DNA from: Mobula hypostoma
Lineage: Eukaryota
DNA length: 60,000 nt
NCBI RefSeq assembly: GCF_963921235.1
Contig: NC_086107.1
Span: forward strand, 94,924,001 to 94,984,000
Direction of reading: 5' to 3'
In this document: piece by piece, positions 1 through 60,000 of the stretch
Numbering within the stretch: position 1 is the first letter of the stretch
Layout of the letters: every line of letters starts with the position of its first letter
Translations under genes and position numbers: made by a program
Notes under the pieces: model-generated
Told to the model about the DNA's origin: nothing
The model's input: only the letters and a program-made list of their open reading frames with translations
Database searches by the model: none

Positions 1-764
1 CAATTGGGGAAGCAGAGGTCCAGGATCCAGCGCAAACATGGGTCCAGTCCCCTATTGCCCACACCATGGAACGAAGGAAATGCCCACAGATTTCACATCA
101 TGATACCCGTACAGAACTACCAAACAATGCCACTGCTGCCTCTGTTGACTGCCAGCTAAGTTTTGGCATTATGATTTAAGTTGGAAACACAAGAGAGGGC
201 AGATGCTGGATTCTGGGGTAACAGACCGTCTGCTGGAGGAGCTCTGCGGGTCGAGCAGCATCCGCAGAGAAGGAATTGTTAACATTTCAGGTCCATGCCG
301 TCTTGGTATAGGGTTTCCCATTGATGCTGCCTGAATACTGAGCTCTTCTAACAGATTGCTTCTTGTGGAGGCACTGATTCAGACCCACACAGCACAGAGA
401 CAGGCCCTTTGTCCCACATGGTTCACACCAACCATTGAAACACACATGTGCTCCATATGCCATAGAGCCATGTAATGCTACAGCATGCCTACAGGTCCTT
501 TGGCTCACTGACACCATACCACCCACAATGTCCACCCTGCCAGTCAGAAACTCAAGCATTGGGTCCATATCACTCTTAAGACCTGCCCCTCCATGTACCT
601 GGCCAAGTGTTTCTTAAATGATACCATTGTACCTGTCACAACCACTTCCTCTGCAGCTCGTTCCACATACTCACCGCATTCTGCAAGGAAGAAGTTGCCC
701 CTCAGACTCCTTAAATCTTTACCCTCTCATCCTAATCCTATGCCACCCCCCCGCCCCCAAAACC

Positions 765-1702
765 GAGTTGCTCTTTCCATCATGCTTCACAGTTGGGATG
801 AGATTCTGCTGTCGGTATGCAGTGCCCTTTTCCTCCCAAACATAAGCAGTGTGTTTTTCTGCCAAAACTTTCAACTTTTCTTTCATTTATCCACAGAACA
901 CTGTCCCAGAAGTGTTGTGGAACATCCAGGTGGTCTTTTGCAAACTTGAGATGTGCAGCAATGTTTTTGTTGAAAAGCAGTGGTTTCCTCCATGGTGTCC
1001 TTCCATGAACACCATTCTTGTTCATGTTTTTCTTATAGTGGACACAGGAACAGAGATTTTAGCAAGTTCTAGGGATTTCTGCAGGTCTTTTGCTGTTACC
1101 CTTGGGTACCTTTTTACCTCCTTCAGCATTGTACGTTGTGCTTTTGGTGTGATCTTTGCAGGATGCCCGCTCCTAGGGAGAGAGCAACAGAACTGAATTT
1201 CCTCCATTTGTAGACAATTTCTCTTACTGTGGACTGATGATCACTCAAGCCTTTAGAAATGCTTTTGTAGCCTTTTCCAGCTTCATGCATCTCTACAATT
1301 CTTCTAAAGTCCTCTGAAAGTGGTTTTGATCGAGGCACAGTGCACATAAGCAAATCTTTCTTCAGAAGAGCAGACTCTGTCAATAACCTGACTTTGGGTA
1401 TTTTATTTAATAGGGCAGGGCTGCTCTACAACCCACATCTCCAATCTCATCTCATCGATTGGAACATCTGACTCCAAATAGTTTTCGTAGAAGGCATTAA
1501 CCCAGAGGTTCATAAACTTTTTTTGAACCTGGACTGTGATTGTTTAAATGGTGTACTTAGCATTGATTAAAAGTACAATTGTTCGTGTGTTATAGTTTAG
1601 GCAGATTGTACATGTCTACTATTGTGACTTAGATGAAAATCAGTCCACATTTTATGAGTAATTAATACAGAAAGCCAGGTCATTCCAAAAGGTTCACAAC
1701 TT
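765..1702 (-). mobile_element. Tc1/mariner transposon relic (N-terminal half of transposase, frameshifted)
   Basis: Three overlapping ORFs join into PRSKPLSED..HEAGKGYKSISK..LPRSGHPAKITPK..PRVTAKDL..GRTPWRKPLL..HLKFAK..FWDSVLW.NE.K, typical Tc1 HTH and start of the DDE domain. Confidence 0.92.
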
Positions 1703-2489
1703 ATTTAACATCACAAGCAAAAAAAAAGTAGAGGTAGTTTTCATGGGTTCAATGTTCATTCAGAAATCAGATGGCAGAGGGCAAGCAGCTATTCCTGAAT
1801 TGTTGAATATGTTCCCTTCGGCTCCTATACCTCCTCCCCGATTGTAGCAACGAGAGGAGGGCATGTCCTGGGCGAACGGGGGTGCTTAATAATGTATGGC
1901 ACCTTTTTGAAGCATTGCTCCTTGAAGATGTCCTGCATGCTGGTGAGGCTAATTCCCATGATGAAGCGGACTGAGTTTACAACTTTCTGCAGGTTAATTT
2001 GATCCTGTTCAGTGCCCCTCCCCACCCCATTCCAGACAGTGATGCAGCCAGTTAGAATGCTCCTCACTACATCTATAGCAATTTGCAAGTGCCTTTGGCG
2101 ACATACTAAATCTCCTCAAGCTCCCAATGAACTATAGCCTCTGTTGCACCTTTTCTGTGACTGCATCGGCATGTTGGGTTCAGGCTAGATCCTCAGAGAT
2201 GTTGAAACCCAGGAACTGCTCACTCTTTCCACTTCTGATCCCTCGACGAGGACTGGTGGTGTGTGCCCTCGTCTTATCCTTCCTGATCCCCCTCCTCTAT
2301 GTTCCAAAGAGTAAAGGCCTAACCTGGCCAGCTTCTCCCTCTGACCCAGATTCAGCAGTCCTTACAAGGTTGTTGCAAATCCTGTCTGCACTCTTTCTAG
2401 TTTAACCCCACCTTCCTACAACAGGATGACCAAAAGTGCACACTTCTACCCACATACCTGACCAAGCATTATTTAAAATTGGTAATGTA

Positions 2490-3020
2490 CAGGGTGTCTA
2501 GGGAGGGGTAGCACCTCTGGCGGGGGGGGCCTGCCGTGCCCTTTTTTAGGACAATTCATCCACCTTTGGTCCCCACCTGGCGCTCAGCTCTCACCTGTGG
2601 CTCCAAGTAGCTGTAACACACGCAGCGGCCACACCCCGGTAAACCATCTCGGCAGGCGGGCCAAACCAGGTGAGGGTGGCTGACTGGTCTTCGACCCTCG
2701 GTGAGGTAGGGGATCTGCCTGTCCCAGTGTGTTTAGTCCGGCCATGGCGGATTGAGCAGAAGAGACCAATTAATAGTCCAACGGTCATGAAGGCAGGCCC
2801 AGCAGGCATGGTGGAGTGCCAGCAGCACGACAAGGCACTAAGATGTCCTGGTCATCCACTGTAAGAGGTGGTGATCTCTTTAAACTTACCTGGCAGAAGG
2901 CAAAGGCAAACCACTGCTGTAACCTGCCACAAACATGATTTCCCAATATGTCAGAGCGGTGTGGAGGGGAATTGTCCGCCAACTGGAAATTCCAGATGCA
3001 ATCTAACAATGACGATGAAC
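2490..3020 (+). mobile_element. Probable RTE-related non-autonomous element (similar candidates ~5560-5705 and 19150-19570)
   Basis: GC-rich head, RTE-like motif gaaggcaaaggcaaaccact, short (GAT/GAC) tail; interrupts a CR1 fragment. Family assignment is tentative. Confidence 0.45.
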
Positions 3021-3624
3021 GTACCTAGCTCAACCACTTCCTCTGGCACCTTCTTTGTGGGAAAAGTTGCCACTCAAATTCCTATTAAATCTCCCTCCCT
3101 CTCACCTTAAAACCTATGCCCTCCATTTCTTGATTCCCCAACTCTGATGGGGAGGGGTGGAGTGTGTGCATTCACCCCCTCCACACACCTCATGATTTTA
3201 TACAACTCTGTAAGGTCTTCCCTCATTCTCCAAACTCCAAGGAGTCCCAGCTTGCTCAACTTCTTCCAATAACTCAAGTCCCTCGAGTCTTGGCAACATT
3301 CTCGTTAATCTGTTCTACACGCTTTCCAGATTAATTAATTAGCGACAGCGCGGAGTAGTCCCTCCTGGCCCTTCAAGCCACACCGCCCTAGCAACCACCA
3401 AACAACCCGATTAACCCTAACCTAACCAACAGGACAGTTTACAATTATTAACAGCATCTTTCCTTACACAGGGTGAATCTAACCGAACACAATTTGTTGT
3501 TACATTTAAGTTACAGAATCAGAAAAGAATGCTGGTCCACTTTTCCAAAGAAGCAAATTCAAATCCCACCACAGCAACAATGAAACAGTTTTCAGTAATT
3601 TTTAAAAATTCAATTAAAAAAAAC

Positions 3625-3630
3625 TTTATT
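3625..3630 (-). terminator. Candidate distal polyadenylation signal (AATAAA) for PRRG2
   Basis: Minus strand ...ggtgactgtAATAAAgttttttttaattg... at the end of an AT-rich unique block (3.5-4.4 kb). Other AATAAA occur near 8955 and 4185. Confidence 0.35.
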
Positions 3631-4423
3631 ACAGTCACCAAGAAACTGCAGGATTTTTGTACAATGAAATGTGATGCCAGGGAGGAAATCTGCTGTCCTT
3701 ACGTGATCTAGGTACCTATGTGACTTCCGTCCTAATGTCCTTCAATTGCCCCTCAGTTCTGGGGCCACTAGGCAGTCAGCGCCAGCATTGTTGCCAATGT
3801 CCCAGAAACAAAATCCAAATTCACACCAATTTCTGCTTACATCAACAGTATGAACTATCAAGAGGGGTAAACCCACTCCATTTTGTTGCTTTAGAGGAGC
3901 CTTCATACCAGTAGAGGAAATTAGGAGATCTCATTGAGAAATCTGCTCAAAAGTCATATGTGGGGGTTGGGGGCGGGGGGTCATTGCTTAACTATCATTC
4001 ATTCTTTGGGGCACTCCTCTGTTTTCGTGGATGTTTGCGAAGAAAAAGAATTTCAGGATGTATATTGTATACATTTCTCTGATATTATATGTACCTATTG
4101 AAGTCATTCATGTTAACCCAAAGCCCGTAATAGGAATAATTATTAAAGAGTCTATGGAACAAAGAACTCTATTGTAAGCCAGTTTATTACAATGGAGTTA
4201 TTATATAATTATGTTAATCTATGTAAAATATTAACATCCAATACAAGGCACAGTGACTCAGTATTTCCCTGTCTGAGAGAAGGATTAACACAGGGGTTTT
4301 TGTTTACACAACACCAATCACTCACCCCCCACCCACCATTCCCTCCTCCCCACCCCAATCCCTTTCCTCTTCTCCAAGGAGAAGTGTCAACTTTGAAGGC
4401 ACAAAAAAAAACTCATAAACATA

Positions 4424-4995
4424 AGAGATGCTGGAAATCCAGAGGAACACACACAAAATGCTGGAGGAACTCAGCAGGTCAAGCAGCATTTATGGAGGGG
4501 AATAAACAGTCGACATTTCGGGCCAAGACCCTTCATCAGGACTGGACAGGAAGGGGGAAGACGCCAGAATTAAAAGGTGGGGGAAGGGGAGAAATACAAG
4601 CTGGCAGATGGTAGGCGAGACCAGGTGAGGGGGAAGGTGGGTGGGAGAGTGGGGATGAAGAAGCTGGGAGGTGATAGGTGGAAGAGTTAAAGGGCTGAAG
4701 AAGGAATCTGATAGGAGAGGAGAGTGGACCATGGGAGAAATGGAACGAGGAGGGGACTCAGAGGGAAACGATGAGTAGGTGAGAAGAGAAAGGGTGAAGG
4801 GAGGACCAGAAAAGACAAGAGAGGCTGGAGAAATGACTGGAAGTTCAATAAATCAGTGTTCATGCCATCAGGTTGGAGGCTACCCAGACAGAATATGAAG
4901 TGCTGCTCCAACCGAAGCGTGGCTTCATCGTGGCAATAGAGGAAATCATGGACTGACATGTCGGAATGGGAATAGGAAGTGGAATTAAAATGGGG
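4424..4995 (-). mobile_element. Penelope-like 3' fragment (relatives at ~16073-16350, 18375-18662, 22544-22990, 35627-36215, 41460-41950, 42601-43180, 52878-52990)
   Basis: MSVH..LYCHDEATLRLEQHFIFCLGSLQPDGMN (GIY-YIG C-terminus) followed by the shared tail gatgctgcctgacctgctgagttcctccagcattttgtgtg. Confidence 0.85.
4507..4544 (-). ncRNA. Minimal type-I hammerhead ribozyme motif (Penelope-associated)
   Basis: cagtc CTGATGA a gggtcttggccc GAAA tgtc gactg: stem I cagtc/gactg, conserved core, stem II hairpin, GUC cleavage triplet. Confidence 0.72.
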
Positions 4996-6736
4996 AGGTG
5001 GGGGGGGTCACTGGGAAAGTTCATCTTTTGTGGGGGATACAGCAAAGCTGTTCCGTCTTCCACAAGAAACCCATCTGTGGAGTTTACTGATCAGACTGGC
5101 CCACACAATCCCCAGCTGGAAGGTCAGCTAACACTGCTCTCACATTGGTTTTGTGTCCTTAGCTCTTGGTATGTCAACGAGGAGACCCCCACCCGCCCGA
5201 CCAATAGTTATGGGTGGAGACGTCACGCACTTCCTTATCCATCTCTCAGAAGCCTGATGTATATTATCAGAAAGATTTTAAAGATAAAGATTTATTTGTC
5301 ACATACACATCGAAACACAAGACTGAGGGGCATTGCTTGTGTCAAAAAAAATTGCACTGGGGCAGCCCAAAAGTGTCACCAACATGTCGTGTTATAGCGC
5401 ACTAAACCGAACTCACGTGACTTTGGAACGTGGGAGGAAACCGGAGCACCCGGAGGAAGACTTTGCGGTCGGGGGAGAACGCACAAACTCCTTCCGGATG
5501 ACTGGTGGGAGTCAACCGCGACTGGCGGTCGCTGGCGTTGTAATCTCTGAAGTGTATTGATAATGGATGGGGTCACCAGTCTTGTAAAGTCATTGTGCAG
5601 AAGGAGGCAATGGAAAACCAGTTCTGTAGAAAATAATTTGCCAAGAACAATCATGTTAAGACCATGATCGCCCATGTCACAGGACACAGCATAGTGATGA
5701 TGATAAATTTATTATAACCCGGATTTCCCTGAAGTCAGTCAAGGCCTCACTGCCAAATACTGGATTGATAAGGTGTTTAGAGGGAGTGTGTGGGTGGGGG
5801 TAGCTATTAGAGGAGGCTTGAGGTGGGGAGGACCCCAGTTCACTTTGCTTCTGTTCTCCTACATCACGAGCCCAAATGCTTCAGTGGCTGCCCCTGGTTT
5901 AATCATGTCCTCAGCAACAATGGCAGTGAGGGTCAGAGAACAGGGAAACAGGCCCTTCGGCCATCAAATCCATGCATGCTGATTACCAACCTCCCATTGA
6001 TCATGTGGATAGCCAGAGGTTTGACCCAGGGCTGAAGTGGCTAACGTGAGGAAGCAAAGCTTGGAAGCAGGTACAAGGGGGACGTCACAGTTAAGTTTTT
6101 CCACACAGAGAGTGGTGGGTGCCTGGAATGTACTGCCAGCAAAGGTGGTAGAGGTGGATACGATAGGGTCTTTTAAGAGACTCTTAGATAGGTATATGGA
6201 GCTTAGAAAAATAGAGGGTTATGCGGTATTGCAAGTCTAGGCAGTTTCTAGAGTTGTTTACATGGCACAACATCGTGGGCTGAAGGGCCTGTAATGTGCT
6301 GTAGATTTCTATGTTCCATGATTTACACTTATCTCATTTTATTCTCTCCACTTTCTCCTCAACTCCTAACTCCACAGATTTTACCCTCCCCCCTGCCCGA
6401 GATGCACTTTACTGTGCTCAATGAATTGGCCAATTAACCAGAGCAACTGAGAAAACCCCATGTACGTCCACACAGAACAAGCAATCTCCACATACACGGG
6501 AGGTCAAGATCCAACCCAGGTCTCTGGAGCAGGGGCAGCAGCTCTACTCACTGTGTCACTGTTCCTCCCTAATGGAAACTATTTCAGAAATGCCTGATCT
6601 CATTCCCTTCAAACAATGGGCTACCCAACACTCCAATCGGCAATGCAACTCAAGGGGCAGCTGTCCAGCAGAACAGGTTGTGAAGCATCCTTTGTTTTAG
6701 GGACTCGACATCAACCCAGGAACAACAGTACGCATG

Positions 6737-6772
6737 GTGTGTGTGTGTGTGTGTGTGGGGGGGGGGGGGGGT
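6737..6772. repeat. (GT)n followed by a poly-G run
   Basis: Direct reading. Confidence 0.95.
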
Positions 6773-7756
6773 GGTCACAATTACCCATGCCAGGCAGGGA
6801 TCCCAGTCTAAAGCACGTTCTGATGAAACATAAAACACACGAAATTCTGCAGATGCTGGAAATCCAGAGCAGCACACTCAAAATGGTGGAGGAACTCAGC
6901 AGGTCAGGCAGCATCTATGGAATCCTGAGGATGGGTCTCGGCTCGAAACGTCGACTGTTTATTCATTTCCATAGATGCCGAGTCCTGTTAAAATATCTGG
7001 GAATGGCTCAGAATGGGCTAATCCTGCTTGAATAATCTATCTGGGATGGATGACAGTCACACAGCATGTACCGGCCCACTAAGTACGCGCCAACCATCAA
7101 GAATGCGTCTACACTGATCTCCCCACATTCCCTTGATCTGCCCTCCCCACCCATCCACAAATACTGGGGGCAAACTACAGAAACCAATTAACCCACCGAA
7201 GACCCTCAGGTCTTAGGAATGTAGCAGGAAACTGGAGCTCCCCGGGGAAACACACACACTCACAGGGAGAACGTCGGACTCCACATAGACAGCACTCAAG
7301 GTCGGGACTGTACTGGATCACAGGATTGGCGAGGAAGGGGTACCACTGTGTCCTGGTCTTGATCAGTAGCAGCATAGGTGAGGCAAGGCTATTCTGATGC
7401 TTATCCACAAGTCGTTATTATTGTAAGGATTTATTAACTATGCTGACAAAAAAAAGGAATCTCAGGATTGTGTATGGTGACATGTATGTAGTTTGATAAT
7501 AACTTTACTTTTGAACTTTGAAGTGCTTCAGGGTTGAATTAGCCATGAAGAAAAATTTAAGTCCTCACCCGGGTCAGGTCCTGGCTGGTTGCAGTTGGGT
7601 CAGGTTTTAAGTGTCGGCAAATAAGACTAGCATAGGTGCACATCGTGGTCAGAGTCTGCAAAGCTCTGCAAGTCCACTAGTGAGGTGGAAGCCCAACTGG
7701 AAGTCTGAGAGTCCAAGTCCACCAGAGGATGGAGGCCCAAGATGACGATCTGGCTT

Positions 7757-7930
7757 GGGGTTAGAGGGGTTAGAGGGGTGAGAGAGGGGTGGGAGAGGGG
7801 GAGAGGGGGAGAGGGGGAGAGGGGAGAGGGGGAGAGGGGGAGAGGGGGAGAGGGGGAGAGGGGGAGAGGGGGAGAGGGGGAGAGGGGGAGAGGGGGAGAG
7901 GGGGAGAGGGGGAGAGGGGGAGAGAGAGAG
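7757..7930 (+). repeat. Polypurine (GGGGAGA)n microsatellite
   Basis: Direct reading of the sequence. Confidence 0.97.
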
Positions 7931-10296
7931 AACGAGAACGCAGCGGGGATTGTTTTGTCATTGTTGTTTTGTTGCTTGCTGTGTTCTGTTTTGTTTTGCC
8001 GAGCATGGTGGGCATGTTACGTTGGTACCTGAACGTGTGGCGACACTCGCGGGCTGCCCACAGCACACCCTCAGGTGTGTTGGTTGTTAATGCAAACACC
8101 ACACTTCACAGTCTGTTTCGATGTACATGTAATAAACAAATTTGTATTAGACTGGACAAGTTGGGCCAAAATGTCTGCTTCCTATCGGTATTTGACTAAG
8201 TGACGTCTACCAGAGTACGATTGTATCCTATGAGGAAGTAATCCTCTTCCAGAGTAACAGGAGTCCACACTCCCAAGACACTCTGTCCAGTTAAATCAGA
8301 CCATACCCAATGCTCCCTTTACTCAATGCTCACAGAGATTACTAACCCACAATGTTCCCTCTTCCCACTCACAATTCATCCTCATCTTCAACACCAAATC
8401 TCAGTGTATTTTTCCCTCCTATTTGAATGATTATCCAATTATCCATACGACTCTTCTCCCCCTCCCGCATCCAACTACAGCCTATTTTTAGAAAAAAAAG
8501 GCACCCAGCGCCCGCCTCATTTCACGTGAGCACCCAGGATCAGCCGGAGTAGATTGGGAAGGGATGAGTGCAGTCACAGGCCAAGGCCCGGATACCATAG
8601 AAATCCTGGAGGTCTCATGCTGCTGTGGTTTCTGGTACAATCTGTATAGGAGGTTCCTCCTTCCATTGGCTGATAGACTGGGTGGTCACAGGATATGCAG
8701 GGAAATCCTGTCTGAATCACAGGCTCTTGGCTGAGAATTAAAATCCAGCATCAAAGAAGTTCTGGCAATTTGAATTCTATCTGCAGGGAATTATTCCATT
8801 AAAGCGTGGATTTAGCTGAAGCCCTCTGGTAGACACGAGGTTTGGGTTGCACTTACACCCCATTCAACTCTTTCTCAAACAGGTATTGACATAGAAATAA
8901 ATCTACGAGAAAACTCCAGCCCCTAATTCACACCTCACCCAGGATCTTTTGATTTTATTTTCCTATACTATTAAGTCATTTAGCAGGAATCAGAAATGTA
9001 ACCTTCAAACACACTAAGAATATTCACAAAGGAAAGATAGGTGTGGTACCAGGCTTAATCTTGGTTTACTCCAGATGTAGCCAATGAAGGACATTGTGAA
9101 CCGCAGTCACACCGTACAGAGTGTGGTAGCAAGTTCCCCATCCACTAGCTCTCTGGTTGGGTTAAACATTGGTTATGGACCCAAACCCTCCCCCCCCACC
9201 CTCCCCCAACCCATTTCAAGGGTGTGGTGTACATCTTCCGGCCCAGGGAGGAGATTGTGAGCAGAAGAGGCAGAGGAAAGAAGATCAGCTCCCCAGAAAT
9301 TCGTACACATTAGATAGGTGTTAAGAACAAATAAGGTTACAGGCCGTCCCAGGGTTACAATTGACTGATGTGGGACACGGGCCCGAACCGGGAGCACCGA
9401 GAGGACCTCCCTCACTCCGACCCAGCACCCCTTCTTTGTCACCCATCACAACCGTCTCTGGCACCCTCTCCTGTCTGCCCGATTGCGACGCCTGACGTGG
9501 GAACGGTTTCTGAGGTACGCACGGTTCTCAGGGACTGGGCCCAGCCGTAACCCGGGGGATTGCCTGTGTTGGCGAGGTGGACTGTTGGGTCCATCCGGTG
9601 AGGTTTGGAGAATCAGTAGTGAAACGCACCCAGCCTCTCCCATCAGTGGCATGCCCCCACCTGCACAACCCCCCACCTCAATATCTGCTCAACGGGAGCT
9701 CTGTAAAAAGGACATCACCATCGACCTATTTATCTACCTCACCTGCTGGAGTGGTGCTGTCATTACAACAGTTTCACAGGTCTCCCTCTCCACCTCCACC
9801 CCTCTCCAAAGTTTCTTGATGGAACGAGAGTCTATTAACTTGCCTCTTGCCACGCTGGAGGACATCAGAAGACCCAATTCAGGCAGAGTGCTCTCAAACG
9901 TGACCCGAATGTTCCTTAACAGGTGCTTCCCCCGACGACATGGAGAATGGGGAAAATTGTTCAATCGGCGATTGAATCAGTGGAAAGTAACGTTCAGCTT
10001 TGGATGATAATCACCCACAGAGCCCAAAGGATGGAAGTGCTCGCACTGGGGAAAATCCGAGGGTTTGCTGGTTCCTGATGATTCTCCGAGAGAAATACTT
10101 AGAAGGACACACCCCAGAAATCCCAAAGACTTTTTCAGGAACTCCCACCCCTTCCCTCACCCTCCCCCCACCCCCCAAATCTTGTCTCGTGATTCTTCAA
10201 ATACTCTCTGGTACCTTTTCTTCTCCACGTTACAGGACTTTTCCAGTGGATGTAAAAAAAAAACATTCAGGAAAAGTTCCAGTGGAATTCCAAGTT

Positions 10297-10327
10297 TCAG
10301 CTGGGTTGTTGTTCCCGCATGGACCCC
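10297..10327 (-). CDS. PRRG2: PRRG2-like terminal coding exon (G)GSMREQQPS*
   Basis: Branch-point-like ctctaac and pyrimidine tract ctgtcttctcacctctacag|; phase 2 compatible; TGA at 10297-10299; a short last exon after PPPPY is as in mammalian PRRG2. Confidence 0.75.
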
Positions 10328-10479
10328 CTGTAGAGGTGAGAAGACAGGTTAGAGCACGAGAAAACGGGAAAAGAACTCTCGAGCCTCCCTCACCATTCAG
10401 TTTGCCAGTGGCTGATCTAGCCCAACCCTCAACCTTTCTCACGCATATACAAAGACTAAAAGACTAGTAAGTTGAACCA

Positions 10480-11220
10480 CAGCTAATATGAAACTGTGCC
10501 TCAGCCACGCTTGGAGTACTGCATGGAGTTCTGGTCTTCCATTACAAGAACGATGTGAAGGCACTGGACAGGGTTCGCCATGATCCTGCCCGGATTAGAG
10601 AGCACGAGCTACACGGAGAGACTGGACAAATCTGGGTTGTTTTCTCTGGAGTGTTGGAGGCTGAGGAGAGACCTGATAGAGGCTTATAAAATTATGAGAG
10701 GCAGCGAGAGGGTGGGCAGATCCTTCTTCTCAGGGTGGAAATGTCTAGTTCGAGCGGGCATGCATTTACGTTGAGAGGGGAAAGTTCAAAGGAGCTGTGT
10801 GGGACAAGGTTTTATTTTTTTTAAAACACACTGAAAGTGGTAGGTGCCTGGAATGAGCTAATGGGAGGCGTAGTGGAAGCCGATACAATACAGTCATCAA
10901 GGTTGTCAGTCAGAATCATTCTGCCAGGGTAGAGATGTCCAACACCAGAGGACGTGCAATTCAGAGTGAGAGGAGAAAAATGTACAGGGGGTATGTGGGG
11001 CCCAACACACGGAGTGGTGGGGGCCTGGAACAGACTGTCAGGGGTAGTGGAGGGAGCAGACATGACAGCATATTTAGATTTTTAAAACAGGCACGTCAAT
11101 GTGCAGGGAATGAAGGGATATGCATCATCTTCAGGCAGAAGAGATTTAGTTTCATTCAGTATTGTGTCCAGCACAGATATTGTGGGCTGAAGGGCCTCGT
11201 TCTCTACTGTTCTATGTTCC
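10480..11220 (+). mobile_element. CR1 3' fragments (two partly duplicated ends)
   Basis: LPGLE..Y.ERLDK.GLFSLE..RLR.DLIE.YKIMRG; tail ctactgttctatgttc. Confidence 0.8.
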
Positions 11221-11608
11221 AAGCTCCCTTCAGTCTTGTGAGCTTTGAAGGATTTATCCATTCATTTCCTCGTGACGTGGCCTTCACTCCCCTCCAGGGT
11301 AGGCAGGGACAAGGCCACCTTAACTTCCACCTCAGGATAAAACGCAGGAGCTCTCTCAATGACCAACCTGCAAATATTAGTATGCTACGGGAGCCATGGT
11401 AACATAGCTATTAGCCCCACGCCATTGTGGCACAGGGCAATGGGAGTTCGATTCCGACATCATCTGTAAGGAGTCTGTACATGGGTTTCCTCCGGGTGCC
11501 CCGCTTTCCTCCCACAGTGCCAGTTAGTCGGTTAATTGGTCATTGTAAATTGTCCTGTGATTAGGCTGGGTTGAAACCGAGGGATTGCTGGGCAGCATGA
11601 CCGGAAGA

Positions 11609-12106
11609 TAGGGTTGCCAACTGTCCCGTATTAGCCGGGACATCCCATATATTGGGCTAAATTGGTTTGTCCCATACGGGACCGCCCTTGTCCCGATCTC
11701 CCCCACTAAGGTACAGCGTTCCTATGAAACCGCTCATAAGCCGAAATGGCATAAAGCAAAGAAGCAATTACTATTAATTTATATGGGAAAAATTTTTGAG
11801 CATTCCCAGACCCAAAAAATAACCTACCAAATCATACCAATAACACATAAAACCTAACACTAACATATAGTAAAAGCAGGAATGATGTGATAAATACACA
11901 GCCTATATAAAGTAGAAATAATGTTATGTACAGTGTAGTCAGGAAGATTAAGCCAAAACCGATTTGTTGAAAAAAATTGGCACGTACACGCATGCACACA
12001 CAGGTGCCCGCGCAAGGCTTCATGGTCATGGTAGTCTTTCTCGGGGTAAACACAAGTGTCCCGTATTTGACTGCTACTTTTGGGAGTGAGAAAGTTGGCA
12101 ACTCTA
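11609..12106. mobile_element. hAT-type non-autonomous element (MITE) inserted in a SINE
   Basis: TIRs tagggttgccaac / gttggcaactcta; degenerate 8-bp TSD ccggaaga / ccggaggg; host SINE resumes after 12107. Confidence 0.8.
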
Positions 12107-12399
12107 CCGGAGGGGCCTATTCCGTACTGTATCTCTAAATAAAATAATATAAAAACAAACAGTTTGGTGGGTAGAAAATGGGAGCTAGGTTAATGTACAG
12201 TTACTTAGCCTCCTCATTAATCAATGTGAAGATTTCTCAACCTTACCATCTAAAGGAAAAAGATGAAAGATTATTAGCTTTATTTGTCACATGTACATCA
12301 AAACATATAGTGAAACGTGCCGTTTGCATCAACAACCAACACACTCCGAGGATGTGCTGGGGGCAGCCGGCAAGTGTCACCACACTTCCACTGCCCACA

Positions 12400-12550
12400 A
12401 CTTACTAACCCTAACTGTACGACTTTGGAATGCGGGAAGAAAGCAGAGCACCCAGAGGAAACCCACGTGGTCACAGGGAGAACGCACAAATTCCTTACAG
12501 ACAGTGGCAGGAATTGTACCCTGATCACTGATGCTGTAAAGCATTACACC
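12400..12550 (-). mobile_element. V-SINE/HE1-like SINE (other copies ~5400-5540, 7170-7350, 11390-11600, 15130-15290, 23260-23370, 26740-27280, 28640-28790, 30210-30425)
   Basis: Shared core gtgggtttcctc(c/t)gggtgctc(c/t)g(g/c)tttcctcccacattccaaa characteristic of V-SINEs. Confidence 0.75.
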
Positions 12551-13681
12551 AACTCCTCTGTGGATTTCTGGGATTGAGTTCCCATCATTTCCTACTCACT
12601 CTCCCACACTGGTAATCCATCGTTGGTCAGCGGCCCCACCCTCCCAGTACCAGCAACACAGCCGACTTCAGCCAACCAGTGATCAGAGTCCAGACCCAAG
12701 GTCATTGCCATGGCAACTATGAATCTGATTGGACACTGAACCTAGACCTTTTAGAAAACTTGCAGTCTCCAAATAATGACCAAAGGTCCATTGAGTCATA
12801 GACCAAAACAGCACAGAAACAGGCCCTTCGGCCCAATTCATCCATGCTGACCATTATGCCCGTCTAAGTCACATTGCACATTTAGCTAGAGATGCAACAA
12901 AGATTTTTACTCCTCATGTATGTGAAGGATGTAAAAAAAAATGAAGTCAATTCAATTCAATTCTCTGGGGAAAAAAAGATCAACTATATCCACTTTATCT
13001 CTGTTCCTCATGATTTTATACACCTCAGTCAGATCATCCCTTACACTCCTACACACTAAGGAATAAAGTCCCAGCCTGTCCAATTTCTCCCTATAACTCA
13101 GGCCTTCTAGTCCTGGCAACATCCTTGTAAACCTTCTTTGCATTCTTTCCAGTAATGACATCTTTATTGTAACAGGGTGACCAAAACTATACACAATACT
13201 CCAGGTGTGGCCTCACCAATGTCTTATACAACTAGAAAATGTATAAAATGGTAAAAGAGAAACTCTGTTTAATTTTATTTTCTTTGTGCAGATTGCTTAT
13301 TAAAGTATCTGAGATGGGAATAAAAAATGTTTGATTGACAATCACAATAATATTCTCCACGTGAGTAATAAGCAATTCACTGTGTGTGTGTGTTTCTCTG
13401 CATTTTCAGCACCTGCAGAATCTCCTGTGAACAATTCACTCACTTCCTGATTGCCTGTGGGAAGTCATGTTGATTGGCATGTTGAGTGACCAATAGCACA
13501 AGGGGGAAGGGTCATGTGACAACACTTCTGGAAATGCCGGCCACAGAGCTGGCTATCCAACAATGTGAGGGGATCACTGTGCCCTTAAGTCACCAGGGAG
13601 TGAGGAGGCCTGTGGATTCTCCCAGCTGTACAAAACTTTGTTCAAATTAATGATGGCTTTAAAACAAATGACTGTACAGAC

Positions 13682-13852
13682 CCAGCATACGGAGGGGGTG
13701 GGGCATCGTATTGGCCCGATCTCCTCAGAGCCTCCTCGTAGGAAGGCAGCCCAGGGGCTCTGGCCTCCAGTGTGTTCAGGGGCACCACCTCGCTCGGTCT
13801 CAGGGCTGGTTGGCTGGCCGTGTTTGGGACTTGCCCTCGGTACTCCGGCGGT
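13682..13852 (-). CDS. PRRG2: PRRG2-like coding exon 5: cytoplasmic tail with PY motifs
   Basis: gctgttttctccgccag|A CCG CCG GAG TAC...; PPEYRGQVPNTASQPALRPSEVVPLNTLEARAPGLPSYEEALRRSGQYDAPPPPYA; the LPSYE..AL..SG..DAPPPPY tail is PRRG2-type; donor GG|gtctgt, phase 2. Confidence 0.92.
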
Positions 13853-14171
13853 CTGGCGGAGAAAACAGCAAGGTGTTAGAAATAGTGCAGCAGTGATCGA
13901 GGATATTCTGCCCCTTAGTCGCACTTCCGTTCACTTTTCACCCCCTGCCACCCGCCTCCCCGCACCCATGAGAGCAGGGAGGGGGTGCAAATACATTCAG
14001 GAAAGTCAGCCAAACAACTATTTCCACCAGATCAGACGTTACTGAACTGAAAGGGCCTCACCCCACGCCGATCCCACCCGTCTCATCGTCCACTCAAGGG
14101 CGCCTTTCAAACGCACAAAGTTCTCATCCAGCCCACTCTCGCTCTGTGGGGGTTTGACGTCTGACACTAAC

Positions 14172-14298
14172 CTCTCCCGCTTCCCACTCTGCTTGAAGAA
14201 GTAGGCCACAAGGAGTCCAATCAGGATGAGGAGGATGAAGGCAGTGATGAGGCCTGCCACCAGGCCGGCGACATCAAACTTGTGGGCAGTGGGGCCTC
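14172..14298 (-). CDS. PRRG2: PRRG2-like coding exon 4: transmembrane helix
   Basis: ccactttag|GA GGC...; GPTAHKFDVAGLVAGLITAFILLILIGLLVAYFFKQSGKRE; hydrophobic helix followed by basic residues; donor AG|gttagt, phase 2. Confidence 0.92.
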
Positions 14299-14469
14299 CT
14301 AAAGTGGTGGCAAGAGTTACCAGAGAGTTATAGTGGGAATCAGCTCCATTGGCCCATCGAACTTCGAACCATGCCACCCATTAATCTCCCAGCAACCCGA
14401 ATCCCATTTTAATTCTTCCCACATCCCTATCAAATATCTCCCAGGGTCAGACCTGGTCGTAATATATTG

Positions 14470-15070
14470 AAGCAGCTATAAAAGCAAGACAGCGGCTACA
14501 TTTCATTAGGAGATGGAGGTGATTTGGTTTATCACCGAAAACATTTGAAAACTTCTATGGGTGTACCATGCAGAGCTTTCTGACTGGCTGCATCACGGTC
14601 TGGTACGGGAGGGAGGACGACTGCACAGTTGCAGAAAGTTGTAAAGTTAGTCAGCTCCATCATGGGCGCTAGTCTCCATAGTATCCAAAACATCTTCAAG
14701 GAGCGGTGCCTCAGGAAGGCAGCGTCCATCATTAAGGACCCCCACCACCCAGGACATGCCCTCTTCTCGTTGTTATCGTCAGGAAGGAGGTACAGAAGCC
14801 TGAAGGCACACATTCAGTGCTTCGGGAACAGCTTCTTCCCCTCTGCCATACAATTCCTAAATGGACGTTGAACCCATAACACTATCTCACAACATTTTTA
14901 AAAATTTAATTTCTGTTCTTGCACTTCTCATTTTAACTTAACTATTTAATATACATATATAATTACTGTAATTCCATTTCTTTTCTATATTTATCAAGTA
15001 TTGCATTGTACTGCTGCCGCAAAATTAACAAATTTCACAACATATGCTGGTGATATTAAACCTGATTCTG
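14470..15070 (+). mobile_element. Rex1-like LINE 3' fragment (relatives at ~1705-2290 minus, 20830-21270 plus, 21830-22310 plus)
   Basis: QKVV..SIMG.SL.SIQ.IF.ERCL.KAASIIKDPHHPGHALFSLL.SGRRYRSL..F.NSFFP.AI..LN; tail gatattaaacctgattctga. Confidence 0.8.
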
Positions 15071-16354
15071 AACTACCAACCCCCACCCCCGCCACAGATG
15101 CCCCTCCCCGACACACTAGTGGCTAATGAACCCACTGACTGGCAAGATTTTGAGATGAGGGAGGAAACCAGAGCTCCGGGGGGGAATCCCGTGCTGCCAC
15201 AAGAAGAATGGGCAAATTCCAGACACGCAGTGGGACTGAACCTGCATTGGCTGGAGGTCGGAAGCAACAGTTCTTCCAGTGCTGCGTCAGCAGAACGGTA
15301 ACAGCGACGGGGTAATTCCTAAATCCCAAATTATGGCTCCAGGGCCCGAGAGGAATGATCTGAGGTTTGTACGAGTTAAGCAACATGCCAGATCAAAAAG
15401 GTCAGGGTGTTGGTGGGGTAGGTTTTAGCTCTCTGTTCTGCAGGGTTTACTCATCTCTGTGCTGAATTGAGGCTGTGGCCTGCAACTGACGGGCTTCTGA
15501 ATCAGCTGTGACTGCCTTCATGGCTGTGGACTCACCTTCATGAACTTCAGTTCTGAATGCTATTTGCCTACTTTTATGTTTATATAATTTGCTCTTTTCT
15601 CCCCGCACATTGGGTGTTTGATGGTCTTTTTTTTTCGATGGGTTCTATTAGATTTCTTTGTTTTGGGGCTGCCTGTAAGGAGACGAATCTCAAAGTTGTA
15701 TATAGTAAACATACTTTGATAATACATGTACTTTGAACTTTTGATCTGGAATTGGAGTACTGGATTGCTTTTTTAAAAATAAATTCTGGTCCAGAGATTG
15801 ATCTGAGCTATCTCCTTCATTATCACTGCCTCCCTAACAACGTTGTGAGTTTACCCACACCTCGAGAACCAACATGGTTAAAGAGGCGACTCACCATCAC
15901 ACCTTGAAGGGCAATTAAAGATTAGCTTTACTTGCCACACGTGCACAGAAATGCGACGTTTGCCATCAACGCCGAGCACAGTCTGGGGATGTGCTGGGGG
16001 CAGCCTGCAAATGTCGCCATGATGTTCTGGTGTCGACAGAGCCTGCTCACAACTCACTATCTGCACACGTAAACACCAGAGATCCTGCAGATGCTGGAAA
16101 TCCAGCGCAACACACACACCAAATGCTGGCAGAATGCAGCATCTAGTCAATGTTTCGGGCTGCGACACTTCTTCAGGAATGGAAAGGAAAGGGCGGGTGG
16201 GGAAGATGCCAGAATGAAATGGTGGTGGGGGAGGGGAAGGAGGATAGCTAGAAGTTGATTGGTGAAGCCAAGTGGGTGGGAAAGGTGAAGGGCTGCAGAG
16301 GAATTAATCTGATAGGGGAGGAGAGTGGACCATGGGTAAAAGGGAAGAAGGCCC

Positions 16355-18372
16355 TGGCCACAAGGTTTGCTGGAGTTATTTGGGAGAGTTTACACTAGTT
16401 TTGCAGGGGGCTGGGAACTGGAACCTCCAGGTCAGTAAGGGAAGATCCAGACTGGATGGCAGATGTCAGGAAAAGTATTGAAGTACAAACAAGAGAAAAT
16501 CTGCAGATGCTGAAAAGTATTGAAGTGTGTATTTTTTAATACTACGAGTATTATAGGTAAGGGTGATGAACTTAGAGCACGGATCAGTACATGGAACTTT
16601 CATGTTGTAGCCATTACTGAAACTTGGTTGAGAGAGGGGGAGGAATAGGTGATTAATTTAACAGGTTTTTGAGGTATGTAATGAGTACTTTGCTTCAGTG
16701 TTTACCAAGGAAAAGAACCAGGAGATCAGTGCCTAGTGGATAAATACCTTAGGATGTTTACAGGTCAAAGAGGAGGAAGTGTTGGGCCTCCTAATGAGGA
16801 TTAAGGTGGATAAGACCCCAGAGCTTGATGGGATTTACCCCAAGTTATTGAAGGAGGCAAGAGATGAGGTTGCTGGGCCCTTGACCAGTATCTTTGTGTC
16901 CTCTCTAGCCACAGGTGATGTCCTGGAGGACTGGTGAGTAGCTAATGTTGTACCTCGATTTAAGAAGGGAACAAAGGAAAATGCTGGAGACTACAGACTG
17001 CTGAGTCTCACATCAGTTGTAAGGAAATTGCTGGAGAAAATTCTTGGGGATGGGATATATGAGCATTTGGAAACCCTTGGGCTAATTAGGGGGAGCCAGC
17101 ATGACTTTGTGCGGGGCAGGTCAGGTCTTGTGAAGTTGATTGAGCTTTTGACACGATGATGAGAGGGATTGATGAGGGTAGGGCAGCGAATGCTGTCGAC
17201 ATGGCATTTGACGAAGTCCCTTATGGGAGGATAATCCGGAAGATTAAGATGCGTGGGGTCCACACATCTCAGCTGTTTGGAATCAGAAATGGCTTGCCCA
17301 CAGAAGTCAGAGGCTGGTAGTTGAAGGGATTTATTTGAGTTGAGGTCTGTAATTAGTGGTGTTCCGCAGGGATCTATGCTGGGACCTCTGCTGTTTGTGA
17401 TGTGTATAAAATGATCTGGATGAACATGTAGATGGGTGGGTTTAAAAGTTTACAGATGATACCAAGACTGATGGGGGTGTGTGTAGTGCAGAGGACTAGC
17501 AAAGAGTAAAGTGAAATGGAGAACAGTAGCAGATATGGGCAGAGAAATGGCAGATGGAGTTTACCCCAGATAAATGAGGTGTTGCACCTTGGCAGGGCAA
17601 ATGCAAGGAGACAGTACACTGTTGAGGACAAGGTCCTCAAGTGTTGCTGAGCAGAGAGATCTTGGGACCCAAGTTCACAGCTCCTTGAAAGTGGCTACAC
17701 AGGTCGATAAGGTGGTTAAGAAGGCTTATGGAATGCTTGTACTAGTTGAGGCACTGAGTTCAAAAGTCAAGAGGTTATGTTGCAACTTTATAAAACTCTG
17801 GTTAGGCCACATCTGGAGTTTTGTGTACAGTTCTGGTCACCCCACTGTAGGAAGGATATTGAGGCTTTGGAGAGGGTGCAGAAGAGGCTTACCAGGATGC
17901 TGCCTGGTTTAGAGAGCATGTGCTATCATGAGAGGCTGGACAAACTTTGGTTGTTTTCTCTGGAGCAGTGGAGGCTGAGGGGAGATCTGATAGCAGTTTA
18001 CAAGATTATGACAGGTATCGATAGAGTGGACAGAGAGTATCGTTTCCCCAGAGCTGAAATGTCTAATACCAGAGGGCATGCTCTGAAGGTGAGAGGGTAG
18101 GTTCAAGGGGGATGTGAGGGGTAAATTTTTTACTCAGAGTGATGGATGCCTGGAATGCACTACCTGGTATGGTGGTAGAGGCAAATACATTAGAGGCTTT
18201 TAAGAGACGTTTGGATAGGCACATGGATGCAAGGAAAATGGAGGGACATGGGCATGGTGTAGGTAGGAGGGATTAGTGTTTGGGTGTTATTGGTTTGCTT
18301 TTTAGCTAGTTCGGCAAAACACTGTGGGCCAAGTGGCATGTTCCTGTGCTGTACTGTTCTATATTCTATGTC
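16355..18372 (+). mobile_element. Decayed CR1 LINE (ORF2 with deletions, 3' tail)
   Basis: LYKTLVRPHLEFCVQFWSP..ERVQKR.TRMLPGL..RLRGDLI.VYKIM; tail gttctatattctatgtcct. Confidence 0.92.
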
Positions 18373-18900
18373 CTAAAGAGGGGACCCGGGGGAGGTGACA
18401 GGCAGGTGAGAAAAGGTAAAGAGGCTAGAGTGGGGAATAGGAGAGAACAGCGATTTTTTTTTAAACTGGAAGGAGAAATTGATGTTCATGCCATCAAGTT
18501 GGAGGATACCCAGACATAATATGAGGTATCGCTCCTCCACCGTGAGGGTGGCCTCATTGTGGGAGCAGAGGCAGCCATGGACCGACATGTCAGAAGGTGC
18601 ATAGGAATCAGATTTAAAGTGTTTGGCCACCGGGACATTCTGCTTTTGGTGGCGGATGGTCATTTTGGGCCGAAGGGCCTATACTGTTCTACGTTCCGAA
18701 ACTCCTGAAAGGTGAATGGAAGGACTCAGAGGACGGACATATTGGAAAAACCACAGGGATCTACAAAGCCTCAAAATTTGGTCAAAGGGGCAAACGTTTG
18801 TCCCAGCAGGGGAAATGTTCACATTGAATGGTGCGTTCACAGGCTCAGTAGCTTTACACTGAAATCAGGCACTAGGTGATCACACGGCACAGTCACTTAC

Positions 18901-18934
18901 CCGGCTTCTGCTTGTACTCATTCCAGAATTGAAG
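18901..18934 (-). CDS. PRRG2: PRRG2-like coding exon 3: 34-nt aromatic-stack exon (FWxxY)
   Basis: cttccttcctccag|CTT CAA TTC TGG AAT GAG TAC AAG CAG AAG CCG G|gtaagt = LQFWNEYKQKP; phase 0 in and phase 1 out fit both neighbours. Not in the ORF track. Confidence 0.92.
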
Positions 18935-21900
18935 CTGGAGGAAGGAAGCACACACACACACTCAGAATTACTCCGAATAATAAGACAGAAAACATAACTG
19001 AGGTTAGAGCTAGGTAGATCAGGAGTTGGATTTAGATTTATCATGTGTACATCGAAACATACAGTGAAATGCGCCATTTGTGTTAGCACCCTACACTATG
19101 CAGGTGTCACCATACATTCCAGCACCAACATAGCATTCCTTTCAGACTCAGGATGAACTACAGAGGACGGGGAGGAGGTCTGGCCCTGCACTTGCAGCAC
19201 ACAGGCCCACTGGCACGTGGACACGCCCTGGTGCTCGTGTACCAGATCCCCAGCTATGGGTAAGTAGCCCCACTGCCTTGTGGGCAGCCTCGGGAGAGAC
19301 GAAGGCTACGGGAGTAAACCCAGACAGCAAATCCGGAGTGGAGACCCTAAGGCGGCTGGACGTCATTGAACATCCTTCCGGCAGCTCCTGCACCCAAGCT
19401 GGTGCCAAACGTATTGCTTCATAAGCTCTCCTTTGGAGTACAGTGGTGAGGCCGAGAGGGGGGTCTTGATGACTGGGCATCTCAGGGTCTCCATACCTTC
19501 CACCCAGGCTTGTGATGATGATCAGCATCACCCACTGTCCTTCGAGACAGACGGATGCCAACCAACCGTTCAATAAAAGTTAATTTCTTGTTTCTCCAAA
19601 TTCCTACACAATACAAGTAGTCTGATATTGATATTAAAACTTGTGTTCAGCTTCAGTCTATCATAAACAAAAATAAAATTCTGAGAAAGCAACACTTCCG
19701 AAAGAAATTTTTGTCCAGTATAATTGCTGACAAAGTGACTCTTAGTAAGAATCCAAACATTGAACATGTGACGATCAACTGCAATTCATCACCTACCCCT
19801 CCTAAAGGCATTTTTAAAGTACATCACAATAAAGAGCGCAACTTAGATAAGAGAGAGGTGACTCATTTTGGACAGTCAACCCGGGGTAGGAGTAATACAG
19901 TGAACAGCAGAGCACTGACAAGCCGATCAGAAGTACCTGGGAGAACAAATGGCCGCCTAAATAGGCAGGGTGATGAAGACAGCATTTAGCGTATCGACCT
20001 TCTGCAGTCTGGACATCCAGCTTAGGAGTAGAGACATTATGCTGCAGTTGTGTTGGTGAGACCTCGCTGGAAGTACCGTGTCCAGTTCTGGTCACCCTCT
20101 TACAGGAAAGAGGCATCGCCCAGCTAGACAGTGCAGAAGAGATTTGAGGGCCTGAGTTATAGGGAAAGGTTGTCCATGCTGGGTCTCTATTCCTTGGAGT
20201 GTAAAAGCAGTGAAGCTTTTAAAACAGTGGGGGGAGGTGTCTGGAGGTGTCTGGATGGGCTAGACAGTCATTGATTTTTCACCAGGGTGGTGGTGTCCAA
20301 AACCAGAGGGCACTGATACAAGATAAAAGGGCAAGTTAAAAAAGACCAGAGACACAACTTCTTTACAGAGAGATGCAGCAGACACTTACAGCAAGGTGGC
20401 AGAGGAAGTGACCAATTGAGACATTTGGATAGTTGCACGGAGGGGAAAGGGCTTGGAAGACTACGGGCTGAAAGCAGGCACTCAGGATGAAGGAGGCTAC
20501 ATTTTAGTAGGAGCTTTGAGGAGATTTGGTATGTCAACAAAGACTCAGGCAAATTTCTACAGATGAACGGTGGAGAGCATTCTGACTAGTTGCAACACCG
20601 TCTGGTACGGAAGGAGGATGCTGCAGTCAGCATAGGCCAGATGGGCTGAAAGGCTTGTTCCCATGCTGGATGACTCTATGAGTCCATAGTGTGGGCACGT
20701 GAATAACATTTGAAATGGAACTACCCAGTTATTTGCAGGTAACCCAGAGCAGGCTGAGAGGAGGAGGGAGCTCAGAGCTGGTAGAAAGGATTAAAACTTG
20801 TGGATGTGTATCAAGATAACCTTATCGTGGTGCACAGTCATGGTGCATCTGTCTCATACCAGTGCCCAAGGAGAGCAGGGTGAGCTGCCTCAAAGACCAT
20901 CACCCAGTGGCGTTCACTTCTACAGCGATGAAGCCCTTTGAGAGGTTGGTCATGATTAGAATCAACTCCTCCCTAAGCAAAGACCAGGACCTGCTGCATT
21001 TTGCCTGTCACCACAATAGATCTACAGCAGATGCAATCTCACCGGCTCACTGAATCACCTGGACAATAACAAGACCTACACCAGGCTGCTGTTTACTGAC
21101 TGCAGCTCAGCGTTCAACACAATCATACCCTCAGTTCCAATCAAAAAGCTCCAAAACTTGGGCCTCTGTATTTCTCTCTACAACTGGATCATTGGGAGAC
21201 CACTGTCTGTGCAGTTTGAAAATAACCTTGCTGATAATCAACACTGTCACACCTCAAGGATGTGCGTGTAAGCCCTGGTTAAGATCTTACTGCTAATGTT
21301 GCAGGGCATTTCATTTTAGATTTAGATTATGAGGACACGCAGTCCTCTTTTATGGTCATTTAGTAATGCATGCATTAAGAAATGATACAAAATTTAATGG
21401 CTTTCCGCAGAAGCAGTTTGTTCTACTGGTAGTGTCTGGGTTACCATTAAAGATAAGGGGTTGTGATGTTCATGCTTAGGATTGCCATGTCATCCAATCA
21501 GGATGGTGGAGTTGGGAGAAGGTTCTAGAGCACGCTGTGGGAGGAGTTTTGTGATGGACACTGAGGTGGATCGAGGGCTTTTTCAGTGGGAGGGAGAGAG
21601 AAGAAACTTGAGGGAACCAGCTGTAGGACTTGATCCGTCTGGAAAGCACAAGAGGAAATTCTACTGGTGAAAGGGAGTTGGCGTGTGAGTACATCGGACA
21701 CATCAGCTTTTGCAGGAGTTCAGCTCCAACCTCTGCACATTTGACTGTTTTAATAATGATGGGCCCTTTTGTTTTTTTTTCTTTACTCACAGTTTGGTTA
21801 AGTTAACATTCATAAATGTACTTTCTTTATAATTGATTGCATCATGGCCTGGTATGGAAACACTAAATGCTCAGGAATGGAAAAGACTGTACATTTCCAA

Positions 21901-23598
21901 GGGCCCTGCCACAAGAAAGCAGCATCCATCATCAAGTTCACCCCACCATCCTGTCATCTTGGTGTTGCCACTGGGCAGGAGGTATAGGAGCCTCGGGGCA
22001 CCATACTACCAAGTTCAGGAACAGTTATTACCCAACAACCATCAGGTTCCTGAACCAGCGTGGATAACTTCACTCACCTAAACACTGAACTGATCCACAA
22101 CCTACAGGCTCATCTTCAAGGACTCTCACAACTCGTTCTCAGCATTATTTACTTTTTACTTGCACAATATGTCTTCTTTTGCACGTTGGTTGTTTTGTCA
22201 GTCTTTTTCATAGATTTTATAGTATTTACCTGTTTCCTGTAAATGTTTGCAAGAAGATGCATCTCGAGGTAGCATATAGCAATTTTGATAATAAATTGCC
22301 TTTGAACTCTATCTCTGTCCTCTAGTTTTACCTCCTTCTGATATTGGAGGAAGGTTTCCTACAATCTATCTTATCTATACCTCTCATAATTTTGCATACT
22401 CAATCACATTCCCTCCGAACACCCTTCATTCCGGGAGAAACAGAGCCAGCCTCTCCTCATAACTCAAATGTGCTATCCAGGGCAACACCCTAGCGAATCT
22501 CCTCACAGCCCTTCCCAGCTCCATCACATACTTTAAGCCCAAATACAAGAGATTCTGCAGATGCTGGAAATCCAGAGCACCACACCCACAAAATGCTGGG
22601 AGAACTCAGCAGGTCAGGCAGCACCCATGGAGGGAAACAAACAGCTGGCGTTTGGGGACGAAATATTTCATCAAACTGCTCACCTGGCCTCAGCTATCGC
22701 CTGCCAGCTCATATTTATTCCCCTCACCCTCACCACCTTTTTCTGGCTTCTGCCTCCTTCTTTTCCAGTCCTGATGCAGGTGGGGCTGGAGTACAAACTG
22801 GTAGGCGAAACTAGGTGAGCGGATGGGGGAAGGGTGAAGTAAGATGTTGGGAGATGATTGGTAGAAGGGGTGAAGGAGGAATCTGACAGGAGAGAAGAGC
22901 AGACCATGAAGACAGGTAGGAAGGAGGGGTGTCAGAGGGAGGTGATGAGCAGTTGAGGAGAAGGGGAGTAAGGGTAACTAGAATGGGGAACGTAATGAGA
23001 GACTCTCCCAGTATGTCCACTCTACCTAAGCCTTTCAATCTTACTCTCACTCAGAAGTGCCCTCTCCCTCTCCTGCTGTCACACGGGAGGACGGATAGAG
23101 GGTGACAGGTTGGAACTTGCAGGATGTAGTCCAATCCGAGTTGGCCACACGGCTGCCAGGACCTCGTTCCCCCCGTCCCCCCACAGAGCAGAGGAGTGGG
23201 TAGGTCAGCTTAGGCAGCAGGGATCGGATGACCCTGGGGACCTTGTGAGAGGAACTTTGGGGACGGCATGGTATTACAGTGTCAGTGACCCAGGTTCAAT
23301 TCTGCTGCTGTCCGTAAGGTGTCCGTATGCTCTCCCCGTGACTGTGTGGGTCTCCTCTGGGTGCTCCTCCTCATATCAAGACAGCAAATGCTGTCACCTT
23401 CACTGCCTCAGTCCCAAGCTCTGCAATTCTCTTCAAATCCTCTTCTTCACTTCTCTTCATTAAACCTACTCATGTGACGAAGATTTGGTCAGCTACCTTT
23501 GCAGCTCTTCCACCGCAACATTCCTGGGAAGTTCCTTGGAATCTATTATAAAGCACTTCCTACATGGCTGCTGGTGTTACTTTCACTATGGGATGAGC

Positions 23599-25395
23599 AT
23601 AAGACCATAAGAGGTCATTCAGCCCATCTAGTCTCCTCCGCCATTCCACCTTGGCTGATTTAGTTTCCTTCTAAACCCCATTCTCCTGCCTTCTCCATAA
23701 GACCATAAGACATGGGAGCAGAATTAGGCCATCTGGCCCATCAAGTCTGCTCCGCCATTCAATCATGGCTAATCCTTTTCTTTTCCCCCCTCCTCCAGTT
23801 CCCGGCCTTCTCCCTGTAACCTTTGATGTCATGTCTTATCAAGAACCTATCAATCTCTGCCTTAAATACACCCAACGACCTGGCCTCCACAGCTGCATGT
23901 GGCAACAAATTCCACAAGTTCACCACCCTTTGGCTAAATAAGTTTCTCTGCATCTCTGTTTTGAAAGGGCAACCCCCCTACCCTGGGGCTGGGCACTCTT
24001 GTCCTAGACTCACCAAGAATGGGAAACATCCTTTCCACATCTACTCTGTCTAGGCCTTTCAACATTCAAAAGAATTGAATGAGATGCCCCCTCATCCTTC
24101 CGAATTCCAGCAAGTACAGACCCAGAGCCATCAAACGTTCCTCGTATGATAACCCTTTCATTCCCGGAATCATCCTTGTGAACCTCCTCTGGACACTCTC
24201 CAACGTCAACACATCTTTTCTAAGATGAGGGGCCCAAAACTGTTCACAATACTTAAGGAGAGGCCTCAGCGTCACATCCTAGTTCTTGTATTCTACACCT
24301 CTGAAATGAATGCTAGCATTGCATTTGCCTTCCTCACCACCGGCTCAACCTGCAAGTTAACCTTTAGGGTATTCTGCACAAGAACTCCCATGTCCCTTTG
24401 CATCTCAAATTTTTAGATTTTCTTCCTGCTTAGAAAATAGTCCACATATTTATTTCTACTACCAAAGTGAATGACCATGCGTTTTCCAACATTGTATTTC
24501 ATTTACTACTTTGCTTGTCCATTCTCCTAATCCGTCCAAGTCCTTCTGCATCCTACCCATTTCCTCAATACCACCTGCCCCTCCACCAATCTTCAAATCA
24601 CCTGTACACCTGGCAACAAAGCCATCTATTCCATCATCTAAATCATTTATATACAGCATAAAAAAGAAGTGGTCCCAACACTGGCCCCTGCGGAACACCA
24701 CTAGTCACAGGCAGCCAACCAGAAAAGGATCCTTTTATTCCCACTCGCTGCCTCCTACCAATCAGCCAATGCTCTAACCATGTTAGTAACTTTCCTGTAA
24801 TACCATGGACTCTTAACTTGGTAAGCAGCCTCATGTGTGGCACCTTGTTAAAGGCCTTCTCCCCATAACTGTTGCCACCCTAATAATCAAGAATCTATTA
24901 ATGTCCACTTTAAATACATCTTCCAGAGCCATCTTTGGCAATGAATTCCATAGATCTACCATCCTCTGGCTACAGAAATTGCCCCTCACCTCTGTTCTAC
25001 AGTGACGTCCTTCTATTCCGAGTCTGCGTCCTCTGGTCCTAGACTCTCACACTATTGGAAACATCCTCTGCACGTCCACTCTATCTCAGCCTGTTTCAAT
25101 GAGATACCCCCTTATTCTTTTAAACTTTAGGCCCAGAGCCACCAAACATTCATGTTAACCCTTTCATCCCTGGGATCATTCTCGTGAAACTCCTCTGGAT
25201 CCTCCCCAATGCCAGCACATCCTTTCTTAGATAAGGGGCCCAATATTATTCACAATAGTCCAAGTGCAGTCACTACCTTATAAATCCTCAGCATTACATT
25301 TTTGCTTTTATATTCTAGTCCTATCAAAATTAATGCTAACATTGCATTTGCCTTCCTTACCACCGACTCAGCCTGCATGTTAACCTTTAAGGTGT
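23599..25395 (-). mobile_element. Nested CR1 3' fragments: younger copy (~23698-24856) inside an older one
   Basis: Two ataagaccataaga tails (23599, 23697); gccttctcc(cc)ataa on both flanks of the inner copy; RT peptides VTSGVPQGPVLGPLLF and LYINDLDDGID. Confidence 0.85.
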
Positions 25396-25436
25396 CCTAC
25401 ATTCCTGAAAGCAGATCAAACTGGGAGGATCCCTAC

Positions 25437-25600
25437 CGTCTTATCATCGTCCTCAAAGACTTCACGTGCCTCCTCGTAATTGCACACTTCTTCACAGCAT
25501 TCGCGTTCAATATTTCCTGGAGTTAAGAGCTCAAAATCCCAGCTGTTGTAGAGCAGCTTCCGGTTTAAGAAGGTAGTCGCTTCACGTTCATCCATAAACA
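25437..25600 (-). CDS. PRRG2: PRRG2-like coding exon 2: propeptide + Gla domain
   Basis: ttgcttttag|TG TTT ATG...; (V)FMDEREATTFLNRKLLYNSWDFELLTPGNIERECCEEVCNYEEAREVFEDDDKT matches the Gla signature (ERECxEExCxxEEAREVFE); donor ACG|gtaggg, phase 0. Confidence 0.96.
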
Positions 25601-26526
25601 CTAAAAGCAATTTTAAAAGGTTTTAATAATCACAACACACATCTGTCCCCACTGTCTCTCCAAAAAAACTCTCTGTTCCTCTGTATCCATGCTTGGGTCA
25701 CACATTCTCCCCTCAACTGTCTCTCTCTCAAAAAAAGAATATGCTCATGTGCGCCTCAAAATGTCTGACCCCGTCACTCCTTCAATAAAATTTCTGTCAC
25801 CTTCTCTCTCACTTTTCCTCTTCCCTTTCCAAAGATCTGTGTAAAGCCCTTAAAGTGAAAAGGTTATAAAGGATTCTACTGGATTCTCAGCAGGGGTTTA
25901 TCAGTGAGCATCCTGTACTTTGGTCTCGTTTAGCAGCAGAAATACTTCCCCTGCACACACTGGTGGAAGCAGCCCGGTCTGTAGTCCTTCTCCACCGAGC
26001 CCTCGCGGTGACTGCACCAAGCTTCAGGGCGTCCCTCAGCACACTCCTCCGCAGGCTAGAATATGCCAGCCAGCAGCTTTCCACCACGGACCTCTCGACG
26101 TGCTGGTAGACCGACAAGTTTCGAAAAAACTCTGATGATCTTCCATGCCTGTCTCGATGTGTGCCCTTGGGAACAGCCCAGGAGATCGGAGAGACCTCTG
26201 ATACACAGCTGCCTGGGCAGAGAGGGGCTGAGTCAGAGGGGGAACACCCCCCCCCCACCAAACAACAGGAGATTTAGTGAGTTGTGGGCATGCTATGTTG
26301 GCGCCAGAGATGTGGCGACACTTGCGGGCTGCCCCTCCAGCACTATTGGTCTTGATCTGCTTTGACCCAAACGACGCATCTCAGTGTCGGCTTCCATGCT
26401 TCAGCGTATGTGTGACAAATAAAACTAATCTTCAATCTTTTCCCAATTTGTGCCCCATTAGACCGCCTCTCCAATGATGTAGTCAAACCTCTCTGGGAGG
26501 CATCTTTTTCCAGAGAGTCTACCTAC

Positions 26527-26635
26527 CTTTCTGTCCGGCATCTCCTTGATGGGTCAGTGCACGTGCATCGGTACAGTGAGTATTGGCCAGCACCCACAAC
26601 AGAAACACGCCGTGCAGGAAGCAGTGGGTGACCAT
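26527..26635 (-). CDS. PRRG2: PRRG2-like coding exon 1 (signal peptide); exon begins at 26671 with 36 nt of 5'UTR
   Basis: Acceptor ttttgttttcgtttctag|; Kozak gccaacATGG at 26635; encodes MVTHCFLHGVFLLWVLANTHCTDARALTHQGDAGQK+G; donor |gtaggt, phase 1, joins the Gla exon to give Val. Confidence 0.88.
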
Positions 26636-26924
26636 GTTGGCTTGACGTGGTACCAAACAGCACAACGCAACCTAGAAACGAAAACAAAATTCAGTCATCC
26701 CCTGTTGGATGCAACTCTTCTCTGTCACTTTTTTAAAGTTGCATTTAGAGACACAGCACAGTAAAAGGCCCTTCCAGCCTAACAAGCCTGTACTGGCCAA
26801 TTACACCATGTGACTGATTAACCCACATCTTTGGAATGTGGGAGGAAACCAGAGCACCCAGAGGAACACACATAAAAGTTGCTGGTGAACGCAGCAGGCC
26901 AGGCAGCATCTCTAGGAAGAGGTG

Positions 26925-26962
26925 CAGTCGACGTTTCAGGCCGAGACCCTTCGTCAGGACTA
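26925..26962 (-). ncRNA. Minimal hammerhead motif (sense in PRRG2 pre-mRNA)
   Basis: tagtc CTGACGA a gggtctcggcct GAAA cgtc gactg; intact core, palindromic ACGT stem III. Confidence 0.75.
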
Positions 26963-27032
26963 ACTGAAGGAAGAGTGAGTAAGGGATTTGAAAGTCGGAG
27001 GAATCAAATCCCTTACTCACTCTTCCTTCAGT

Positions 27033-27070
27033 TAGTCCTGACGAAGGGTCTCGGCCTGAAACGTCGACTG
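27033..27070 (+). ncRNA. Minimal hammerhead motif (opposite arm)
   Basis: tagtc CTGACGA a gggtctcggcct GAAA cgtc gactg, identical to the minus-strand copy. Confidence 0.75.
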
Positions 27071-27416
27071 TACCTCTTCCTAGAGATGCTGCCTGGCCTG
27101 CTGCGTTCACCAGCAACTTTGATGTGTGTTGCTTGAATTTCCAGCATCTGCGGAATTCCTGTTGTGTGCACCCAGAGGAAACCCATGCAGTCATGGGGAG
27201 AATGTGCAAACTCCTTACAGACAGCAGAATTGAATCCGGATCAACTATTACGGTAATAATTTTACCCTAACCACGCCGCACCAAAGTTCCTCTCTCAAAG
27301 TCTGCAAGGTCAACCGATCCCTCCTACCCAAGCTGACCAATCCACACTTCTGTTCTGTGTGTGTTGGGGGGCAAGCTCCTGGCAGCTGTGTAGCCAATTC
27401 TGATTGGATAAATTGT

Positions 27417-28092
27417 GAGAGAAGATGGCGGCGCGACACAGCTCGCAGCGGCCACTGCGGTGGTGTTGTCTGTTATTTGTCAAGTAGGGGGCCGTGCACA
27501 ATCCTGATTTGATGGAGACGGATGTGAGAGCACGGAGGAACATCTGGTGAAACTTCTGAAATGCCTGCTTCGCTGCTGCTGCCACTGTGTGGTCCAGAAT
27601 CTCCGGAGGGGAAGGCCCCGAGTCCTCGGCTTTGCTTGTTGCTCGGCGGCTGGGGCAGGGTCGAAGCGCTCAGCAGAGGATGGTGCTCGGAGAGGCTGTG
27701 TCGGAGGGGCTGGTCAGAGGCTTGAAGTTTTCGGACGGACTCAGAGTCTGCTGCCATCGGGTGCTTCCAACGGTACTGCATCGGCAAGTTCGCAGCGCTT
27801 GGAGGTTCATGGCGGGGAGTGTTTCTCCCTTCTGCCGCCTGCGTGAGATGATGAGTCTATCGGGACCTTGAGACTTTTTTTTTACCGTGCCCATGGTCTG
27901 CTCTTTATCAAATTATGGTATTGCTTTGCACTGTGTAACTATATGTTATAATTATGTGGTTTTGTCAGTTTTAGTCTTGGTTTGTCCTGTGTTTTCTTGT
28001 GATATCATTCTGGAGGAATGTTGTATCATTTTTTAATTCATGCATATCTAAATGACAATCAATGAGGACTGAGTGTCCTCATAATCTAAATT
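27417..28092 (+). mobile_element. Non-coding LINE-derived element with CpG-rich head (AAGATGGCGGCG) and (taatc)-type tail; 3' piece also at ~21315-21400 minus
   Basis: Tail gaggactg(a/c)gtgtcctcataatctaaat shared with the reverse complement of 21315-21400; no RT coding capacity seen. Confidence 0.6.
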
Positions 28093-28875
28093 AAATCCTG
28101 TAAGTTCCAACCTGTCACCTTCTATCCATCCTCCCATGTGACAGCGGGAGAGGGGAGAGCACTTCTCAGCGAACGCAAGATTGAAAGGCCTAGATAGAGT
28201 GGATGCACAGAAGATGATTCCAACAGGGAAAGAATTTAGGACCAGAGGGCACAGCTTCAGAACACAAGGACGTCCCTTTAGAACAGAGATGAGGAGGAGT
28301 TTCTTCAGTCAGCGGGTGGCAAATCTGAGGAATTCACCGCCACAGACAGTGGCGTGACGCCAAGTGACGTGGAGGCTACGTCACTTGAAATATTTAAAGT
28401 GCAAGTTGATGGGTTCTTCATTAGTAAAGGTAAAGGTTATGAGATGTAGGCAGCATAATGGGATTAAGAGGGAAAAATAAATCGGCCATGATTGAACGGT
28501 GTAGCAGACTTGATGAGCCAAGTGGCCTCTAATTCTGCTCCTGTGTCTTATGGTCTGATGTAACAGAGAGGAATAACACAATCTCATTTCTAGCCCTGAA
28601 GAAGGATCTTGGCCCAAAATGTCGACCGTTTTTATATTTTATCTAGAGATACAGCATGGCAACAGGCCCTGCTGGCCCAGTAAGTCTGTGCCCAATTGCA
28701 CCCACTGACCAATTAACCTACTTACCTGTACGTTGCTGCAAAGTGGGAGGAAACCGGAGCAGTTGGAGGAAACCCTCAGGGAGAATGTAGGGAGTCACTT
28801 CCTTCTGGGATAATGCTCTGTGCTTCCATTATTGCCTTCGATGGATGCTGCTCGACTTTCTGAGTTCCTCTATTG

Positions 28876-29763
28876 CAACACCTCTTTGCACCACAGACCG
28901 ATTTAATATTGACAATATTCTTGCAGACCGGCCGACTGCGGGGAGGGGGTGTTAATCACAACCGGAATATAGGTGATAAGTCAACTATAAGTCACTTATA
29001 AGTGGCTAATACACTCAATTTTGTTTCTAAAATGGTTTATCTAACAAATTTAATATTAAACACACAGTGCATGAATATAGTGATAAGTCAATTATAAGTC
29101 AATAGCATCATAACATTTTAAGTAACGTTTGGATATTACACATAGAGCACATATTTTCCCCGTATGAACATATAAAATCATTGCAACACAGCAATATCGC
29201 TGAATCAGTGGGAGCCCTGGGCTTGTTTCCCTGCAAAGAGATGGTCCCATCGAGAGGTGATAGGAGACAGCGATACTCGAATGGGTTCCTTATGTCCAGT
29301 CTATTCCGCAATTTAGTTTTCGTTGCATTCATTGCAGAAAACCCCACTTCGCAGAGATATGATGTTGGAAATGGAAGCAACGTTTTCAGTGCTTTCGTGG
29401 CCATATTTTATGTACAACTCGTCGTATTTTCTGTCGAAGGACGCTTTCTTTTTTTTTTAAAACAGTCGCAGCCTCAGCTGTCTCTGCGCTATCATCATCA
29501 TTAGGCCTTTTAAGTCCCCTACCACCTCTTCCAAAGAAACTCTCAAGCGATGTTTGTTTTTTCCTCATCGAGTAGCTGTAGGTTAATGACCAACTGATGA
29601 CCTTGTGTGAGTAATAACCTCGCGTGCGTTCAAGTTCAACAGTGGGCGTGACAGGGAATGAGGAAAGGTGCGGCTGACTCATATCGTTTCATATCGCCAA
29701 ATCATATCGTTTCGTCACGGCCTGGTAACCCATGCTTTGCGGCCCAGTGGTTGGGGACCGCTG
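28876..29763 (-). mobile_element. Internally deleted hAT (Buster/Charlie-type) transposon
   Basis: Perfect 8-bp TSD ctctattg (28868-28875, 29764-29771) with central TA; end tggttggggaccgctg; hAT dimerisation peptide KALKTLLPFPTSYLCEVGFSAM..TKTKLRNRLD and N-terminal MRKKQTSLESFF. Confidence 0.92.
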
Positions 29764-30478
29764 CTCTATTGTGTCTTATGCCTCTGTTACCCATTTCTAG
29801 GGCTTCCTGGTCAAGCTCAGAGACCCGCGACACTTTACAGCTCGTGGTGATATTGGTGTAATTATGGTTATAATAGAACCGGGACAGGAAGATCACAGAC
29901 ACAGCACCAGATGATAGGACTAGGACTGCCAGACTGGGTAACAGCTTCTTCCCTCAGGCAGAGAATAATGAATACCCTGCCACCACCGAGATCTCAGCAT
30001 CAGGACAGCGCACTAATGCAGTTTGAATTATATTTTATTAACTTACTTGTGGTAATATTTTGTTTTATGCGCTGTGTGTGATACATGTTGTGTATGATAT
30101 ATGCTTTATAGGTGCTCCATAATCCGGATGAACCTTGCTTCGTTTAGTTCCACACATGTACAGTCAGATGAATAAACTTGAACTTTACATCAAGTTATTT
30201 TTTTAATTTATTTAGAGATGTGTCACAGTAACAGGTCCTTCAGCCCAATGATCCTGTGCTGCCCAATTGCACCCATGTGACCAACTAACCCCGACATCTT
30301 TGGACTGCAGGAGGAAACCCACACGGTCACGGGGAGAAGGTACAAACTCCTTACTGGCAGTGGTGGGAATTGAACCCAAGCCGCTGGCGTTGTACAGCAT
30401 TATGCTAACCACTACGCTACCGCGCCAAGGGATGTCAAAATAGACAAGAGAAAATCTGCAGAAGCTGGAAATCCAAGC

Positions 30479-30508
<30 letters not shown>
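30479..30508. repeat. (CA)n microsatellite grown from a Penelope tail
   Basis: Direct reading; replaces the usual short acacacaaaa of the tail. Confidence 0.95.
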
Positions 30509-30510
<2 letters not shown>

Positions 30511-30562
30511 TTGCTAGAGGAACTCAGCAGGCCAGGCAGCATCTATGAAAAAGACTACAGTC

Positions 30563-30870
30563 AGGGCCGGCTGGTGGCACAACGACATCGTTGCCGGACC
30601 CGGGAGCGGAGGCTCCTGGGTTCGAAACTAGTTGGGTCCGCCCCCAAGTACGTTTTCCATCCGTGCCGGGTTGAGTGTCAGGAATGCAACTCGACCTCAT
30701 AAAACACAGGGAAATTACTGCAAAAAATGTCTGTGTGAGGAGTGAGCCACACCGTCTCTCTCTCTTGCTCTGTGCCTTGTAAAAGCCATGAAAAAGACAT
30801 CATCACGGACGCACGCACGGACACGCAGACACACACACAGACGCGCACGCACACGCCAAAAAAAAGAAAA
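30563..30870 (+). mobile_element. tRNA-derived SINE, same family as 34212-34516 (partial relative at ~47445-47600)
   Basis: Colinear with 34212-34516; flanked by aaagactacagtc / aaatagtacagtc (diverged TSD). Confidence 0.85.
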
Positions 30871-32374
30871 ATAGTACAGTCCACGTTTCGACCCAGACCC
30901 TTCATCAGGACTGGAGGGGGAGAAAAAAAAAATGAGCAGTCAGAGTGAGAAAGTGGGGGAAGACAGGTGAAACCGGGAGGGGTGAAGTAAAGAGCTAGAA
31001 AGTTGATCGGTGAAAGAGATACAGGAGGGGGAATCTGATAGGAGAGGACAGAAGGCCATGGAAGAAAGAAAAGGGGCAAGTAAGGAGATGAGGTGAGAGG
31101 GGGAAATGGGAATGGGGAACAGTGAAGGGGGGGTATTACTGTAAGTTCGAGAAATTGTTGTTCGGGCAATCAGGTTGGAGGCTATCCAGATGGAATAGGT
31201 GTTGTTCCTCCAACCTGAGTGTGTTCTCATCACAACAGGAGGCCATGGACTGATATGTTGGAATGGGAATGGGAAGTGGAATTAAAATGGGTGGCCACGG
31301 GGAGATCCCGCATTTTCTGACAGATAGAGTGGAAATGTTCGGTGAAACAGTCTCTCCCGGTCTATATAGGGTCTCATCAATATACAGGAGGCCTCACCGG
31401 AAGCACCCGATACAGTAGATGACCCCAACAGACTCACAGGTGAAGTGTCGCCTCACCTGGAGGGACTGTTTAGGGCCCTGAATGGTAGTGAGGGAGGAGG
31501 TGTGGCACTTGTTCCGCTTGCAAGGAGAAGTGCCAGGAGGGAGATCAGTAGGGAGGGACGGATAGACAAGGGAATTGCGCAGGAAAGCAGAAAGTGGAGG
31601 GAGGGAAAGACGTGCTTGGTGGTGAGATCCTGTTGGAGTTGGGATAGGCTTGGTTTAATCTGGCATCATGCCAGACACCGGGGATCAAAGGGCTTGTTTC
31701 CGAGCGGCAGTATTCTACGTTCTTTGAAGCACAGGAAGCTGCAAAAGAGGAGCAAACTTAGAATTATCTTCGCCAGTGATAAATTACAGCACAAGACACA
31801 AGAGCTTAATGGGCTCCCCGAACAGCCGGATCTCTGTTGAGACTTCCTTCACTGATACACACTTAGTGGAATCTAATAGCGGGACCACAGATACAGAATT
31901 AAAATTGAAATACACCACCACTTCCTTCCTACCATACCAGCACACTCGCTCTGGAGGCCTGCAAACCATTCGCTCACTCCTTTTGCCGCACACTGCACAG
32001 TTACACGGAAACTTCTGCCCGGGGTTCCACTCTTAACGCCACATGAAACTGGTGCCCATGTTGCCAACATAAAACGTGGGACTGCCCCACCTCAGGATTC
32101 GCATTGCTCTTTCGAGGGATGGTGAACATCACTGTCAAAGCCAGCGTTTATCACCCGCCTCTCATCATCTTTGAGAAAAGGTGTGGGTGGGGGTGGGGGG
32201 AGGGAGGTGTGTGAACGGCCTACCTGAACCATCTGGTGATGGATGAAACTGTCTGGTGACCTTGAATGATGATGAAACCAGGATGACGCGGGACTCAGGT
32301 ATGGATCAGGGTGGGGGAGGGGAGAAACATCTCAAATTCAGTAACAAAACACGGAAACGTATTAAAACAAAAAG

Positions 32375-32960
32375 ACAATGCTGAAGCTTTATAAGACACT
32401 AGTCAGGCCACACTTGGAGTATTATCAATTGGGCCCCATATCTCAGAAAGGGTGTGCTGTCATCAGAGAGAGTCCAAAGGAGGTTCTTGAAGATGATTCT
32501 GGGAATAAAGGGGTTAACATATGAGCAGCATTTGTCAGCTTTGGGCCTGTACTCTCTGGAATTTAGAAGAATGCGTGGGGATCTCATTGAAACCTACCGA
32601 ATGTTGAAAGGACTTAGATAAGGAGGGTGTGGAGAGGGTGTTTCCTCTGGTGGGGGTATCTAGAACTAGAGTGCACAGCCTCAAAATTGAGGGGCGACCT
32701 TTTTGAACAGAAATAAGGAGGATTTTTTTTAGCCAAAGAGTGGTGAATCTGTGGATTGCCTTGCAACAGACTGCATCTGAGGCCAAGTCTGTGGGTATAT
32801 TCAAAGTGAAGGTTGAAAGTTTCCCGATTGGTCGGGCATAAAAAGGATATGGTGAGAGGGCAGGTGCATGATGTGGAGTGGGATCCGGGATCAGCCATGA
32901 TGGAATAGTAGAGAAGATTCGACAGGCTGAATGGCCTAATTCTGCTCCTATGCCTTACGG
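32375..32960 (+). mobile_element. CR1 3' fragment
   Basis: atgctgaagctttataagacactagtcaggccacacttggagta...tggcctaattctgctccta, same as other CR1 3' ends in the window. Confidence 0.85.
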
Positions 32961-33294
32961 AGGGGCTGCCAGGATTCTGACAAAAATGTTGTTACACGCT
33001 CACTGGCTGCTTAAGCAGTCACAGGTCCAAGGGTTAAGCCAGACAGACCATCAACATCTCAACCAACTTCCTGACTCCTACAGAAAAGGCATCCACAAGC
33101 TGGAGAAGGCGCAGGTGAGATTTGAGAGCCTATTTCTAGAAGAGGGTGGCTATGCTAGATCTTTATTCCCTGAAGCTTGGGAGATAGAGGGGTCACCTCA
33201 CAGAAGTTTACATACCCATGAGGGGTCTGGATAAAGCGGACAGTCATAGTCTTTTCCCCAGGGTTGGTGAGTTCAAAATTAGAGAGCCCAAACA

Positions 33295-34030
33295 AAAGGG
33301 AAAATTGCAAAACGTGAAAAACTAAACATTCATAAACTAAAATATCAGCTGTTCAAAAGTATTCATCCCTCAGTTTGCTCAGTACTTAGTTGCACCACCT
33401 CTCGCAGCAGCTATTACAGCAGTGGTCTTTTTGAATAAGTCCGTTATTGTTGCACAACATGATGGAGCGAGATTTGCCCATTCTTCCTTGCAAAATTGCT
33501 CAAGCTGTGCCAGGTTAGTTGGGGAGCGGCAGTGGACAGCAATCTTGAGGTCTTGACAGAGATGTTCGATTGAGTTAATGTCAGGACTCTGACTGGGCCA
33601 CTCAAGTACCCTCTGGCGATGTGCTTTGCGTCATTGTCCTGCTGAAAGACAAACTTCCTTGCCAGTTTAAGCTTTGTGGCAGAGGCCAACAGGTTTTTAT
33701 CCGGGATCTCTCTGTATTTAGCAGCATTCATCTTCCCATCAATCCTGACTAGATTTCCAGTCCCTGCTGCCAAAAGCATCCCCATAGAATGATGCTACCT
33801 CACCATACTTTACAGTAGGGATGGTGTTACCTGGCTGATGAGCAGTATTAGATTTACACCACATGTACCACTAAAAAACAAAACATCCTTGAGCAGAAAG
33901 ACTTTGCAAAGCATCACAAAGACAATGAAAAGATGTGAAAGAAGCTCTTGTGGTCGAATGAGTCTAAAATGGAATTTTTTGGCCTCAATGCTAAGCAGTA
34001 AGTGTGGCATAAATCTAATACACTGTGCAT
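33295..34030 (-). mobile_element. Tc1 relic (DDE region) with an inverted internal piece
   Basis: AAGTGNLVRIDGKMNAAKYREI..NLL.SA.KLKL.RKFVFQQDNDAKH (ORF 33444-33785); segment ~33890-34025 carries the preceding transposase part on the plus strand. Confidence 0.88.
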
Positions 34031-34211
34031 TAGCTGGGCTGGGGGCTGGATACTTCAAGGCACTGTGCATCAGTCAGGGGTTCCAGATTAGGAGGAAGTA
34101 CATCATGTTGCAATTATATATGTCACTAGCGAGACTGCACTAGTAGTATTGTGTACAGTTTTGGTCACCTTGTTATAGGAAGACACTGTCAAGCTGAAGA
34201 GGTGCCCTAGA

Positions 34212-34516
34212 GGGCCGACTGGTGGCGCAATGACATCAGCGCCGGACCCAGGAGCGGAGGTTCCCGGGTTCGAAACCAATTGGGTCTGCTCCTGAGTACA
34301 CTTTCCATCCGTGCCAGGTTGAGTGTCAAGATCGCAACTCGACCTCGTAAAACAAAGGGAAAACTACTGCGAAAATGTCCGTGTGAGGAGGGGCTCGTCA
34401 CACGGTCTCCCTTTCGCTCCGCGCCTTGTGAAAAGCATGAAAAAGGCATCATCACGGATGCACGCACGCGTATGCAGACGCACCGACTCGCACGCACACA
34501 GGCACACGCCAAAAAA
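34212..34516 (+). mobile_element. tRNA-derived SINE with A-tail and TSD
   Basis: A box tggcgcaatg, B box ggttcgaaacc, (CA/CG)-rich end and oligo-A; TSD aagaggtgccctaga at 34197-34211 and 34517-34531; inserted in a CR1 fragment. Confidence 0.9.
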
Positions 34517-37500
34517 AAGAGGTGCCCTAGAGGTGTGAACATGCTTCTTGGGCTAAAGGTCCTGAGTTATAGGAGAGGCTGACCATGCTGGGTCTTCATT
34601 TCTTGGAGAACGGGAGGTTATCTCATTGAAGTTCATAAAACCATGAAGGGTCTGGATGGGGTAGTCTTCTCCCCCCCGCCCCCAGAGCTGCCCGCAGGAC
34701 AGTCTGATTCCCCCCCAGGGTTGGGCAATCCAAAACTAGAGAGCATAAGTACGAGATAAGAGGGAAGAGATTGAAAAGAGACCAGGTAATTCCTCTCACA
34801 GAGGACCTGGATCGAGTTGCCAGACAACGTGGTCGAGGTGGGTACAACTGTGACATTTAAGAAGCAGTTGGACAGGTGCATGAAGGAGAGGAGTTTGGAG
34901 GGTTACAGGCCAAACGAGGGTGACCTGGACCAGCAGGGAGGATGCTGTGGTCGGCACAGACCAGGGCCTGTTTCCATTCCGTAATACTCTAAAGTTAGGC
35001 TTTGCAAGAAATTTGAACTCAAGAAGTTGCAAACAGTGTGATGTGGCTAATCAGTAAACCGACAGGATGTTGGTTGCAACACCAAAACGTAAAAAATGAT
35101 TTCAGAGCTCATAACAATCAACCTGGGGATCTCCTGTGCAAGGAGACAGCTTCTAGTTTGTGCTGAATGAGAAAGAAACCTCAGATTTACAACACACATC
35201 ACGTGACGTCAAGGCAGCCCAGAGTATTTTTGACATTTGGCCACGCTTGTACAGGAGAAAAGGAGACGAACAAACGCCCTCAAGTGACAGTGACTGTCGG
35301 GTAAAACATTGCCTTTGCCACAGTAACTCACCAGTTCTATTAAACAGCATTCAGATGGGGTGTAGGGTCAACGTCTCCACTGAAGGACAACTCTTCAAAT
35401 ACTTGCTCAGCGGCCCCCCCCCCACCCCCAAGCGGTGATCTAGACTTTGTGCTCAAGTCTCTGGAGTGGGACTTCAGTCGAGGAGCTGCTGACTCAGGAA
35501 ATGCCGGAACTCACTGAGTCATCCATTAGCTACCAAGAAAGACTCCAGACCAACAGTAACCCTTTATTGCTGAAGGGCTGACAACAGGTCAAAAGGGTGC
35601 CTTAAAGGAACACTACCCATAAACTGGAGACACAAGGGACTGCTGATCGAAACACACAAAAAGCTGGAGGAACTCAGCAGGTTAGACAGCATCTACGGAG
35701 GAGAATAAGTGACATTTTTGGCTGAGACACTTCATCAGAACTGGAAAGGAAAGGGCGGAAGCCAATATAAGAATGTTGCTCCAATCTGATAACGTAAACA
35801 TCAATTTCTCTAACTTATAGTAATTTATAGCTTCTCCATCTTTCTCTTTTTCCATTCCTCATTCTTGTTAAGACATGACACAAAACAAAAGAATGATTCT
35901 TGCTCCCACCTCTTCTCCTCGCTGCTCATCACCTTCCCCCGGTGCCCCTCCTCCTTCCCTTTCTTCCATGGTCCACTCTCCTCTCCTATCAGAATCCTTC
36001 TTCTTCAACCCTTTCCCTCTTCCACCTATCACCTCCCAGCTTCTTATTTCATCCTCCCACCCCACCCACCTTTCCCCTCACCATCATCTGCCAGCTTGAC
36101 CTCTTTCCCACCTTCTTATTCCGTCTTCTGCCCCCTTGCTTTCTAGTCGTGCTGAAGAGTCTCTGCCTGATATGCCAGCTGTTTATTCCCCATCCTAGTT
36201 GCTGCCTGACCTGCTAAGTTACGAGACCATGACCGCAAGGCAAAGGAGCAGATTTAGGCCACTTGGCCCATCAGGTCTGCTCCACCATGCCATCATCGCT
36301 GACTTACTATCCTTCCTGCATTCTCTGCATTCCTACAACGCCTGCATTCTCCCCATAACCTTTGACACCCTGACTAAGTAAGAACCTATTAATCTCTGCT
36401 TTAAACATACCCAACAACTTGACCCCCACAGCCGTCTGCGGCAATGAATTCCACAGATTCACCACCCTCTGTCTAAAGAGATTCCTCTGCATATCTGCTC
36501 TATATGATGTCTCCCTATTTCGAGGCTGTGCCCTCTGGACTTAAGACTCACCAAACATCCTCCCCACATCCACCCTATCGAATACTGAAAGGCCGAGATG
36601 ACTGTGAATAAGATCATTCCTCATCCTTCTGAACTCCACCGAGAACAAGTCCAGAACCACCAAATGCTCCTTGTATGTTAGCCCTTTCACTCCCAGAATC
36701 ATTCTCATGAACCTCATCTGCACCCATACCAATGTCAGCACTTCTTTTCTTAGATAATGGGCCCAAAACTGCTCACAATACTCCAAGAATGGTCTGACCA
36801 GTGCCTTATAAAGCCTCAGCATTACATCCTTGCTTTTATATTCTGATCCTCTCAAAATGAATGCTAACATTGTATTTGCCTTCCTTAACTCCAACTAAAC
36901 CCGCAAGGCAATATTTAGGGAATCCAGTACAAAGTATCCCAAGACCCTTTGAACCTCTGATTTTTTAATTTCCTTCAATCTCTTCAGCTACCTCTTTCAG
37001 AGCCCTGAGGTGTAGTCCATCTGGTCCGCATGATTTGTCTACCTTCTGATCTTTCAGCTTCTCAAGCACCTACTCCTTAGTAATATCAACTGCACTCAGT
37101 TCTGCCCCCCAACACTCTTGAACTTCTGGCATACCCCTATTTCCTTCCCCAGTGAAGACTGATGCAAAATACTCAACAACTTCATCTGCCATTTCTTTGT
37201 CCCCATTACTACCTCTCCAGTGTCACTTTTCAGCAGTCAGATATCCACTCTCATCTCTTTTACTCTTTATAGATCTGAAAAAATCTTTCGATATCCTCCA
37301 TTATATTATTGGTTAGCTTACCTTCATATTTAATATTTTCTTTCCTATAGTGACAATTTTTGTTGCTTTCTATTGATTTTTAAACTTCCCAATCCTCTAA
37401 CTTCCCACTAATTTTTGCTATATTATGTGTCCTCTCTTTTGGTTTTATGCTGTCTTTAACTTCCCTCGTCAGCCACGGTTGCCTCCGCCTCCTCCCTTTA

Positions 37501-39081
37501 GGATACTCTGTCATCTTTGAGCTGCACCTATCCCATGCCTTCTGAATTGCTCCCAGAAACCCCAGCCATTGCTGTCCTACTGCAATCCCTGCTAGTATCC
37601 TCTTCCAATTAACTTCGGCCAGCTCATGCCCCTGTAATTCCCTTTACTCCACTGCAATACAAGTACATCTGACTTTATCTTCTCCCTCTCAAACTGCAGG
37701 GTGAATTCTATCATATTATCATCACTGCCTCCTTAGTGCTCCTTTACCTTAAACTCCCTAATCAAATCTGGTTCATAGCACAACACCCAATCCAAAATTA
37801 CCTTTCTCCTAGTGGGCTCAACCACAAGCTGCTCTAAAAAGCTATCTCATAGGCATTCCACAAATTCCCTCTCTTGGGGTCCAACACCAACCTGATTTTC
37901 CCAATCTACCTGCGTATTGAAATCCCCCATGACTATCACAACATTGCCCTTTTTATACGACTTTTCTATCTCTCATTGCAAGCTGTATCCTACAACTTGA
38001 TTTCTGTTTGGAGGTCTGTTTATAACTCCCAGGGTCTTGTTACCCTTGCAGTTTCTTAATTCTATCCACAGGGGTTCTACATCTTTCGATCTACGCCATC
38101 TCTTGATCTAATTATTTTACCAACAGAGCCACCCACCCCTCTCCTATCCCTTCAATACAAAGTATATGTTAAGCTCCCAGCTGTGATCATATTTCAGCCA
38201 TGGTTCAGTGCTGCTCGCAACTTCAAACTTGCCCATCTCTAACTGTGCTACAAGATCATCTGTCTTAGTCCGCATACTGCGTGCATCCAAATGTAACCCC
38301 TCCGGTCCTGTATTCATCATCCTTTTCAATTTTGCCTCCATGTTAAACTTCAACTCGTGCCATTGACTGTAATTTTGCCCTGCAATCTGCCTGAACTTCC
38401 TCACAGACTCACTACACACTGTGTACCAGCTGCCCCAACCTCAGCCCTATCACTCTGGTTCCCATCCCCCTGCCAAATTAGCTTAAACAGTCCCCAACAG
38501 CTCTAACAAACCCGCCCACAAGGACATTAGTCCCCTCAGATTCAAGTGCAATCCAACATTTTTGTGCAGGTCATACCTTCCCCAAAAGAGAGCCAACGAT
38601 CCCGAAGTCTGAAGCCATGTCCCCTGCACCAATTCATCAGCCACGCATTCACCTGCCAAATCATCCTATTCTCACCCTCACTGGAACGTGGCACAGGCAG
38701 CAATCTAGAGATTACTACCTCGGAGGTCCTGCTTTTCAGCATTATACCCAGCTCCCTATATTCTCTCTTCAGGACCTCCTCCCTTTGCCTACCTATGTCA
38801 CTCGTACCAATACGTCCCACGACTTCCGGCTGTTCACCCTCCCCCTTCAAAATGCTGTGGACTCGATCCGAAGCGTCCCTGATCCTGGCATCTAGGAGGC
38901 GACATACCACCCAGATGCCTCTTTCATGTCCTCAAAAATCTCCTGTCTGCTCCAAATATGGAATCCCCTATCACTACTGCACTGGTGACCCAGAGCCAGA
39001 TCAGTGCCAGAGATCCAGTCACTGCTGCTTCCCCTTGGTAGGTCGTACACCCCACCCCCCAACAGTGCGCAAAGCATTATA

Positions 39082-40142
39082 CAGCGGATTCCAGTTAACT
39101 GGGCCATCGGTTAATCAGAGCAGACGCTTACTTAGACAACTTTTAAAGAACAAAAACTAACTGAGGAAATAGCAGTGATTCCCTTCACTTATTTGGGACA
39201 CTATGCTGCTTATCTGGGACAGGAGACTGTTGCCGAACAATTTCAAACTAGTGTCAGCTGTGTGTACTGTGTGGCTGTTAGATACTACACTGTGCTTTGA
39301 GTGAACAACTTTTAAATAGCAACACACATAAAAGTTGCTAGTGAACGCAGCAGGCCAGGCAGCATCTCTAGGAAGAGGTACAGTCGACATTTCAGGCCAA
39401 GACCCTTCGTCAGGACTTCGGTTAGTCCTCTTTCAGTTAGTCGACTGTACCTCTTCCTAGAGATGCTGCCTGGCCTGCTGTGTTCGCCAGCAACTTTTAT
39501 GTGTGTTGCTTGAAATTCCAGCATCTGCAGATTTCCTCGTGTTTGAACTTTTAAATAGTGTCAATTGCATGTTTAAAAAAATACTAGTTGTTGATAGTTG
39601 GCGAGAAATAAGTGGTTAGACAATTCAGAACTGTTTTGCTCACTGCAGTTTCAAGCAAACAGGCTTGGAGATGCCAGAAATGGCTGGGAGTCACAAAAGA
39701 AACAATTTCATGACCTCAGCAAGTTAGGAACTACAAAGAATTTGAAAGTATTGGCAAACATCATGAATGTTACAATGAAAATTTAGATTTTGAGGACACA
39801 ATCGTCAAAAGCATTGTATGAAGACATTCCATTATCTGCACTAGGTCTGCACTGATTTTGTTCCTTTACAGTCAAAGTAACATGGCAGTGTACACTGGGT
39901 GAATTCCTCTGTTGATAACTTTTAGGAACTAATACACAGTTTTATAGTGCTGTAGAAGTATTGATAGTGTTCTAATTTGTTCTGTGTTTCATTTAAGTAC
40001 TTAATCTGTTACTGAGTTAAACAGTAGGTTTTTTTTTATACCTTTTTAACTATTTCCATGAAATTTCAGGTAATTGGGGCAGCCGCTTAATTGGGTCAAA
40101 ACATACCAGTCCTGATGTGTCCCAATTAACCAGAATCCACTG
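39082..40142. mobile_element. Non-autonomous Tc1/pogo (Tigger-like) element inserted into CR1 ORF1
   Basis: TA duplicated at 39080-39081 and 40143-40144; 22-bp TIRs cagcggattccagttaactggg / cccaattaaccagaatccactg (4 mismatches); CR1 sequence continues on both sides. Confidence 0.85.
39320..39545. mobile_element. Second palindromic Penelope-derived insert of the same subfamily (hammerhead at ~39381-39417 minus; core deleted in the other arm)
   Basis: 13-bp TSD aacttttaaatag (39307-39319, 39546-39558); arms nearly identical to 26867-27167. Confidence 0.88.
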
Positions 40143-43100
40143 TACTTATTATTGAGGGGAATGGCCACAGGGTTACTCTCCTCTGACTGCCCAGTTCCTT
40201 TCCCTCTCCTAACAGTCACCCAGGTACCTGCCTCCTGTAATTTAAGGCGTCTACCTCCCTGTAGCTCCTAACTATCGCTTGCTCATTCTTCTGTACCAGT
40301 CTAAAGGTCATCGAGATACAGCTCCATTTCCTTAACACGGTCTCCGAGGAGCTGCAGCTCGATGCACTTCAGGTGAATGTAGTTATTAGGGAGACTGGAG
40401 GTCTCCCAAAGTTCCCACATCGCACACAAAGAACCTACCACTAACTCTGGACCCATTCTCAACACAGTGGCTATATACAAACGTTTGTACAATGGGGGGG
40501 GGGGTGGAAAACTTACTTAGAAGCTTTGCATGTGCTTGCCCAAGCCTGTTGGGGCAAAGCCTCCCTCTCTAACGCTGGTCCACTCCAACAAAGACCTACA
40601 ACACACAAAGAGTAGGAAGAACTCAGTGGGTCAAGCAGCAGCTGTGGGCAAAGTATCTCAACCTGAACTGTGGACTGCTTATTTCCCTTCACAGATGCTG
40701 CCTGACCTGCTGAGTTTTCTCCAGCATTTTGAGGGCTAATGCCCATCACAGCGATTATAGTAAGTGGAACTCAGGACCTGCATTGACAGAGCTCCTTTCA
40801 CATCCCTTTTGGAACAACTATACAGCCAATGAAGTACTTTTGAACTGTAACTGCCTTTGTGATGGAGTAAGTGTGGTCATCATTTTATGCACACCTTTCA
40901 ACGGACAGAGAGCTCCATTGATCTCCCTCTCTGCTGCCAGCCAAGTAGATACCAGGGCAGAGAATGGTCACAAAGCTCCCCATCCAGTAACTACTCATAT
41001 GCCAGGATCAAAAGTTTTGCTAAAACCGTGGTGAATGTCAGGGTCGAGCACTTATTATAGCAGGGGGTGAGTCGGGTATGGATATGACCAAGACTGGTCT
41101 GCTTGTCTGCACATGCTCTCTCTCAAACACACCCATCCCTTGCAACAAAGTTCATCACTCAGAGTAAATTTATTATCAAAGTACATATATGTTATCTCTG
41201 CTTTATTATCTTGTACATTATTATTCTGTATTTTATTATTACTCAAGTCTGCACACGGTTAAGTGTGTTTTTAAATGTTGCTCCTGTAACGAAAGAATTT
41301 CCTACTCAGGATCAATATTATTATATACTACCTTCAGATTCATTTTCTTGCAGACAATTACAGGGGAAAAAACTAAAAGAATTTACAAAAAACTACATAT
41401 AAACAAAGACTGTAACGAACAACTTATGTTCAAAAGACAAACTGTGCAAATAAAACATACGACACACAAAATGCTGGAGGAACTCAGCAGTTCAGACAGC
41501 ATCTAAGGAAATGAATGAACAAACAGTCCATATTTCAGGCTGAAAACCTTCTTCAGATCTGAAAAGGATGGGAAAAGATGCCAGAATAAAAAGGTGGGGG
41601 GGGGGTGAGAAAAGGGAAAGGAGGCTAGCTAGAAGGTGATAGGTGAAGCCAGGAGGGTGAGAAAGGTAAAGGGCTGGAGAGGAAGGAATCTGATAGCAGA
41701 GGTGACCATCAGAGAAAGGGGAGGAAGAGGGGACCCAGGGGGAGGTGATAAGCGGGAGAGAAGAGGTAAGAGACCATACTGGGGAATAGAAGAGGGGAGG
41801 GGGAGGGAATTTTTTTTTAAACCAGAAGGAGAAATCCATATTCATGCCAAGTTGGAGAGTATCTAGGTCGAACACAAGGTGTTGCTCCTCTGCCCCGAGT
41901 GTGGCCTCATCTTGGCACAAGAGGCAGCCCACGGACCAACATGTCAGAAAGCATGTGTTGTAAGAAGTCTCCAGTCATAGGGTGAGTTCAGAGCTGAGGT
42001 GAGTGAAGTTATCCACAATGGTTCAGGAACCTGATGGATGAAGGGTAATGACTGTTCCTGAACCTGGTGGTGTGGGATGCAAGATCATGTACCTCCCTCA
42101 TGGCCGTCTGATTGGTTCACTTACACACAATCCAGACACATCACTCTGTACACAAGCAGATGGGACTAGACTGGGTTTCAAAGTATAGGCAGCGTTTCCA
42201 AGCCGTGGACTCACAGGACTGTGCTAAAGCCTTAGGCACCCGAGATTTTTTTAATATGGTTTCAAATGGTATGGCCTTCACAGAGCCTTGATCACAGCAT
42301 GATCGTCTACATCATACAACGCAGCACATAACGATGATGACGACCAGCCCTATGCTGTCTGGCCCACTGTCTCTCTCTAATCCCACCAGTCACTGGGTCG
42401 CTGGCCCCACAGGTCTGTCCATGTTCAGGGACTGCTTCACTGTGATTAAGGTTCCTGATGCTGTGCTCTTTTCTTTTGGGGCAAGTAAGTATCTCCTCTT
42501 TACTGTAGGTAAGGAATAGAATCTTTTGGAAACCAAATGGATATTGCTATCCTGTGAAGGTCCCACCAGGAGGGAACTGTCATATTCAGCGCACAATGGT
42601 GACCTGATGAAGGGTCGCGGCCCAAAGTGTCGTCTGTTTACTTCCATCATAGATGCTGCCTGACCTGCTGAGTTAATCCAGCATTGGCCTCCTCTACTGT
42701 CGCAATGAGGCCACACTCAGATTGGAGGAGCAACACCTTATATTCCGTCTGGGTAGCCTCCAACATCGATTTCTTGAACTTCCGGTAATGCTGCCCCTTC
42801 ACCATTACCCATCCCCCTTTCCCTCTTTCACCTTTTCTCCTTGTCTACCGATCACCTCCCTCTGGTGCACCTCCCCCTTTCTTCGATAGCCTTCTGTCCT
42901 CTCCGATCAGACTCTCCCCTTCTCCAGCCTGTATCTCTTTCACCAACTTCCCAGCTCTTTACTTCATCCCTCCCCCTCCTGATTTCACCCATCACCTTGT
43001 GCTTCTCTCTCTCCTCCCCCACCTTTTAAATCTATTCCTCATCTTTTTGTCTCCAGTCCCGCTGAAGGATCTCGGCCTGAAACATCGACTCTGTACTCTT

Positions 43101-44431
43101 TTCCATAGACGCTGCCTGGCCTGCTCAATTCCTCCAGCATTTTGTTTGTGTTGCTCGGATTTCCAGCTCTGCAGACTTTCATTTTTTGTGTGTATTGAAC
43201 TGATGGTTTTATTGGCATTGATCACGGGTAATACTGGCCCAACCTCTGGGGAGAACAAAGAGGTTCTCCGCTCTCTGGGGAGAGCAGAGGCGATAGGGAC
43301 ACTCACAAGGTTTTCAGGTTGGTTTGTGAGTGCACAGGGAACAGAGGTATGGATCACACACAGGTGGAGGTTTAATTCAGCACCATGTTAAACACAGACA
43401 TTGTGTTCCAAAAGGCCTGTTCTTGCGCCGTACTAACCCGAGAGCCCCTTGTTTATCATCTCCTCCACCTGACAGGGACTCGCCCTCAGTCCTGCCTGCC
43501 TTGCAGTCCGACTCCTGAGCTGAGATAGTTGAACTTCAACCTGCACCCTCTTGTAATCAGGAGCCAGCACTTCCTTCCTGTTCCCAACCCACCCAGACAC
43601 CCGATTCCCATTTCCTTCAAAAACTGATTGCAAAATTAGGAAAAAGGAGTCTATAATGTCATGTTTTAGAGTGTGAAGTTGTATTGCTCTGGGCGGCAAG
43701 CTAATCTGAAGACCTCAAGAGCAGCTTCAGGCTGGGCGACGGAATCTGCACCCAGAGCGAGTTGCTGGACTCCGTGATCTCGGCCCGGGGCCTTTCGCAG
43801 CAGGTGCGAGGTACAATACGCTGTTCCGACAATTTAAACACCAGCCCACATCACAGGCCAGAACCGATTTCGCTCACTCTCCGTGATCTTCACTCCTCTC
43901 TCCAGAGCCCCCCGGAGCCTTTCACTGTTCCATCATTGGGTCAATTCAAAGTCTGGCTCAGAAAGACTGAAAAGACAGCGTGTCAGCCGGGATGAGAGCC
44001 GATTTCACTCACTCTCCGCGATGGTCATCATGACGCTGAGGCTGCGAAGACTGCCCTGGCGGCTGTGCTCCGTGCCCGCTAACATGATGAACTGATAATT
44101 GAGGCTTTGGGCCGCAGATCTGAAGGCTCAATTTTGATCCAGATTGTTCGCTTCAATTGTTTGCATGATTTTTTCTTTTCTTTCTCTTGCACATCGAGCG
44201 TGTCTTTTATTTTTATTCTTTTCTTTAAAATTGGGTTGTTTTGGGTTTCCTGCTTTGTGGCTACCAGTGAGCAAGCAAATCTCAAAGCTGTATAATTCAC
44301 ACATTCTTTGAAAATAAATGAAACTTGAATCTTTTAAATTAAAGTCATTAGAGCACAGAAACAGGCCCTTCAGCCCAACTGGTCCATACTAACCAGGATA
44401 TCTATCTGAGCTAGTTCCATGTTCCTCTAAA

Positions 44432-44510
44432 CCAGGCTTTCCCAACCTGCGGTCCATGGACCCCTCAATTAATGGTAGGGGTCCATGGCATAAAAAAAGT
44501 TGGGGCCCCT
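44432..44510. mobile_element. Very small palindromic hAT-like MITE
   Basis: caggctttcccaacc...gttggggcccct ends with internal hairpin ccatggacccct / aggggtccatgg; interrupts a CR1 3' tail. Confidence 0.5.
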
Positions 44511-44589
44511 TTTAATCTTTTCTATCCACATACCTGTCCAAGGATTTTTCAAATACAGTAATTGTACCTGCCTCTACAAGCTCGTTCCA

Positions 44590-45280
44590 TATACTTTATT
44601 GTCGCCAAACAATTGATACTAGAAAGTACAATCGTCACAGCAATATTTGATTCTGCGCTTCCCGCTCCCTGGATTACAAATCGATAGTAAATATTCAAAA
44701 TTTAAATTATAAATCATAAATAGAAAATAGAAAACTGGAAAGTAAGGTAGTGCAAAAAAAAAACCGAGAGGCAGGTCCGGATATTTGGAGGGTACGGCCC
44801 AGATCCAGGTCAGGATCCATTCAGCAGTCTTATCACAATTGGAAAGAAGCTGTTCCCAGATCTGGCCGTACGAGTCTTCAAGCTCCTGAGCCATCTCCCG
44901 GAGGGAAGAGGGACGAAAAGTGTGTTGGCTGGGTGGGTCGTGTCTGGGAGCACTGCTCCGACAGCGTGTGGTGTAAAGTGAGTCCAAGGACGGAAGATTG
45001 GTTTGTGTGATGTGCTGCGCCATGTTCACGATCTTCTGCAGCTTCTTCCAGTCTTGGACAGGACAACTTCCATACCAGGTTGTGATGCACCCTAGAAGAA
45101 TGCTTTCTATGGTGCATCTATAAAAATTAGTGAGGGTTTTAAGGGACAGGCCAAATTTCTTTAGTTTTCTCAGGAAGTAAAGGTACTGGTGGGCCTTCTT
45201 GGCAGTGGAATCTGCTTGGTTGGACCGTCAGGTCATTTGCGATATTGACCCCAAGGATCTTAAAGCTTTTGACCTGTGTG
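44590..45280 (-). mobile_element. Rex1-like LINE 3' fragment
   Basis: AQHITQTNLPSLDSLYT.RC; tail caattgtttggcgacaataaagtat. Confidence 0.75.
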
Positions 45281-46059
45281 AAAATGGTTGCCTTCCGATC
45301 TCCTTTTAAAGGTTTTTAATTTAGAGCTATTTATCATATGTATACTGAAACATACAGTGAAATGCGCCATAAGCGTCGAGAACCAACACAGCCCAACGAT
45401 GTACCTGGGGTAGCCACACATTCTGGTTCCAACACAGCATGCCTACAATGCTCGTCAGAACCACAGGGAACACAACAAGCAAGGGAACACAACAAGCAAT
45501 GAAACAACAACAGTGAAACAAGACACACCCAAACACAAAAACACACTGAGTTCTCTAACCCCAGGGCAGGCCCTCTTCAGCCTCCAGCCGACTCATGGAT
45601 TCACAAGACACCAGGCCCGAACTTCCCCAGCAGACTCAGTCTCCCTCAAACCTGTAACCTGTGCCCTCCAGTTTAAGATCCTCTACCCCAGGGTAAAGGC
45701 TTCATCTTATTTCTGGCCCTCATGTTTCGATGAGGGTCATCTCTCAGTCCCCTACGCTCCGGGGTAAAAAAAAGTCGCAGCCTAGATAGCCCCTGAAGTG
45801 CCAATAATATCCTCCTAAATATTTTCCTGCACCCTGTCCACCTTAGACTGCAGGACAGAGGACACTTTCCAATAGCTAAGGGATACATTTGGGAATAAGG
45901 TGAACAAAGATGCTTTGGAATGGGATTTTAAAGACAAAAATCCTCCAATACTTTACAGGAACAATTCGACACGAGTGGTGGTAGATTTTTAGAATAGTCC
46001 CCCCTCAAGGAATCGGTTATTTTAATCCTTCCCCCCTTTTTATTTAACCTTTGACCAGA

Positions 46060-46475
46060 GTGTTTGATGGGTCTGGGCCTATACCTGCCGGAGTTTAGAA
46101 AGGGCGGGGAAATCTCACATAACCTACAGAATATTGAAAGGCTTAGATAGAGTGGACGTGGAGAGGATGTTTCCTGTTGTGGGTGAGTCTAGGACCAGAG
46201 GGCACCATCTCAGAATAGAAGGCCATTCCTTGGAAACAGAGATGAGAAACAATTCCTTCAACCAGAGAGCGGTAAATCTGTGGAATTCATTACCACAGAC
46301 GAACGTGGAGGCCAAGTCATTGGGAATATTTAAAAGCGGCGGCTGATAGCTCTTCATTAGTCGGGGCGTCAAAGACTGAAGGAGGTTGGGGCTGAGAGGG
46401 AAAATAAAGCGGCCATGATGGAATGGCGGAACGGACTCGACGGGCCGAGCGACCTGATTCTGCTCCGATATCTTA
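46060..46475 (+). mobile_element. CR1 3' fragment
   Basis: KGLDRVDVERMFPVVGESRTRGH.LRI..FNQRAVNLWNSLPQ. Confidence 0.85.
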
Positions 46476-47090
46476 TCGACTTCCCCCCCAAACGCCAGGG
46501 GACCTCCGAGATAAATAAAAAAAAGTCCTGAGTTTAGATAGAAACGCCCAAGGAAATGAGCATCAGAAGAAACGAAAACTCGCTGGGAGTTCAACATAAA
46601 CTGTGGTGGTGTTTTTGGTCTGGAAAACACAGGGTCTCCTCTCTCTGACAATCCCGAAAATAAAAATCCACAAGCTTCACGCCGAGATGATCGAATTCAG
46701 CGGGGCATCACCAGCCCGTCCACAGAAAACAAACAAGCCTCTGCCATCATCACCCCCACCGCCAGCCGGGAACGACGATGTCGCAACTCCAGCCGAGATA
46801 TACACACATAAAAATCGTTAAACCTGAAAATCTGGTTTAATACTAGCTTCATTTCACCCGGACAGGCACTTTCCCCCACTCTTTCACTCCTAATCCCCCC
46901 ACCTCACCCCACACTCGTTTACTCAAACTTGCTTTCAATTGCAAGTTAAAATTTTACCTTTTTTTTCACGCAGGATTCGAGTGTTGGGAGAGAGAGAGAC
47001 GGGGGGGTGGTGGTGTTTTTTCCCCGATCCGAGTCTTTTTAAATAAAGCAATACCGGGGGAAAGAACTGTCTCAGGAGTACACAACTCAC

Positions 47091-47350
47091 CAGAAGTCGA
47101 GTGGTGGCGAATCCCGGATCAGGGATGAGAAACGGGTCGACTCCCAGCGCACTGTAAATCACTCTATTTCCTTCCTTTTTCGGGGAGGTCAGGTGGACAG
47201 GGAGGGAGGGAGGGAGGGATGAGAGAGAGACGAGCTCGCTGAGTGGATTCAACAAGTAAACTCAGCCGTCACGTGTGTGCTCTGCTTGCAGGTGGAGTTT
47301 CTCTTACAGCGCAAAGCGACCCGAATCACTCACTCACTCACTCTCACACA
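47091..47350 (-). promoter_or_regulatory. Candidate promoter and non-coding exon 1 of PRRG2 (donor after 47091)
   Basis: CpG-rich unique island (~46.5-47.4 kb) among repeats; strong donor CTG|gtgagt at 47091/47090; E-box CACGTG 47270-47275. The ATG exon has an acceptor, so an upstream exon is required. TSS not determined. Confidence 0.55.
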
Positions 47351-47689
47351 CCCTGAATTTTTTTAAACCTCGGATCTATGGATCGCCTGGACAATAGCAA
47401 GACCAACTTCAGGCTGCTGTTTATTGATTACCGCTCGTCATTCACCCGGCTGGTGGCGTAATGGCATCAGCATCGGACTTCGGGACGAAAGGTCTCATGT
47501 TCGAATCCAGCCAGCCGGCTCCCCTGCACACTTTCCATCCGTGCTGGGTTACGAGCTGGTGATCTCTTTGGAAACTCATCGTGCAGAGGCACGGAGGGAA
47601 ATCGTCCGCTAACCAGAGAAACTCCTGATGCGACATACCTTTCCTTCCTTCCTTCAGTCCAACACCAGCATACCCTCAGCTCCAAAACC

Positions 47690-48213
47690 TGGGTCAAACT
47701 CCCAAACTGGATCCTTGGGTTCCCTCACCGGGAGACCACAGTCTATGTGAATCGGAAATAACGTCTCCTCCTCGCTGACAAACAACACTAGTGCACCTCG
47801 GTGATGGGTGCTTAGCCTACTGGTCTTCTGTCTTTACACCTAGAATTTCTGTCTTTACACCTAGAACTCAAACGCCACACAGCTATTGTTGGCAGTATTT
47901 CAGACGGAGACGAGGAGGCATAGAGGAACAAGATAGATCAGCTGTTGAGTGGTGCTGCAGAACAACCTTGCACTCAACGTCAGTAAGTCCAAGGGAAACT
48001 GATAGTGGATTTCAGAAAGGAGAAGTTAAGGGAACGTACACCCGTCCTGATCGAGAGATCAGCAGTGGAAAGGGTGAGCAGTTTCAAGTTCCTGAGTGTC
48101 AATATCTCCAAGGATCTGTCCTGGGCCCAACGTATTGATGCAGTTACAAAGAAGGCATGACACCAACGATATTTCATTAGGAGTTTGAGGAGATTTGGTA
48201 CGTCAGCAAAGTC
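47690..48213 (+). mobile_element. Older Rex1-like LINE fragment, continuing at ~49470-49850 and ~52504-52600 (host of two later insertions)
   Basis: RT-like DNA (gtggaaagggtgagcagtttcaagttcctg); downstream pieces match the family 3' end also seen at 14470-15070. Confidence 0.7.
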
Positions 48214-49462
48214 ACTCATAGTCATAGTCATACTTTACTGATCCCGGGGGAAATTGGTTTTTGTTACAGTTGCACCATAAATAATTAAATAGTAATAAAA
48301 CCATAAATAATTAAATAGTAATATGTAAACTATGCCAGGAAATAAGTCCAGGACCAGCCTATTGGCTCAGGATGTCTGACCCTCCAAGGGAGGAGTTGTA
48401 AAGTTTGATGGCCAAGGCAGGAAGGACTTCCTATGATGCTCTGTGTTGCATCTCGGTGGAATAAGTCTCTGGCTGAATGTACTCCTGTGCCCAACCAGTA
48501 CATTATGTAGTGGATGGGAGACATTGTCCAAGATGGCATGCAACTTGGACAGCATCCTCTTTTCAGACACCACCGTCAGAGAGTCCAGTTCCATCCCCAC
48601 AACATCACTGGCCTTATGAATGAGTTTGTTGATTCTGTTGGTGTCTGCTACCCTCAGCCTGCTGCCCCAGCACACAACAGCAAACATGATCGCACTGGCC
48701 ACCACAGACTTGTAGAATATCCTCAGCATCGTCCGGCAGATGTTAAAGGACCTCAGTCTCCTCAGGAAATAGAGATGGCTCTGACCCTTCTTGTAGACAG
48801 CCTCAGTGTTCTTTGATCAGTCTATTGTCAATTCGTATCCCTAGGTATTTGTAATCCTCCACCATGTCCACACTGACCTCCCGGATGGAAACAGGGGTCA
48901 GCGGTACCTTAGCTCTCCTCAGGTCTACCACCAGCTCCTTAGTCTTTTTCACATTAAGCTGCAGATAATTCTGCTCACACCATGTGACAAAGTTTCCTGC
49001 CGTAGCCCTGTACTCAGCCTCATCTCCCTTGCTGATGCATCCAACTATGGCAGAGTCATTAGAAAACTTCTGAAGATGACAAGACTCTGTGCAGTAGTTG
49101 AAGTTCAAGGTGTAAATGGTGAAGAGGAAGGGAGACAAGACCGTCCCCTGTGGAGTCCCAGTGCTGCTGATCACTCTGTCGGACACAGTGTTGCAAGCAC
49201 AAGTACTGTGGTCTGCCAGTCAGGTAATCAAGAATCCATGACACCAGGAAAGCATCCACTTGCATCGCTGTCAGCTTCTCCCCCAGCAGAGCAGGGTGGA
49301 TGGTGTTGAACGCACTGGAGAAGTCAAAAACATGACCCTCACAGTGCTCGCTGGCCTGTACTGGTGGGCGTAGACACGGTTCAGCAGGTAGATGATGGCA
49401 TCCTCAACTCCTAGTCGGGGCTGGTAGACAAACTGGAGGGGATCTAAGTGTGGCCTGACCAT
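48214..49462 (-). mobile_element. Rex1/Babar-clade LINE, 5'-truncated, frameshifted RT
   Basis: LDPLQF.YQP..GVEDAI; STGTPQGTVLSPFLFTIYT; LQKFSNDSAIVG; LQLNVKKTKELVVD; YKYLG; FYKSVVASAI.FAVVCWG; (ctatga)n tail at 48214-48232. Confidence 0.9.
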
Positions 49463-49859
49463 AAATTTGTGACCTCACAAATTTCTACATACTGGTATGG
49501 GGAGGGGGGGGGGCCACAGCACGGGATCAGTAAAAGCTGTAGGAAGTTGTAAACTCAACCTGCTCCACCATGGCCACCAGCCTCCCAAAAATCCTGGACA
49601 CCTTCAGAAGGTGAACCCTCAAAAATGCGGCATCCATCATTAAGGACCCCCATTACCCAAGACGTGGCCTCTTTTCATTGCTACCATTAAGGAGTCTGAA
49701 GGCACACGCTCAATGTTTTGGGAACAACTTCTTCCCCCCAACCTCCCCACCGCCATCAGATTTGTGAACAGACAATGTACCCATGTACACTACCTCACTA
49801 TTTTTTCTTCTCCTTTTGTGCTACTTATTTAACTTATTTTGAAATTATTTCTCCTTTGA

Positions 49860-52503
49860 GACGTAGAGTCAGTATGGATAGAACTGAGAAATTCTAAGGG
49901 TAGAAAGACCCTAATGGGAGTTATCTACAGGCCCCCAAACGGTAGTCTGGATGTAGGGTGTATGTTGAATCAAGAGTTAAAATTGGCATGTCGCAGAGGT
50001 AATGCTACAGTTGTTATGGGGGATTTCAACATGCAGGTAGACTGGAGGAATCAGGTTGGTACTGGACCCCAAGAAAGGGAGTTTGTGGAGTCCCTCCGAG
50101 ATGGATTCAGCACAGCTTGTACTGGAGCCTACCAGAGAGAAGGCAATTCTAGATTTAGTGTTGTGCAATGAACCGGATTTGATCAGGGACCTCGAGGTAG
50201 AGGAGCCATTAGAAGGTAGTGACCATAATATGATAAGTTTTAATCTACAATTTGAGTGGGAGAAGGGAAACTCAGAAGTGTCAATACTACAGTTGAACAA
50301 AGGGAATTATGGTGCTATGAGGGAGGAGCTGGCCAAAGTTCAACAATACCCTAGCAGGGATGACAGTGGAACAGCAGTGGCAAGTGTTTCTGGGAATAAT
50401 GCGGAAGGTGCAGGATCAGTTCGTTCCAAAGAGGAAGAAAGATCCTAAGGGGAGTAAGGGGAGGTCGTGGCTGACAAGAGAAGTAATGGACAGTATAAAA
50501 ATAAAAGAGAAGAAGTATAACATAGCAAAGATGAGTGGGAAGCCGGAGGATTGGGAAACTTTTAAAGAGCAACAGAAGGTAACTGAAAAGGCAATACACC
50601 GAGAAAAAATGGGGTAAGAAGGTAAACTAGCCAAGAATATAAAGGAGGATAGTAAAAGCTTCTTTAGGTATGTGAAAAGGAAAAAAATTATTAAGACTAA
50701 AATTGGACCCTTGAAGACAGAAACGGGTGAATTTATTATGGGGAACAAGGAAATGGCAGACGAGTTGAACGGGTACTTTGAATCTGTCTTCACTAGGGAA
50801 GACACAAACAATCTCCCAGATATAATAATGGCCAAAGGACCTAGGGTAATGGATGAACTGAAGGAAATTTATATTAGGCAGGAAATGGTGTTGAATAGAC
50901 TGTTGGGTCTAAAGGCTGATAAGTCCCCGAAACCTGATGGTCTGCATCCCAGGGTACTTAAGGAGGTGGCTTTAGAAATCGTGGATGCATTGGTAATCAT
51001 TTTCCAATGCTCTATAGATTCAGGATCAGTTCCTGTGGATTGGAGGGTGGCTAATGTTGTCCCTCTTTTCAAGAAGGGAGGAAGAGAGAAAACAGGGAAT
51101 TATAGACTGGTTAGCCTGACGTCAGTGGTGGGAAAGATGGTGGAGTCAATTATAAAAGATGGAATTACGACACATCTGGATAGCAGAAACAGGATCGGTC
51201 CAAGTCAACATGGATCTACGAAGGGGAAATTGTGCTTGACTAATCTTCCAGAATTTTTTGGGGATGTAACTATGAAAATGGACAAGGGAGAGCCAGTGGA
51301 TGTAGTGTACCTGGACTTTCAGAAAGCCTTTGATAAAGTCCCACATAGGAGATTAGTGGGCAAAATTAGGGCACATGGTATTGGGGGCAGAGTACTGACA
51401 TGGATTGAAAATCGGCTGGCTGATAGAAAACAAAGAGTAGCGATTAATGGGTCCCTTTCGGAATGGGAGGCGGTGACCAGTGGGGTACCTCAGGGTTCAG
51501 TGCTGGGACCGCAGCTGTTTACAATATATATTAATGATTTAGATGAGGAAATTAAAAGTAACATTAGCAAATTTGCAGATGACACAAAGCTGGGTGGCAG
51601 TGTGAAATGTGAGGAGGATGTTATGAGAATGCAGGGTGACTTGGACAGGCTGGGTGAGTGGGCAGATGAATGGCAGATGCAGTTTAATGTGGATAAATGT
51701 GTGGTTATCCACTCTGGTGGTAAGAACAGGAAGGCAGATTATTATCTAAATGGAGTCAAGTTAGGAAAAGGGGAAGCACAACGAGATCTAGGTGTTCTTG
51801 TACGTCAGTCACTGAAAGCAAGCATGCAAATACAGCAGGCAGTGAAGAAAGCTAATGGCATGCTGGCCTTCATAACAAGGGGAATTGAGTATAAGAGCAA
51901 AGAGGTCCTTCTGCAGCTGTACAGGGCCCTGGTGAGACCACACCTGGAGTACTGTGTGCAGTTTTGGTCTCCAAATTTGAGGAACGACATTCTTGCTATT
52001 GAGGAAGTACAGCATAGGTTCACAAGGCTAATTCCCGGGATGGCAGGACTGTCATATGTCAAAAGATTGGAGCGACTGGGCTTGTATACTCAGGAATTTA
52101 CAAGGCTGAGAGGTGATCTTATTGAAACATATAAGATTATTAAGGGATTGGACACACTGGAGGCGGGAAGCATGTTCCAGCTGATGGGTGAGTCCAGAAC
52201 CAGAGGCCACAGTTTAAGAATAAGGGGTAGGCCATTTAGAACGGAGTCGAGGAAAAACTTTTTCACCCAGAGAGTGGTGGATATGTGGAATGCTCTGCCC
52301 CAGAAGGCTGTGGAGGCCAAGTCTCTGGATGCTTTCAAGAAAGAGATGGATAGAGCTCTTAAAGATAGTGGAATCAAAGGTTATGGGGATAAGGCGGGAA
52401 CTGGATACTGATTGTGGATGATCAGCCATGATCACAGTGAATGGCAGTGCTGGCTGGACGGGCCCAAATGGCCTACTCCTGCACCTATTGTCTATTGTCT
52501 ATT
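49860..52503 (+). mobile_element. Young 5'-truncated CR1 LINE: disrupted endonuclease region + uninterrupted 579-aa RT/C-terminal ORF (50672-52411)
   Basis: GVIYRPPN, GDFN and GSDHN endonuclease motifs; RT motifs LDFQKAFDKVPH, GVPQGSVLGP, FADDTK, RPHLEYC; 3' tail (ctattgt)n at 52484-52503; stop at 50615-50617 and frameshifts upstream. Confidence 0.97.
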
Positions 52504-53433
52504 CTTGTAATTTATAGATTTTTATTCAATATACCGCTGCCTCAAAACAACAAATTTCACAATGTATGCCAGTGATATTAAACCTAATTCCGATTCTAAT
52601 TCTGGTTTGAGTTCGAGAGCTGCAAGGTCTTGTTGGAGCTCCATAAGACTCTGGTTAGACCACACTTAAAATAATCGTGTTCAGCTTCAATATAGGAAGG
52701 ATGAGGACACTTTAGAGAAGATTCAGACAAGATTTACCAGGATGCTGCCTGGATTAAAGAGCGTGGCTTACGAGGATAGGTTGAGTGAGCTCAGGCTTTT
52801 CTCCTTCGAGCAAAGGACGATAAGAGGTGATTCGATAGAGGTGTATAAGATGACAAAAGGTATACTGTAGATCACCAGAGACACAAGAAAATCCAGTGAA
52901 GGGTCTCGGCCCGAAACATCGATTGTGTACTCTTTTCCATAGATGCTGCCTGGCCTGCTGAGTTCCTCCAGTATTTTGTGTGCATTGCTACAGTAACCAG
53001 AAACCTTTTCCAAGGGTGGAAATGGCTAATACAAGGGGGCATTATTTCAAGGAGGAAAGTACAGTGTGTATGTCGGAGGTAAGTTCTTTACACAGAGAGT
53101 AGTGGGTGCATTGAACATGCTGCCGGGGTGGTAGAGGTAGATAACTTAGGAACATTTAACTAACTTTTGGATAGGCACATGGATGGTAGAAAAGTTGGGT
53201 TGGGGGGTATATAGGAGGGAAGTGTTAGATTGATCTTAAAGTAGGTTAAAAAGTCAACACAACATTGTGGGCTGTATTGTAAATTCGATGTTCTGTGTTT
53301 ATACTATCTGTGGCTCTGATAGTTCTAGATCAAGAGGTACAGGAACAGAATCACATCTTCTTTAAAGTTTACCCCACTCACTTTAAACAAATGTCCTCTA
53401 GACATCTCTACCCTGAGAGAAACATTCTGACTC

Positions 53434-53722
53434 GGAACAGAGGGACCTTGGCATATGAGGATAGGACACACACACATTGAATAGTGGGGAGTGTCGAGGA
53501 GCAGAGGGACCTCAGCGTTCAAGAATAGGACACACACTGTAAATGGTGGAAAATGTTGAGTGGTCAGAGGAACCTCAGTGTACAAGGGTAGGACACACCG
53601 TGAATGGTGGGGAATATTGAGAAAGAGAGGAACCTCGGTGTACGAGAGTAGGACACACACCGTGAATGGTGGGGTGGGTGTATTGAGGAACAGAGGGAAC
53701 TCGGTGTACAAGGGTCAGAGAC
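53434..53722 (+). repeat. Minisatellite, ~4.5 copies of a 60-66 bp unit resembling a CR1 RT segment
   Basis: Recurring cagagg(g/a)acctc.gtgtacaagggtaggacacac(ac)cgtgaatggtgggg; similar to the CR1 region encoding YTVNG...EQRDLG (compare 17600-17670). Confidence 0.7.
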
Positions 53723-53840
53723 ACCCTACAATCATAGTGAGGACAGTTTACTGAGTGTAGACTGACCCCTTTTCCTCAGATCCCTCCCTTTCTGTGTGCA
53801 GATAAGAATATGAAGACACAGCCGGCTAGGTGGACAATCG

Positions 53841-53846
53841 TTTAAT
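53841..53846 (-). terminator. Candidate polyA signal (ATTAAA) of the repeat-protein gene
   Basis: cttacATTAAAcgattgtcc about 95 nt after the stop, followed by a GT/T-rich tract (ctgtgtcttcatattctt). Confidence 0.5.
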
Positions 53847-53938
53847 GTAAGAGGAAGGGGGTGTGGGGATGAGGAGGAGATGTGGAGGGGGGGTGGGGTC
53901 AAGGTTCCCAAGATGAGTCCCTTCACTGCCAGGCAGGG

Positions 53939-56900
53939 TCAGCGTGGGGCTCCCTGTGCCCGGAGCCCCCTCTGTTTCAGGAGGTCTCGGGCCCTCCCTA
54001 CCCCTGCAAAATAGAGGGTTGCCCAGAAGTGCCTGTCATCCTGGGGGACCCGCATCAGCTCGCTGTCTGTCACTTCCCTCCGTTGCCCCCGACCCATCTG
54101 CGGGTGGAGGATGCCAAAGAGAACATCCTCAGGGTCCGGGGGCAAACGGGGCACCTGTCTCTGTGGGTCCTCTGTGCCTGTCACCAGCACCTGTTCCCTT
54201 GTAGGTTCTTTGCTTGTGGTGATGGCCTCTGCATTGTAAACATCTCTGCCCATAGCCACACCTTCTTTGGTTAGAGACTCTTTGCCTGTAGCTGAAACCT
54301 GTTCATAAGATGGTTCTTTGCCTGTAGTGAGAATTTTTGCATAATAGATGTCTTCACTTGTAGGCAGTGATAGTTCATCAGGGGAATCTCTGCCTGTAGC
54401 TGTATCCTGTCCAGTTAGAAACTTTTCACCTGTAAATACACCCTGTTTGGTATCAGATTCTTTGCTTGCAGCTGAAGTCCATTCATAAGGCAATTCTTTG
54501 CTTGTAGCTACATCCTGTTCAATTATAAACTCTTTACCTGTAGCTTGAGCCTGTTCATAAGGGGATTCTTTGCCTGCAGATGCATCCAGATGATTTAGAA
54601 ACTCTTCACCTGTAACTGTACTTTGTTCAGAAGTGGAGTCTCCATGTGTAGCCACATCATGTTCATTCAGAGATTCTTCGCCTGTAGATGATGCCTGTTC
54701 ATAAGTCAAGTCTCCACTTTTAGCCACATCTTGTTCAGTTAGAGACTCTTTGCTTGTAACTGTAGTTTGTTCATAAGTGGATTCTCCACCTGTAGCTACA
54801 TCCTGTTCCATTAGAGTCTCTTCACCTGCAGCTGATGTCTGTTCATTAGTAGAGTCTCCACCTGTATCTGCATCCATGTTAATTAGAGACTCTTTGCCTG
54901 TAGTTGATGCCTGTTCATAAGTCAAGTCTTCACCTGTAGCTAGTGTCTGTTCATAAATGGAGTCTCCACCTGTAGCTACATCCTGTTCAGTTAAAGCCTC
55001 TTCGGCTGTAGCCGATGCCTGTTCATAAATGGAGTCTCCACCTGTAGCTACATCCTGTTCAGTTAAAGCCTCTTCGGCTGTAGCCGATGCCTGTTCATAA
55101 ATGGAGTCTCCACCTGTAGCTTTATCCTGTTCAGTTAGAGATCCTTCACCTGAAACTGTAGTTTGTTCATAAGTGGATTCTCCTTCTGCAGCTAGTGTCT
55201 GTTCATAAATTGAGTCTTCACCTGTAGCTACATCCTGTTCAGTTAAAGCCTCTTCGGCTGTAGCCGATGCCTGTTCATAAATGGAGTCTCCACCTGTAGC
55301 TTTATCCTGTTCAGTTAGAGATCCTTCACCTGAAACTGTAGTTTGTTCATAAGTGGATTCTCCTTCTGCAGCTAGTGTCTGTTCATAAATTGAGTCTTCA
55401 CCTGTAGCTACATCCTGTTCAGTTAGAGACTCTTCAGCTGTAGCTGATGCCTGATCATAAGTCAAATCTCCACCTGTAGCTAGTGTCTGTTCATAAATGG
55501 AGTCTCCACCTATAGCTACATCCTGTTCAGTTAGAGACTCTTCGGCTGCAGCTGATACCTGTTCATAAGTGGAGTCTCCACCTGTAGCTTTATCCTGCTC
55601 AGTTAGAGATTCTTCATCTGTAACTGTAGTTTGTTCATCAGTGGATTCTCCACCTGCAGCTAGTGTCTGTTCATAAATGGAGTCTCCACCTGTAGCTACA
55701 TCCTGTTCAGTTAGAGACTCTTCACCTGTAGCTGATGCCTGATCATAAGTCAAATCTCCACCCCTAGCTTTATCCTGTTCAGTTAGAGATTCTTCACCTA
55801 TAACTGCAGTTTGTCCATAAGTGGATTCTCCATCTGTAGCTAGTGTCTGTTCATAAGTGGAGTCTCCACCTGTAGCTATATCATGTCCAATTAGAAGCTC
55901 TTCACCTGTAGCTGCTGGCTGTTCATAAGTGGATTCTCCACCTGTAGCTGCATCCTGTTCAGTTACAGACTCTTTGACTGTTGTTGCTGCCTGTTCATAA
56001 GTGGAGTCTCCACCTGTAGCTACATCCTGTTCAGTTAGAGTCTCTTCTACAGTTGCTGATAGCTGTTCGTAAGTGTATTCTCCACCTGTAGCTACATCCT
56101 GTTCTGTTAGAGACTCTTCACTTGTAGCGAGTGTCTGTTCATAAGTGTATTCTCCACCTGTGTCCACAATCTGTTCAGTTAGAGATGCTTCACCTGTATC
56201 AGAAGCCAGCTCATTAAGAGATTCTTCACCTGTTTTAATATCCTGTTCAGTTAGAGACTCTTTGCCTGTACCTAAAACCTGTCCATATGAGGAATTTTCA
56301 CCTATAGTCAGGATCTCTGCATAATCAGTTTCCTTGCCTGTAAGTGTTGATTGTTCATAAAGGGAATTTCCAGCTGGAGCTGGAGGCTGTTCAGTTGGAG
56401 ATTCCCCACCTGAGGTCAGGTCCTTTTCATCTGAGGATTCTTTGCTTGTAGTCAGAATCTCTGCATAAAAAGCACCTTTGTCTGTGGTCAGGGCCTGTTC
56501 ACTTGTGGAAATTTCACCAGTAGCTAGAGCCTGTTTATATGGGAATTCTTCACCTGCATAACTGAAATCTTCATCTGCAGTCAGGGCCTGTTCAGATGGA
56601 GGTTCTCCACCAGAATTCTGGATCTCTGCGTAAGATGTGTCTTCACCTATACTCAGAGTCTGTTCACCTGTGGGTTCTTCACCTGAATATATTGTCTGTT
56701 CTTCTGTAAATTCTTCACTTGAAGGTATGGCCTGTTCATCTACAAATTCATCGCCTGAAGATATGGCCTGTCCACCTTTAAGTTCTTCACTTGGAAATAT
56801 GGCCTGTTTGCCTATAGATCCTTCACCTGAAAATATGGTCTGTTCACCTGTGGGTTCTTCACCTGAAGATATGGTCTGTTCAACTGTTGATCCTGCACCT

Positions 56901-59900
56901 GAAGATATGGTTTGTTCAACTGTTGATCCTTCATCTGAAGATATGGTTTGTTCATGTATGTTGATAGATTCATCACCTGAAGATCCATCATGTTCATCTG
57001 TGTATTCTTCACCTGAAGATATGGCCTGTTCACCTGTAAGTTCTTCACCTGAAGATACATCATGTTCACCTATAGGTCCTTCACCTGAAGATGTGTTCTG
57101 TTCACCTGTAGGTTCTTCACCTGAAGATATGGTCTGTTCAACTGTTGATCCTTCACCTGAAGATATAGTCTGTTCAACTGTGGGTTCCTCAACTGAAGAT
57201 ATGGTCTGTTCAACTGTTGATCCTTCATCTGAAGATATGGTCTGTTCTCCTGTAGATTCTCCACCTGAAGATAAGGTCTGTTCACCTGTAGGTTCTTCAC
57301 CTGAAGATATGGTCTGTTCACCTGTGGGTTCTTCACCTGAAGATATGGTCTGTTCACCTGTGGGTTCTTCACCCAAAGATATGGTCTGTTCACCTGTGGG
57401 TTCTTCACCCAAAGGTATGGTCTGTTCTCCTGTGGGTTCTTCACCTGAAGATATGTTCTGTTCAACTGTTGATCCTTCATCTGAAGATATGGTTTGTTCA
57501 TGTATGTTGGTAGATTCATCACTTGAGGATCTATCATGTTCATCTGTGTATTCTTCACCCGAAGATATGGCCTGTTCACCTGTAGGTTCTTCACCTGAAG
57601 ATACATCATGTTCGGCTATAGGTCCTTCTCCTGAAGATATGGTCTGTTCACCTGTGGGTTCTTCACCTGAAGATATGGTCTGTTCAACTGTCGATCCTTC
57701 ATCTGAAGATATGGTCTGTTCACCTGTAGGTTCTTCACCTGAAGATATGGTCTGTTCACCTGTAGGTTCTTCACCCGAAGATATGGTCTGTTCACCTGTA
57801 GGTTCTTCACCTGAAGATAGGGTATGTTTACCTGTAGGTTCTTCACCTGAAGATATGGTCTGTTCACCTGTAGGTTCTTCACCTGAAGATATGGTCTGTT
57901 CAACTGTCAATCCTTCAGCTGAAGATATGGTCTGTTCACCTCTAGGTTCTTCACCTGAAGATATGGTCTGTTCAACTGTCGATCCTTCACCTGAAGTTAT
58001 GGTTTGTTCAACTGTCGATCCTTCATCTGACGATATGGTCTGTTCTCCTGTAGATTCTACACCTGAAGATATGGTCTGTTCACCTGTAGGTTCTTCACCT
58101 GTAGATATGATCTGTTCAATTGTTGATCCTTCAGCTGAAGATATGTTCTGTTCAACTGTCGATCCTTCACCTGAAGATATGGTCTGTTCATGTTTGCTGG
58201 TAGATTCATCACCTGAAGATCCATCATGTTCATCTGTGTATTCTTCACCTAAAGATATGGCCTGTTCACCTGTGGATACTTCACCTGAAGATATGGTCTG
58301 TTCACCTGTGGGTTCTTCACCCAAAGATATGGTCTGTTCACCTGTGGGTTCTTCACCTGAAGATATGGTCTGTTCAACTGTCGATCCTTCACCTGAAGAT
58401 ATGGTCTGTTCATCTGTGGGCTCTTCATCTGAAGATATGGTCTGTTCAACTGTCAATCCCTCACCTGAAGATATGGTCTGTTCAACTGTCGATCCTTCAC
58501 CTGAAGATATGGTCTGTTCAACTGTCGATCCTACACCTGAAGATATAGTCTGTTCAACTGTCGATCCTTCACCTGAAGATATGTGTTGTTCTCCTGTAGA
58601 TTCTCCACCTGAAGATACGGTCTGTTCACCTGTAGGTTCTTCACCTGAAGATATGGTTTGTTCAACTGTCGATCCTTCAGCTGAAGATAGGGTATGTTCA
58701 CCTGTAGGTTCTTCACCTGAAGATATGGTCTGTTCACCTGTGGGTTCTTCACCTGAAGATATGGTCTGTTCAACTGTCGATCCTACACCTGAAGATATGG
58801 TCTGTTCAACTGTCGATCCTTCACCTGAAGATATAGTTTGTTCCACCGTCGATCCTTCACCTGAAGATATGGTCTGTTCTCCTGTAGATTCTCCACCTGA
58901 AGATATGGTCTGTTCACCTGTAGATTCTTCACCTGAAGATATGGTCTGTTCACCTGTAGGTTCTTCACCTGAAGATATGGTCTGTTCAACTGTCGATCCT
59001 TCAGCTGAAGATAGGGTCTGTTCACCTGTAGGTTCTTCACCTGAAGATATGGTTTGTTCAACTGTCGATCCTTCATCTGACGATATGGTCTGTTCTCCTG
59101 TAGATTCTACACCTGAAGATATGGTCTGTTCACCTGTAGGTTCTTCAACTGAAGATATGATCTGTTCAACTGTTGATCCTTCAGCTGAAGATATGTTCTG
59201 TTCAACTGTCGATCCTTCACCTGAAGATATTGTCTGTTCATGTTTGCTGGTAGATTCATCACCTGAAGATATGGTCTGTTCACCTGTGGGTTCTTCACCC
59301 AAAGATATGGTCTGTTCACCTGTGGGTTCTTCACCTGAAGATATGGTCTGTTCAATTGTCGATCCTTCACCTGAAGATATAGTTTGTTCAACTGTTGATC
59401 CTTCACTTGAATATGTGGTCTGTTGAACTGTCAATCCCTCACCTGAAGATATGGTCTGTTCAACTGTCGATCCTTCATCAGAAGATATGGTCTGTTCACC
59501 TGTAGGTTCTTCACCTGAAGATATGGTCTGTTCAACTGTTGATCCTTCACCTGAAGATATGGTCTGTTCAACTGTTGATTCTACACCTGAAGATATAGTC
59601 TGTTCAACTGTCGATCCTTCACCTGAAGATATGTGTTGTTCTCCTGTAGATTCTCCACCTGAAGATACGGTCTGTTCACCTGTAGGTTCTTCATCTGAAG
59701 ATACAGTCTGTTCACCTGAAGATATGGTTTGTTCAACTGTCGATCCTTCAGCTGAAGATAGGGTATGTTCACCTGTAGGTTCTTCACCTGAATGTATGGT
59801 CTGTTCACCTGTAGGTTCTTCATCTGAAGATAGGGTCTGTTCACCTGTAGGTTCTTCATCTGAAGATATGGTCTGTTCACCTGTAGGTTCTTCACCTGAA

Positions 59901-59998
59901 GATATGGTCTGTTCACCTGTAGGTTCTTCACCTGAAGATATGCTCTGTTCAACTGTCGATCCTTCACCTGAAGATATGGTTTGTTCAACTGTCGATCC
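53939..59998 (-). CDS. 3' part of an unidentified giant acidic 12-aa tandem-repeat protein (N-terminus outside window)
   Basis: The 1831-aa track ORF starts at a TTG; the same frame appears stop-free to the window edge (~2,020 codons). The frame stays open through strongly diverged repeats and a unique ~75-aa C-terminus while the other frames close. TGA at 53939-53941. Confidence 0.85.
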   Translation of the reverse strand, partial: GSTVEQTISSGEGSTVEQSISSGEEPTGEQTISSGEEPTGEQTISSDEEPTGEQTLSSDEEPTGEQTIHSGEEPTGEHTLSSAEGSTVEQTISSGEQTVSSDEEPTGEQTVSSGGESTGEQHISSGEGSTVEQTISSGVESTVEQTISSGEGSTVEQTISSGEEPTGEQTISSDEGSTVEQTISSGEGLTVQQTTYSSEGSTVEQTISSGEGSTIEQTISSGEEPTGEQTISLGEEPTGEQTISSGDESTSKHEQTISSGEGSTVEQNISSAEGSTVEQIISSVEEPTGEQTISSGVESTGEQTISSDEGSTVEQTISSGEEPTGEQTLSSAEGSTVEQTISSGEEPTGEQTISSGEESTGEQTISSGGESTGEQTISSGEGSTVEQTISSGEGSTVEQTISSGVGSTVEQTISSGEEPTGEQTISSGEEPTGEHTLSSAEGSTVEQTISSGEEPTGEQTVSSGGESTGEQHISSGEGSTVEQTISSGVGSTVEQTISSGEGSTVEQTISSGEGLTVEQTISSDEEPTDEQTISSGEGSTVEQTISSGEEPTGEQTISLGEEPTGEQTISSGEVSTGEQAISLGEEYTDEHDGSSGDESTSKHEQTISSGEGSTVEQNISSAEGSTIEQIISTGEEPTGEQTISSGVESTGEQTISSDEGSTVEQTITSGEGSTVEQTISSGEEPRGEQTISSAEGLTVEQTISSGEEPTGEQTISSGEEPTGKHTLSSGEEPTGEQTISSGEEPTGEQTISSGEEPTGEQTISSDEGSTVEQTISSGEEPTGEQTISSGEGPIAEHDVSSGEEPTGEQAISSGEEYTDEHDRSSSDESTNIHEQTISSDEGSTVEQNISSGEEPTGEQTIPLGEEPTGEQTISLGEEPTGEQTISSGEEPTGEQTISSGEEPTGEQTLSSGGESTGEQTISSDEGSTVEQTISSVEEPTVEQTISSGEGSTVEQTISSGEEPTGEQNTSSGEGPIGEHDVSSGEELTGEQAISSGEEYTDEHDGSSGDESINIHEQTISSDEGSTVEQTISSGAGSTVEQTISSGEEPTGEQTIFSGEGSIGKQAIFPSEELKGGQAISSGDEFVDEQAIPSSEEFTEEQTIYSGEEPTGEQTLSIGEDTSYAEIQNSGGEPPSEQALTADEDFSYAGEEFPYKQALATGEISTSEQALTTDKGAFYAEILTTSKESSDEKDLTSGGESPTEQPPAPAGNSLYEQSTLTGKETDYAEILTIGENSSYGQVLGTGKESLTEQDIKTGEESLNELASDTGEASLTEQIVDTGGEYTYEQTLATSEESLTEQDVATGGEYTYEQLSATVEETLTEQDVATGGDSTYEQAATTVKESVTEQDAATGGESTYEQPAATGEELLIGHDIATGGDSTYEQTLATDGESTYGQTAVIGEESLTEQDKARGGDLTYDQASATGEESLTEQDVATGGDSIYEQTLAAGGESTDEQTTVTDEESLTEQDKATGGDSTYEQVSAAAEESLTEQDVAIGGDSIYEQTLATGGDLTYDQASATAEESLTEQDVATGEDSIYEQTLAAEGESTYEQTTVSGEGSLTEQDKATGGDSIYEQASATAEEALTEQDVATGEDSIYEQTLAAEGESTYEQTTVSGEGSLTEQDKATGGDSIYEQASATAEEALTEQDVATGGDSIYEQASATAEEALTEQDVATGGDSIYEQTLATGEDLTYEQASTTGKESLINMDADTGGDSTNEQTSAAGEETLMEQDVATGGESTYEQTTVTSKESLTEQDVAKSGDLTYEQASSTGEESLNEHDVATHGDSTSEQSTVTGEEFLNHLDASAGKESPYEQAQATGKEFIIEQDVATSKELPYEWTSAASKESDTKQGVFTGEKFLTGQDTATGRDSPDELSLPTSEDIYYAKILTTGKEPSYEQVSATGKESLTKEGVAMGRDVYNAEAITTSKEPTREQVLVTGTEDPQRQVPRLPPDPEDVLFGILHPQMGRGQRREVTDSELMRVPQDDRHFWATLYFAGVGRARDLLKQRGLRAQGAPR

Positions 59999-60000
59999 TT
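54200..60000. repeat. Coding 36-bp minisatellite (homogeneous ~56.7-60 kb; diverged, partly 72-bp periodic ~54.2-56.7 kb)
   Basis: Plus-strand unit cacctgaagatatggtctgttcacctgtaggttctt and variants repeated without spacers. Confidence 0.97.

Follow-up and report, generated by a model that had tools for sequence, protein, structure and literature searches.

A 301-bp palindromic insert in the first PRRG2 intron of the ray Mobula hypostoma very probably arose when an endonuclease-bearing Penelope-like element (PLE) retrotransposed once into a SINE copy, and it would have been dead on arrival. As described for insertions of PLEs (EN+), it has an inverted 5'-truncated copy, a tail at one end only, and a target-site duplication (TSD) around the whole unit.

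Structure of the insert and its target site

The insert occupies positions 26867-27167 of the window (the whole stretch of DNA that was analysed, 60,000 nt), with near-perfect inverted arms within a 13-bp TSD. A repeat search placed the inverted repeat at 26862-26991 and 27004-27133, with a length of 130 nt, 98% complementarity and a gap of 12 nt. It should be mentioned that the left arm overlaps the TSD of the insert by its outermost 5 nt, so that the true arms are ~125 nt long, with 2 mismatches. The palindromic insert of ~300 bp with a 13-bp TSD that was reported in the preliminary description is confirmed by this delimitation, the direct repeat being exact over 13 nt. The parts of the insert and its target are as follows.

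26729..27340, no strand assigned: target SINE-like repeat, split by the insert at 26867-27167 (both flanks match other copies in the window)
26854..26866, no strand assigned: left TSD copy, 13 bp (exact direct repeat and two empty-site paralogs)
26867..27001, minus strand: inverted tail-less copy of the PLE 3' end (BLAST to the natural full copy, 95.7% identity; inverted repeat)
27002..27003, no strand assigned: 2-nt filler at the head-to-head junction (gap between both BLAST arms)
27004..27133, plus strand: direct copy of the PLE 3' end, beginning ~161 nt short of the terminus and running to the tail (98-99% identity with 12 single-arm copies)
27134..27167, plus strand: 34-nt tail of the right arm only (absent from the inverted arm)
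27168..27180, no strand assigned: right TSD copy, 13 bp (exact direct repeat and two empty-site paralogs)

The left (inverted) arm spans ~34 to 171 nt from the PLE 3' terminus and extends ~10 nt farther inward than the tailed arm. Two SINE-like copies elsewhere in the window, at 12423-12527 and 5421-5493, align by BLAST to both flanks of the insert, and the flank ends overlap by exactly 13 nt. Considering that this overlap is seen in two uninterrupted paralogs, as for an empty site, the direct repeat is a true TSD. Uninterrupted copies of the target repeat were not found by pattern search, but BLAST of both flanks did find them. In addition to these two, more copies of the SINE-like repeat lie at 23203-23364, 28629-28761 and 30198-30360 of the window. 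The repeat may resemble V-SINE/HE1-type elements.

The window also contains a second fold-back PLE insert of 226 bp at 39320-39545, with a 13-nt duplication at 39307-39319 and 39546-39558. Its tail-less arm is located at ~39318-39417 and its tailed arm at ~39440-39545, and its inner junction is different from that of the insert at 26867-27167 and more complex.

The parent Penelope-like element

The genome (3.48 Gb, 200 contigs) was searched with the 301-bp insert, which gave 1132 first-look candidates, 40 of which were scored. Among these best 40 of 1132, at least 16 other loci match the whole insert, both arms included, at 85-96% identity, and many loci match the right arm and tail alone at 97-99%. 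All of the 12 right-arm matches that were fetched are single arms. These single-arm copies (98-99% identity) share a 3' UTR upstream of the arm in 12/12 cases, and most of them have ORF fragments with a GIY-YIG-like end.

One full-length PLE copy (C62:42083000-42091000, 3927-7838) has an uninterrupted frame of 1041 codons with matches to reverse transcriptase (RT) and GIY-YIG domains. Pfam support for the frame is weak: both RVT_1 scores (27.8 and 26.3 bits) lie just below the cut-off of 29.6, and those for GIY-YIG (23.0 and 22.0 bits) are at or just below the cut-off of 22.6. The protein carries the motifs ADKGG (DKG), YIDD and GVIY...YIGET. PLEs are recognised by an RT with a GIY-YIG domain C-terminal to it, and the insert is thus the outermost 3' end of such an element, once in direct and once in inverted orientation. 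The right arm together with its 34-nt tail corresponds to the last ~165 nt of this RT/GIY-YIG-encoding element. DKG is named as diagnostic of PLEs in an excerpt of PMC8557442.

In the same full-length copy, the frame is immediately preceded by 423 nt of the 3' end in inverted orientation and lacking the tail, it is followed by a tailed 3' end, and a 14-bp duplication flanks the entire structure. This one full-length copy examined showed no direct (tandem) terminal repeat or pLTR. In the preliminary description, the insert had been regarded as either a truncated Penelope insertion or a retrozyme-like unit. The former part of this claim stands, as arm and tail are a PLE 3' end, and the latter does not, since the boundaries vary from copy to copy, as elaborated below.

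An older and more decayed PLE family is present in this genome as well, with copies ~78-84% alike (4258 first-look candidates) and the same layout of the 3' end. The CpG sites of its hammerhead region have mostly decayed, and in its helix II the pairs that are G.U and U.G in the young family are G-C and U-A. Between the two families, the changes in helices I and II are one-sided and wobble-compatible only; they therefore provide no compensatory covariation for the ribozyme fold.

A minimal hammerhead motif on each strand

The 32-nt hammerhead core is found with 0 mismatches on each strand of the insert, at 26927-26958 on the minus strand and at 27037-27068 on the plus strand, and was not found in 100 shuffles. 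The hammerhead is present on both strands because the PLE 3' end, with the motif ~100 nt from the terminus, stands there twice. A third copy of the core, with 2 mismatches, lies at 39383-39414 in the second fold-back insert. The elements of the two motifs are listed below.

26925..26962, minus strand: minimal hammerhead motif (core match with 0 mismatches; helices I and II in the predicted fold; predicted cut after 26930, C17)
27033..27070, plus strand: minimal hammerhead motif (core match, hand reading and predicted fold; C17 at 27065)
27033-37/27066-70, plus strand: helix I, 5 pairs including one G.U
27038-44, plus strand: CUGACGA box (hand reading; identical box on the minus-strand motif)
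27045, plus strand: unpaired A (hand reading; a feature named in an excerpt of PMC4209133)
27046-49/27054-57, plus strand: helix II, 4 pairs (G.U, G-C, G-C, U.G) with a 4-nt closing loop
27058-61, plus strand: GAAA box (hand reading; identical on the minus-strand motif)
27061-64, plus strand: palindromic ACGU without loop (hand reading)
27063-65, plus strand: GUC cleavable site (hand reading; C17 = 27065)

CUGANGA and GAAA boxes with a cleavable NUH site are thus present in both motifs. One minimal hammerhead per strand had been claimed earlier, and this is borne out by the boxes, helices I and II, and the GUC at 27065 on the plus strand and 26930 on the minus strand. Helix III and loop 3 are absent from the motif, and the ACGU palindrome would allow a dimer. 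The G10.1-C11.1 pair is not kept, the U at 27057 giving a G.U pair instead. Position 11.1 is a C in 26 of the first 100 listed genomic matches to the descriptor (about a quarter), and also in the older PLE family.

No match to the Rfam hammerhead families was obtained at the gathering score in the whole 60,000-nt window. At E<=10, a 601-nt stretch gave 15 matches, none of them to a hammerhead (13 to microRNA precursors and 2 to PrrB/RsmZ, all below gathering), and a 76-nt stretch gave no hammerhead and 1 irrelevant match. Sub-threshold Rfam matches to microRNA precursors and PrrB/RsmZ are attracted by any long hairpin. The isolated 53-nt arm folds at -12.2 kcal/mol, like shuffles (z = 0.01 and 0.03), and its best fold pairs the core nucleotides among themselves. 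The ribozyme-competent helices I and II alone amount to -7.6 kcal/mol. For the dimer, the trans ACGU duplex is predicted at only -3.1 kcal/mol, compared to -10.3 kcal/mol for the competing GUCGAC palindrome. At the level of the descriptor, the hammerhead motif of the insert is present and intact, which makes it a candidate for self-cleavage. PLE hammerheads are described in the literature as cleaving poorly, or only with protein (excerpt of PMC4209133; PMC11167929).

Genome-wide population of fold-back copies

Minimal hammerhead motifs are very abundant in the ray genome. The descriptor CTGANGA-N(11-15)-GAAACGTC has 44,629 + 44,857 matches genome-wide (~89,500), compared to 73 + 73 (146) for the reversed control. 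This count is approximately ten times the figures of 4,000-9,000 minimal hammerheads quoted in 2014 for coelacanth and Xenopus. A literature search for PLE hammerheads in cartilaginous fishes (Penelope and elasmobranch) found nothing specific.

Among the first 100 listed places of the descriptor, there are 8 minus-plus pairs within 1 kb, 0 plus-minus pairs and 2 same-strand pairs. In these 8 minus-plus pairs and the 2 pairs of the window, one arm is at the terminus and the other ends 24-35 nt inside it (once 83), the inner ends lie 102-854 nt from the terminus, and the duplications measure 12-16 bp. One TSD encloses both arms in 10/10 loci checked by eye. When two 15-nt core words within 300 nt were searched for, the head-to-head arrangement was found at at least 3,690 loci versus 70 for tail-to-tail, with 0 in the controls.

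The first 50 head-to-head loci in genome order, which are on one contig (C1), were taken as a sample. Exactly one tailed arm is present in 48 of the 50, and two tailed arms in none (0/50). In these 48 loci the tail-less arm ends 15-93 nt inside the terminus, the distance being 22-45 nt in 38 of them. An exact TSD of at least 10 bp was found in 36/50, one of 8-9 bp in 8/50 and a shorter one in 6/50, with a median of 13. The core-to-core distance ranges from 2 to ~290 nt over the 50 loci, and the inner junctions are all different. Arm lengths of fold-back copies range from ~30 nt to >800 nt. The 16 whole-query loci were chosen by similarity to the insert and are a sample biased toward the query; each has its own flanks and duplication, the inner junctions differ, and the outer end of the inverted arm differs in 7/16.

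The differing inner junctions and the single tail in 48/50 loci indicate that fold-back copies arise independently, and the retrozyme-like reading is rejected on this basis. Similarly, the proposal of a distinct mobile family with fixed boundaries is contradicted by the variable junctions and arm lengths of the genome-wide copies. Fold-back copies of this kind, each formed independently, are very numerous in the genome, and the insert in the window is typical of them.

Position at PRRG2 and the predicted hairpin

PRRG2 is encoded on the minus strand, with its start codon at 26635-26633 in the following exon.

26527..26671, minus strand: PRRG2 start-codon exon (protein match; acceptor and donor predicted from the sequence)

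The 36 residues of this exon are the first 36 of the 211-aa transmembrane gamma-carboxyglutamic acid protein 2 of Mobula hypostoma. The next (Gla-domain) exon at 25437-25600 encodes 54 aa that are 100% identical to the same 211-aa protein, and a protein search with it gave 216 hits among 221 candidates, nearly all of them named PRRG2. The acceptor AG is predicted at 26673-26672, 180 nt from the insert, in agreement with the earlier placement of the insert ~200 nt upstream of the start-codon exon.

A hairpin of ~130 bp is predicted at -281.4 kcal/mol (z = -31.7) in one sense and -272.0 kcal/mol in the other. It had been suggested that this hairpin silences cleavage. The suggestion is reasonable as far as the predicted energies go, since the hairpin (-281 kcal/mol) dwarfs the ribozyme fold (-7.6 kcal/mol for helices I and II). 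In any transcript, the modelled ~130-bp hairpin should block the ribozyme fold. No host function is indicated for the insert. Long perfect intronic hairpins, such as this one at 180 nt from a coding exon, are potential sources of dsRNA.

Approximately 200 nt beyond the insert there is a GC-rich stretch, 27380-27470, with a CCAAT box beside an inverted CCAAT. It may act as a promoter, either of PRRG2 or of a divergent gene on the plus strand. A short ATG-initiated frame starts at 27426.

Formation of the insert and alternative explanations

We propose that the PLE endonuclease would have nicked both target strands ~13 bp apart, and that both 3'-OH ends would have primed reverse transcription on PLE RNA. 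The cDNA of the tailed arm would have begun at the terminal RT start site and that of the tail-less arm at an internal start site, and the two short cDNAs could then have been joined at their 3' ends via a template jump or microhomology. This proposal draws on biochemical work with a purified lizard PLE protein, which cleaves and extends both target strands (PMC11167929). The same work found two neighbouring internal start sites of reverse transcription, between which the tail sequence lies, and showed the hammerhead to cleave only with protein and to be dispensable for insertion. Considering the two-strand extension and the two start sites observed in vitro, the simplest reading of the insert is that of two joined target-primed cDNAs. 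It is noted that no strand difference in the use of start sites was seen in vitro (PMC11167929), so the rule of one tail per insert is left unexplained by that work.

The 48 one-tailed loci of the sample allow this dual priming to be compared with a copy-back or self-priming route, in which a single target-primed cDNA would have folded back and been copied to within ~34 nt of its own beginning, with no priming on RNA by the second target strand. Self-priming has been proposed for the palindromic junctions of PLEs (excerpt of PMC3846280), and the single tail per insert (48/50) would be its natural outcome. The near-symmetric arms point in the same direction. The inner ends of paired arms are correlated (Spearman 0.74, p = 1.7e-9, 48 loci) and lie within 15 nt of each other in 35/48, compared to a mean of 20.1 and a maximum of 31 in 5000 permutations. 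The arms also usually share subfamily variants. At 7 polymorphic sites, defined on the same data, they are discordant in 17/152 comparisons versus 97/2853 elsewhere, i.e., three times more often, and this is well below the 25-60% that independent template draws would give. Simple independent dual priming does not predict the correlated inner ends or the shared subfamily variants. Against copy-back, the tailed arm should always be at least as long as the tail-less arm, whereas it is longer in 17, equal in 6 and shorter in 25 of the 48 loci, although the small differences may be alignment noise. The tail-less arm exceeds the tailed arm by ~10 nt in the window insert and by ~200 and 690 nt in two other loci. 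The two positions at which the arms of the window insert differ are both polymorphic in the family, a hint of two templates. The single tail, the correlated ends and the fact that either arm can be the longer one are not jointly covered by simple dual priming or by simple copy-back. The single tail, the correlated ends and the shared variants keep copy-back or self-priming, as well as the use of one short RNA for both strands, under active consideration; we regard copy-back as a possible but doubtful origin. Dual priming is more likely than copy-back, though not established.

A fold-back or MITE-type DNA transposon, which would have fixed terminal inverted repeats up to both ends and a short TSD of constant length, was considered and rejected: the ends of the insert are asymmetric, because the tail is on one arm only, and the arms are retroelement 3' ends of variable length. 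A retrozyme-like or SINE-like non-autonomous palindromic family, replicated as a whole and moved in trans by PLEs, could account for the loci, at least 16 in number, that match the whole 301-bp query at 85-96%, and retrozymes are reported as derived from PLE terminal repeats (excerpt of bioRxiv 10.64898/2026.07.22.740005). However, even the 16 loci selected by this query have varying junctions and varying outer ends of the inverted arm, and the unbiased samples have no common junction and a core spacing of 2 to ~290 nt. Moreover, the arms are inverted, whereas animal retrozymes are tandem direct units, and the full-length PLE has the same inverted arm. Such a family is thus extremely unlikely. 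Assembly errors can make palindromes, and PLE copies are dense in this genome, so two adjacent PLE insertions, a later inverted duplication or an assembly artefact also have to be weighed. One TSD brackets both arms, here and in the 10/10 loci checked by eye, the head-to-head arrangement outnumbers tail-to-tail by 3,690 to 70, and the regular one-tail asymmetry is unexpected from chance neighbours or artefacts, which leaves these origins with a nearly negligible probability. The host might, lastly, have co-opted the hairpin, for instance as a precursor resembling that of a microRNA or as an edited dsRNA modulating PRRG2 splicing, given the very high stability predicted for the hairpin in either sense (-281 and -272 kcal/mol) and its position ~180 nt from the predicted acceptor site. 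This is very unlikely, considering that the Rfam microRNA matches are far below gathering scores and that thousands of equivalent hairpins exist in the genome.

Returning to the insert as a product of PLE retrotransposition, we tentatively suggest that the regularities of the fold-back copies could be the in vivo footprint of concerted two-stranded integration by a PLE particle, an idea to which we assign a rather low probability. Both nicked strands would use one short RNA, or two paired RNAs, as template, with priming at the terminal RT start site for one strand and at the internal site (preferentially ~32 nt from the end) for the other, and the cDNAs would be joined end to end. If true, this would link the two start sites and two-strand extension seen in vitro with the long-unexplained inverted repeats and tail of PLEs, and 5' truncation would be set by the 5' end of the RNA template rather than by the RT falling off. 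The locus itself matters little, being one among thousands of inert retroelement ends. The ~89,500 motifs of the ray genome make it a large natural data set for PLE integration, and a quantitative picture of its thousands of fold-back copies could discriminate between models of this process.

Comparison with known systems

In the model of LINE-1 twin priming, the RNA is also primed by the second target strand, which yields an inverted segment on the 5' side within one TSD. Twin priming inverts a neighbouring upstream segment, whereas the insert duplicates the same 3' segment, with a preferred internal start. Animal non-LTR retrozymes, as described in the excerpt of bioRxiv 10.64898/2026.07.22.740005, resemble the insert in being short and non-coding, with type-I hammerheads related to PLE terminal repeats. 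However, retrozymes consist of a fixed unit repeated directly in tandem and can yield circular RNAs, whereas the insert is a single inverted pair with variable boundaries; neither tandem direct repeats nor a fixed unit is found in it.

The hammerhead motifs of the insert are similar to the metazoan PLE hammerheads of PMC4209133 (excerpt) in their boxes, the absence of helix III and loop 3, the ACGU palindrome, the 5-bp helix I and the terminal location. They differ from these in helix II, which has 4 bp here compared to 6-8 bp in Schistosoma and Drosophila, and in the G.U at 10.1-11.1. The corresponding G10.1-C11.1 pair is called highly conserved in PLE minimal hammerheads in the same excerpt. 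Opposite-strand pairs of minimal hammerheads ~100-700 bp apart have been noted before, and most dispersed minimal motifs were attributed to truncated PLEs (Cervera and De la Pena 2014, excerpt of PMC4209133). PLE hammerheads are typically located in pLTRs (Craig et al., excerpt of PMC8557442).

The Poseidon element PAc of Anolis carolinensis (Frangieh et al. 2024, PMC11167929) provides two start sites that delimit a tail, together with two-strand cleavage and extension, as in the formation proposed for the insert. That work is biochemical and concerns a lizard element, and its main text reports no joined fold-back product, one-tail rule or correlated arm lengths.

The closest likeness is to PLE units themselves. 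Typical PLEs are truncated at the 5' end, next to which stands an inverted copy that is itself 5'-truncated, and carry a tail of 30-40 bp at one end (excerpt of PMC8557442), and Arkhipova et al. 2013 described a 31-bp tail on one inverted pLTR with a TSD around the whole unit, together with a discussion of self-priming as a source of head-to-head palindromes in PLEs (excerpt of PMC3846280). The fold-back layout is thus a known PLE hallmark and the insert is of an already known kind, so its novelty is low. TSDs are longer in the ray, with a median of 13 bp compared to 8-10 bp for rotifer copies (excerpts of PMC3846280 and PMC8557442). Different from canonical PLE units, the direct copy has been cut down to ~165 nt, so that only two terminal pieces remain. 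As in the excerpts on Pen2a_Av of Adineta vaga and on Penelope/Poseidon (PMC3846280, PMC8557442), the parent encodes an ORF with RT and C-terminal GIY-YIG and its copies are strongly 5'-truncated. Also as in these units, the inverted copy is on the 5' side, the tail is on one repeat only (34 nt here, 31 bp in Pen2a_Av), a single TSD encloses the whole unit and the hammerhead motif lies in the terminal repeat.

Follow-up and report, generated by a model that had tools for sequence, protein, structure and literature searches.

A 2019-codon open frame of acidic 12-residue repeats upstream of PRRG2 in Mobula hypostoma, the probable end of an unannotated gene

Introduction

Tandem repeats may stay open by descent or because they encode a protein, and a stretch of 60,000 nucleotides from the ray Mobula hypostoma (GCF_963921235.1 NC_086107.1:94924001-94984000; hereafter the window) raises the question of which of the two applies and, if a protein is made, of what kind. 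At one end of the window a single open frame runs on the minus strand from 59998 to 53939, comprising 2019 codons and a stop (counted stop to stop), with its 5' side open at the window end. A sequence-only reading had reported about 2,020 uninterrupted codons, a length borne out here, and had proposed a proteoglycan core or mineralisation phosphoprotein; taken as a whole, that reading is partly supported. According to our analysis, the frame is probably the end of a real, unannotated gene.

Extent and repeat architecture of the frame

The features discussed below are as follows:

53939..59998, minus strand: open frame, candidate terminal coding exon, 2019 codons and stop
56660..59998, minus strand: N array, aa 1-1113, ~92 units of 12 aa, consensus SSGE(E/G)(P/S)T(G/V)EQTI
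56195..56659, minus strand: transition, aa 1114-1268, degenerate 12-mers; Tyr and Lys gained, SSG lost
54179..56194, minus strand: C array, aa 1269-1940, 56 consecutive 12-mers without register shift
53942..54178, minus strand: non-repeat tail, aa 1941-2019 (79 aa), GC-rich, slightly basic
53941-53939, minus strand: stop codon TGA
53841..53846, minus strand: ATTAAA, candidate, first poly(A)-signal-like hexamer 3' of the stop (93 nt downstream)
52521-52526, minus strand: AATAAA, the next such hexamer on the same strand
56634..59426, plus strand: antisense shadow frame, 930 aa, units VCSPVDSSPEDM, open only within the 36-nt array

The predicted product is dominated by E (17.4 %), S (15.0 %), T (14.2 %), G (12.2 %) and Q (7.4 %), with E+D at 22 %, Pro at 3.7 %, K+R at 2.5 % and Cys absent, in agreement with the earlier description of a chain rich in E/S/T/G/Q and poor in basic residues and Cys. 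The portion inside the window amounts to 209 kDa, with a net charge of about -393 and a computed pI of about 4, and no transmembrane segment was found in the frame (the 19-residue Kyte-Doolittle mean peaks at 0.28).

Approximately 161 units were counted, close to the ~160 previously estimated from length; ~92 belong to the N array, ~13 to the transition and 56 to the C array. Tandem Repeats Finder reports a period of 36 with 84.5 copies and 82 % matches over 56658-59723, and periods of 72, 180 and 288 across 54503-56270. Higher-order duplication is evident in the N array, where the marker ...DEST(S/N)(K/I)HEQTI... is seen four times. Two details of the sequence-only reading need correction. 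The motif SSGE(E/G), attributed to most N-proximal units, occurs exactly in 43 of the ~92 N-array units, just under half, while SS followed by G, D, A or V is found in 79 of them. Moreover, no single 12-aa unit runs throughout, as the C-terminal third is built from a different 24-aa (2 x 12) unit that is Tyr-rich and almost free of Ser-Gly, alternating between G-E-E-S-L-T-E-Q-D-V-A-T and G-G-D-S-I-Y-E-Q-T-L-A-T (a type also written xESLTEQDVAT/GGDSIYEQTLAT). The final ~12 units of the C array have each diverged, yet remain in frame. The tail that follows has a GC content of 65 % vs ~43 % in the arrays, and its K+R (16.5 %) exceeds its E+D (13.9 %). An AlphaFold2 model of the last 200 aa, computed with no alignment, has a mean pLDDT of 47, too poor for a fold search, and displays the tail as low-confidence short helices only.

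Gene end and the PRRG2 neighbourhood

PRRG2, correctly named as the neighbour in the sequence-only reading, lies on the same strand and starts ~27 kb downstream of the frame (ATG exon 26635-26528). The NCBI Mobula hypostoma protein was recovered in full, its 211 residues matching at 100 % identity in six exons, from 26635 to 10300. Since PRRG2 is thus complete and begins with its Met at 26635, the frame is ruled out as one of its exons. A Pfam scan of the 300 longest minus-strand ORFs in 1-53938 (minimum 46 aa, out of 308 with at least 45 aa) returned only the PRRG2 Gla exon and transposon domains, and among these ORFs no lectin, CCP, EGF, transmembrane, vWD, SEA or Cys-knot exon was found in the 26 kb downstream. 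The earlier statement that the frame ends without lectin/CCP modules therefore stands, with the stop at 53939-53941 and the candidate ATTAAA after it. Two possible splice donors, at 54190 and 54155, were rejected as merely recurrent CAG/GT of Glu-Gln-Val with a poor consensus match. Contigs of organism A from three sequencing runs are colinear across both positions, those of runs X5 and X6 also across the stop, while that of X7 ends short of the stop codon. We regard it as fairly likely that the frame is a terminal exon.

Homology searches

The claim that no orthologue can be recognised holds across Pfam, PDB, ESM Atlas, word-indexed searches and phmmer. With phmmer, the last 1200 aa gave 54 matches among 1.84 billion representatives and no homologue, the best match having E 1.8e-22 with 21 % identity. 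Five of the matches were examined, and these were unrelated repeat proteins of composition type, at 17-48 % identity. Word-indexed searches found no relative of aa 1100-1960 among proteins of length 1110-3534, nor of the last 420 aa among those of length 231-735. In ESM Atlas the whole frame reached a best score of 0.75 and the tail had no usable match, and PDB returned 0 matches. The Pfam hits DUF3046 (no qualifying stretch) and CTD7 (sub-threshold score) were discarded as composition artefacts. The frame is missing from a protein collection that includes the NCBI PRRG2 of the same genome, and is hence either unannotated or masked as repeat. A literature search by keywords and by a motif query with two repeat units found no description, bioRxiv supplements and non-CC papers being outside its scope.

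Evidence that the frame is kept open

Over 54200-59998 the frame contains 0 stops, vs 38, 72, 108, 148 and 264 in the other five frames, and over its diverged part (54200-56657, 819 codons) 0 vs 37-91. When 335 random substitutions were placed on a stop-free array of the 36-nt consensus, ~17 stops were expected in the frame and a zero-stop outcome was obtained in 0 of 2000 simulations, substitutions being treated as independent here while real copies share them. The same-strand sister frame, likewise open in the consensus, has 14 stops observed vs 16.5 expected. Indels within the 36-nt array (-15 and four copies of +6) are all multiples of three, and aa 1269-1940 form 56 consecutive 12-mers with zero register shifts. 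Beyond the repeats the frame continues for 79 codons into GC-rich unique sequence before the stop.

At the level of single residues, comparison of units yields a dN/dS of 0.72 for the N array and 0.95 for the C array, and residue-level purifying selection therefore gives no backing to the coding claim. Two pairs of recent duplicates have pN/pS of 0.5 and 1.8, and entropy by codon position has no third-position peak in either the N array (2.95/6.33/5.13) or the C array (10.95/11.19/10.87). The frame looks selected for openness, with individual residues not visibly constrained.

Contigs of a sister species (organism B, run X9) were compared with the window. In two contigs over the frame, 1808 nt in all, other letters number 29 and gap letters 4; in six intergenic contigs of single-copy DNA from this stretch (3579 nt) the numbers are 60 and 80. 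The substitution rate is thus alike (1.6 % in the frame vs 1.7 % in intergenic DNA), and gap letters are ~10x rarer in the frame. Four letters are missing in organism B somewhere within 53644-54861, and its frame would be broken if they represent one event inside coding 53939-54861. The organism A contigs have 0 other letters (X5, 53691-54960; X6, 53804-54976; X7, 54059-54849). No run containing the sequence is recorded as RNA; these three are only guessed to be RNA and also include, at low depth, intergenic DNA that is single-copy. Contig depth, which cannot rank regions, is 12-36 over the frame vs 2.7-9.7 in unique flanks for X5 and X6, with no excess in X7. None of the 15 joints listed, out of a set with 5420 more, touches 53.9-56.6 kb, and the joint, loose-end and difference tables are dominated by transposon copies. 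In organisms C-H only 0.10-0.13 of words are present.

Modification-type motifs and comparison with known systems

The co-occurrence of Ser-Gly in acidic context and S-x-E, as previously claimed, was found. The whole frame has 68 Ser-Gly, followed by E or D in 56 cases, and 83 S-x-E; 63 Ser-Gly (53 with E or D next) and 73 S-x-E fall in the N array, where S+T reach 34 % and N-x-S/T occurs 4 times in 1113 aa. The C array has 3 Ser-Gly in 672 aa and 24 Tyr-Glu/Asp. Sites of the form [ST]-x-x-[ED] number 165 in the N array and 91 in the C array. The kinase CK2, which is cytosolic and nuclear, prefers S/T-x-x-E/D. The repeat motif SSGEE also fits the CK2 pattern S-x-x-E, and motifs thus cannot decide between an acidic intracellular protein and one of the matrix.

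Among known systems, the frame resembles the chondroitin-sulphate exon of aggrecan in its very large size, its regularly spaced acidic Ser-Gly, its E/S/T/G-rich and Cys-free composition and its disorder. Aggrecan carries ~120 Ser-Gly in an exon of ~4 kb (PMC4859157), compared with 68 in the 6 kb of the ray frame inside the window. In hyalectans the GAG domain is followed by a C-terminal lectin-binding region with EGF, C-type lectin and CCP modules (PMC4859157). Their N-terminal modules, of Ig and link type, bind hyaluronan. The ray frame shares the form of the GAG domain, with its 68 Ser-Gly gathered in a single frame no shorter than 6 kb, glycanation being putative. Unlike aggrecan, however, it has a 12-aa unit, a C-terminal third nearly free of Ser-Gly, no G3 modules and no sequence similarity, and neither the C-terminal EGF/C-type lectin/CCP region nor the sequence homology of a hyalectan was found. 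Serglycin, in which Ser-Gly repeats are consecutive (PMC4859157), is ruled out, as Ser-Gly appears singly here, one to a 12-aa unit, with no runs. Like mucin PTS domains, the frame is a coding-type minisatellite of many near-identical units, rich in S+T in the N array, that keeps its frame and keeps its residues poorly; unlike mucins, it combines low Pro with an E+D of 22 %, and of the vWD, Cys-knot, SEA or transmembrane modules that flank the Pro/Thr/Ser-rich repeats of gel-forming and membrane mucins, none was found downstream.

SCPP/SIBLING proteins such as dentin phosphoprotein are acidic Ser-x-Glu phosphoproteins with a signal peptide, and their genes lie in the SCPP cluster. Like them, the frame is extremely acidic and densely set with S-x-E, and its repeat array lies in a candidate last exon. 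No homology to them was found, however, Ser-Asp runs are absent, PRRG2 lies alongside, and no link to mineralised tissue was seen. Of the mineralisation reading, the S-x-E count is all that remains.

Alternative explanations

That the frame is a real coding exon is likely. If it were instead an expanded non-coding 36-nt minisatellite, perhaps in a UTR, an intron or a non-coding transcript, it could be open by descent from a stop-free unit, and the consensus unit is indeed stop-free in 3 of 6 frames. The dN/dS of ~0.7-0.95, the lack of a third-position entropy peak, the want of a homologue or annotation in the collection searched and a divergence from organism B equal to that of intergenic DNA would all fit such an array. 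Nevertheless, the sister frame that shared this initial openness has acquired its 14 stops and the 2019-codon frame none, 819 diverged codons are open where other frames have 37-91 stops, 56 diverged units lack a register shift, gap letters in organism B are ~10x rarer than in flanking unique DNA, and the frame extends 79 codons into GC-rich unique sequence; we thus consider a non-coding origin improbable. Coding from the plus strand, with the 930-aa frame at 56634-59426 as the gene and the minus frame as its shadow, is extremely improbable. Within the 36-nt array that frame has 1 stop vs ~17 expected, and when the plus protein was fixed and synonymous codons were redrawn, the minus frame averaged 1.9 stops, so that the two frames are mutual by-products there and the array alone cannot tell the strand; the contigs are likewise uninformative on strand. 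The plus frame is nonetheless broken at 59424-59426, all plus frames contain 37-60 stops in 54200-56657 vs 0 for the minus frame, and the latter extends over 2019 codons and takes in the non-repeat tail. Nearby plus-strand exons detected with Pfam are only reverse transcriptase and one borderline match.

If the exon is real, its product might still be intracellular, that is, a nuclear, nucleolar or cytoskeleton-associated acidic disordered protein with CK2-type phosphorylation, acting as an entropic spacer or as a sink for basic proteins or cations. The open-frame evidence serves this reading equally well, and the [ST]-x-x-[ED] sites of both arrays, the lack of Cys, the few N-x-S/T, the low Pro and a slightly basic tail without an anchor are consistent with it. 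On the other hand, no intracellular family was matched (Pfam, PDB, Atlas and phmmer were all empty), and the regular Ser-Gly-acidic spacing and E/S/T/G composition are like those of GAG-bearing exons (PMC4859157); we hold an intracellular product to be unlikely. It is very unlikely that the frame is the chondroitin-sulphate exon of an aggrecan/versican-type lectican paralogue or belongs to SCPP/SIBLING. The single giant exon with its Ser-Gly and S-x-E counts would suit either, but the stop ends the frame with no EGF, C-type lectin or CCP exon in 26 kb downstream, and the 1.84 billion representatives yielded only repeat-composition matches to unrelated proteins. Lectican and SCPP genes are expected beside HAPLN or SPARCL1-type neighbours, and the neighbour here is PRRG2.

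Proposed product and its significance

We posit that the frame represents a 3'-terminal coding exon of at least 6.06 kb that belongs to an unannotated, lineage-restricted minus-strand gene ~27 kb upstream of PRRG2, and that this exon would encode at least 2019 residues of an intrinsically disordered polyanion. Its arrays may have been built by unequal-crossover expansion of a 12-aa unit, with selection presumably preserving the open frame and the composition (E/S/T/G/Q, no Cys, scarce K/R) rather than single residues. An N-terminus outside the window would provide entry into the secretory pathway, where ~60 Ser-Gly-acidic sites per 1100 residues, the many Ser/Thr and the acidic-context Tyr could be glycanated, O-glycosylated, phosphorylated or sulphated. 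The outcome would be an extended brush that binds water and cations and acts like the aggrecan chondroitin-sulphate exon or a mucin domain while being unrelated to both; a Pro content low for a classical mucin domain speaks against this picture. The product is possibly a secreted glyco- or phospho-protein, and overall we only tentatively favour an extracellular modified polyanion, its function being inferred.

A more specific proposal, which we find rather doubtful, is a lineage-restricted and independently evolved proteoglycan- or mucin-like core of >200 kDa, an aggrecan-CS-like brush of 12-aa units with neither lectican modules nor relatives in present protein collections. It could be the core of a polyanionic gel or secretion of rays, for example the keratan-sulphate gel of the ampullae. 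The gel of the electrosensory ampullae is described as a keratan-sulphate 'mucin-like glycopolymer', with no core protein named in the portion of the source consulted (PMC6425839).

If untranslated, the locus would be an ordinary large minisatellite with an unusual and unexplained lack of frameshifts. If translated, its product would be among the largest proteins of the genome while missing from an annotation-derived collection that holds PRRG2, and it would be an example of an aggrecan-like domain arising convergently. Its Cys-free brush, with a net charge of about -400 and ~60 Ser-Gly-acidic sites, would make it a natural candidate for the core of a hydrogel, or of a secretion that lubricates and binds ions. 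Such genes are plausibly concealed by repeat masking, and catalogues of cartilaginous-fish matrix and secretory proteins may consequently miss their most anionic members.

Layout and composition of the giant frame

The minus strand at 53939..59998 carries a single giant stop-to-stop frame of 2019 codons, which is open at the end of the window (scan of 53000-60000). As a sequence feature it is both genuine and striking, and it comprises four successive parts, listed from the N- to the C-terminus:

N array: aa 1-1113, nt 56660-59998, minus strand; ~92 12-aa units, consensus SSGE(E/G)(P/S)T(G/V)EQTI
Transition: aa 1114-1268, minus strand; degenerating units
C array: aa 1269-1940, nt 54179-56194, minus strand; 56 12-mers of alternating types near GEESLTEQDVAT and GGDSIYEQTLAT
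Tail: aa 1941-2019, minus strand; non-repeat, slightly basic (K+R 16.5 %, E+D 13.9 %), terminating in TGA

Tandem Repeats Finder reported a period of 36 at 56658-59723 (84.5 copies, 82 % matches) and periods of 72, 180 and 288 at 54503-56270. Register shifts are absent from all 56 12-mers of the C array, and GC content is 65 % in the tail vs ~43 % in the arrays. The giant frame is rich in E (17.4 %), S (15.0 %), T (14.2 %), G (12.2 %) and Q (7.4 %), contains 2.5 % K+R and no Cys, and has a net charge of about -393, with a mass of 209 kDa for the part inside the window. Since the maximum 19-residue hydropathy mean is 0.28, it contains no membrane span. AlphaFold2 predicted short helices only for the last 200 aa (pLDDT 47). 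The uninterrupted, acidic E/S/T/G/Q-rich frame described by the sequence-only reading is thus borne out, whereas its statement that most N-proximal units carry SSGE(E/G) was too generous, the exact motif occurring in 43 of the ~92 N units. To that description we add the minus strand and a C-terminal third made of a different, Tyr-rich unit with only three Ser-Gly.

Frame integrity and coding potential

Over 54200-59998 the giant frame has no stops, compared with 38-264 in the other five frames. The 36-nt consensus is itself stop-free in three frames (minus ISSGEESTGEQT, minus YLQVKNLQVNRP and plus VCSPVDSSPEDM). When the observed 335 substitutions were placed randomly on a perfect 36-nt array, being treated as independent although the real ones are shared among copies, ~17 stops arose in each of these three frames; the observed numbers are 0 for ISSGEESTGEQT, 14 for YLQVKNLQVNRP and 1 for VCSPVDSSPEDM. 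Relative to the perfect array, the only indels are one of -15 and a +6 variant present in four copies, and the C array has none. Selection on individual residues is not apparent from dN/dS between units (0.72 for N-array units, 0.95 for those of the C array), nor is between-unit variability highest at third codon positions; pN/pS was 0.5 in one of two recent duplicate pairs and 1.8 in the other. Frame and composition thus appear to be preserved and individual residues not, which is the pattern of coding minisatellites of disordered domains. As residues do not appear to be conserved, it is frame integrity, and nothing else, that carries the coding claim.

The near-open plus frame, an antisense open frame at 56634-59426 inside the 36-nt array, could be taken to indicate a plus-strand gene, having one stop vs ~17 simulated. 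With either protein held fixed and synonymous codons redrawn, however, the opposite frame acquired only 1.2 or 1.9 stops, so within the 36-nt array each frame is a by-product of the other and the near-open plus frame is no argument against the minus frame. The strand is decided outside the 36-nt array, because through 54200-56657 only the minus frame is open (0 stops in 819 codons; 37-91 in every other frame). The plus frame is moreover broken at 59424-59426, and we give a plus-strand gene hardly any credence. A non-coding minisatellite would fit the lack of residue conservation and is quite unlikely given the frame integrity. We consider the giant frame likely to be coding, and group it with the coding minisatellites that specify acidic, disordered domains resembling mucins or proteoglycans.

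Contigs and comparison with a sister species

None of the sequencing runs that contain the stretch is recorded as RNA. Four small runs of organism A (X5-X8), with 86-241 million letters of contigs each, contain 0.60-0.89 of the words, their RNA type being a guess. Contigs of X5, X6, X7 and X9, the last a run of the sister species organism B, were compared over 36601-56600. Contigs identical to the window were found at 53691-54960 (X5), 53804-54976 (X6) and 54059-54849 (X7). All three are continuous over both CAG|GT candidates, 54190 and 54155, those of X5 and X6 also over the stop, and across 53691-54976 none of the three shows a spliced form exiting the array. X5-X7 also contain single-copy intergenic pieces at low depth, which points to DNA or pervasive transcripts among these runs, and their contigs are therefore no proof of expression of the giant frame. 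At 53691 the X5 contig terminates, at the edge of a 60-63-nt minisatellite (53470-53712, ~3.9 copies) that begins ~230 nt past the stop.

The organism B run contains 0.40 of the 31-mers. Its contigs over 53644-54861 and 56011-56600 differ at 29 letters over 1808 nt and show 4 gap letters, the four missing letters lying somewhere within 53644-54861, a span that includes 295 nt past the stop. Across 3579 nt of six single-copy intergenic contigs from the 36601-56600 comparison, 60 letters differ and 80 are gap letters. Substitutions in the giant frame are accordingly as common as in neutral DNA and length changes ~10x rarer, in agreement with the pattern among units, and this comparison gives a hint of independent support for frame preservation.

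Genomic context

The 300 longest ORFs on the minus strand of 1-53938 (at least 46 aa; 308 reach 45 aa) were scanned with Pfam, which placed a Gla domain (E 1.6e-16) at 25419-25622; the remaining matches were reverse transcriptase, ALKBH8_N and Tc1/Sleeping-Beauty HTH and DDE fragments only. A membrane-span exon used as query gave 11 matches, all NCBI transmembrane gamma-carboxyglutamic acid protein 2 (PRRG2), the best being the Mobula hypostoma protein at 100 % identity; the other cartilaginous fishes represented include stingray, sawfish, skate and several sharks. All 211 residues of this protein map to the window at 100 % identity, in six minus-strand coding exons from 26635 (Met) to 10300, which confirms PRRG2 as the neighbour named earlier:

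26635-26528, minus strand; PRRG2 exon 1
25601-25437, minus strand; PRRG2 exon 2
18934-18899, minus strand; PRRG2 exon 3
14299-14171, minus strand; PRRG2 exon 4
about 13851-13678, minus strand; PRRG2 exon 5
10326-10300, minus strand; PRRG2 exon 6

As PRRG2 is complete within 26635-10300, the giant frame is ruled out as a part of it. The ~27 kb between them is transposon-rich DNA with no recognisable exon, and the first poly(A)-like hexamer past the stop is ATTAAA (53846-53841). Given the stop, the hexamer and the lack of a recognisable downstream exon before PRRG2, a terminal exon is the simplest reading of the giant frame.

On the plus strand, 150 of the 175 ORFs (at least 47 aa) of 26-56.7 kb yielded one LINE reverse transcriptase, one borderline APS-kinase-like match and nothing else in Pfam. 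The former is an intact 597-aa ORF (50618-52411, RVT_1 E 3e-31), a LINE copy lying between the giant frame and PRRG2, whose family is abundant, as contig depths are very high in every run compared. The latter (PF01583, 27560-27868, 22.0 bits vs a cut-off of 21.1, E 1.8e-4) sits in the GC-rich PRRG2 promoter region just upstream of the first coding exon; its P-loop looks degenerate, and it looks like a spurious match or a pseudogene fragment. The minus-strand ALKBH8_N matches (44622-45227, E 5e-11; 48370-48816, E 1.7e-10) lie beside reverse-transcriptase fragments and most likely represent C-terminal portions of LINE ORF2 copies, not a cellular ALKBH8 gene. Tc1/Sleeping-Beauty-type transposase remnants occupy 783-1425 on the minus strand (HTH_SB E 7e-15, HTH_Tnp_Tc3_2). 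A simple purine/pyrimidine repeat at 7630-8200 has long open frames in several frames on both strands (PLSPSPPLPLSPS... / GERGRGGEGERG...), none of them stop-free beyond ~140 aa, and illustrates how readily repeats open frames here.

Search for relatives

The earlier failure to recognise an orthologue was upheld by every search. Pfam returned composition artefacts only on the giant frame, two word-indexed searches found no relative, PDB gave 0 matches, and the best ESM Atlas score was 0.75, with nothing for the tail. The last 1200 aa, searched with phmmer against 1.84 billion representatives, gave 54 matches (best E 1.8e-22, identity 17-48 %), none with its best stretch on the tail and none a self-match, in a collection that includes Mobula hypostoma PRRG2. 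Five of the 54 were inspected and rejected as homologues, each being a repeat protein of unrelated type. Among them are a Tudor-domain protein whose repeats read CNVPNNKDFTG and a kinase whose repeats read SSSPEPT; a third is TPR-like and bacterial, and the remaining two are likewise unrelated. Neither keywords nor two unit motifs retrieved a published description. The giant frame probably represents the end of an unannotated, lineage-restricted gene without detectable relatives.

Possible function of the encoded protein

The Ser-Gly in acidic context and S-x-E motifs pointed out from the sequence are indeed present, the N array containing 63 Ser-Gly, of which 53 directly precede E or D, together with 73 S-x-E and 154 [ST]-x-E; in the C array, 24 Tyr are directly followed by an acidic residue. 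Ser-Gly with flanking acidic residues is an accepted glycanation context, and a glycan brush would thus be expected if the protein were secreted. The same acidic Ser/Thr motifs also fit CK2, a cytosolic kinase (the N array has 165 [ST]-x-x-[ED]), which would suit an intracellular acidic protein, a reading that we regard as unlikely. Membership of the lectican or SCPP families is very improbable: the giant frame shares the S-x-E density of SCPP/SIBLING proteins with no further support for membership, shows no homology to lecticans, and lacks the C-terminal lectin/EGF/CCP region tested for. In line with the earlier statement that the frame ends without lectin/CCP modules, none was found in the 300 longest downstream ORFs on the minus strand (1-53938). 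Serglycin has consecutive Ser-Gly, which the giant frame does not. As a comparison, a passage on aggrecan reports ~120 Ser-Gly within one ~4 kb exon (PMC4859157).

The passages on the electrosensory gel in a review describe a mucin-like keratan-sulphate glycopolymer and name no core protein (PMC6425839); linking the giant frame to this gel is speculation only. The frame is uninterrupted and indel-protected, its negative charge is extreme and uniform, and Cys, hydrophobic segments and a fold are absent. We infer that its product would be an extended polyanionic chain. A secreted, modified polyanion is our tentative reading, held at somewhat less than even confidence, and we advance a proteoglycan or mineralisation function as a hypothesis. 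If secreted, the protein would form a brush laden with glycosaminoglycans, O-glycans, phosphate or sulphate, working as GAG or mucin domains do yet not a lectican, and may act like the aggrecan CS domain or a mucin.

Follow-up and report, generated by a model that had tools for sequence, protein, structure and literature searches.

A real-looking gene for a giant acidic repeat protein beside PRRG2 in the ray Mobula hypostoma

What kind of gene, if any, underlies the very long open reading frame at the end of a 60,000-nucleotide stretch of the Mobula hypostoma genome (NCBI RefSeq assembly GCF_963921235.1, contig NC_086107.1, positions 94,924,001 to 94,984,000; hereafter the window)? Within the window the frame lies on the minus strand at 53939..59998, where 2019 codons are followed by a TGA (53939..53941, read directly in the sequence), in line with the uninterrupted frame of about 2,020 codons described in the first-pass annotation, and it is still open at the window end. 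When the sequence was extended beyond base 60000, as that annotation had proposed, the frame grew to 3481 codons, all within a single exon that measures 10.4 kb or more, with a short exon further upstream. The frame continues for 4.4 kb past the window, and the part inside it is not the N-terminal portion, two points that the annotation had missed. In window-equivalent coordinates (contig position minus 94924000), this giant terminal exon starts at 64315 and reaches the stop at 53939, its window part being 53939..60000. A candidate polyadenylation signal, ATTAAA, was noted by eye at 53841..53846 (minus strand), 93-98 nt after the stop. Taken as a whole, the locus is a real-looking gene for a giant acidic repeat protein.

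Along the minus strand, the exon opens with a non-repeat head (window-equivalent 62705-64315), which contains the first in-frame ATG (64205-64207). It is followed by 11-residue repeats of the type TTGEESLEQAL (region 2, 60305-62704), a region that also holds most of the seven copies of an aromatic motif, YPLDRP..DFPFDHFL, and two GVSAP..CEVISVTT modules. Region 3 (56615..60000, and on to window-equivalent 60304) consists of about 100 units of EQTISSGEEPTG / EQTISSGEGSTV with a period of 36 bp, and region 4 (54305..56614) of about 64 twelve-residue units arranged in 24-residue pairs with a period of 72 bp (ATGGDSTYEQ.. / ..EESLTEQDV, with Tyr in an acidic context). Last comes a non-repeat tail of 121 Arg-rich residues (53942..54304; net charge 0, no Pfam family). 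Tandem Repeats Finder reports two arrays, one with a 36-bp unit at 56658-59723 (84.5 copies, 82% matches) and one with a 72-bp unit at 54503-56270 (24.5 copies, 71%). Judged by length, about 94 + 64 twelve-residue units fit in the window, which makes the earlier estimate of roughly 160 a fair one. The SSGE(E/G) core that had been ascribed to most N-proximal units was also recovered: among 78 in-register units (of 90 anchors), the four positions are S in 75, S in 70, G in 60 and E in 67, and the next residue is E in 47 or G in 29.

The composition is as had been described, i.e. rich in E, S, T, G and Q (17.4%, 15.0%, 14.2%, 12.2% and 7.4% of the window part), with few basic residues (K 32, R 18, H 21) and no Cys in the window. 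Read from the first in-frame ATG, the product has 3422 residues, a mass of 358 kDa, a net charge of -531 and 2 Cys. Numerous Ser-Gly-acidic and SxE motifs had likewise been announced, and the product contains 84 SG, 60 of them SG[D/E], together with 115 SxE, 363 S/T-x-x-D/E sites and about 40 Tyr in an acidic context; the SG[D/E] and SxE counts are motifs by sequence, and glycosylation and phosphorylation are predicted at most. AlphaFold2, run without an alignment on the N-terminal 500 residues, gave a mean pLDDT of 44, with 395 of the 500 below 50, and the extremely acidic product is predicted to be disordered. Since its best 19-residue hydropathy mean is 1.0, it has no membrane-like segment.

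The open frame goes beyond chance, as frame 0 has no stop in any section, while each of the other five has 2-189 per section. Over the 538 non-repeat codons, no stop occurs in frame against 12-16 in each of the other five frames, and shuffles (n=200) gave a mean of 16.5 and a minimum of 6. In the diverged regions 2 and 4 the giant frame is likewise open, every other frame having 9-89 stops. When the 280 substitutions seen in the 78 in-register units were re-dealt over them, 17.9 +/- 3.5 stops were expected and none was observed, a result reached in 0 of 2000 trials; with distinct variants counted alone P = 0.026, and with the anchor codons left out P = 0.053. Constraint at the residue level among units is weak (pN/pS 0.57-1.04), and an antisense frame over the array is open as well, for 930 codons.

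The giant gene appears to be transcribed, according to contigs from four public runs (X1-X4) of one study, whose RNA status was guessed by the tool. The fractions of the words of the genomic stretch L007:1-4400 contained in the four runs are 0.95, 0.57, 0.41 and 0.30. Two contigs, one of 2843 nt (X1 record 1) and one of 208 nt (X2 record 13), are identical to the genomic stretch L014 up to position 1617, beyond which they carry 124 and 121 more letters, respectively, that are unmatched by the stretches compared. The match ends at the AG of ...tcttctctttctcattccttccccacctacccacccacAG, a canonical acceptor (window-equivalent 64316-64317, minus strand, the exon starting at 64315). As the contigs leave the genome match precisely at an acceptor and carry these extra letters, a short upstream exon of at least 121-124 nt exists. 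A 151-nt contig matching exactly at L014:5141-5291 was considered as the missing exon and rejected, its minus-strand end being AC and not AG. Upstream of L014:1617 are only short high-depth contigs of 95-99% likeness, on a stretch with mobile-element fragments, and a reverse-transcriptase-like ORF was seen by eye at 67230-67610; the scarcity of unique cover on this stretch was given no weight.

An upstream exon had been proposed as a possible source of a signal peptide; the exon is there, and a signal peptide in it is conjectural. The giant exon's first ATG is in frame, has an A at -3 and is preceded by no other ATG in the exon, and no signal peptide follows it. A phase-0 intron would fit, and the giant frame is open from the acceptor onward, but the openness between acceptor and first ATG is uninformative, as all three frames are open there. 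Three crude scans of the 56 kb upstream (64.4-120 kb), each restricted to a single exon in which a start codon, a core that is hydrophobic by a simple hydropathy rule and a phase-0 [A/G/T]AG|GT donor occur together, gave 2, 7 and 57 candidates for inspection and no convincing signal-peptide exon. The first-pass interpretation is partly supported, and nothing in it that depends on secretion is.

The locus is single-copy. All 7 matches of the N-terminal 540 residues to the animal's own genome fall inside the giant frame, as do 16 of the 34 matches of a 241-residue array piece, these being the strongest type; the other 18 lie elsewhere and are weak (24-45% identity). Two of these places were opened and discarded as copies, being unrelated minisatellites that are open in several frames and on both strands for only 200-650 codons. 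That no orthologue would be recognised was borne out by protein searches, which returned no relative although the set includes gene predictions of apparently the same sequence. HMMER gave 17 weak matches covering only the repeat part of the query, and the five examined were dismissed as unrelated repeat proteins. No Pfam domain was found in the giant frame, DUF3046, DM9, Tape_meas_lam_C and CTD7 (0-1 stretches, mostly below the cut-off) being artefacts of repeats or composition. A run from another organism (X5) holds 0.06 of the words and was not counted toward an orthologue, and Atlas neighbours, with scores of 0.75-0.76, are leads only. A topical search found nothing on such a protein in those parts of the literature that it opened to view, and four peptide words from the repeats had no occurrence in a literature text search.

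As for the neighbors, the giant gene lies upstream of PRRG2, an adjacency already pointed out, and on its other side is a claudin-like gene that is intronless, has its own start and is separate from it. Among all 191 upstream minus-strand ORFs of at least 60 aa (64.4-120 kb), the only Pfam matches are to mobile-element families and this claudin-like gene. The 315 ORFs of at least 65 aa in window positions 1-53900 gave only a Gla exon, mobile-element families and one spurious match, to APS_kinase at 27560-27868, which on reading is without a P-loop. The frame was also said to end without the lectin and CCP modules of lecticans, and indeed Pfam scans located no link, lectin, CCP, vWD, SEA or SPARC-type module in it or within 120 kb.

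The reading that we favour, tentatively and at slightly less than an even chance, is that of a new orphan polyanionic disordered protein that is probably not secreted. In this reading, a short upstream exon, presumably untranslated, would be joined by splicing to a single terminal exon no shorter than 10.4 kb, and translation would start at the first ATG of the latter. The polyanion would have arisen as one unit of 11-12 residues with the core T-G-E-E-x-x-E-Q was amplified and diverged again and again. Its four successive zones are the non-repeat head, the 11-mers, which include the aromatic motifs as putative docking sites, some 100 SSGE 12-mers and about 64 YEQ/TEQD 12-mers, with a short neutral tail at the protein end. 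The product of 3422 residues, 358 kDa and net charge -531 would remain intracellular and may owe its function to sheer charge and length, serving as an entropic spacer or as a scaffold that binds cations. Ser and Thr at the 363 S/T-x-x-D/E sites could be open to acidophilic kinases, and the seven YPLDRP..DFPFDHFL motifs would be likely partner-binding sites.

Secretion of the product looks the less probable course, and we regard it as unlikely, although worth weighing, that the upstream exon carries a start codon and a signal peptide and that the product is a polyanionic matrix protein of a gel, cartilage, mineralised tissue or egg envelope, with its Ser-Gly-acidic sites xylosylated, O-glycosylated, or its SxE sites phosphorylated by a Golgi kinase. 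The 60 SG[D/E], the 115 SxE, an S+T content of 34% in the array, the acidic-context Tyr, the 2 Cys and the net charge resemble the glycosaminoglycan-attachment or mucin-like regions of secreted proteins, and the short 5' exon, the phase-0-compatible intron and the frame open from the acceptor would suit it. Against this stand the 56 kb without a convincing signal-peptide exon, the in-frame first ATG with none earlier, the 120 kb without matrix-type modules, and the recurrence of the aromatic motifs, which is a feature of cytosolic scaffolds. In a bolder version, which is speculative and in our view rather improbable, a ray-lineage orphan gene, arisen beside PRRG2 from a 12-residue unit independently of lecticans and SCPPs, encodes a secreted 358-kDa polyanion whose SSGE units bear glycosaminoglycan chains by the dozen or phosphates by the hundred. 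If true, this would be the core protein still missing from an elasmobranch specialisation such as the gel of the electrosensory canals, the mineralisation of tessellated cartilage or the egg envelope.

Two further readings are very unlikely in our judgment. The giant exon could be an alternative terminal exon of a larger multi-exon gene, comparable to genes in which a repeat-rich last exon is optional; the N-terminal domains would then be encoded further upstream, and the contigs would simply break 121-124 nt above the junction. The ends of the contigs from two runs at such similar distances may mean that assembly stopped at another splice junction, and no stop closes the frame at the acceptor; nonetheless, none of the 191 upstream ORFs had a Pfam match beyond mobile elements and the claudin-like gene, in a scan whose size limit lies above exons of less than 60 codons. 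To a similarly small degree we credit a transcribed but untranslated locus, either a minisatellite that looks coding but belongs to a long non-coding RNA, or a gene in decay. Any tandem array whose unit lacks a stop is bound to be open, so amplification from such a unit could explain the open frame, and the antisense frame, the weak constraint among units and the lack of a protein of this locus in public sets all agree with this. It is at odds with a frame open through the 538 non-repeat codons and the diverged zones 2 and 4, with the 17.9 predicted stops of which none is seen, and with the far shorter open stretches of the two inspected minisatellites.

If the favoured orphan protein is real, it would be among the animal's largest proteins, and its absence from public protein sets would probably reflect repeat masking, which conceals the gene from predictors. 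The locus would then show how a single 12-residue unit can give rise to an entire coding exon of 10 kb. With its exact coordinates and splice junction, it would also be a tangible candidate in the search for polyanionic components of ray tissues that are yet to be identified.

Several known systems invite comparison. The chondroitin-sulphate region of lecticans such as aggrecan is a very large single exon of short tandem units with Ser-Gly beside acidic residues and hydrophobic spacers, nearly without Cys or basic residues. The giant exon shares this layout, its spacers and its paucity of Cys and basic residues, and its central Ser-Gly in an acidic context is a likeness at the motif level only. 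Unlike lecticans (aggrecan, versican, neurocan, brevican), it has no N-terminal Ig or link (Xlink) module in the frame or the 191 upstream ORFs, no EGF, C-type lectin or CCP modules after the exon, which has its own TGA, and no sequence similarity in protein searches. The SIBLING/SCPP proteins (DSPP, DMP1) are similarly disordered and very acidic, with many SxE, a large last exon and a phase-0-compatible intron. The SCPP cluster, however, adjoins a SPARC-like gene, whereas the giant gene adjoins PRRG2 and the claudin-like gene, with no SPARC-type family within 120 kb and no small signal-peptide 5' exon in the 56-kb scan; the giant protein is also ten times longer, with an E/T/G/Q-rich instead of a D/S-rich unit. 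Mucins are approached by the S+T content of the array, yet Pro is 3.6% and Glu about 20%, and there are no vWD/Cys-knot or SEA/transmembrane modules (no Pfam family, 2 Cys, hydropathy maximum 1.0).

Among intracellular proteins, RPGR ORF15, RP1L1 and CMYA5 have acidic repeat regions encoded by giant exons, and GCNA/ACRC, RPGR, RP1L1 and CMYA5 each contain a folded domain outside the repeats (protease, RCC1, doublecortin, SPRY). One paper describes GCNA/ACRC as having rapidly evolving acidic disordered tandem repeats, with composition kept and sequence poorly conserved (PMC5098910). Acidic disordered tandem repeats in one exon are common to all of these and the present product, which differs in having no folded domain seen and no sequence similarity. 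GADD34/PPP1R15A, HRC, RPGR ORF15 and lecticans were set aside as candidates, their defining C-terminal or flanking domains being absent in Pfam scans. The nearest Atlas cluster, a lead only, is FSCB (fibrous sheath CABYR-binding protein; score 0.76, 146 of 256 features common), likewise a chordate acidic low-complexity protein, but of 816 against about 3400 residues and not among the 17 weak HMMER matches, five of which were examined. The units of AHNAK are 128 residues long and basic or neutral, and thus unlike those found here in length and charge, and there is no homology. The gene layout, on the other hand, would be alike under the favoured reading: in AHNAK, short non-coding 5' exon(s) precede an entire coding sequence contained in one giant repeat exon.

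On the minus strand, a single frame was found to be open from the window's high end down to a TGA at 53941-53939. This part of the frame (53939..59998) comprises 2019 codons plus the stop, in agreement with the uninterrupted ~2,020 codons of the first-pass annotation, and its composition bears out the richness in E, S, T, G and Q (17.4%, 15.0%, 14.2%, 12.2% and 7.4%, respectively) and the near absence of basic residues and Cys (K 32, R 18, H 21; Cys 0) claimed there. When extended past 60000, as that annotation had asked, with the next 60 kb of the contig (genome 3.48 Gb), the frame continued to an upstream stop at 64385-64387 (contig position minus 94924000, as for all positions above 60000). 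It thereby totals 3481 codons, open over 10.4 kb.

Five parts, all on the minus strand, were distinguished: a non-repeat, G/P/S/E/R-rich head (~540 codons, 62% GC); ~800 codons of 11-residue TTGEESLEQAL-type units with an interspersed aromatic motif and two GVSAP..CEVISVTT modules; ~100 SSGE 12-mers; ~64 12-mers arranged as 24-residue pairs (ATGGDSTYEQ / EESLTEQDV); and a tail of 121 residues without net charge. The aromatic motif, i.e. YPLDRP, five residues and DFPFDHFL, occurs in 7 copies, a count that includes an incomplete version (FQFDHFL) within the head as well as one recognised by eye. Since the core T-G-E-E-x-x-E-Q is common to all repeat zones, the exon looks, from its sequence, to have been built by successive amplification of one unit. 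The computed product from the first ATG is extremely acidic (3422 aa, 358 kDa, pI 4.05, net charge -531, 2 Cys) and rich in recurrent motifs (60 SG[D/E], 115 SxE and 363 S/T-x-x-D/E). For its first 500 residues, AlphaFold2 without alignment gave a mean pLDDT of 44.

Two arrays were reported by Tandem Repeats Finder: one of 36-bp period at 56658-59723, with 84.5 copies and 82% matches, and one of 72-bp period at 54503-56270, with 24.5 copies. The consensus of 78 in-register units of the former, taken from 90 anchors, was EQTISSGEESTG, and the SSGE core previously noted in the units was kept at S in 75, S in 70, G in 60 and E in 67 of the 78. The coding frame holds no stop in any section, against 2-189 per section in the other five frames. 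Over the 538 codons outside the repeats, each other frame has 12-16 stops; 200 shuffles averaged 16.5 and never fell below 6. Re-dealing the 280 substitutions over the 78 units led to an expectation of 17.9 +/- 3.5 stops in the array, with none observed and no stop-free trial in 2000. As many substitutions are inherited between units, distinct variants were counted as well: 48 of 108 possible ones were seen, including none of the six that make stops (P = 0.026, or P = 0.053 without the anchor codons). Residue-level constraint among units is weak, with pN/pS values of 0.75 (78 units), 0.57 (7), 1.04 (4) and 0.68 (5). The array is 82-85% identical in DNA to its shifted copies, so its expansion is not very recent. 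An antisense frame of 930 S/P/V/C/D-rich codons at 56634-59426 (+) was rejected as a second gene; it is confined to the 36-bp array and stops where the array stops, which marks it as a by-product of the repeat. Two other minisatellites of this genome contrast with the giant frame: several of their frames, on either strand, stay open, for 200-650 codons. A G/A-rich simple repeat at 7630-8200, reading GEGERGRG or PLPLSPSP in open frames of both strands, is an example of a non-coding repeat open in several frames.

Downstream of the TGA, a candidate ATTAAA signal lies at 53846-53841 (-), and a 60-63-bp minisatellite of ~4 copies (75-81% matches) is found just past this candidate 3' end, at 53470-53712. 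A Pfam scan of all 315 ORFs of at least 65 aa in window 1-53900 yielded only the Gla exon of PRRG2, fragments of LINE and Tc1 type, and a single APS_kinase match. None carried the lectin or CCP modules whose absence had been remarked on, and from this yield the giant exon (64315 down to 53939) was taken as terminal. The APS_kinase match at 27560-27868 (+) was marginal (22 bits, cut-off 21.1) and, as its translation lacks a P-loop, considered spurious. PRRG2, already named as a neighbour, was confirmed by the Gla exon at 25419-25622 (-) (Pfam Gla, E 1.6e-16); it shares the strand of the giant exon and lies 28 kb downstream of it. Upstream by 41 kb, also on this strand, is an intronless claudin-like ORF of 239 codons (L011:5055-5771, i.e. 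105055-105771 (-); PMP22_Claudin, E 2.5e-14). Between these two, only mobile-element fragments were recognised apart from the giant exon. Those identified in the region include a LINE reverse-transcriptase ORF at 50618-52411 (+) (597 uninterrupted codons, RVT_1 E 3e-31), more LINE pieces at 44622-45227, 48370-49219 and 24646-24879 (-), Tc1/mariner-type transposase HTH fragments at 783-1425 (-) and L012:8511-8957 (-) (HTH_SB E 7e-15; HTH_Tnp_Tc3_2 E 5e-12), and LTR-type fragments in several frames at 93539-94925 (L010:3539-4925) (-) with Integrase_H2C2, rve and RVT_1. By eye, a putative reverse transcriptase with a Cys-rich GIY-YIG-like end after it, in the style of Penelope-like elements, was seen at 89409-90971 (+), and a similar putative end at L029:4149-6086, behind a 13-residue proline-rich repeat.

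Sampled words of L007:1-4400 were present in four public runs at 0.95, 0.57, 0.41 and 0.30; these runs (86-241 million letters of contigs) come from one study of one organism, and their 'RNA?' label is a guess. In one run, a contig of 2843 nt (depth 11.4) matches positions 1-1617 of L014 (62701-72700) without difference and then continues for 124 letters; in another, a contig of 208 nt matches 1531-1617 and continues for 121. These 121-124 letters have no place within L014 among the matches listed. Position 1617, where the contigs break, is the A of an AG closing a long polypyrimidine tract, after which the exon begins AGC TCG GAC. We read this AG as a canonical splice acceptor, on contigs rather than reads, from a single study of guessed RNA status, with strand and tissue unlabelled; the upstream exon would end in AG, and the intron could be in phase 0.

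Word-index protein searches found no relative at E up to 0.001, either for residues 140-1400 of a 3333-aa translation (lengths 1833-5833) or for the last 460 residues (lengths 1110-3534). HMMER, run with the first 1200 exon residues against 1.84 billion representatives, returned 17 proteins (best E 7.5e-9), all matching the repeat part of the query, and the five examined were unrelated repeat proteins. The earlier failure to recognise an orthologue was thus upheld, and no known domain was found. Atlas neighbours stood at 0.76 (FSCB cluster) and 0.75. As a control, the Gla exon was searched in the same way and retrieved 45 proteins. All but one, 44 in number, were PRRG2 or PRRG2-like, led by devil-ray PRRG2 (98% identity; other rays 77-86%), which sets the genome among the rays; the library therefore includes ray annotations, seemingly with predictions from this sequence, and the giant frame is absent among these. 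The locus is single-copy in its own genome. A literature search over titles and abstract beginnings brought up nothing on such a protein.

We consider the giant frame very probably a protein-coding gene; that the locus is not translated appears improbable. Among coding readings, the composition gave a slight prior for secretion at the outset. The first-pass annotation had proposed a secreted matrix protein modified with glycosaminoglycans or phosphate; in such a protein these would sit on the 60 SG[D/E] and 115 SxE sites counted here. Against this stands a clean first ATG (64205-64207), in frame with A at -3 and preceded by no other ATG in the 111 nt from the acceptor, a stretch where the open frame is uninformative because all three frames are open. 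The second ATG, with G at both -3 and +4, is in frame too. No hydrophobic stretch comes after either, and with a best 19-residue hydropathy mean of 1.0 the 3422-aa product has no membrane-like segment. The minus strand between 64.4 and 120 kb was scanned three times for a signal-peptide exon (ATG, 12-70 codons, phase-0 donor of A, G or T plus AG before GT or GC), with 2, 7 and 57 candidates as the outcome. Of those with a hydrophobic core, one was the start of the separate claudin-like gene, others lay in the stretch carrying the integrase and reverse-transcriptase fragments of L010:3539-4925, and the remaining one had a poor GC donor.

These failed scans make secretion less likely and, together with the clean ATG, shift the reading towards a non-secreted, stand-alone polyanion, which we favour at somewhat under an even chance. 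The secreted core is rather unlikely, and it is a long shot that the exon serves a larger gene as its giant alternative last exon. The non-secreted protein would work through charge and length, as a spacer, cation buffer or scaffold; its 363 S/T-x-x-D/E sites would be available to acidophilic kinases, and the aromatic motifs would act as docking sites.

In composition, the protein is close to the chondroitin-sulphate region of lecticans and to SIBLING phosphoproteins; in layout, the gene resembles those of the GCNA, RPGR-ORF15 or AHNAK type. Where testable, the traits that define lecticans, mucins and SCPPs are lacking. We file it as a new orphan, without sequence relative, among the 'giant-exon acidic tandem-repeat disordered proteins', a broad kind.
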